Assembly (NCBI RefSeq): GCF_001186125.1 | Contig: NW_014040203.1 | Span: forward strand, 6,496-65,079 | Reading direction: 5' to 3' | From: Sphaeroforma arctica JP610 | Lineage: Eukaryota | Length of the DNA: 58,584 nt | Shown here: positions 1-58,584 of the stretch, one piece after another | Layout: every line of letters starts with the position of its first letter | How positions within the stretch are numbered: the stretch's first letter is position 1 | The notes under the pieces: model-generated | The model's input: the letters and a program-made list of their open reading frames with translations, nothing else | Databases searched by the model: none | Told to the model about the DNA's origin: nothing | Program-made: the position numbers and the translations under genes

Positions 1-13523: not shown

Positions 13524-15569
13524 TGTGTGTGTGTGTGTATATATACTTTCACGCGTCCATAATCATATACGTATGCATGTATGTTGTAATATATATATAT
13601 ATATATACATTGCTTCTTGTTTATTGTGTATTGTTCATTGGTTATTGGTTATCGGTTTTTTTCTTATTCTTTATATGTATATATATATATATATATGTTA
13701 ATATTTCAATAAATTGTATATATATATTTATATATAGGCCTGCTTATTCTCACGACCATTTTGTCTAGGTCCGCAATGAACATAGTGGAGCAGAAGAAAG
13801 CCGATCACCGCAAGAACCACCCTAACCGCCCAGAACCCAAAGTGCTTCCGGTGATCGATGAGAATCTCACCATAAAAGAAGGTCCTATCATTGATCTATG
13901 GCTGATGCTGAATGAGACTCCGTTGTACAGGGATCTGGGTATGTGTACTATACTCCACTGTTATTTGCATGGAATCTACATTTGATTATAGCCATGACGA
14001 GTATGGACAACACTGTTTGGTGTTTGTGTGTATGTATGTATTATGTATGTGATTATGAGTACAGCTAAATATCTTCCGTTGTAACCGACAACTGTGTATA
14101 CTCATATTCCGGTGTCTGTGTGTGGTGCGTCTGGGTCTTGAATAGCTATTGATTAGTATGCCATCCTCAACGATACGCTGGAGACCTGTAGGTGAAGCTA
14201 TACGGAACTCTGTTAAATCTGTTGTATCGGGATCTGCGTATGTGCTCCGTTATTGTCGTTGGTAGTGTATACATGTGAGTGCTGGGCGTGTTGCAGTCCG
14301 TTATCGGGGACGAGAAGGTTTCTTACTGTAGCAGGGATCGAGCATGTGGGCTATTTCTCTGAGTGTAACGTACATGTGGACATATGATTGTTCTCCATAT
14401 TATACTGCTATCTCTGAGCCTACATATAGATATAGCTGTAGTGTCACCAAGATCATGTATCTGTAAACTCACGGGTGTTCTGGCATGTTTACTTTGCACA
14501 TTCCAGTGTCGGCAAACTGCCAATCAGATTGGACGCCGCACCATCTAAAAATTGAAAATCATGCACCAACCGCCAAAAAGGGTGCAAAACCAGAGAGAAG
14601 GAGTACAAGGTCACTGGCACCCTCTTCCATAGAGCCGAAGAAATCGTCTTCAAAATATGCAGTAAGAGTTCCAGCTGATGTTATACACGCACGTTTACGT
14701 TTATGTTTACGTTAATATTTCCGTTAATGTTTCCGTATGCGTATGCGTATTCGTATGCGTATGCGTATGCGTGTGCGTATGTGTAGGCGTGTATGTGTAT
14801 CGTGGAGAATGTAGACAGCAGTAAGTTCACCATTTAAAGTATAGCTACAGATACGAATACGCTTATTGCAAGTGCACCTGACCGTGTGCCACTTAAGTTA
14901 CAGTTGAGTGTACAAGTATTTGTATTGAAAAGGCGTCAGTGGGTAAGCTATCAAATGTGTACCTTCATATACGTATACGTATATTGCATACGCGTGCTTT
15001 GTATAGCAGACCAATGGGTCACTCTGAGTAGACAGCAATGTATCAGCACTGCTATATGAACCCATGCTTGCACGCACGATCGCTTGATATATATTAGCTT
15101 AACGCCACAGAACCGTTGGAAAGTACTTTACTACACTAGCGTATGAATTCTACATATACACATATTCGCTAAATTATGTATCTCACATAGGTACATTTAC
15201 TTGACATGTATTTCCCTCCGAATACCGCATACACACATTAGCACTATCTTGTAACCCCACATATACACACAGACACTGACTTATGAAACCCACATACATA
15301 TATTCCAACCAGGCAAGGCAAACGCGTTCAGCATCCGGTACATCACGTCCCGTTTCCCCAAAGCCAGCCACACGCACAACTGGACGTTCTAAGCGAACGG
15401 TTGCACAGCCTGTGCACGAGTCCGAGTCAGGGGGAGACGATGTATGTGCGAGATAGACTGCTATGCAGTTGTGATTGAGTATCAGTATGAGTGTACTTGC
15501 ACCACATCATGTATATATGTATATATGAATATATGTATGTATATATATATATGTGTGTGTGTGTGTGTA

Positions 15570-15607
<38 letters not shown>

Positions 15608-16129
15608 TGTGTGCATATCAACTTACATACAAGCACCAGGTCACAACAACACAAGCGTTTGCACAGCCGGTGCAGGCGTCTGCGTTCGAGAAGAACAGTG
15701 ATTCTAATCACACGGTCAACCCCAATTCACCTACCCTGATTCCTAAATCTTAAAATCACAAAATTTTACAATCCCGAAATCCTAAAATCCTAAAATCCTA
15801 AAATCCTATATCTCTCACAGGGCTCCTCCTACAATGCTTCGGACGAGGAAGCTACCTCCGACAACTCCGAACCCACCGTCGCCAAAGGGTCCCAACGACC
15901 CACCACCTCATCAGCAACACGCAGGAGTGCTCGAAACACACGCGCACGCTTACCAGACACCACAGACAGCAACGACGGCTCTGCCTTGGCTCGGAATAAG
16001 AACAGAAACGCACAGGCAACGTCGCACACGAGTAGACGTACAAGCAAGCGCAAGGCAGTGAGTGTGGAGAAGGCAGTCAAGCGACCTTCGCCTAGGAAAC
16101 GGGTGGTAAGTTTAGTGTGCTTATGTATT

Positions 16130-16175
<46 letters not shown>

Positions 16176-19100
16176 TGTGTGTTTGCGTGTGTGTGGTGGT
16201 GGTATAGAAAATAGATCGATAAGTGTTATGTATTTACGTATACATATATATATATATATGGGTGGGGGGGGTGTTTGTGTCTGTGTTCTATACACATACA
16301 ATTCATTGAATGCATAGACAGACTCACCTATATGCGCATGTGTATCACAGTTGTATGACAATCCCACAATGCGTTGTTACGTTTTCTTCACTTTACCTTA
16401 CCTGTCATCAGGCAGCAATTCCTCGACCCAAAGCAGTCGCACTACAGGTGTGTACTTATCAGTCTATCTCTCTCATTAGTATTGCATATACCAAACCGTT
16501 TCTCGTTTCATTTATTGTGTCGGAAGTTTTGAACGGTTATGCCGAACGCCGTATTTTTACCGCTACTACCACGTGTAAATTTATTTGCTGTGTCCCATAC
16601 GCCTGTATAGCTCAGATTAGAACTGTATCAGTCACACAGCAACCATCAAGTCTTAATACACGTGCCTGTACGTTTTCTCAGCAACTACCAAGTCTTCATA
16701 CACGTGCCTATACGTTTTCTCAGCAACTACCGAGTTTTCATACACGTGTCTGTACGTTTTCTCATTTGTGTCACCAGGCACCAATGCCCAGGCCCAAAGC
16801 CGTTGCGCTACCGGTGAGTACTAGTAACAACCTTTACGCTTTAGTTTTGTTTCGTTATTCGTTGCACTGATTTGTCGTGCTATCAGTTTTCATAGCTAAG
16901 ACCATACTCTTACTCTTACAACCTTGCTTATGACTGATGGCAACGGCCGTTTACGTATTGTTACATTTTCTTTCTGTCTCGCCAGATTTCTGTGCCCAGG
17001 CCAGCGGCAGTTGCATTGCCGGTGAGTACAAATAACAACCTGCAGTCTTCAGTTTCGCTTCGTTATTATTTGTACTGATTTGTCGTACCAGCTTAGACCA
17101 TACTTACAACTTTGCTAATGAATATTGACACCGGCCATTTATGTATTGCTATGTTTTCTTTCCTATCTGACCAGAAGTTTGTACCCAGACCAGAGGCAAT
17201 TGCGTTGCCGGTGAGTACTAGTAATAACCTGCAGTCTTCATTTTCGCTTCATTTTCGATCATGCTGATTTCGCAGCTTAGACCATACCCTTATAACTCGC
17301 TTATGAGCAACCATAATGGCCATTTACGTATATATACGTTTTCTATTCTGCGCCTTCAGGCTTCAGTGCCCAGGCACAAAGCAGTTGCACTACAGGTGAG
17401 CTCTGACCAATTCTTTCCACTGGCCAGACTGCGTCATTTAGTATCATGTTTACGTTTTCGTTTAAGCTTGTTTTATTTTCATCATGGGACATTAACCATG
17501 GTGGCTCAAACATATTTTAGTCACAGTGTTCATATACGTATTATTACGTATGTTCATCTATCCTGCAGCAGCTACAGCGCAGGTGAGTGCTTACGAATCA
17601 ATTTCTAATTGTTTTACGTTTTGCATCGTACTCTGTCTAACTACTTATTTCCGTGAGTGCGTTTGCATATATACGTTTACGTATTTCGTTGAAAACGACA
17701 GGCACCCCTATCAATTGGCGAAGTCTATGGCGTAGTACCCGCTCATCCTTTTTTTTCAGGTCAATGCTTTTTAGCGTACGTTTTCTTAAACGTGGGTGTA
17801 CTTTCTATTACTTTTTATTAACACCACCTGACGTTTTCTCAGACGCAGGTGTACTTTCAATTGTCTCACCACCTTACGTTTGTCTGCCCTTTTCTGTGAT
17901 CTGGGTGTAGTGAACCATGAACCACCCCCACACTCTGGCACACGAAGACGATGACTATGCTATGTTTTTGTTAACGTAAATACTTTAAACTACGGATTCC
18001 TGTTTTCAGGCAGTAGAGAAGCGCATACCACCGCCGCCACAGCACGAACATGCAGACACACACACATCAGATGAAAGCAAAAGTGACGAGACCGACAACG
18101 ACTTTGTCAGTGAAGCGGAACATACCACTAACCAGCAACTATATGGCCACGATGTACCACGACAGCACAAAGGGTGAGTGTGTGTGCAAAGGGTATCTAT
18201 GCACGTTTGCTATAAATATATAAATATGTACGTACATGAATATGTATATATATATATAAGTGTGTGTGTGTGTGTGCGTGTGTGTGTGCGTATGTGTATG
18301 TGTATATTTATGTATGTATGTATGTATGTATGTACATATGTATGTATGTATATATGTATATGTATGTATATATATATATATATATATAGATGTGTGTGTG
18401 TATGTGTGTGTGTATGTATATATATATATATATATATTTAGTCAATACCTTGCAGATCCTCATGACAGCCAGCACTATAGACGCGCAACCCTGCACTCCA
18501 CACAGTTTCCTGAGGGATAGACACCCCAAGTGAAACGGATACGTGCTCTCCAGAAGTGATATGTGCGATTTTAGATCAATCGAAGACGTTCTCCTCCAGG
18601 AATGATATGTGTGACTTTTTGGCGGATACCCATACCTTTGAGTTTGAATTTGCTGTCGATGGCTATCTGCCTGAGGTTTTAGAGTTTTAGGGTTCAGGGT
18701 TTTTGTATATTACGGGATGTTGTAGTCTATCGTCTTCTTAGTCCAATCCTTAATTTTTGTCCTCCCCGCTGTGGCTGTATTCAATTAAGTTTAGTCTTAG
18801 GACCCCTTTGGTGCAGTCTGATGCTATCTATTTAGTTGGCGTAAGAATTGAGAATCGTAGGAAATCGGGGTAGGAATAGAGATTTTTAGGAATTGGAAAT
18901 TTGGCGCGGTTGAGCGGAATTTCCGAGTCTATTTGGCCAAAACGTGATACCAAACTTATACGAGAATAAGAACTTATGTATGGATAAACCCATGAACAAT
19001 ACGTTTTTATTGCTACCCGTGTCAATTGTATCAATGGCTGTTTGCGAATAGTTTCCTATGGGCAGTATTGGTTGACTGTAGCTAATGATTTGTTCTCATG

Positions 19101-19559
19101 ACACCCGCAAACATGTATTGGTGACTGCTGGCCAATAGTTTCCTATTGGGTAGTGTTGCTTGACTCTGTAGCTAATGAATTGCTCTGATGTCACACGCGA
19201 ACATACGTACCAGACGACGGGCGTACGAGTTGTCTTATCTGGAGAACAGGAAGAAAATCGAAATACTGAACTACTTGAGATCAATTGGGTCCTCCGAATA
19301 CCAAAGGTACGAGTGTGTGCAAAGCTTATACAGCACGCAACACACACTACTACCTGCATGGCAACGACAGCATTCAAGTGTTTGTACATGGATGTGTGTG
19401 TATGTCTTAGATGTATCACCTCGATCACATACACTATGTTCTAGCCGCTTGGGTGTACATGTTTGTCAATGCTGGATATGTGTCTATTTGTATGCATATC
19501 CTGAGAGATTTGTCTGGATCATATGCACCTGTTTCTTTCCTTCTATCTCTCTCTCTCGC

Positions 19560-19605
<46 letters not shown>

Positions 19606-19622
19606 GTATGTATGTATGTATG

Positions 19623-19659
<37 letters not shown>

Positions 19660-20012
19660 ATGTATGCATGGCTATCCTAGATGCTTGTATCTCATTGTAT
19701 GCAAAGATATATAGTATATGTTGCATTTACCTACACGTATATTCTAGTGCTTGCATCTCATTGTGCAAAGATATGTAGTATATATTGCACTTTGTCCTGT
19801 TCATACACCTGTGTATCACTTTGTACATATATAGCATTTATATATCTGATATCATTCATATAACTGCATGTATATTCGAGATGCTTCATACTGCCCATAT
19901 ACCTGTGTATCTCAATGTATATATATATATAGCTTTCATACATCTGATATTATTCATATAATAGCAAGTATATTCTAGAGGCTTCATCCTGCTCATACAC
20001 CTGTGTATCTCA

Positions 20013-20043
<31 letters not shown>

Positions 20044-20265
20044 GCATTCATATATCTGATATCATTCATATAACTGCATTTATTCTTTAGATGCTTTATC
20101 CTGCTCATACATACGCGTGTTACTCGCTGATGCAGGTGCCACGAAGCCTACAAAGCCGAAATGATTAAACTCTTTGATCTGCCGCTAGAGACCTCCTCTC
20201 CTACACCCACACCCCAACAGCAGGCAAGTGGTGCTAAGATGTATAGCTATAGGCGTGTCGGTTGA
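10686..20265 (+). CDS. Multi-exon Myb/SANT-like (NAM-associated/Harbinger ORF2-like) putative DNA-binding protein gene
   Basis: Exon 10686-10904 reads [20 protein letters not shown]...[10 protein letters not shown]...[20 protein letters not shown] (Myb-like F..ED...W...W...R pattern). Further GT-AG exons lie at ~13769-13938, ~14506-14661, 15821-16105, five 36-nt exons at 16412-17395, 18010-18173, 19214-19306 and 20136-20265; the last three join in matching phase 2. The model is incomplete because of N gaps and uncertain small exons. Confidence 0.6.
10990..13735. repeat. Microsatellite-dense intronic block, (TA)n/(TG)n/(TATG)n, with N gaps at 11514-11897 and 13235-13254
   Basis: Directly visible; explains the many spurious YIYI/CVCV ORFs. 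Confidence 0.95.
16412..17395 (+). repeat. Array of five duplicated phase-0 36-nt microexons (16412-16447, 16778-16813, 16986-17021, 17175-17210, 17360-17395)
   Basis: Each is bounded by CAG| and |GTG(A/T)G. They encode [48 protein letters not shown] and [12 protein letters not shown]. The introns after exons 2-4 are also homologous. Confidence 0.85.
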
Positions 20266-20712
20266 CATTTGATATGGGCGTCTGGTTGGATGAGTCTCAT
20301 TGCTATACCACAGCAACAGAAGTTATAAAACAAAATAAGGACCGTAATTTCACGCCTATACTTCAACAGCAGGCAACTAACTGAATATATTATATGTACT
20401 CCCACTCACCTGATAAGTTCAATGTAGGCTCGTTTTCTAGTCACGCACACGTTGTCAAGTGGTTCAGCTTTGCCTTATACGCTCACGTATGTGCATCGGT
20501 GCAGTGGTGTGCGCTGTTATTTTGTACAACGAGTGTTGCAGACTTCGCACAGCGATGATTGGGATTTCTAGACACGCGAGGGTTTAGTGTTTTTAGGTTG
20601 TGACGCACATTCAGATCCTCACCACAATCATACACTTGAGCGTGGTTCATTGAATGAATGTTTTGAGTTTTGTGTGTCTGTGTCTATATATAGATATATA
20701 TATGTATATATG

Positions 20713-20744
<32 letters not shown>

Positions 20745-21136
20745 ATATATGCGTGTCTGTGTCTGTATCTGTGTGCTTGTCTGTACTTATATATATATAT
20801 ATATACGGATAACGTATCATGATGGTTCCGATTTAAGTATCATCGTGGCACGACTCCCCCGGTGTACCAGGAGGGAAGTACGTACCGTATACACGCTATA
20901 GTATTAAATTTAACCGTGGATATTCAACCTTATTTTAAACAGATCCAAAATCAGGCCCAAAGTCCGAAATCTACAGGGCAAGTACAGGCAAACGGAGTGC
21001 CTACAGCAACCAAAGCGGAAAAATTCTGGCCGGTGGATGCCAATGGTAATTCGCCTTATAATGCTAAAATGGGAATCAGGATTTAGTCAGATTCATATGA
21101 GAAGACTAATTAGGTGCAGGAGTGTATCTGGATTCT

Positions 21137-24100
21137 ATGGATATAGGTACCAAATCAGACAGTAGGATTGGGATCAGACTTCAATATATATATATATGTG
21201 TGTGTGTGTATGTGTGTGTGTGTGTGTGTGTGCGTGTATGTGTGTATATGTATGTATATATGTGTGTGAGTGTGTGTGTGTATGCGTACATGCACATATG
21301 TATGTATATGTATAAATAATACATGTCTGCTCAATTGACTGTTTGCTTCTCCTTCTGTTCCTCTTCGCCTACTATCAGAGGACGAGTCAGTTACGGCGTT
21401 TCGCCAGTACCTGCGCATAGCTTCAGTGCAACCAAGCCCCGACTACACACCTATTGCCGAGTTCTTGAAAGCCCAAGCCCTCCATATTGGCCTGGAGGTG
21501 TGTTCTTGCGTTCATATATGTGTATATATAGTATGAAACAAGTATGAAAGCATCAAGACATACACATGATTTGATTGAAAATCCTGTGTGGTAGATATCT
21601 GATATCTGATATGTAAATATATATATATACATATGTGTGTGTGTGTGTGTATATATACATATGTGTGTGTGTGTGTGTATATATATATACATATGTGTGT
21701 GAGTATGTATGTATGTATGTATGTATGTATGTATGTATGTATATAATTATATATATATATATATATATGTTACTGATTTATATTCATTTATATATATATA
21801 TATAGTATGTATATAATATAGTAAATACTATATATATATATATATGTATGTTTATATATATATATATATATATATATATGTTTATAATTTCTATATAGTA
21901 CTATATAGTTCTATTCTATCAGCTGTATAAACTTTATTGTCGAATAGTGTTACGTAAGTGTCATATCTATGACCAAACACATTACACCCGCCTCATCACG
22001 TGAGTATGAAGAACACGTGCTAGTGGAAGGTATGCCTATTGTAGTGCTCACATTCAAAGGATGGAACCCCAATGCCAAAAGTGTCTCATTAATATATATA
22101 TATATATGTATATCTGTATTTGTGTCTGTGTCTGTGTCTATGTCTATGTATATACATATATATAAATTTTTTTAATATATATGCATATAAGCATACATAT
22201 CTACATATATACATACATGCATGCATGCATACATACATACATACATACAACCCCATACATACACACATACACACCGACATACACACATACACACCGACAT
22301 ACATACAACCCCATACTATATTGACCCTTCTAACGTCCATACCCGTGTATGCACCTGAACAGACAATAGTGAACTAAGCCGTCACATACCTCGCCTCTCA
22401 TGCAGTATCAACAACACACACTGGTAGAGGGCAAGCCCATTATTGTGCTCACACTCAAAGGAAGGAATCCCCTGGCCAAGAGTGTGCTGTTGAACTCACA
22501 CACCGATGTGGTGCCTGTGGAGAACGACAAGTGGACACACCCACCGTTTGACGCCCACAAAGACGCGGCCGGTCGCATATACGCACGGGGTGCCCAGGAC
22601 ATGAAGTGTGTGGGCGTACAGTACTTGTACGCCATCAAGAACCTTCTGGCTAACCACAGTAAGTGTTTAAGTATTAAATAAGTATAGAGTGAGCAACAGG
22701 GAGTCGGGCAGCTGCCAGATGTAAGGAATTGGGAATAACTGGATAGGGTCTCGTCTGCGTTCTGTGGTGCTATACCTACTCCCCCGCTCACCCTAAAAGT
22801 TATTGTCTGAAGATGCGAGTGCGGCCTACAGCCTACATCGCCCTACCGATCAAGCCAAACTGAGTGTACCTCTGACTATTGTATCTTATACCCCTCGGTC
22901 TATCACAGCGTCCACACAACCACTCTTCACCCGAACGCTGCACATTTCATTTGTACCTGATGAGGAGATTGGCGGCGCAGATGGAATGCAGAAGTTCTGC
23001 GCTACACAGCACTTCAGGAATCTGAATGTGGGCTTTGCATTGGATGAGGTAATGTTTGGGGCAGTATAGGGTTATGGGATATGGAGATAGGTAGTTATAG
23101 TTATGTAGGATGTAGTTATGGTGATATGGGAAATACAGTTATGTAGAATGTAGTTATGGTGATATGGAGATATAGTTGTGTAGAATGTGATAGGTAGATA
23201 TAGCTATGTAGAATGTAATAGGTAGATATGGTTGTGTAGAATGTAATAGGTAGATATAGTTATGTAGAATGTAATAGGTAGATATAATTGTGTAGAATGT
23301 AATAGGTAGATATAGTTATGTAGAATGTAGTTTTGGTGATAGGTATATAGGTAGATTTGTAGATATAAAGTTGTGTAGAATGTAGATATGGGGATGTGGA
23401 CATGGGTAGATTTGTAGATAGGAAGAAATGTGAATATGTAGATATAGAGAGAGATATGGAGATAGGAAGTTATGTAGATATGGTGATAATTACATTTTTA
23501 GATAGGAAGATTTGTGAATATGTAGATTTAGAGCTATGGAGTTGTGCAGAATGTAGATATAGTGACAGGTAGATTTGTATATATGGAGATATAGACTTCT
23601 GTAACTATGTAGGTATGGAGATATATAGATATGATAATGTGTGAGTCTGGGTGTGTTGATTGGCCCGCAAAACTTTGAGCTAGGTCTAATATCAGATCCG
23701 GTATTTGTGGACGCTTCCGTAAATGGTGTATATGCATGAATGATTTAACTATGCGGATATATTGATCCGAACTCGTACACGTTACAAGTGTGTACCCAGC
23801 AGTAGTGGGCGTCTGCCTGTCTATGCGCATGTGCCTTCGTATGGTAGAACGTTGCCGGATACTATGGCGCTCCGTTCGCCTCCTCGTATATTCCTATCCT
23901 TCCTAGTATATGAGCACCGCCTATTATATATATATACGCCTAGATATACACGTCCAGATATACAAGTCTAGATATACAAGTCTAGATATACAAGTCTAGA
24001 TATATACGTTTAGATATACACGTCTAGATATATACGTTTAGATATACACGTCTAAATGTATACGTCTAAATATATACATCTAGATATGTACGTCTAGAAA

Positions 24101-26515
24101 TATACGTCTAGATATACACATCTAGATATATACGTCTAGATCTATACGTCTAGATATATTGAGGCACTTACGTCGAATACCAATAGCGGGTATTGTCGCA
24201 AATATACTTGTAACCTGTTTACCAACCTTATTCTATCCTCTGAAATGTGTAGGGTTTGGCCAGCGCTAGTGAGCGGTGCGAGGTGTATGTGGGCGAGCGC
24301 GCGCCCTTCTGGTTTAATCTGACAGCCGCAGGCACCCCCGGACATGGCTCACTCTTCATAGAAAGTGAGTGAGATGAACCTGGTTTTCGAAGGAATATAT
24401 GAGTTAAATGATTTCTAATTATAGAAAGTGAGATAAACTTAGTTTTGGCACGAACGTATGTGTTGCAATGATGTCTCATTATTGAAAGTGAGATAAATTG
24501 AGTTTTAACGGGTATGTAAGTTGTTACAACGGTTTTCTTCGTAGAAAATATGTGAATGATTCTAGTTTTGGGCAGGTATAACACTGACTGACCACTCCTG
24601 TTTATTTGTCCACTACTATACTAAGACACGGCGTCGATGCGCCTGCTCAGTGTGCTGCAGAAGTTTGTTAACCTGCGCAACAAGAACGACGCGGAGAGGA
24701 AGGCAAACAACCTCACAAACGGCCGTGTGATGTCTGTGAATATCACTAAGATCAACGGAGGCGTGCAACACAACGTCGTGCCTTCTGTAATGACCGGTAT
24801 GTAGTGGTTTAGCAATAGGTATGTATGTGTTTAGTAATGGGTATGTCGTGGTGTAGTAATAGGCCTGTATGTGTTTAGTAATACGTATGTAGTGGTGTAG
24901 TAATAGGTCAATGTATGCATGCATCGCTGTAGGGTTGGGTATGTATGCAGAGCCGAGTGTTTATAGTTGCAAATACATGTGGCTGAGTGACCCCACTGTA
25001 CGTATCTCAATATATATTCCAAGACTCGTGTGCAGCGATTGATCACTTGCGAGGTCATCAGTACCACCAATTCATTAGTGCCCATCATTCGACACTTTCC
25101 GGTACTAAAGGCTGTGGTGGTATTCTGTCATTGACTCCTTGAGACACATTTTTGACTCTTGTTTTAACGTCAATACAGCTGCGGTTATAATTGACTCATT
25201 GTGATACATTTTTTACACTTGACTCTTTGCGACACATTATTTTACACTTGTTTTTAACGTCAATACAGCTGCGGTTTAAATTGACTCATTGTGTCACTTT
25301 TTAACACTTGTTTTAAACGTCAATACAGCTGCGGTTTAAATTGACTCATTGTGTCACTTTTTAACACTTGTTTTAAACGTCAATACAGCTGCGGTTGATA
25401 TCCGAGCGCCGCCGAATGTAACGGCAAACGACGTACACAATCTGATCGATTCGTATCTGGAGGAAGGTGTCACGGCGACCTATATTGTGAACACTCCTGT
25501 AAACAAGGTACGTCTGCTGCATGCTTATATAGTAGATCGATTGCAACAAGTGTGTATGGTTCATTGTGGCTGCAGTTGGTTTCTATTGGGGAGCTTCACA
25601 ACGCACAACACCCAACTTGTTCCGCTTGATAGTAATTGGCTTGAGTTTCTGCTAGTATATGGAGACGATACAGATACTGTGTAGTTACCAGTCCTGGCTG
25701 GTGTATACTAGCCTGTGCACTTTTGAAAATTGGATACCTCACAATGGGTAAGCCTCTGTATGTATGTATGTATGTATGCATGTATTTATATATGTATGCA
25801 TGTATGTATCTATTTATCTATATGTATCTATGTAATATACAAATATACAGATTCTTTTTTATGTGTTGTACTCGCCTACAAGCAGGTATACCGAGGCCAA
25901 ATTACGGCTTACATTCTAGGACAGTCTTCCCTTCTTAACGTCAATCGATATACCACTATATACGAACCTGACTATCTGTTTATGTCGCGTTTGTGTATTC
26001 TGCTAAATACACAGCTTACCGCTATAGACGATACCAACCCTTGGTGGGGAGTGTTCACCAGTGCCTGTGCCGAGGCGGGTGTGCTACTCAAAGAGCCTGA
26101 CATTTTTCCCGGCGGCACGGACTCGCGCTTCTTACGGGCAATGGGTATGAAATACGGATATAGGTCACGTATCGTGTACTTGCCCGAGTATATTTCTTTT
26201 TTTGTGAATACTGACATGGGTCACCACTTATCGTGCACTTGCCTAAGTGTATTTCTGTATAATAATAAAACTTTAGCATGCGTGCGTGCGTATCAATCGC
26301 TCGCAAACCTTTCAAGTAGGTATTAACAGACGAACAATGTCTGATGCACACGTACAGGTATACCCACAGTAGGCTTCTCCCCCATCAGCAATACGCCAGT
26401 ACTGCTACACGACCACGACGAATATCTAACTGAGTCCACATATCTTGACGGTGTGCGTGCCTATGAGCGCATTATTTCCGCTTTGGCTAATGCGAATGGC
26501 AGTACTGTGGCCTGA
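21137..26515 (+). CDS. ACY1: Aminoacylase-1 (peptidase M20A family), spliced
   Basis: Phase-consistent GT-AG exons 21379-21497, 22406-22658, 22909-23048, 24253-24364, 24626-24796, 25389-25507, 26015-26144 and 26358-26515. Motifs: FRQYLRI..VQP, LLNSHTDVVP, IYARGAQDMK, FVPDEEIGG, FALDEGLAS, GTPGHGS, GGVQHNVVP, FPGGTDSRFLR, GFSP..NTPVLLHDHDE. The start exon ATGGATATAG|GT at 21137-21146 is tentative. Confidence 0.93.
23090..23600. repeat. Intronic minisatellite (about 28-bp gtagaatgtaataggtagatatagttat units, degenerate)
   Basis: Visible tandem units inside an ACY1 intron. Confidence 0.85.
23935..24160. repeat. Intronic about 14-bp minisatellite (tctagatatacacg-like)
   Basis: Visible tandem units inside an ACY1 intron. 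Confidence 0.9.
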
Positions 26516-29500
26516 TCCATGGGCAAAATACACACAGGAATTGAAAGCTGCTCAAAATGAATGCTACAAATAAAAAGCGATTATGAGTTTCTACCCAGCT
26601 CGGCAATCATGTTCTGACCGCTTTTGCCGGGTAAGCATACATTCACAATCCCAGCATTAAGTAGGGTTATAGGGTCTTCAACCCCTATCCCTAAAACCCT
26701 AAGTTATACCAACCTTTTTCATGCGTATTACTGCTGTACTGCGAACAAAAGATACTGGAATTCCAATACAAAGCTTAACCGGTCTCGACTACTGCAAATG
26801 GCTGCACGGTTCAAGAACAGAGTGGCACCGCAAATTGTTACCACAGAAGTTCGGTACTATCTAAGTCGAAACGATTCTATCAGTTGTCATGTGTGGAGGT
26901 TCTAGTTCTTTCCGCCGCCACATATCAAGCACACCCAGTATGCTTGCCGCTTAGGGCGAGATGTAAATACATCCGTTCGTGTTTAACTTTCAAGTACTTA
27001 TCCATACGAGTTGTACACATAAGTGCATATGGAAGTATTTATATATGAACTGACAGCGCATATTCATGGCCAGCGGGAAGGTGTCGCTGGTGTGTCTGTT
27101 TTTCCAACGACACTTTGCCAGAGAGCCATATGTATGGATGGAAGAGTCGTAAAATAGTCAGATTTATTTAAGAGACATAAAATAAAGGTAGTATCAAATA
27201 TATATAGAAATTTTTAGTGACCTGATTGCAGAAAGGTATATTTGAAGCATTGTGTGGGCACGGTGGAAAAGTCAAAGTGTGCCGCACATGCAAAGGATTT
27301 CGATACAGATCAAGCAGGACCAAACTCAAAAATTTAAGGTTTACAAACATTAGTAGAGATATTAAACATACTGTCGGCGGTACTAATATTGTAAATTTAC
27401 AGATTGGTAGCACACTGCCCAATACATGAGGTTAATTCTGCCATGCTCAAAGTCAAAACAAGAGCGCCTTCCATTGAACGTCGAAAGAATTCTTGTCAGC
27501 TCCATATATGACAATAATCAACACTAGGCTTTCAATCTAAGCACATCCCCCAGTCATGCACTGACCACTTGACAGTACTGAAATTACTTCTCGTGTGAAA
27601 TTACTATGACTTGGATGCTTGGTACCCTCCAGAAGAACAAACTGTATATAACTACAAATGAAAATAGGAAGTGGTTCTTGTTCTTCGAGTCGCAGGCCAA
27701 TTGCCTATTGTGATAAAGGTGTAATTCAAGGACGCTAGAGACCGTACCAGAAAGCAAATAGCATTCATCGAGGACAATACGGCTTCAGTATCCAACGATC
27801 TCTCAGATGCATGTGGTAGAAATACACAACTAGCCTCATCCACCTCTGACGTTCTTGACCAGCCTAGGGAATACGCGCCGGTTACGACTTCTTCATATAT
27901 GGACTACCAACATCCTCATGCTCTTGGACACCAGAGTTGCAGCCGCATGCCATTTAACTATAGATGACTTTCGAGATGACTACAACCATGATATTGTGCT
28001 CGGTAGTTTGTTGGATTAATGCAATATTATATTCGGACGTCAAGTATCAGCCGCTGGTTAAAAAGTAAAATAAGCGTTGCAACGTCTGTTCATACAGGAT
28101 CGGTGTTGAATTGAAATTACAGAGATGAAGAAAATGGCTTCTCGGTGAAAAGGTGCAGTTTATCAGCCCCCTTCAAGTAAGATGTGAAATTTTATCGGGT
28201 CAGATTGCAAAAAACTTTTTTTATCACCCGAGCTCGGTAACCTTTTACAAATTAGAAAATAAACATTACGCAAACTCGGTGTCTCCAGGCATTACAATTC
28301 TCGACGAAACAATAAATGTAGTAGGACTTCTGAGGCGGTATACTAAGAATAGTTTCGTATGGTATTAACGGATCTCGACAATGTGAACATATTGTACTCG
28401 GTCCGTATAACGGTAGAGGTTGTGGAATTCGAGGTGCTAGAGTCATACTTGCGTTCAACTACCTTTTCCAAAAAATCACATGGAAGCATCCTCATAATGC
28501 GAAGAAAAACGAATAAACGTATCATTAATCAAAATCTAGCTATCATCCTCATTCTCGGTAGTTAAAACTGAACTTTGCTCATTTTGTTTATGCATTTATG
28601 TGCTGCTCTACCAATCATGATTTCGAACCAACTGGAACATTATGGCCACTTTTGGGCACTACCTGGCTGTAAGATGCCTAATATTAATTTTGACACACAC
28701 AGACAGTCACTCTGTCTTGCTGCCATCTGGTCAATCTATGCCAGCTGAAGCTATGGTGATGTATATACTTATTAAGACAGAGTCGTCTCTAAGTTACGAG
28801 TACCTCAGGTATCAATACATATCGGACCCGAAATCATTAAAAGTATTGCCGTAGGTGAACCACCGTATAGGGGTAGATAAATTTCTTCACTTTGTGGAAT
28901 CTGAACTGCATACTGTCTAATTGATATGCGATATCAAAAATCTTCTTAATCCATGGCGTTCTGTAAAATTAATATTGGCCACCTATAGAGACAGTCTTAT
29001 TTATTTCAAGATTGCAGTAGCATACGGGAACGCCTATACAATAGCTTGTGATCGAACAACCTGTAGCTGCAGACACACCTATATACCCCCCGAAAAAAAA
29101 TCACGTTTTCGTCTCAATACAATCATATTCAATTGATACACGAGATCCGAACCAGAGGCTGTTTATTTTATTAAAAAAAGTCTCTAAAGTCCAACTCGGC
29201 GTCAAATGCAGGCAATTTTTATGACTATCATAACCATGTGATAAAAATATATTTCGATGCCGCGAAGCACATTCAAGGCTGTGTATTCGGTCGCTCAATC
29301 CGATCATGTTTCGCTAATAGACTATGCCGGGCTAATGGTGGAGACAGTGTGCGGTTGTGGTCCCTGTAGGGCCTGTGGGCTGCGAAATTCACAATTTTGT
29401 TTGTATCTTGCGAGTGAATTTCTATACAAATTGTCACAGGTATGCAACTTTTACGAAACCAGTAAGCTACTAATATTATGTGTATCGATGAATACAAACT

Positions 29501-32270
29501 GTCTGCCGGATTCAACTTGAACTTCAGAGTATTTTATGTCAAAACACAGTCGCACAAGTAAATACTTGGGTGTCTATCGATAGGAACAAATATATAGTTA
29601 TATATTGCGTTTAAATTATTTATAATTTCATTTTTACATATCATATAAACAGTTTGTACACACTCTTTTTACAAGGTACGATATATCTGTATATTTTGCA
29701 GTCAGAGGTAGAAGCACAAAGCATTTGACACCTGCTTACCTTAAAATAGTTACCTTTATTATAAATTGAACTATGTTGATACTGGCATCCGAGTCATTAG
29801 TCTGTCGCGTATGTCGGTAAACTTCTCTCGGCTGAGTGGCTTCGTGAAAAAATCACTGAGTAGCTGTTCTGATGGTTTGTATTTTAGCTTGATGGTGTTG
29901 TTCGATGTGAGTTCCCTGATGTGATGATATCGTCAATCGATATGTTTTGTACGGTGGGATTTCGTGATACCATTTCCCATCAGTATTGCTGACTTGTTGT
30001 CCTGTTCTATGGTGGTGGTTTCTACGAGCGAAATGCTGAATTCTGTGAAGAGATTTCTAGCCCATACTGCGTCTTCGGCTGTATCAGATTGTGCTACGTA
30101 TTCTGCCTCTGCTGTAGACGTTAGTACTAGTCGTTGCAAGTTTGTACCCCACATAAATGGTGCACCTGCTATATTGCCCACTCGCCCGGTGGTGGATCGT
30201 CTTGTTGTGTCATCGCTAGCAAAGCTACTGTCTGCACTCTGATAGGGAATACATGGTTATTTGTTCGTGTATTCAAGTCCGAAGTCCTGAGTACCAGCGA
30301 GATACTTCAAACAGCGCTTGGCACTTCTGAAATGGTGGTACTGAGGTGCTATCAGATAGCGACTTAGGGTCGAAACTGCAAAGCATATATCCACTCGTGT
30401 TTGATCTACAAAGTATCGTAGCTGACCCACTAGCTTGTTGTATTGTGTGATTGTTGGGACGTCTGAACTTGCTGCCTTTTCCGGGAGACATGCATGTTTG
30501 TCTGTTACTTCATAGTCCGATTCTAGAATTGGCATCCATGCTGGTTTACAATCTATCAACCCCCATTCCTGCAATATTTCTCTTAGGTATTGTCGTTGAT
30601 GGAGACGTACTCTTCCAGGATGTATTTTAACTTGACACTTGAGAAACCATAACGGTAAGCCCATATCAACAGTGTCCCATTCGCATTTCATTGCGTCAGC
30701 TAATTTCTGTCCGTCGGTCTTACTCTGGCATGCTGCAATTTTGTCATCTACGTGTACAATAATGAAACAAGGTCCACTGTGTGTTTGTTTGATGAACAGT
30801 GCTCCATCCGATTGTGCTTGTTTATAACTGTGTTGTATAGCAAACCGATGGATAGCTTTAAACCAGTAGTGTCCGCTAGGTGGTAGACCGTATACGCAAC
30901 GGTCAACTCGACATACAACCTTTGTGTCTCCTTGCTTGTGCCTTTCGTATAGTTTTCTCTGAGACGGGTCCAATAGATGTTCGATGAGATCGTATCCTTG
31001 CGGCACTCGCATGTAGCTAGGGGTATACAATTCTTGAGTGAGGTAGGCCGAGGGTGTATCGTATTGTCGAATGTCCATGTCATAGTGTGCCATTAGAGTT
31101 AGACAGATCCTGAGTGTTTCCTTGGCTACTGCTGGGGCATAGCTTTATCGTATTCGACTCTCTGTTTTGCATTGAATGCTGCTACCTTCCGACGTGATTT
31201 GAGTCATGTGACTTGTCCTGATTCATCCGTTTTTACCTTGAAGACCCATCGAGGGGAAAATATCGATTTCTCTCGTTGTTTGTTGTCAGCCAGAGTGAAT
31301 GCCATGCGCTGTACCACCAAGCTCTCCATCTCCGAACGTGCTGATTCCTCCCAATCGGCTGCGTTTGGCATCTCATATATACCTTTGTATGTTTTTGGTT
31401 CCATTGCTGCAGTTGCTGAATTGACAGTGTGCGTAGTGCAAGGAGTTCATCTCTTACGGCGGCTATCGTGATACCAGTCGACATTATTATCATCTATCGT
31501 AAGGTCCCGCAGTTCTTGAGAGACTTGGCGACCTTCTGCCGTTCTTCTAGTTATGTTTGCTTCGAGATCATGTTGTGTTTTGGTAGTCGCAGCAGAAGCC
31601 TCCGACTCGACGGTATGTACTTCACTCTCAGCAGGTTGTTGTGTTGACGATGAAGTTATTTGTAGTTGTTCTGAGTTGCTCGACTTGTGCGTCACAGTGG
31701 GCTGGGTTTGTTGGCTAAGCATATCTTCCGTTGTCGATGTTGTCCTTGCGTCTGTTTGGAAATCGACATTCTCGATTTGGAAGAATGTACTACTGTTCGT
31801 AGTGTCAGGTGGTGCGATAGCGGTTGTACATTTGTTGTCTTCCCAGACAAAGAATTCATCTTCGAATATATAGACGTCTCGGCTTTGTATTATACGCTTT
31901 GTCAGCGGTGAGTATATACCATACGAGCCCGGTATTGTGTCCAAGGGTTGCGCAAGAAGAATGCCATCCAGTGCTTTGTCGTCGAGTTTGCCGTCTGGAT
32001 CACGGTTCTTGTATGCGATATGACACCCGAATATTCTGAACATATCTATCGGAAATGCGTATCCTGTAAACTTCTCGTTTGGGGATGAGCTCTTCTTGTT
32101 GGTGAGTATAGCATTGTATATGTTGGTAGTGTGAATCAGTGATTCAGCCCACATAGTAGTCGGTAGACGTGCATATTTCAGTTGTGCAAGCATTCTAGGG
32201 ACCAGTGTACCATGGAGTCTCTCCACCTTGCCATGGTATTGTGGCGTGGCCGTAGGTGCGTACCTCGAGC

Positions 32271-33120
32271 TGTAATAAGCCGGGCCTCCACATTAGACTC
32301 TATGTTATAAACGTACTCTTAAGAAGTACGTAAATTATAAACGTACTCTTAATAGTACGAGGAACTTAAGTTTCCTAAATGTACTCTTGATAGTACGAGG
32401 AACTTAAGTTTCCTAAATGTACTCTTAATAGCACGAGCAACTTAAGTTTCCTAAAATGATTTTTTTAATTGTTTTATTAATTAATACCGTTTCCATTTTG
32501 CATATCAGATATTTGGACGAGGCCATTAAAAGGCCTCAGTAAAATACCAAACATAAAGAGTTTGTCTAGTTCTATTAATAGAACTTTATTTACTTTCCAA
32601 CTTTATTTATATCTGAACACTTTGGTAGCGAGATGGCTCAACCGAATATAGGTTTCTAGAGACTATTAACGTTACCTAGTTGATCCTCCGATCAGCCAAC
32701 AAGATGTGCCAGTCTGATGAAGGCTAAGTCGGAAATTCTTGGTTGTGGCAAGTTATTGGTTAAGACAATAACTAAAGACATCAAGAGTATTTTTATTTTA
32801 TATTTGTTTATTTATTCTAAAGATATGATTTTATGAGTCTCTCGGATTCGCCCCCGTGAAACATACCATAGTTTCTAATAGAGCGACAACGAAACACTAA
32901 ATAAAATCCCTTCGGCGGAAACAGTACTGAGAGGATTATATATAGGCAATGTCTCAGCCTCACAATCCCTCAGAGTATTGCTGTTTTCACGAGGCATACA
33001 TAACTTTACTAAAAGTCTCATTTCGTTTATTTGCTTTGATATTTTCACGATACTTAGAATTTACCTACGCGTTTATTTATTCTAAGGCGTTAATATCGCC
33101 TTGGGAGACCGAATCTTACA
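32271..33120 (+). mobile_element. Solo LTR (850 bp, TGTAA...TTACA) with 4-bp TSD GAGC, inserted in the Copia A integrase
   Basis: gagc|TGTAATAAGC...GAATCTTACA|gagc. Removal restores LAYLGYCSRYAPTATPQYHGKVERLHG in one frame. Strand is not determinable from the LTR alone. Confidence 0.92.
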
Positions 33121-35102
33121 GAGCAGTATCCCAAATACGCAAGCATGCGCCTCGTTACGTTTGTTGTAAACTGTGAGCCTCGATCCATTTGTATGCACTG
33201 AACTCGGCGATGACTTAAGATGTACCATTCATCGAAGGTGTGTAACATAGCATCCAAAAAATTTGTCGCTTTCAGATCGCGGATCGTATACTCTTTGGCC
33301 ATGCTAGAAAAAACGTCTATGATTGATACAGAGTGGGCGTTGGATCCTATTGACGTTACGAACGGTCCTATTATGTCCACGAAGACTTACTCGAGAGGCT
33401 CTGTAGTAGGTTCGCGCTGTCGTTCCTTGTTTGTATTATTCTTCTTCTTCTTAGCAATAGTGCATGCTTTGCATCGTTCCTCTGGTTGCCTTATGTATGG
33501 TAAATCTTTTGGGACGTAGCTGGGGTGCGCGAGCCTGTTGTGCCATGAAATCTGGTTGGCTTTCTCCAGCGATGGTTCCACTGTAGTTATAGCTATGTCG
33601 TCGATGTGTACACAGTATATTCTGTGCTTTTCATGTACAGTTATGGTTCCGAAGCTTGGTAGTAATATGTACATCATGTTGTTGGTGAATTCAAATGAAT
33701 ATTGTCGCGCTGAGAGTAGGCTGATACTTAGTAGTGCAGTTTTAACTGTCTTATCAATGAGTACGTCCCCTAAGTTTCCTAGCTGAGCTACATACTTCGG
33801 ATAAACGATTGTACCATACCCTGGTCATTAATACGCATGTTGCTGACGAGGTGATGTTTGTGGTACTTATAGGGAAGTACGTGTATGGTGGTACAACTAT
33901 CGCAAGCTAGTCAGTATCCACCTCTGGAATCTCTGTCTGACTGATCATTCACCTCCTTGTTGTCGATTGTAGGGTTAATTGTGGAGAATACAATCTGTCT
34001 GTTTGCAGGTAGCTGGTCATCAGATACTTGTGCTGACATAGCTTTGTCTTGTCTACCTTCCTGAGCTTGGCGTCGATTGCTCTGGGATCTGTATGTTCTG
34101 TCAATGTCTTGTGCACGTTGGGTATCTCGTGAATATCTACCATCGTTGTAGTCGCGTTGATTGTACCTGTCTACTCGGTAGTCCTGTCGGTCCTGTTCAT
34201 CGTGATTATCGTAGCGGTATTGGTAGCTGTTGTTTCTGTTGTACTGTTCCACATGAGTACGGTTGTCACGATTCGAATCAGATCGGCGATGTTTGTCATT
34301 GTTCTTGGACTTAAATCTGTAGTCTCTCATGTCATGACGAGGACCAGATTGGTCACGACCCTGATTATGTGGGTTACCAGCAACATATGATTTAATTAGC
34401 GCTTGTAGCGTACGACATTGCCCGATGGAATGTCCACGATTGTTGCAGAGTGCACAATTTCCTGTCGGTATAACTGCATGCGCACCGTGCACAACGGTTG
34501 ATGGGTCACTTTCATCTGGATCCAATGTGATGAGATACGTGGTGAGCTCATCATACGACATGCCATCATAGCGGGTGTCTTCAACGTAATCTTGACAGTC
34601 TGATTATCGTCGTTTACAGCCTGCCGTAGAATAGCACATAGGCTGTTGTTAGACTTCGTACCTCCGGCGTTCTTGAATTTCACAAATGCCGTGTTGAGAC
34701 GACTGATAAGGCTGGCGTAAGATTCGTTCCGTTCTTGCGTGATACGGTTCAGTTTTCCTTCTAATGTCCGGATATCATCTTCGGTCAGGGCCTCAAACTT
34801 GCGTTTCAGTGCGGCAAAAGCTTCCCACGGCTTATCAATGAGTTGGCTGATCTCCGTCTGCAGTAACGGAGATAAGATGCGGTTGATAATCCGATAAGCC
34901 TCAGCGATTTCCTTGGGTGTCCATCGGTTCCCTCTAGACGGGGTCGGATCGGTCAATATTGTTGGGATTCCTTCACAATTCACGGATATAATTGTCTGGG
35001 GTTTCCAAGGAAGCCAGTCGACCTTCGATTCGAGAATAGAGGTGGTCTTAATTTCTTTAGAGTTCACAGTAGGCATATTGATATCGCGAGATCAGAGTGA
35101 CC

Positions 35103-35588
35103 TAGAGTGCAATGTAGTAGACTTTAAAAAAATTGCAAATGTATATATTTATTTCCGACTTCATCACCTTTGGTTTTATACCTAAGGTGTTTGAGCTGGT
35201 GTTCAGCCGCTTGGGCTGGCCAGGGTAAAAACTCATATGGTCAGTATGAGAAACCTTATGCGGAACACTTTAACACTTCAATGCTTTTATATTTCAACTT
35301 ATCTGCAGCTAAATCTCACGCTGATCGCATGACGTCTTTCCGCATAGGTTGTGACTCACATAGAACCGCAGTTATTATTAGAATGTTGCGGTTGACAGGC
35401 TTAATTCACACTCGGGAATCGGTTGAGAAACTTAATCTGATCTCGGAAGTCGGTTAAGTAATAACTCAACTCTTGAGAGTAATTTGAGCAACTTGATTAG
35501 CTCTCGGGAGTAAGCTAACTCTGATGACTTCTATATATCAAAGATGGTTTCTTGCTGTAAAATCTGGCCTGAGAACTGTAGTCTCTCA
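35103..35588 (-). repeat. 5' LTR of Copia A (TGAGAGACTACAG...GCACTCTA)
   Basis: High identity by eye to solo LTR 54120-54605 (reverse complement). It lies about 27 bp upstream of gag ATG 35076; the terminal ACA is missing. Confidence 0.85.
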
Positions 35589-36538
35589 CTAGCCGAGTAT
35601 CGTGGCAAGGTGGAGAAAAAGGATGAGGCTTGGAATCGAAAGCTGTGTTCACAATAATCATGTCTCCTATTTTTTTTATTTTGGTATAGAATGAAAAGGA
35701 GACGAGTTTACGTGTTTATCAGAATATATTCAGTACGCCAGATGAAGCTGTGGTGTACATGAGCATGACGATCACGCTCATTATACGACTGGAAGCTATA
35801 CTTTTATATTTAATTTCATGGCGGAACGAGAGAAGAATGCACTACGAGCAATAGATCGAATCGAAGAGCTCCTCGATATTTCCACATTATCTCCGCGAGA
35901 TACTGTTGACGGAATCAACGTCATAAATGCTGTTGATATGAGTCTCTTTAAAGATTTGTGTGTTAGCAACCAATTACATCAAACGGTGATTCGCGACGCC
36001 CGCGTACAACGATTGCAGGCTTAAGATCGCTAAGGCGCGCGCACCCCGATCACGATTACCGAAAAAAGTCCTAAACCGTGCGCAAAAACGCACCTGTGTA
36101 GTTCTTTCAGACTTTAATAAAAAAACAAGAAGTAAGGCATTTTCATGTTTGGATAAAAAAATAATAATAAAAGTGCCGAATTCTAAGTTTTCACCGGCTC
36201 TAAGTTTTTGTTCGCAATCGCGCAATTGTCGCGCGAGTTGCACGCACTATATCAAGGCGTTTCTGGTGAGATCGCTTGTCGTACACCAATCCATATGATT
36301 TTTGGCACCGGCCGATCCGACCGATCTCCTTTATAAGTATTTTTCGGACATTTCCCTCGAGCCGTTTCCCGTCGTCGATATTCCGAGTTAAGTGTAAATA
36401 CGTTCAGCCATGTAATAGAGCTGAAACCTGCGCGAGTATTAGTGTCCTTCACTGACTTTCTCGATTCTTGGATTTCATACGTGCAAGTAAAAGTGGACGA
36501 TAAACAACATGGAATAAAGTTGGCCATGGTTATGAGAT

Positions 36539-36984
36539 GGTGCTTTCTCGCTTAGATTAAATTATGTATTTTTTGCTGTCAAATGTATAATTGTTTGATG
36601 GGCACCGCACAGGCACAATTCGTTGAAGGATGCAGGAAGATGTAGCACAATAAAATATCAGATCTGAAATAGAACTCGATTGGTGTGTATGGGAGAAGTC
36701 AATCAATTGATATCTAAGTCGGGCAGGTATAGTAGGCATACATACCGACACCATGTTGAAAGGTGCTTTCTCGCTTAGATTAAATTATGTATTTTTTGCT
36801 GTCAAATGTATAATTGTTTGATGGGCACCGCACAGGCACAATTCATTGAAGGATGCAGGAAGATGTAGCACAATAAAATATCAGATCTGAAATAGAACTC
36901 GATTGGTGTGTATGGGAGAAGTCAATCAATTGATATCTAAGTCGGGCAGGTATAGTAGGCATACATACCGACACCATGTTGAAA
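36539..36984. repeat. Near-perfect 223-bp tandem duplication
   Basis: ggtgctttctcgcttagatt...ccgacaccatgttgaaa occurs twice, with one visible substitution (cgttg/cattg). Confidence 0.92.
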
Positions 36985-38851
36985 GATTACTGTCAGTGGG
37001 TGAGAGAAATAAGTGGCTTCAGGGTGGAATCCAAGAAAGGAAAATCCAATCACGGGCATGTTAGAGGTAATAATAGTGTTTCCAACGGTTCCATACATCT
37101 GAATTTGGCGTTCATGTTCATGTACATCAAGAAAGTACGCCATATGATATACAAAATTGATTAAAACCAGAGAACTAACAATATAAACTGTGCGTAATAT
37201 ATGCCGTGACAGCACTGTGTACATATCGTATGAAAGAGGTTCCAGCCAGATATCAATCTCTCTTCCCGACACCCAAAAATTATGCATCGGAGGAGTTTGC
37301 CAAAAGGATGCAGAAATTGAAAGCTCTTGAAGACAATTGAGTCACTTTTTGTTTGCAAACTCTGTGTGATGAAAGTACATTAAATCCATAAATGTACCTT
37401 TATTTCAAGTTGATTCAGAGTTAATCATATACATTACTTGATACCGATTACAATCAGGAACCATTGCAAGGGTTATGGTCAGAGTAATCTATATCTACAG
37501 CCCATTGACTCCGTAAATGAGCTGGAGAAGTTGACGAAATACTTTTTTGAATGGAGCGAAACCAGTAGTTTGGCCTTTAGAAAGATGCTCAAGACACACT
37601 TGACGTATCTCCACGAATATATTCATTATATATTCCATACCGCTCCAAATCGATTATAAAACTGATTGTTGAGGAGCGATTGTTCAATTATCTGTGAAGA
37701 TAGAAGAAATATTCTCCGCGGGAAATAATAAAACATCCATCTAGTCCGTAGGCATATTCCACAATGATCGAATTTTGGGGTCATTGTTCATCCGCCGCCG
37801 AATTCCATCGCAAACTGCGTTTTGCAACACGTCCAACTTCAGCCAAGGTCGTATGTAGTGCATCGGGTACATTATCGACGCTCGCATTATGTGTAGTGAT
37901 TGATTTTGTATCCCGGCTGTCGCAATCATATTGGGTGCCCTTTTCCATGTCCTTCACATTCAAGGGCATGTCATGTCGAGAGCGATGCTCAATATCCATA
38001 ATTTCGCTACTACGTTGAATATTGATCGTGCAAATAGCAAGCCTTTTTACTTCACCTTTGCGCATGCACTTGAGATAATCAGGATTATCTCGACGACGAA
38101 CCACAGACGACACAGTCGGCTTCGCTTCAATGCTTTGGTTTCTGTTTTTTTTTGTCCAGATCACCGGTTTTGAGCTACTTCTGTATTGGTAGAAAATCAT
38201 CTACTAACGAAACTCTTGTTTATCTTTGTTCTTTTTGTCGTGTGGAATGTGAAGACAGTGCGTATTTACCATAGCTTCAAAAGTAGTTTTACAACAAAGC
38301 ATAGCTTTGAAATACAAACATGATTGAGAGCACTGGGAAGTTAATTTACACTTATAATCCACGCCCTCTAAGGTCATACTATGTAGATTTTGAAAGAGGG
38401 CTGTGTTTGACATTCGAGAAGCTGAAATCAAAGACCGCTTTGTAATCTAGAAGTATAACAAATAGCTGTATCAAAAATCTTAAATGTACAGTTTATGAAT
38501 TGGTGCCATTTGTTTTACGAGTTTTTAAATAGCTCGAGTGGAAATCGAGAATATTTTATAAATTCACGAGCAGTACAGTACTTCGACGAGTAGTAAAGAT
38601 AAACGAGATTTTGAAACATGTTTCCTCGTGAATGCGAGTGAAATGATAAAATTTTAAAAATACATCAGCTTTTTAATCGAGCGCTAATTTCCCCCCAAAA
38701 GAAAACAAAAACAAAAAAACCAGAGTATGAATAATTTGCAAAAATTGTAGAGCACAAAACTTTCCAAGCTTTCTACTCCAGTTTATAGGATATTAGTTTT
38801 TTATTAATAATTTAGGAAATATTAGGTAAAGTTCAGTTCTAATTAAAGAAT

Positions 38852-39057
38852 ACTAGATAGGTTTCTATAGGTTAGGGAAATAATTTGAACCCTCCTACCT
38901 TTTAGTCACTATGATTTTAAACTCACATATCGCTAGCATCCCCCCCCCCTACTACTTGGTCCATTCTCGCTGAAGATGGATACAATTTCGATGACTGGCA
39001 AGCGGATCTCGACATGGCCGCAGCACAGGTCTACTCTAAGGACCTTAATCCTACCTT
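38852..39057 (+). mobile_element. 5' fragment (leader plus gag start) of the Copia family at 50750-51976
   Basis: Shares tttctataggtta..., cctaccttttagtca, a poly-C run and ccgcagcacaggtctactctaaggaccttaatccta with 50750-50877. It translates as ILAEDGYNFDDWQADLDMAAAQ, like a gag N-terminal L..DG.NF..W motif. Confidence 0.7.
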
Positions 39058-39825
39058 ACTGTTGGACTGTCAATTATAAGAGCTTAGAAGCAGTACTCTA
39101 TTGTGGTGCCTGCTCAAGGCATTTATACTAAGAATTATTGCTGTCATGATTAATTCATAAACAGGGGAAAAACCCCCCTATTAAAGAAAACCCCATTTAT
39201 ATTTTATGTTGTATTTTATGTTGTCTAATACAAGCTCCGTATGGTTTTACTACGCTTATATTGGACCTTCATTGGTGACCCGGTAATACCCCCCCCCAAT
39301 TTATCAAAGTTGTATCCGCTTCAAGGTTGTCCAAGTTCTTGGAATCTCAAATCTGTGATATGGAATATCTGAGATATAACTTGGAAAATTGTACAATGTT
39401 TAAGTTTGATGAAAGTAAATAAACTTAATCCGACAATTTAGGATACACTTGTTGTTCAAAAGATTGGAGTTTGAAATTTCAAATTTGCAAGTGTGACACT
39501 GACACTGTGAGAGCCACAGACTCACAGTCATATTAGTTGATGGAGTGTTAAAACGTAAACACGTTTTCAAATTGAAGCGTATACGTATAACATACCATGT
39601 TGTCAGCAAAAATTTGGTATGGGTTGTTTTTAGGGTTTAGGAACCAATCACTTTACGCTAAAAGGTTACAAAATTGAACTTGAAATACTGATTCAGACTA
39701 GATGGAAGGTATACTATCCATTGATATTTATACCTGGGCATTTTAAATGCTAGGCAATTTTTTGCTGAAGTGAGGTGCGTTCGGCACTGAGGGATGAAGC
39801 CTGATCTGATTCTGTACATGAAAGT

Positions 39826-40192
39826 TGTAGTCAAATACGCAAGTTAACAATATCTCATCGTACTTCCCTCTTATAAGGGGAGACGTTGTATCTTTATTGA
39901 ATTATAAAATGAACCATAGGTTCTAATATTTGACATGTGTATAAAATTGGGGAAGCACGGTACGTGTGCCAGTGAAGATCTACTCGCTATACATAGGACG
40001 CTGGTTTAACCTCCACGAACAAGAGGGATCCGCTGGCATTTACCCTCAGAGAGCTAGAGCATCGGCTGTCATTCTACCTCAGAGAGCTAGAGGGCCCGGT
40101 TCGTAACAACCACGCGAGCAAGGTCGATAACTTGAAATATCGAAAATTAAAGAAAAAAACAATAAAAATGCTGCACAACCATACTTGTTACA
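39826..40192 (-). repeat. Gypsy 3' LTR (367 bp, TGTA...TACA) preceded by a purine-rich tract GGGAAGCAG
   Basis: The minus strand reads GCGGGAAGCAG|TGTAACAAG...TTTGACTACA and contains AATAAA; its last ~120 bp match 47848-47969. Confidence 0.85.
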
Positions 40193-40229
40193 CTGCTTCC
40201 CGCCGGCGCTTGCGAGAGCGTGTTTGTGT

Positions 40230-40385
40230 ATCCTTATGGTATGCCACGATGTCATTAGCATCGTCAAACGCCTCGGCCGTTTCTCAGGTAGGATCCCCTT
40301 CACGCCAGCGCACTAGGTACTCCGTCTGACCCGTGTCATTATTCATGCGATGTTGAATGATGTGTCGGAACGCAGACTCGTCCTC
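40230..40385 (-). other. Chromodomain at the Gypsy integrase C-terminus
   Basis: ESAFRHIIQHRMNNDTGQTEYLVRWREGDPT*ETAEAFDDANDIVAY; the stop sits where the conserved W of TWE is expected. Confidence 0.8.
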
Positions 40386-41607
40386 ACGCCATAGACTCTC
40401 ATCCAGGGGTGGATCCATACTCCTATGGACCGAATTCCGATGGAATCGAACCATCCCGATGAGCAAGGTCGTACCCCTGTCCGTTCCGGCCTTTAATTAC
40501 ATATGGACCAAACAAAGGGCGCATGGCCTTCGATGTGCGCCCTTCCGATTTGACCATCACCACATCGCCTTCCTCAAAGTGCACCAGATCGTCCGCATGA
40601 AGTCGGTCGAAGTTCCTCGTCAAAGTGTCCGTGTACCGTATCGTCAGCCTGTGCAACGTTGGTAAGATCGTATCCTGTAGGCGATCTAGGCGGTGAGCTC
40701 ATGTTTCGTTCGTAACCGGCTGGTGGTCTGGGGTATCGTCGGTAAAATCCGAAAATGGGACATGCCGGCGACCGAAGTATACACTAAACGGAGCACTCTT
40801 ATGCCGACGGGACACCCTTAAGTTCTGGTACAGCATCGTGAATGGGAGGCGCTCATCCCATGCGTGTGGTGTAGCCTCACAGCAAATCCGGATGGACCGG
40901 ATGATTTCTTTATGCCGACGTTCTGTAGCTCCTAACACTTGCGGACGATACGGCGGTGAGAGTTTGTGCATCATCACGACTTCCCGGACGATAAGGGCCA
41001 CAACTCCGTTAACAAATTCGGTTCCCATGTCCGACTGCATCTTCCTAGGGAACCCATGTTCGTCGAAGATTGCCAACAACGTCTGCGCCGGGGACTCCTT
41101 GGATTTGTCGGGTGTGGCGCGGAGAATCAAGTACCCCGAGGCTATGTCCAGAACGTGTAGGACATGTATATTCTTCCGGCGGAATACAATCGGCATCGGG
41201 ATGTAATCCACCTGAATGTGATCTCATGGGTAACGGGCGTCTATACTTACCACGGGGGGAAACCCTTTCTTCAGAGTATCCTGTCCCAAACACGCACTGC
41301 ATTGACGCTTAACTTCCGTCACTAACTCTAGAGCTCCCGGCCATATGTGGCCATTCTGTTGAAGTTGCGCCACTGTGTCCGCTGCCCCGTGGTGTCCTTG
41401 TTCATGTTGTGCTTGTGTGAGTTGTGTGCGTCGCTGTTGTTCGTCCAGTGACGCATTGGCAAATGCTGGTTGGGCCTCCGCACTCGTGATTGCGACTGAA
41501 AAATCCCGTGCTGTATCTAAACAACGAGGTTGAGGTACATATCGTGGTTCGGTAAAACCTAATCGCTGTTGAAACGACTCCGGCAGCAGAAAACCATTGG
41601 GGGGTCC

Positions 41608-42009
41608 AATTCTAGCAATCACTGTATGGCCCCACGGGGTTTTACTACATGCGTACTTAGCATGTTTCAAGAACGTGTGCGGTGTCCTCGGTACTAACAC
41701 CGGCTCAGACTGCAGCAAGGACTTGGATAAAGTGAACCACGGCGCTCGAGGGGCCCACGGAACACATACAGTTGCCGACGCCCCGTCGGCCTTAATCTTC
41801 CTAAACATCTTATGGATGAGCTTCCACGGTGGATTCATCCACCCATTAAGCAACGCCCAATTGTGCTGGAAGGCGCCCCCCCCCCGCTCGACGTGTGTCC
41901 AAAACCGAGGGAGTTGCGCATCCCCCGGCGTCGCGAACACATTCATATCGTTTGAGACGAAACTCTGCTGGGCTTGTGTGAAGTAGTTTGGGAACAGTTG
42001 CCAACAATC
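41608..42009 (-). other. Dam-like N6-adenine DNA methyltransferase domain in Gypsy pol (between RNase H and integrase)
   Basis: DCWQLFPNYF...DMNVFATPGDAQLPRFWT...AFQHNW...WMNPPWKLIHKMFRKIKADGASATVCVPWAPRAPWF. NPPW lies at 41835-41824, in one open frame with the RNase H end and the HHCC. Confidence 0.85.
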
Positions 42010-43144
42010 AACATACATCACTTCTGGTATATCGGCTTCCGCTGTCCCCTCGTGGACCCTACTCAACATATCAGGGAGAACATTCTTCTCTCCCGGAATG
42101 TGTGATATAGTGAAGTTAAACGGGGCTATAATGTGGTGCCAGCGTTGTAGCATCGGATCCAACTTCAACTGTGTATTCATATACACTAGCGCCTTATGGT
42201 CCGTGAATGCTGCGAATCATTACCCGTCGAGGAATTCGAGGAAGTGTGCAAGCCCATATACAAGCGCCAAGAGTTCCTTCATTGGCGTGGCGTAATTCTG
42301 TTGTGCCTGATTAAGAGTCTTACTGAAGAACATAAAGTAGTGCTTCTTTCCCTCCACCCACTGGAACAAAGCCCCTCCGATGCCATAGTCACTGGCAACT
42401 GTCTCCAAGTTCAGGGGAATATCCTCCACTGGGAAGTGGAGAGCCACCGCGTTAACTATCGCCGTCTTCATAGCCGCCAACGCCTCTGCGTGGCGAGGCC
42501 CCCACCTTGTCCCAATCAACTCGTTAGGTTTCAGCTTACAGAACTCTCGGAGTGGTGCTACTATGTGCGCAAAATTTGGAAGATGTTCGTGGATGAAGTT
42601 CGTAAGACCCAACGCCGATGCTATATCCTTGTAACGCTGCGGGTTCGGCCAATCCAGCAGCTTCGCCTGCTTCTCGAAATCAATATCAATGCCTGCTGCT
42701 GACACCTTCTTTCCGAGAATCATTACCTCCCTGATCGCAAAGTGACATGTATCAGGATTCAACTTGAAGCTATGATACGTAAGACGGCGAATCACCTCTG
42801 TAACCGTTGCATTATGCTCTTCATAGTCGTCACCCGCTATCACTATATCGTCGATGTAATGGTGTACGGGGAGGCCATCCAAAATTGTGCTCAACGTCCG
42901 TTGGAATTGCTGGGTGAGAACGTGCAGACCGAATGGCGCCGATGTAAATGAATATTGGTGGCGCCCATGGGTGAAGCTAAACAAGTACTGAGAATCTGGG
43001 TGAATCGGCAAACGATGATACGCTGCTGAGATATCCAATGTTGTATAATACTTCTTGCTCTGTAACCGCGATATGATCTCGTCACCATGGGGAGTAGGAA
43101 TTGGTCGCCTGGGATCAGACCATTGACTGCTCGCATATCGAGGC

Positions 43145-43625
43145 TATTGATCACAGTAAACCAGGATTGTTTACCAAGCATAAAACTACGGTCAAACACC
43201 GGAGGATCAACAAGGTTTATCCCAGCATCAAGCAAGGAGAGAATCTAAGCTCAGAGAGGGACACAGTAATATTACAGATGGAAATTAATCTCGGAGCCGA
43301 AGTGCCGGGAGTACGGAAACATCATTATAGAAAATCTCTGATGGGCATAAGGGCATCCCTAAATATCGGAGGAGTACAATCTAAACGTATAAGGCCAAAG
43401 ATTACAATGGAAGCCACGATCAGTTGAAGACGTGGCGACGCTGCCTTTGGATTGGATCATAGATTAAGTTGAGAATATTTTTCACCTTAAGAGGTGTTTT
43501 TCAATGGCTCAAGGATTACGAGTACAACGCATATAAAAGCAGGGACTCGAATCAAATAAATCACAACTATTCACTTAAAACTTAACTTAAAACACTTCAA
43601 GATACTTTAATATCTGAGAACAATA
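43145..43625. mobile_element. 481-bp insertion (solo-LTR-like, TATTG...CAATA ends) with 5-bp TSD GAGGC, in the Gypsy RT
   Basis: gaggc|TATTGATC...GAACAATA|gaggc. Removal restores RVCL-DMRAVN. Confidence 0.88.
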
Positions 43626-46600
43626 GAGGCAAACTCGTACCTTCTTAACATTCCCCTCGCTATCAAAGGTCGGTACCGCTAATAGTGGTAGGTTCACTGT
43701 AGTTGGAGTAGTTCGCTTGATAATAACTAAATCTCGTAGCCACTTCTGCACCTGTTCTTCCACGTATGGTATCCATCGGTCTGACACAAAGTTCTTAGTT
43801 GAACGACGCATGTTCATTGTTTGGTCTCTAGTGACCGGTATGGCCACCTCACTTCCTTCCAATCGGCATCGTGCGCTATCTGTAATCGCTGCATTCGCCT
43901 CTAATACTGATTTCAGATCCTCCCGGATGCCGTCAGGCTCGGTTAAATCTGGGGCTCGCTGTCTAGTGATCGGCTTCAGTATGTTGTCCAACTCTTTCGG
44001 ATCTGTAGGTGCTAATGGAGATTGTAGTCCTCCTAAGTATAACCCTAAGCCCGGCATAATATCTACCCCGATGATCACATCGATGCCTACCGGTAGATTC
44101 ATGAGCTACAAGGAACCGTTAGTTATAGCCGTTCCATATCTAATTGGGATGCTCTTCGTCGTCCCCAGTCGCCGAGTACGCGCCGCTTGATCCGCCAAAT
44201 AAATGTATGAATTAGGAGGAGCCGGAGATATCGGAAGGCCTAGCGCCTCTACGGATGCCTGCGAAATACAACCTCTATTTGCGCCTGAATCTACCAGGGC
44301 TCGGAATGTGCGACCATTCAACTGAACTTAAACATACACCCGTTGGTCTGCTGTTAACAGTGGGTCTTTTATCGCCTGTACCGAGTATCCTATATACGCA
44401 AACGTCAAAGCTATATCATAGTCAGACACCCTGATATCTCAAGGTTGATCTGATATGGGAGACCATTCTGGGGATATCTTATCGTCTCCTATCGGATCAC
44501 TCTCCCCCATATCACCAAAAAGCAGCGCTCCAAGATGTAGATCCGTGGCGGTAGGTGGGGTTTCCCACGCCGACGTGTCTGTGAGACTATGGACTTGCGG
44601 TTGCGTCGTGTTGTCGCCTCCCGCGCTTCGTACCGGTGGAACAGATGGTGTTATCGTTGAGGAAGGTGTTACTGCACTATGCGGTCCCGGGCCACGTTGA
44701 TGTGTCTCTAACGTGCGGCCACGGTTGTCCTGGGTTGCTGCCCTATAGTTATGACAGCGAGGAATGTGCCTCAACCCTGGTGGTGCTTGTGCCTGGCACC
44801 CGCCACATGTTGTTGTTGTATTCGACGGTGGCGTGCGCTGTTGCCACTGTTGTGTCCCTCGTGGAGTGGTCATATACGGTATACGTGTTACCGTCCCATC
44901 CCCCCGTTGATGATCGTTGGTATGTGGTCGTCGGTTCGACATTCACGCCGTAGTTCTTGTCTGTGCTTCTTGAATATCAGGACTGAGAAGCTGCAACAAT
45001 TCGTGAGTCTCCATCAAGTGCCACTTGGTGTGCAGTTGTAGCGTCCGCTCATATGTACGAGACCCAAGAGAGTCTTCCAACAACTGCACAATGCAGTGGT
45101 TCAAAAGGCTTTGCTTGAATTCCGCATCCGTCTGGCTGCATTGGTGGGCACGTCTGTGATTCTCCATTAATTGTGTCATCTGTGCCATAATAGGTACATT
45201 TGACACCCGAGAGTGTCCCTTCGCCAACTTACGGAATGTGGGGTCGACTGTCGCTTGAGTTTCGTGAGAGCAGATCTGTGTTATCTGCAACTCTGGAGTC
45301 CAATTGACCAAACGTTGGTTGGACTTGATATAATCTAAAGTAGACTGCTCGGCCTTGAAGTGGCTCAGAACCTTATAAAACCACCGCAAACTCCACGCCG
45401 TGTCTAGGCCCGAGATCTGCGCGTTCTTTAGCGCCTCCACCAGGGCTCCTTTAGTATCTCTCTCTAATACATTGTGTAGTTGGTATCGGTTCGACGGCCA
45501 TTCAGGCCTGCTTCTCGGTACTCGTGGTTCGTGCTTGGTTACGGGGCGCGAGTCATGTGTGGCTCGTAAGGTTTCTAACACTCCTCTCAGCGCCTCGGCA
45601 CGTGGAAGATCATCTGCCTCAACCGCTCTGCACAATTATTTCGATAGTCGGAGCATCCGCGCATGAAGCGCTTGGCGATCCGCCGCAATACTCTCCGGTG
45701 TCGGAGGGGTCACCTTGTCACCAGCCGTTAGTTGGGATACCTGTGTCGTAGGGGTCGATAACACCGTGTGTTCGGGTATCGAGTCTCGTAGAGCCTCCGG
45801 AGAATGAACCGTCTCGGAAAATCGATCACGACGGTTGTCCAGTGCCTCCGGCCCATGAGGGTCTTGTGCTGCTCTTTGTTGCGCATGTACAAAATATTGT
45901 TGGGAGATCGCTGCCCGTGGTGTATCTGAGTCGTGAGGTCCCATCCCTTGGGCTGCGGCTGGGTATCCGACTCCGTATCTAGCCGCACTGCCTGGAATCC
46001 TGAACTCTTAACGTACATTCTTCCCAACTGGCTCCGGCGGCTGACTGGTACTCATACTCTCCTCCTCCTGGCCCGGATCTGAAGAAATAGTGGTCGGACC
46101 TCTTCGAGGTCTCTCTGCCTGCCGCTGAAAGTGTTGCAGCCGCTGCTCATATTTCCCCAGCAATTCTTGCTGTTTCTGCAGTAGCTGATCCGTCTTGGAT
46201 TGCGCATTGCTCACGTATTGACGGCTCTGACGGTAAGGGCGTCGCTTCTGACGAGGTCGAGTCTGTCCTTGTTGGTGTAGAATCCTGCCACCGTCATTCT
46301 GACGCTTCTGTCCCCTATCACTACCTCGCCAGGTGTGGGCGCACGGAGGTGACGACTCGTTGCTTTTGCTCGGCGGTGCTGAACCCTCGCCTTGTCTCAA
46401 CCACTAGGGCTTTCTGCAGCATTGTCTGATTCGTCCGAAATGGTTCGTCTGCCTCCCCTCCGCTGGTCCTCAGACAACCCTTGGTCTCCCTCTTGAGAAA
46501 GGCCAGCTCTACGCTTGAAACCTCGTAGTTGGCTCGTACTACGTACATGTTGCTCGGGTTCCAGACCATGCTGACGACGACTCTTACGGGTGCTCGGCAT

Positions 46601-47847
46601 TGCAGTAAGGTTACGGTGCTTGTATGTCTAAGTCGAGAATAATTGATCTCTAACCTATTTACTTGTTGCTTATATATGCAACGGATGGCACCTCTCTTGA
46701 CACACATGCCTACTCCCAGAGTCCATGGACTCACTACTCCTCGTGCAGATTAATTGCATGGAGTAACTCTTCTTTATTACTCTTTGCTTTAGACTCATGC
46801 TCCCCCTATTGTCGCACGTGCTTCTTCTGTATACATACTCGTTCAATCTATTACTATTCTAGTCCCGACCGTACGTGTTGTCTACCTATTATTTCTCTAT
46901 TCCATCCATCCTGCATCTCTTGCTCCTCTTACTTCTTCGCTGACAGCTGTTCTGTCGCGCATGCTCCACAATGTGATGCTATTACGTGTCTCATATCGAA
47001 TTTTGTGGTAGTCTTCTCACACCTCTACTTCCACACTTATGCTGCTCATAACTAATTGCTATCGTATGTTACACTTATACGAGGCCAATACACAATGCTT
47101 CACTTCCATATATGTACCGCTAATATCTACTGATCCCTTATCACACACCTCATGTACACTACTTCATATTTGTTCATTACTAATGTTCACACCTTCCTAG
47201 CAACACTCATCTGCCAATAGACTCCACCTATGTTTCAGTCACGTCTCCTTGTTATCCATAGAGACTTACCTTGTCCATAGCAAACTTCCCCTGTCCAGTG
47301 TTCTTCGTTCATTTCCTCGTCATGGTCATGTCCCCAAATACTCGGTGTGTCTGGTACACTCACTAGTCGTCGTAACCTTGCTGGAGGTCCTGCTTGTCGT
47401 CTCCTCCACACATTCGTGTATTCCTGTATCTCTTCACTACTTATTGTTATAGAGATATACCATCTGGCTGATCTCTGCCGTCTCATGTCTAGGGGTTGAT
47501 TCATTTCACAGCGCGATCCGCGTGGTGGCGTCATTTCTTCATTTGGGTATCCTTCTGCTTCGTTGCCCACCTCGGAGTCGCTTCCTGAGTTTGACAACAA
47601 TGATGGCAGGCTCAGTTCACTGCTACCGAACCCGCTATCCTCGCTTCCCAGCTGTCGGTCTGTCGTGGACAGTCCTATGGGTGTATTTCCCTCTCTCATG
47701 TGACTTCTTGGGGGGTTTCTCCATTGTCCTGATATTGACGCTCTTATCCTAGCGAAAAAATTATGGGTCAGAATTCTGTCTTCTTTAGACTACGTCGGTT
47801 ATCACCTTTCTTCAATAAAGTACAACTAATAAGCCTGTTAAAAATAC

Positions 47848-47969
47848 AGTCAAATACGCGAGTTAACAATATCTCAACGTACTCCCCTCTTACAAGGGGA
47901 GACGTTGTATCTTTATTGAAATATAAAATGAACCATATATTCTAATATTTGATATGTGTATAAAATTGG
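47848..47969 (-). repeat. Remnant of the Gypsy 5' LTR (3' ~120 bp only)
   Basis: Direct repeat of 39829-39949 with several substitutions. Confidence 0.88.
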
Positions 47970-48989
47970 TCATAAACCCTAAACCAGAGTTTATGACCCT
48001 TTTTCAAATAAACCTAAAAACGTGAAACAACCTAAATAGAGTATATCTGACCACAAAGTGAATTTTACAATTATGGTAGCTGTGCTAGTCGTGCTGGTGT
48101 CTCTCAATAGAAGACATCCCGCACAACGACATAATACTTGGTGGTCTTTTATGTACGCTTATAGTAGACAATTCACTATATGAAGTGTTAGTCCAGTTTG
48201 ATATCTAATTATACAGTTTTACTGTATATGCAAGACTTCTTTGCTTACAGCATCTAACTACTAAAGTGCATAAAGAACTTCGTGGCAATTGTAATTTTCA
48301 CTTGTACAGAAGGTGTTGTTAAGAACTTAGATTGAATAAAAACACTGTAATAATAGAATAATACTTCAACAATAAAATATTGAAAAATATAAACTTGCCT
48401 AGTACTTTCAAATTTACATATACTTATCTTTTGGTTTCTTCCTGGTAGATCCTTCATTGCTGTTTGTTCGACTTGTGAATACTTTTCGATAGATGCCTTT
48501 TCATCATGAGTTTTCGACCTTTGAATTTAAATTGCGATCATAAATCTGGAACTTCAAATATTTTCGTCTCTTCCTTGAATTCTGGTAAGTAATCGCACTG
48601 CTAAAATCTTGAGACTTATATAGAGACACTTAGGATGATTTTTGTACAATACATTCTGGTACAAGTCTCTCAGACTTAGAATTATTCAGATGTGTATAAG
48701 CGATTAGTATATGATTCCCATATTATATCTTGTATTGATTTTCGCATGTGTCTCGTATGTTTCATCCTGATATGTATTGATATTTATATAGTGCTTTTCT
48801 ATTGTCCATGGACACACAGACCTCACTTCTATGATGGGCGTCCCCAAAAAAGTGGAATGACTATAGCAATTGCAATAGTAGCAATCTGTTCTATATCACC
48901 TGAACATAATCGTAATTGTTTCATTCATATCGAATAAATTAAATGCTCTTTAATGTACGGCTTGTTAAATTTACACTTGTGTTTACTGT

Positions 48990-49940
48990 ACAGTTGTCAC
49001 CGGGTACATATGTCTTCTATAGGTCAGACATCTTGCTCATTATCTTGACTCGAGCGTATATAAACTTTTTATGGTCTAAAGGTTTTGTAAGCATATCGCT
49101 TAATATTTCTGTTGTTGGTGTGTATACAAGTCGCACTTCGTCTGTGACTGTCCTTACTTTTGTGAAGTGATAAGAGGACTTTGATTTCTCACTTATCTTG
49201 ATCGACGACTTGTTATTTTGTTCGATGATCGTGGGCTATGTTTGCGGTAGACCAATTCCTTCAAGTAGGTGCCGTGTCCATACTGCGTCTCGTGTTGTAT
49301 CTGAGCATGCGACATATTCTGCTTCGGCTGTCGAAAGTGCTGTTGTCTTCTGCAAGTTCGTCCTCCATAAAAACGGTCCACCTGCTATCATTCTAATTTT
49401 TCCCGTTGTAGATTTTGTGTCCTCTGAGTTTGAACAGTAGTCACTGTCAGCTGAAAATGTACGTGTGAAGGGTATATCCTTACTGTATGTAGTGCCCAGA
49501 CTTCGTGTGCCTGACAAGTATCGTAAAACTCGTTTGGCGGCTTGCAAGTGGTGTTCCATCGGTGCGACTAAATGACGTCTCAGTAGGTTAATTGTGAGTG
49601 ATATGTCCGGTCTCGTGCCATCCGCCAAGTATCGTAAGCATCCTACAATGTGTTGATAAGCTTTGATGTCTCAGTAGGGTTGTCTTTGTCAGTAGCAATA
49701 TGATCAGTTCCAATGCAAGGGACCCGAGATGTATTGCATTCTAGGTCAAATTCTTCAGTAGATCCCTTGTGTATTGGCCCTGATGTATGCTGACGTTGCC
49801 CGGTGTATCCAGATTGATTGTGAGTTTGAGAAACCAGCTAGGCTCGCCCATATCTGTAGTGTTCCATTGCGTCTTCATTGCCTGAGTTATTGCATACGCA
49901 TCTGCTTTCGATGAACACATCACAATTGCTGGCTTCAAAA
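48990..49940 (-). mobile_element. Copia RT/RNase H fragment, related to Copia A
   Basis: MKTQWNTTDMGEPSWFLK, TRPDIS, AAKRVLRYLSGT, ADSDY, KSTTG, LSTAEAEYVA, SDMLTKPL. Confidence 0.9.
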
Positions 49941-50048
49941 ATCAAAATATTGTGTACTATTGCGCGCAAGCTAAACCACACGCTTGGAGTAGCTGACGGG
50001 TATGGGCTCAGGAGGTTGTAGTACGCGTGCGCAAACCCGCCTTTATTT

Positions 50049-50612
50049 TTATTTAGAAGTCAAATTTTCCTGGAGGTATAGTTCCTGACGTTGCGAAAGG
50101 GAGTGTATTCGAGGTTGCTGTGGTCGCACCAGTCTCGGTGGTCGTTGTTTGATGGTCAAGCTTATTCTTATAGCCGGAGACTCAGATGATTCATTCGTAG
50201 TTACATCCAAGTTGTCGGTTGACTCCGTAAACTCTCCTTCAAAACGCATACGTTTTCTGAGGGCACGAATGAACACCATAGCAGCGGCCTCTACGGTGTC
50301 ACATTCCCTGGAAAACGCCCTTTCTTGTTTCTCCATATCGATCGTCATGCGCTCGTGCATCCGTACAAGAGCTTTGAGGTCAGCCACGACACCCTTTGTT
50401 TTCTTTTGAGTTGATTCAAATTTTACAGCCAACTCCTGGATTCTTTTTTCGCCCTCTTCGATTTTTGATTCAATGCACTTGATCTCATCTTTCTTGGCGA
50501 TACCGACTAAATCAATGTTGAATAGGTTGGTCATGTGCTCGTGTTCAGCCCGTACCAATCTCGCATCAAATTCATCTTCATACGCCTTTAGTTTCTGAAT
50601 GCGTACCTTCAT
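50049..50612 (-). CDS. Intronless coiled-coil-like ORF (187 aa) of unknown function
   Basis: K/E-rich heptad-like sequence (KDEIKCIESKIEEGEKRIQELAVKFE) lying between TE fragments; no family recognised. Confidence 0.35.
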   Translation of the reverse strand: MKVRIQKLKAYEDEFDARLVRAEHEHMTNLFNIDLVGIAKKDEIKCIESKIEEGEKRIQELAVKFESTQKKTKGVVADLKALVRMHERMTIDMEKQERAFSRECDTVEAAAMVFIRALRKRMRFEGEFTESTDNLDVTTNESSESPAIRISLTIKQRPPRLVRPQQPRIHSLSQRQELYLQENLTSK

Positions 50613-50749
50613 TTTTTTGTCCCAATGGTGTCAATTCATATTCGAGATAGGATTGGAGCATTTCCACGACAGCTTTAAGGCGGTCATATTCCTCTCGTGA
50701 AGGAACTTTGGTGTCATTGGTGTTCATGGTGAAAGTGCCTATGAAAAAA

Positions 50750-51976
50750 TACTAGAGAGATTTCTATAGGTTATGGACAATAATTTCAACCCTTCTACCT
50801 TTTAGTCATATCGCTAACACCCCCCCCCCCCCCCCCCCCCCCGCAGCACAGGTCTACTCTAAGGACCTTAATCCTAACTCACAATATAGTTCCAGATGAT
50901 CCCCATGAGCCATACGACCAAGTCATCCGTACGCCTCGTGCTGACTGGACCCCTGCACAGAAAAATACTGTATGGACATGTGATTTCGTCAATGGGCTCA
51001 AAGAAACAGGAGAGTATAACCAATCCAAAGCCCTACTTGTAGCTACTCTATGCAAACCGCTCCGCCTTACCCTTGCAGCGACCATTCGCGCATCTCATCC
51101 ATGGAATCTTCTCCAGTTTCTTCAGGACCGATTCCGCTATCAGCCCAAGCAGGCCTATGGCTTCGTAAATGTCGCCTATCTCCGTTCTCTCTCCCATACC
51201 CCTCACGAAACAACTAGAGCCTGGACCCACCGAGTTGAAGATACTATCTCTCGTGCAGCGTCCCAAGAGACCACATTTTCAACTGAAGTCCAACAGAATC
51301 CCTTTATCGACGGACTATCTACGAATGACAAAGCTCAGCCTTGAAATGTACACCTCATGGCTGTCCAGAACCGATAAAATGTCACTATCCACAATTTTAG
51401 TGGATCACCTAGATAGATGGGACTTGAATCCCAACCCTCTACCAGCCAACACCAATGCCATCTCTCATGCAGCATATACGGCACCAGCTCCCGACACTAC
51501 CCTCCAAGAAATCGTACGCATGATAAAGACATTCAAAATTCACGTGGAACAAGAGGAGACCGAGTCATGAAATTCTATGTTTGCCAACCATCAACACCTC
51601 ATCCGTCTGCCCTAAAGGATGTGGCAAGTGCAAACACACTGGACGTGAATACACTATTACCTCACTGCAATGCACTGGTTTTAATATAAACGATTATGTC
51701 GCCACTGTATGTAGCAAGCGTACGAATAAAAACAACTTTCCGTATCGCAAAGTTGCTATCATTGCCTCTATATCATTGGATGTCAAATATACACGCAATA
51801 CAACCAAATCCACAAATATCTCACTACTCATAGACGATGGTGCAACGGTTGACTACCTTCACACATCCGCCGAGACACTACCAACGAAGATTTAATGCGG
51901 TCACTTTCCTCTAAAGCTTGCCGACAGTCTCACCACAACAATCACGACCCGATGTATTCTGCCTAACCTAGGCATG
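50750..51976 (+). mobile_element. Copia gag-protease fragment (decayed)
   Basis: PBS-like GGTTATGG at 50769, gag-like HPWNLLQFLQDRF, Cys/His knuckle-like CPKGCGKCKHTG, and protease-like LLIDDGAT...LKLADS. It ends abruptly at the LTR starting at 51977. Confidence 0.65.
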
Positions 51977-52373
51977 TGTTAGAGTGCGATGTGGGGGAAT
52001 ATAAGTAAAAGAATGGTGCGTTCGAATGAATTTATTTATGATCTCACCCTCAGTTGTATACTGATGGTGTTTGTACTAGTATTCAACCACTTGGGTTGGC
52101 CAGGGTAAAAACTCATGTGATCAGTGTGAGAAACCTTATGCAGAACACTATAGCACTCGGATATGTTTCCTAGAAATAAATATATCATATTCTCTGTTAC
52201 TACACTCAGTCTCGGACCTCGGCTCTCGGCTAGCCAGTGGCCCGTGTGCTATAAATAGAACAATCGGAGAAGAAGTCTCAAAATACTCTTACGTTCTCTC
52301 GGGCCGAACGACGTAAACCGATATTAACGTATATAGAAATACGTCTGCTTCTGTAGTCTCTCACTCCCCCTCA
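51977..52373 (-). mobile_element. 3' LTR (51977-52363) plus PPT of a Copia related to the Copia A LTR family
   Basis: The minus strand reads TTGAGGGGGAG|TGAGAGACTACAG...CACTCTAACA and shares the ggccagggtaaaaactcat...gagaaaccttatgc core with 35103-35588. Confidence 0.82.
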
Positions 52374-53659
52374 ATTTTACAATCAAAGGCTGAAGGCTGA
52401 AGGCTGAAGACCTATTTGTGAAATTGTTGACTCTGACACTCTGTAGATGGGTTGGGCAACTGGGGTGCACTACAGAATCTCACTAGTCTTACATCGACAG
52501 GCTCTCCTGATACAACGCTCCAAGCTTTAGAGGAGATCCGCCAACACTTGATCGATGCTGGTGAAAACATCCCCGACGACACCTACAAGTTACTTCGCGC
52601 AGACATATTTGATCACGATCTGGATGCCCTCACCATCGACGAGGTCTATAAAAAGGTGCTCAAATTTTGCTGGTGACAACCAACTTGATTCCTCACTGCC
52701 AATCTCCGGACTCGTGGCCTTCAAAACCCCTGCTGACCGTGGCAACACAGTCGATACCAAAGATGCCACCCCGAGTCGACTGAATCCTTCCGCTCAACGC
52801 CGCGACCGCCCTAATTGTCCTCTCTGTGGCAAACCAGGCCACAGTATTTCCGGCTGTCCCGATTCAATCTGCCGTCGTTGTGGTTCAGCCGACCACAAGG
52901 GTAATAAATACCCTATTGATCGTTCTACACTTTCGTGTTCCAAATGCAACAGAAGCGGTCACAACAGCACGGCTTGCATCTCTAAGTGAAACCACGGGGT
53001 TCATCACGGCAATATTAGCACTAACTACGTTCCAAATCAGAATATTTCCAAGGACACTGCAACAACTGCTTCTCCGGACATCTCTTGTCCTACAGCCCTC
53101 CACCAGCATTTTTCCAAGGATTCCAATATTCCCAATAAAGCGGACATAAATACACTTACTGAACGCTATCGCCTGCAGAGTGCAATATACCAAGATGGGC
53201 CCACAGCACCCCTATATTTAGCCGAGTCTCTCATTGACTCAGGCGCTATGATTTACATATATAACACAACCGAAGGTGTTACAAACATCCAGCATGGCAA
53301 CTTCAAAGTCGAATTCCCGGACAAGTCTCAAATAACGCTACACGCACGAGGCACGCTTCCAGGATTGGGCCACAAGCAGCACAAAACATCCTATCTGTCG
53401 ACTCCTTCAACGCAACGGTTTCGATGTCAATTTCTCCGCACAAGTTCACGATACGTTACCTACAGTGTGCCACATCACGGACCCTACAGGTCAGACACAT
53501 ACTATTCCAGACGTGAGCGGCCAATACAAAATAGCTACCTGTCCCACTCGCACCCTCGCAGATTGGCACAACGTTCTTGGTCATACGCACCCCCGCAAAA
53601 CACGACTAACCCTTTCGCAAAACAACATCGATGCTTACGTCGCCAAAAGTGACAACACA

Positions 53660-54080
53660 GACAATTGGAAGTTAAACCCTATCCAGAAACACGTCGCTGA
53701 ACCTTTCGGTATCGTCGATATCGATTTATTTGCCTGTGCAAATAATGCACAAGTTGCTAATTATTGTAGTTTGGAACCAGAAGCTCCACTTCATGACGCT
53801 TTTGGCCAGTCTTGGAATCAACTGAAGGTCCATCTCTACGCCAACATACCGTTCACCAAAATGCACTGAGCTGCCACGCTCAACAACTGGACACCGAAAA
53901 TGGCTTGGTTACTGTCGTCTTTCCTCTGGCTCCCCTGCATAACAAATGCTACCAACAAGCACTCAACAGTTACATTCACATGTGGAAGTTGTCCGCACGA
54001 CTTCTACTACATTTCTTCGCAACGGCTCCGACGTGGTTGGCCCACCAAAATGGAGATACATTTGTGTTGCTCGCTTGGGT
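53660..54080 (+). other. Dam-like N6-adenine DNA methyltransferase domain inside the Copia integrase Zn finger (frameshifted)
   Basis: DNWKLNP...FGIVDIDLFACANNAQVANYCS...DAFGQSW...LYANIPF (NIPF at 53843-53854), then after frameshifts VTVVFPLAP and TFLRNGSDVVGPPKWRYICVARLG. Confidence 0.85.
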
Positions 54081-54119
54081 AACGCTAAACACGCCGTCCC
54101 TCCCACAGCTAATCTACTT

Positions 54120-54605
54120 TGAGAGACTACAGGTCTCAGGCCAGATTTTACAGCAAGAAACCATCATTGATTTATGGAAGTCATCAGAGTTAGCTCACTC
54201 CCGAGAGCTAATCAAGTTGCCCAAATTACTCTCAAGAGTTGAATTATTACTTAACCGACTTCCGAGAGCAGATTTAGTTTCTCAACCGATTCCCGAGAGT
54301 GGATTAAGCCTGTCAACCACAACATATTAATAATAGCTGCGGTTCTATGTGAGTCACAACCTATACGGAAAGGCATCATGTGATCAGCGTGAGATTTAGT
54401 TGCAGAGAAGTTGAAATAGAATAGCATCGAAGTGTTAAAGTGTTCCGCATAAGGTTTCTCATACTGACCATAAGAGTTTTTACCCTGGCCAGCCCAAGCG
54501 GCTGAACACTAGCACAAACACCTTAGGTATAAAACCAAAGGTGAGGTCAGAAAAAAATACATACATTTACAATTTATTTAAAGTCTACTACATTGTGCTC
54601 TAACA
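54120..54605 (+). mobile_element. Solo LTR of the Copia A family (486 bp, TG...CA) with 5-bp TSD TACTT
   Basis: tactt|TGAGAGAC...CTCTAACA|tactt. Removal restores ANLL-TAQDDVCSP. Confidence 0.93.
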
Positions 54606-57600
54606 TACTTACAGCCCAGGACGATGTCTGCTCACCCTACTGATGAAACAAACTCAAAGATCCTGCGACTCGCCCGCCACCGGGTACTATCTTCCACGTT
54701 GACTTCGAAACAGGTCTGACACCATCGGCAACTGGCTGCACCTCTAAAATCAAATACGTTGATGCCAACAGTGCTATGCTCTTCTCTTATCCACTACAGT
54801 CCAAGGACGAGGCAGCTCAAACTCTTGACCTGTTTTACACCTGGCTAGGAAAAGATAAACTGGCCAAACTTGAAGAACTCAAGTGCGATCGTGGTGGCGA
54901 ATTAGTTTCTCGCGAATTTAAAGCCATCAACACCGTGGAACACGTCAAAGCCCTGTACACACCTACTAATTCCCCAGCACTTCATGGCTTAGTGGAACGT
55001 ATGAATGGCATTATCGCGGATCTCATGCGTGGCTTTCTCGACCGTTCTGGTCAGCCTGAGCAAATGTGGCCCGAGGCATTACGCCACGCTACATTAACGC
55101 ACAATATTAGTCGCAACGATCGGAACCGTGACAGTCAATCAGTTTGGGAAATCTTCTACGGCGATAAATCTGACAAACGTATTAAACATATGCACATATA
55201 TGGTTGTCAAGTGGCTTTTATCAATCAGGATCCCACGTCCAAACTTGATGACAGAGCCACACTAGGGGTTTATCTGGGGCACGACATCGACTCTAAATAT
55301 TTCGACGAGTGTAGAATTCTCAGCGCCAAGTCCGGCCGCATATGTCATTCTAGTGATGTTAAGTTCAATGAACATGTCTTCCCTACTTAGACTAAGGTTG
55401 GGACTACACCCCTCCCTCACTTCACCACACTGCGGGACGACATACCTACTATACGGGAACTTACACTGGCACTCAATGTCACGCAATCATCTACAAATGA
55501 CGTACCTCTGCCTTCCCCTTCTCCTATTCCTCCCAACCTCAGTCGACATGTCAATCCAGACGAGCTTTCGCCGGCACCTGCCACTCGTCCTTCCCCAGAC
55601 TCTGTTTTTCGTCCCACATATACGCAACAAGCACAGGTTTCAGGGGAGTCATCGCAAGTTATTTATGATAATGCTGCACGCTCTACTGATTCCAGAGAGC
55701 CCCCGCACCTGCCTCCTGCCGTCTCACCACATGCACCACCAGATCCTGTTTGCTCCTCACCTCCGCGGTCTAGCACTATGGAAGACAGTCACAATACCGC
55801 TCTTCAATCCCATATCGCCAACCATCCAACGTCACGTACACTTCGTGCGTTACTATTGGAACCTCGTTCCAACACCGGCATCCTCAATGAACCTGAATTA
55901 CCATCTAACATGCGTATGACCCGTACTCGTGCCCGACAAATGAATGAACATAATGCCGCCATCGCCGATCAGCTCAACTGTATTACCAGTCCCACTCGTC
56001 CGGCTACCAGTCATATCCATTGGTCTCAGGACAGAAAATTATGGCTTTACTGCTCCCGTCATGACCACTCTTGCCGATGGCATCGTGCCTCTAGACACGT
56101 CTGGCAAAGAACTACGTCGCAAGGAAGAATATATTCGTTCTCTTCACCATCTTCGTCGTGCACAACGTCAAAACAAGCCATTCGCCGGGCTGCTATAACG
56201 CACGCTCGCTCTAGCGCCAACAAATCCCTCAAATCGATTGCTAATCAGCCTCCACAACTTACACTTACCAATCTGTATTCACACGACACCACCTCCACCG
56301 CCAAGATCACGCCGTCCACCTGATCGCACTGTCGACGAACTCTACAGGATATGCGCAACAATACACATTAATCCACTTACCCCACAGTCCATCAAAGCGG
56401 CCCTCCGTGGCACAGATACTCCTCTGTGGCGCGAGGCTATCGACCGCGAGCTACACAGTCTACAACAGACCGGCACCTACAACTTGCTTACACCGGATGA
56501 AGTCCCCATGGCGCCTTTATCATCACTAGCAAGTGGGGGTTTAAAGTCAAAATGACAGACGGGCTGGTCGATAAATACAAGGCCCGATTGTGTGCAAGTG
56601 GTTTCACACAGACGCAGGGCAATAGCTATGATGAAACGTTTGCCCCTACTTGTTTCCACGAAACACTCCGAACGGTATTAACAGTCGCTGCAGCGCAAGG
56701 GTGGCATGTTGAACAGATGGACGTTGATACTGCTTACCTTTATGCCGATCTCGACGAGCCCATTTACATGCACCCGCCGAAGGGTTCCGGCGCCGTTGGT
56801 CTCCCCGACGAAACTATCACGGCCTTGAAGAAAAGCCTCTATGGCTTAAAACAGTCCGGACGCCTTTGGCATGCCTTAATCAAATCCAAGCTTCTCGACA
56901 CGGGATCTACACAAAGTGCATCTGATCCTTGCATGTTCATCATCACCGAAGCCAATTTATCCTGTATTGTTCTACTATATGTTGACCTTATTATTTGTGG
57001 CAAACGGGAAAGCGACGTCCACCACTTCAAAACACTACTCCAGAATGAGTTTAGTTGTAAAGATTTAGGTCGTCCACACTGGCTTCTTGGTGTGCGTGTA
57101 CTTACCACGACCGATTCCATTAGCCTTGTGCAGGATCATTACGTCGCAGATGCACTCGCCACATTTGATCTCCGCGACGCTCACACGGCTATCACTCCAG
57201 GCACCATGGCTGCTGTCTACAAGAACCAGGGCTCCCGCCGTCCATGCTCGTACCGCGAATTGATCGGCACCCTTCAGTATCTTTCAGTCTTCACTCGCCC
57301 CGACATATCATACCCTTTGAACAACCTGGCTCGATACATGGACAACCCCTCGCTTGAACACTGGTCAGCGCTGTGCGTATCCTACGTTACTTAAAAGGCA
57401 CACCCGAACTCCGTTCAACCTATAAACACGCACCAGGGGCTCCAGTTCTCGATGCTTTTGTCGACGCCAATTACAACGCATGCCCTGACACTCGTCGCTC
57501 TACCAGCGGTTACATTCTCCGCATCAATGGCGTCCCTGTTGTGTGGAAATCACAACGTCAGAAGACTGTTACCACTAGCACCGCCGAAGCGGAGTATTAT

Positions 57601-58025
57601 GCCGCATCCGAGGCCGCCAAACGAATTCAATGGTTACGGAACATATTAAGTGAGCTAGGTTTTCCACAGACAAACCCCACCCCCTTACACTGTGATAACC
57701 AATCGGTCATCCATGTCATTAATGACACAGGCACGAACAAGTACCTTAAGGAAGTTGATATCCGTATCCACCACATTCGGGATCTTACAACCCTCCGTGT
57801 TATTTCTACTCGCTATATCAATACACATGATAATATTGCTGACATACTCACCAAAAACACAGCTCGACCAACACATTCTCGCCATACCAGCTCAATGCTC
57901 TCTGTCGTTCTTAATCCTCTCCTCATGACACCCGGAAACAATCTAGAGGAGACACAGGTTGCTACATTAGCTCACTGTAGATTGTATCCTTCACAATTCA
58001 TGATACACTACCGGTTTTAGGGGAG

Positions 58026-58308
58026 TGTTTGGACAAAATGAGCACTGTCATCATTCTGCTCAGATACAATACCAATTCGGTACTCAGAGGAGGATGGTTC
58101 ACTGACAGGTGTCGTGAGGTGTCAAAACATGGTTAACTGACAGGTATTATGACCTGTCAAATAAGAGTTCACCATAACAAGTCATGCGTTTATAACTTAC
58201 GTGTGACTCCATAATCCATATGCATAGGAGATGTATATATAACCCTCCGTAGAGGTCTAAATAAAGTTACTCTCTACTTAATATATTATGGTTCTATTTG
58301 TTGAAACA
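58026..58308 (+). repeat. 3' LTR of Copia B (TGTTT...AAACA)
   Basis: Follows PPT AGGGGAG, has inverted 5-bp termini, and contains TATATATAA and AATAAA. The right end is inferred from the inverted terminus only. Confidence 0.75.
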
Positions 58309-58548
58309 AACTAAATTCTGAAGACCATTGGCTAGTGTTGATTCTGTTTTGTACCTGCAATCAATTGGGTACTGTAAGTAGTATAGAGAGTCGTACAGAT
58401 ATCTAATATTAGCACATTTCCTTTTTTCTGTGTTAAAAGAATCCGCAAGCAAGAAAGATTGTTTATTTTATATTGGTAAATATAGTACACCTGTATCTCC
58501 TACTATTCGGTTGTATTATATAACAGTGTAGGATACAATCTCTTACAG

Positions 58549-58584
<36 letters not shown>

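What the first reader, a model, noticed from the sequence alone, without database searches (positions are those of the whole stretch)
41608..54080. Gypsy and Copia retrotransposons share a Dam-like adenine methyltransferase module
Seen: two DDE-integrase LTR elements from different superfamilies each encode a collinear ~135-aa module. Gypsy versus Copia: DCWQLFP/DNWKLNP, DMNVFA...DAQL/DIDLFA...NAQV, AFQHNW/DAFGQSW, WMNPPW/YANIPF, ATVCVPWAP/VTVVFPLAP, and TFLKH...PWGHTVIARIG/TFLRN...PKWRYICVARLG. The modules sit at different polyprotein positions, but both adjoin the integrase Zn finger. Copia A in the same window has a compact HHCC with no such insert. Known: this DLFA...N.Q...DAF...W...[N/F]PP pattern is the phage-Dam-like MT domain of DIRS1-group tyrosine-recombinase retrotransposons and is not a standard Gypsy or Copia domain. 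Inference: repeated capture or inter-superfamily exchange of an integrase-tethered 6mA writer, possibly marking cDNA or the insertion site (self-recognition, protection, or mimicry of active chromatin). I cannot confirm from here whether this has been described.
Basis: partly seen in the sequence, partly recalled or inferred. Interest (0 to 1): 0.92.

Follow-up and report, generated by a model that had tools for sequence, protein, structure and literature searches.

The report
Copia integrase carrying adenine-methyltransferase domain
Two broken jumping genes of different classes here carry the same adenine-methyltransferase-like domain; the Gypsy design was described in a 2026 preprint, but the Copia one, with the domain set inside its integrase, was not found in print and likely marks the element's own new DNA copies.

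Summary
Observation confirmed. Both modules are at the stated places, match each other (0 of 2000 shuffles as high) and weakly match Pfam Dam. The Gypsy element (RNase H-DAM-integrase-chromodomain) is a DAM-LTR, described in a May 2026 preprint; this scan noted six such on other DNA. The Copia element is the new part. Its DAM follows the HH half of the integrase zinc finger, where CxxC normally lies; no CxxC was seen. It is not debris: other copies lack this copy's frame breaks and the solo-LTR insertion, differences are synonymous-biased, and three Sphaeroforma arctica proteins show the same design. An intact relative folds (pLDDT 81) as a SAM-dependent N6-adenine methyltransferase, best matching PCIF1/CAPAM. 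Three unnamed proteins (two full-length) show a second Copia design, DAM between integrase and RT. The preprint covers only Ty3/Gypsy and DIRS; searches of papers and scan notes found no Copia-DAM. The tree nests the Copia domain among Gypsy DAMs, but AU tests do not reject alternatives. Catalysis is untested: the motif reads NIPF, and the preprint's E. coli assay was negative. New variant of a known kind.

The parts
41605..42009 (-). Gypsy DAM-like module (DxW ... NPPW ... TFL ... PW), in frame between RNase H and integrase
   Evidence: 63% identical to S. arctica protein P0054
44140..44333 (-). Gypsy aspartic protease (broken)
   Evidence: Pfam gag-asp_proteas E 1.3e-8, read with X at a stop
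42070..43750 (-). Gypsy RT and RNase H, interrupted by a 344-bp insertion at 43168-43511
   Evidence: RVT_1, RT_RNaseH; TG..CA insert with 5-bp duplication; outer limits approximate
40702..41439 (-). Gypsy integrase: H2C2 finger and rve core
   Evidence: Integrase_H2C2 E 5.7e-5, rve E 5e-10
40215..40385 (-). Gypsy chromodomain, broken by a stop
   Evidence: Pfam Chromo E 7.2e-5, 23.1 bits, below cut-off 25.1
52552..52986 (+). Copia B gag C-terminus with zinc knuckles
   Evidence: zf-CCHC E 0.0098
53104..53450 (+). Copia B protease (LIDSGA), frame change near its end; limits approximate
   Evidence: no Pfam hit; 34% over 61 aa to P0041
53564..53584 (+). HH half of the Copia B integrase zinc finger (WHxxLGH)
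   Evidence: the same region of P0041 matches gag_pre-integrs positions 21-65 of 67 weakly, E 0.064
53660..54080 (+). Copia B DAM-like module (DxW, DLFA, NAQ, DAF, NIPF, TFL, PxW); broken in this copy by two frame changes (near 53884 and 53963) and a stop (53867-53869)
   Evidence: 55% identical over 140 aa to intact P0002
54120..54605 (+). Solo LTR (TG..CA, 486 bp, 5-bp target duplication) of the Copia A type, inserted later between DAM and integrase core
   Evidence: 92% to 35103-35588; other copies run on without it (loose ends)
54647..55387 (+). Copia B integrase core (D, D, E motifs visible) and SH3-like domain
   Evidence: SH3_retrovirus E 2e-11, rve E 0.016; 63% to P0001
56501..57900 (+). 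Copia B RT (RVT_2) and RNase H region, followed by a purine tract and TG at 58026
   Evidence: RVT_2 E 3e-50; RNase H read by eye, no Pfam hit
29900..35588 (-). Copia A: DAM-less control element with compact HHCC

Best explanation
A decayed Copia retrotransposon carries a Dam-like domain, predicted to fold as an N6-adenine methyltransferase, between the HH motif and the catalytic core of its integrase, likely taken from a Gypsy DAM-LTR, and the domain would methylate adenines on the element's own new DNA copy. Shown: the layout, its conservation in other copies and related proteins, and a second Copia layout elsewhere. Predicted: the fold. Inferred: because the domain lies inside the integrase it should stay with integrase on the cDNA in the pre-integration complex; 6mA seeded there would be maintained by host AMT1 after integration and keep the new copy in transcription-permissive chromatin (the model the preprint proposes for Gypsy DAM-LTRs). 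The Gypsy element in the window is an ordinary decayed DAM-LTR of chromovirus layout.
For: Other copies: of 19 contigs laid from run X1, 17 are under 95% alike; contigs differ from the window copy by one-base indels at its two frame changes and by a substitution at its stop, and run on from the module into the post-LTR sequence. Of the 25 listed differences inside the module 17 are at third codon positions and 14 are synonymous against 29% expected (p 0.0004 and 0.005; only 40 of 88 differences were listed). The two best hits of a search of 1.84 billion proteins, and hit 41, are Copia-B-type proteins named S. arctica, on contigs of three different lengths: P0001 (HH, DAM N-half, rve), P0002 (whole module and linker), P0041 (protease, HH, DAM N-half). 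AlphaFold model of P0002 with 61 sequences: pLDDT 80.6, pTM 0.76; the 6 Foldseek matches at E<=0.001 are all PCIF1/CAPAM, followed mostly by KsgA/ErmC-type and other SAM-dependent folds. Careful tree of 39 DAM domains: the 4 Copia-B rows (99/97) are sister to Gypsy P0016 (98/89), within a group holding the window's Gypsy DAM (95/92); P0016 shares NIPF. Second design: full-length Copia polyproteins P0022 and P0165 and partial P0122 have DAM above the Pfam cut-off between integrase and RVT_2. Preprint: Gypsy DAM-LTR insertions in S. arctica and A. whisleri are enriched for 6mA and more expressed.
Against: No methylation was measured. Motif IV is NIPF in 3 of 152 rows against NPPW/NPPF in 99. The preprint's E. 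coli expression of DIRS and LTR DAMs gave no 6mA; Iyer et al. call the DIRS domain likely inactive. The best fold match is an RNA-cap enzyme. AU tests reject none of four alternatives: all Copia DAMs one clade p 0.20, Gypsy group without Copia B p 0.14, Copia B with DIRS p 0.13, Copia B with the window's Gypsy p 0.26; the bootstrap had not settled. No intact full-length Copia B copy was seen; P0001 and P0041 hold only half the module. The host is inferred from relatives only.
Confidence: 0.5

Rival explanations
1. The domain is conserved but catalytically dead: a nucleic-acid- or chromatin-binding module that has taken over from the lost CC half of the zinc finger, or steers integration.
For: NIPF instead of NPPW/F; long branch of the Copia-B group, 0.77; sub-threshold Pfam scores of 16.9-19.2 bits; no CxxC seen; negative heterologous assay; Iyer et al. 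view; earlier scan notes report degenerate motifs in other Gypsy DAMs (untested here).
Against: DLFA, N/T-AQ, DAF and the motif IV Asn, Pro and aromatic residue are kept; an intact Gypsy polyprotein has the same NIPF; ErmC' is recalled, not checked, to be active with NIPY; the second Copia design keeps NPPF.
Confidence: 0.27
2. The domain is active but on RNA, like PCIF1/CAPAM: it methylates the element's genomic RNA (cap-adjacent or internal adenosine) or the RNA strand of replication intermediates inside the particle.
For: All 6 Foldseek matches at E<=0.001 are CAPAM; weak PCIF1_WW Pfam hits in related domains; Iyer et al. place the DIRS domain in the PCIF1 clade; no activity on E. coli DNA.
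Against: CAPAM identity is only 10-12%, TM 0.54-0.59; the sequence matches are to phage Dam families; a position inside integrase favours a DNA-stage role (inference).
Confidence: 0.18
3. The Copia module is nested DIRS or Gypsy debris, or an assembly chimera, in one dead copy.
For: The window copy is broken and heavily nested; no Copia-B relative in the metagenome scan, 0 of 598 stretches.
Against: Same junction in diverged copies and three separate proteins, synonymous bias, clean domain limits with no RNase H or recombinase remnants.
Confidence: 0.03

Closest known systems
DAM-LTR retrotransposons (Fernandez-Moreno et al., bioRxiv 10.64898/2026.05.21.726589; whole main text read, supplement closed)
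   Same: Dam-like domain in the Pol of an integrase-encoding LTR element; ichthyosporean lineage incl. S. arctica; NPP motif; self-marking model. The window's Gypsy fits.
   Different: All its LTR lineages are Ty3/Gypsy-like, classified through RVT_1; 'copia', 'ty1' and 'PF07727' occur 0 times. Its ichthyosporean lineage is said to lack chromodomains, whereas this Gypsy has a weak one. No DAM inside the integrase zinc finger is described in the text.
MT domain of DIRS1-type tyrosine-recombinase retrotransposons (Iyer et al., PMC4738411; passages read)
   Same: Same domain family; 81 of 152 rows classified as DIRS by their flanks.
   Different: Here the carriers use DDE integrase and LTRs; in DIRS the domain follows RNase H.
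PCIF1/CAPAM cap-specific adenosine N6-methyltransferase
   Same: Best structural match; same clade according to Iyer et al.
   Different: 10-12% identity; no WW or helical domains; substrate of the retroelement domain unknown.
Retrotransposon-borne cytosine methyltransferases (de Mendoza et al. 2018, PMC5890265; search listing only)
   Same: Repeated capture of a DNA-methyltransferase domain by retrotransposons.
   Different: C5-cytosine enzymes, not N6-adenine.

Membership tests
Ty1/Copia (Copia B) | Order protease-integrase-RT-RNase H | tested here: met
Ty1/Copia (Copia B) | RVT_2-type RT | tested here: met
   PF07727 E 3e-50
Ty1/Copia (Copia B) | Compact HHCC finger before the integrase core | tested here: not met
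   HH present, DAM follows, no CxxC in window frames examined or in P0001, P0002, P0041; no intact copy seen, so loss of CC is likely, not proven
Ty1/Copia (Copia B) | Paired LTRs with target duplication | tested here: inconclusive
   purine tract and TG at 58026; no matching 5' LTR in the window
Ty3/Gypsy chromovirus | Order protease-RT-RNase H-integrase with C-terminal chromodomain | tested here: met
   (Chromo just below cut-off, broken by a stop)
DAM-LTR (preprint) | DAM domain in a Ty3/Gypsy-like LTR Pol with RVT_1 | tested here: met
   Gypsy element only
DAM-LTR (preprint) | Ty3/Gypsy-type RT for the Copia carrier | tested here: not met
   Copia B, P0022, P0122, P0165 have RVT_2
Dam-like N6-adenine methyltransferase (PF05869 / DIRS MT) | Profile match above gathering score | tested here: inconclusive
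   window modules 18 bits < 28.1; many relatives found with their profile pass
Dam-like N6-adenine methyltransferase (PF05869 / DIRS MT) | SAM-dependent Rossmann-type fold | tested here: met
   model of P0002, Foldseek
Dam-like N6-adenine methyltransferase (PF05869 / DIRS MT) | NPP(Y/F/W) motif IV | tested here: inconclusive
   Gypsy NPPW met; Copia B NIPF deviates; second Copia design NPPF met
Dam-like N6-adenine methyltransferase (PF05869 / DIRS MT) | Methyl transfer to adenine in DNA | not testable with these tools
   preprint assay on other DAMs negative
DIRS | Tyrosine recombinase instead of DDE integrase | tested here: not met
   both carriers have rve integrase; no recombinase hit in the frames scanned

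The most novel reading that the evidence does not exclude
Copia elements have taken an active N6-adenine methyltransferase from Gypsy DAM-LTRs at least twice; in the Sphaeroforma lineage it replaced the CC half of the integrase zinc finger, giving a methyltransferase-integrase fusion that writes 6mA on cDNA or the target site at the moment of integration.
Probability: 0.3. Interest if true: 0.8.

Novelty: new variant of a known kind. Interest (0 to 1): 0.58.

Why it matters
It extends adenine-methyltransferase capture from Gypsy and DIRS to Copia, in two layouts, and points to domain exchange between LTR superfamilies that share a host. A domain locked inside integrase narrows the open question of what these domains act on, since it must travel with integrase. 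Screens keyed on RVT_1 and the Pfam cut-off would miss or orphan these elements, and may have counted them among 'DAM-less' controls. Published Nanopore 6mA data (GSE331346, named in the preprint) make the prediction testable now if the host is S. arctica.

Tried and rejected
No whole genome was held, so no genome-wide copy count or dN/dS. Word-based protein searches with the Gypsy frame found nothing (0 of 145 and 0 of 1186 candidates). No PDB sequence match. Single-sequence fold of the Gypsy module was useless, pLDDT 36.9. VIA-align searches and the second Atlas look-up did not complete; the one Atlas answer gave eukaryotic unnamed clusters and one with Dam in 14% of members, a lead only. 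Metagenome scans: no Copia-B relative; with the second-design alignment 27 loci, 0 with Copia domains, 19 DIRS-like, 1 Gypsy-like, 7 unassigned. No RNA holder was listed. Dinucleotide and GATC content does not separate DAM carriers from Copia A. An apparent CSPY reading after the solo LTR was dropped as the CC motif because other copies differ in length there and P0002 supports the other frame. RT and integrase identities give mixed signals on whether the two Copia designs are kin: Copia B RT 32-39% to the second design and 29% to Copia A, integrase 24-25% and 39%. Pfam scans of 61 further frames gave only an M20 peptidase. Paper searches for Copia with such a domain and scan-note look-ups found none; subscription journals and the preprint's supplementary figures (domain co-occurrence, Fig. 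S1B, S2) could not be seen and may show RVT_2 cases.

Full report
Setting. The window is microsatellite-rich eukaryotic DNA with three decayed LTR elements: Copia A (about 29900-35588, minus), a Gypsy element (about 40200-46300, minus) and Copia B (about 52450-58300, plus). No genome was held. The closest named relatives of both modules are Sphaeroforma arctica proteins, so the host is likely that ichthyosporean or a close relative; this is inference.

Observation. The Gypsy module is intact in one frame between RNase H and Integrase_H2C2. The Copia module runs over three frames. Read with X at the breaks, the two share 33 identities over 134 positions and 0 of 2000 shuffles score as high, though the pieces alone are weaker (51, 243, 1 of 2000) and BLASTP missed the N-half. 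Both match Pfam Dam at about 18 bits, under the 28.1 cut-off.

Gypsy half. Protease, RT, RNase H, DAM, H2C2, rve and a broken chromodomain follow in order. Intact polyproteins with this layout came back from the representative search (P0016, P0032, P0090, P0098, P0128, P0135). The preprint 10.64898/2026.05.21.726589 (whole main text read; supplement closed) describes this kind as DAM-LTRs, including an ichthyosporean lineage. One difference: it says that lineage lacks chromodomains. Six earlier scan notes record Gypsy DAMs on other DNA.

Copia half. Gag knuckles, protease, WHxxLGH, DAM, integrase core with SH3, RVT_2 and RNase H follow in Copia order. A 486-bp solo LTR with a 5-bp target duplication, 92% like the Copia A LTR, was inserted after the module. 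Contigs of four runs show diverged copies (12 of 19 laid from X1 under 90% alike) that differ from the window copy exactly at its two frame changes and its stop, and that continue from the module into the post-LTR sequence. Of 25 listed differences in the module, 14 are synonymous and 17 at third positions (p 0.005, 0.0004; 40 of 88 differences were listed). P0001, P0002 and P0041 repeat the design at 50%, 55% and 32% identity; in P0041 the weak GAG-pre-integrase match ends where Dam begins. In ordinary Copia the CxxC follows HH after 24-28 residues (P0022, P0165); here DAM starts at that distance and no CxxC was found. Without an intact full copy the loss of CC is likely, not proven.

Second Copia design. 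P0022 (1248 aa) and P0165 (1506 aa) are uninterrupted Copia polyproteins with a normal HHCC and DAM (48 and 44 bits) between SH3 and RVT_2; P0122 is a partial third. They come from unnamed assemblies; their hosts are unknown. By flanks, 152 rows split into 81 DIRS, 58 unassigned, 9 Gypsy, 4 Copia; only 150 of 667 hits were listed. A metagenome scan gave 0 Copia among 27 loci, so the design is rare.

Fold. P0002 folded with 61 sequences gave pLDDT 80.6. All 6 Foldseek matches at E<=0.001 are PCIF1/CAPAM, followed mostly by KsgA/ErmC-type and other SAM-dependent folds. Iyer et al. (PMC4738411, passages) place the DIRS domain in the PCIF1 clade and consider it likely inactive. Motif IV is NPPW in the Gypsy module, NIPF in Copia B, P0002 and Gypsy P0016 (3 of 152 rows), NPPF in the second design.

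Origin. A fast tree of 103 domains (those covering at least 105 profile positions, plus two half-length Copia-B rows) and a careful tree of 39 that I chose from it place the four Copia-B domains beside Gypsy P0016 (98/89) in a group with the window's Gypsy DAM (95/92), and the second design elsewhere. AU tests reject none of four alternatives (p 0.13-0.26). A Gypsy donor and two captures are favoured, by the tree, the shared NIPF and the different positions, but not shown.

Mechanism. Shown: layout and conservation. Predicted: fold. Inferred: a domain between HH and the core cannot be cut away with RT and so accompanies integrase on the cDNA; seeding 6mA there would let host AMT1 keep the new copy in permissive chromatin, in line with the 6mA and expression excess that the preprint reports for Gypsy DAM-LTRs. 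I give this 0.5, a dead binding module 0.27, an RNA enzyme 0.18, debris 0.03. The preprint's E. coli assay was negative.

Novelty. 'Copia', 'Ty1' and 'PF07727' do not occur in the preprint's text, which classifies by RVT_1. Six paper searches and four scan look-ups found no Copia with an adenine methyltransferase; scan notes do hold Copia with cytosine-methyltransferase-like domains at the protease-integrase junction (untested here). Unseen supplements and subscription journals may bear on this. Verdict: new variant of a known kind, interest 0.58.

Noticed in passing
window 54120-54605 and 35103-35588: The Copia A LTR is very abundant in the laid runs (summed contig depth about 100 times that of Copia B's body) and appears as a solo LTR inside Copia B.
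   Followed up: partly
window 43168-43511: 344-bp TG..CA insertion with a 5-bp target duplication inside the Gypsy RT.
   Followed up: no
window 32271-32741 versus 8542-9380: An AT-rich repeat of about 1 kb interrupts the Copia A integrase and has a second copy on the other strand.
   Followed up: no
window 51970-52420: LTR-like stretch about 82% like part of the Copia A LTR, just upstream of Copia B gag.
   Followed up: no
window 22373-23066: Exons of a host M20 peptidase gene.
   Followed up: no
window 6185-8159: Long open frames with 45- and 48-bp repeats, apparently Thr/Pro-rich, no Pfam hit.
   Followed up: no
window 36539-36984: Exact 223-bp tandem duplication, possibly an assembly artefact.
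   Followed up: no
L001 2682-4367: Retroelement frame with Dam (E 2e-11), aspartic protease and a weak C5 methylase match (E 0.005) in that order after a gag-like region; resembles the preprint's EpiLTR idea.
   Followed up: partly
protein P0023: Gypsy-type integrase with DAM at its C-terminal end, after a chromodomain-like stretch: another position for the domain.
   Followed up: no
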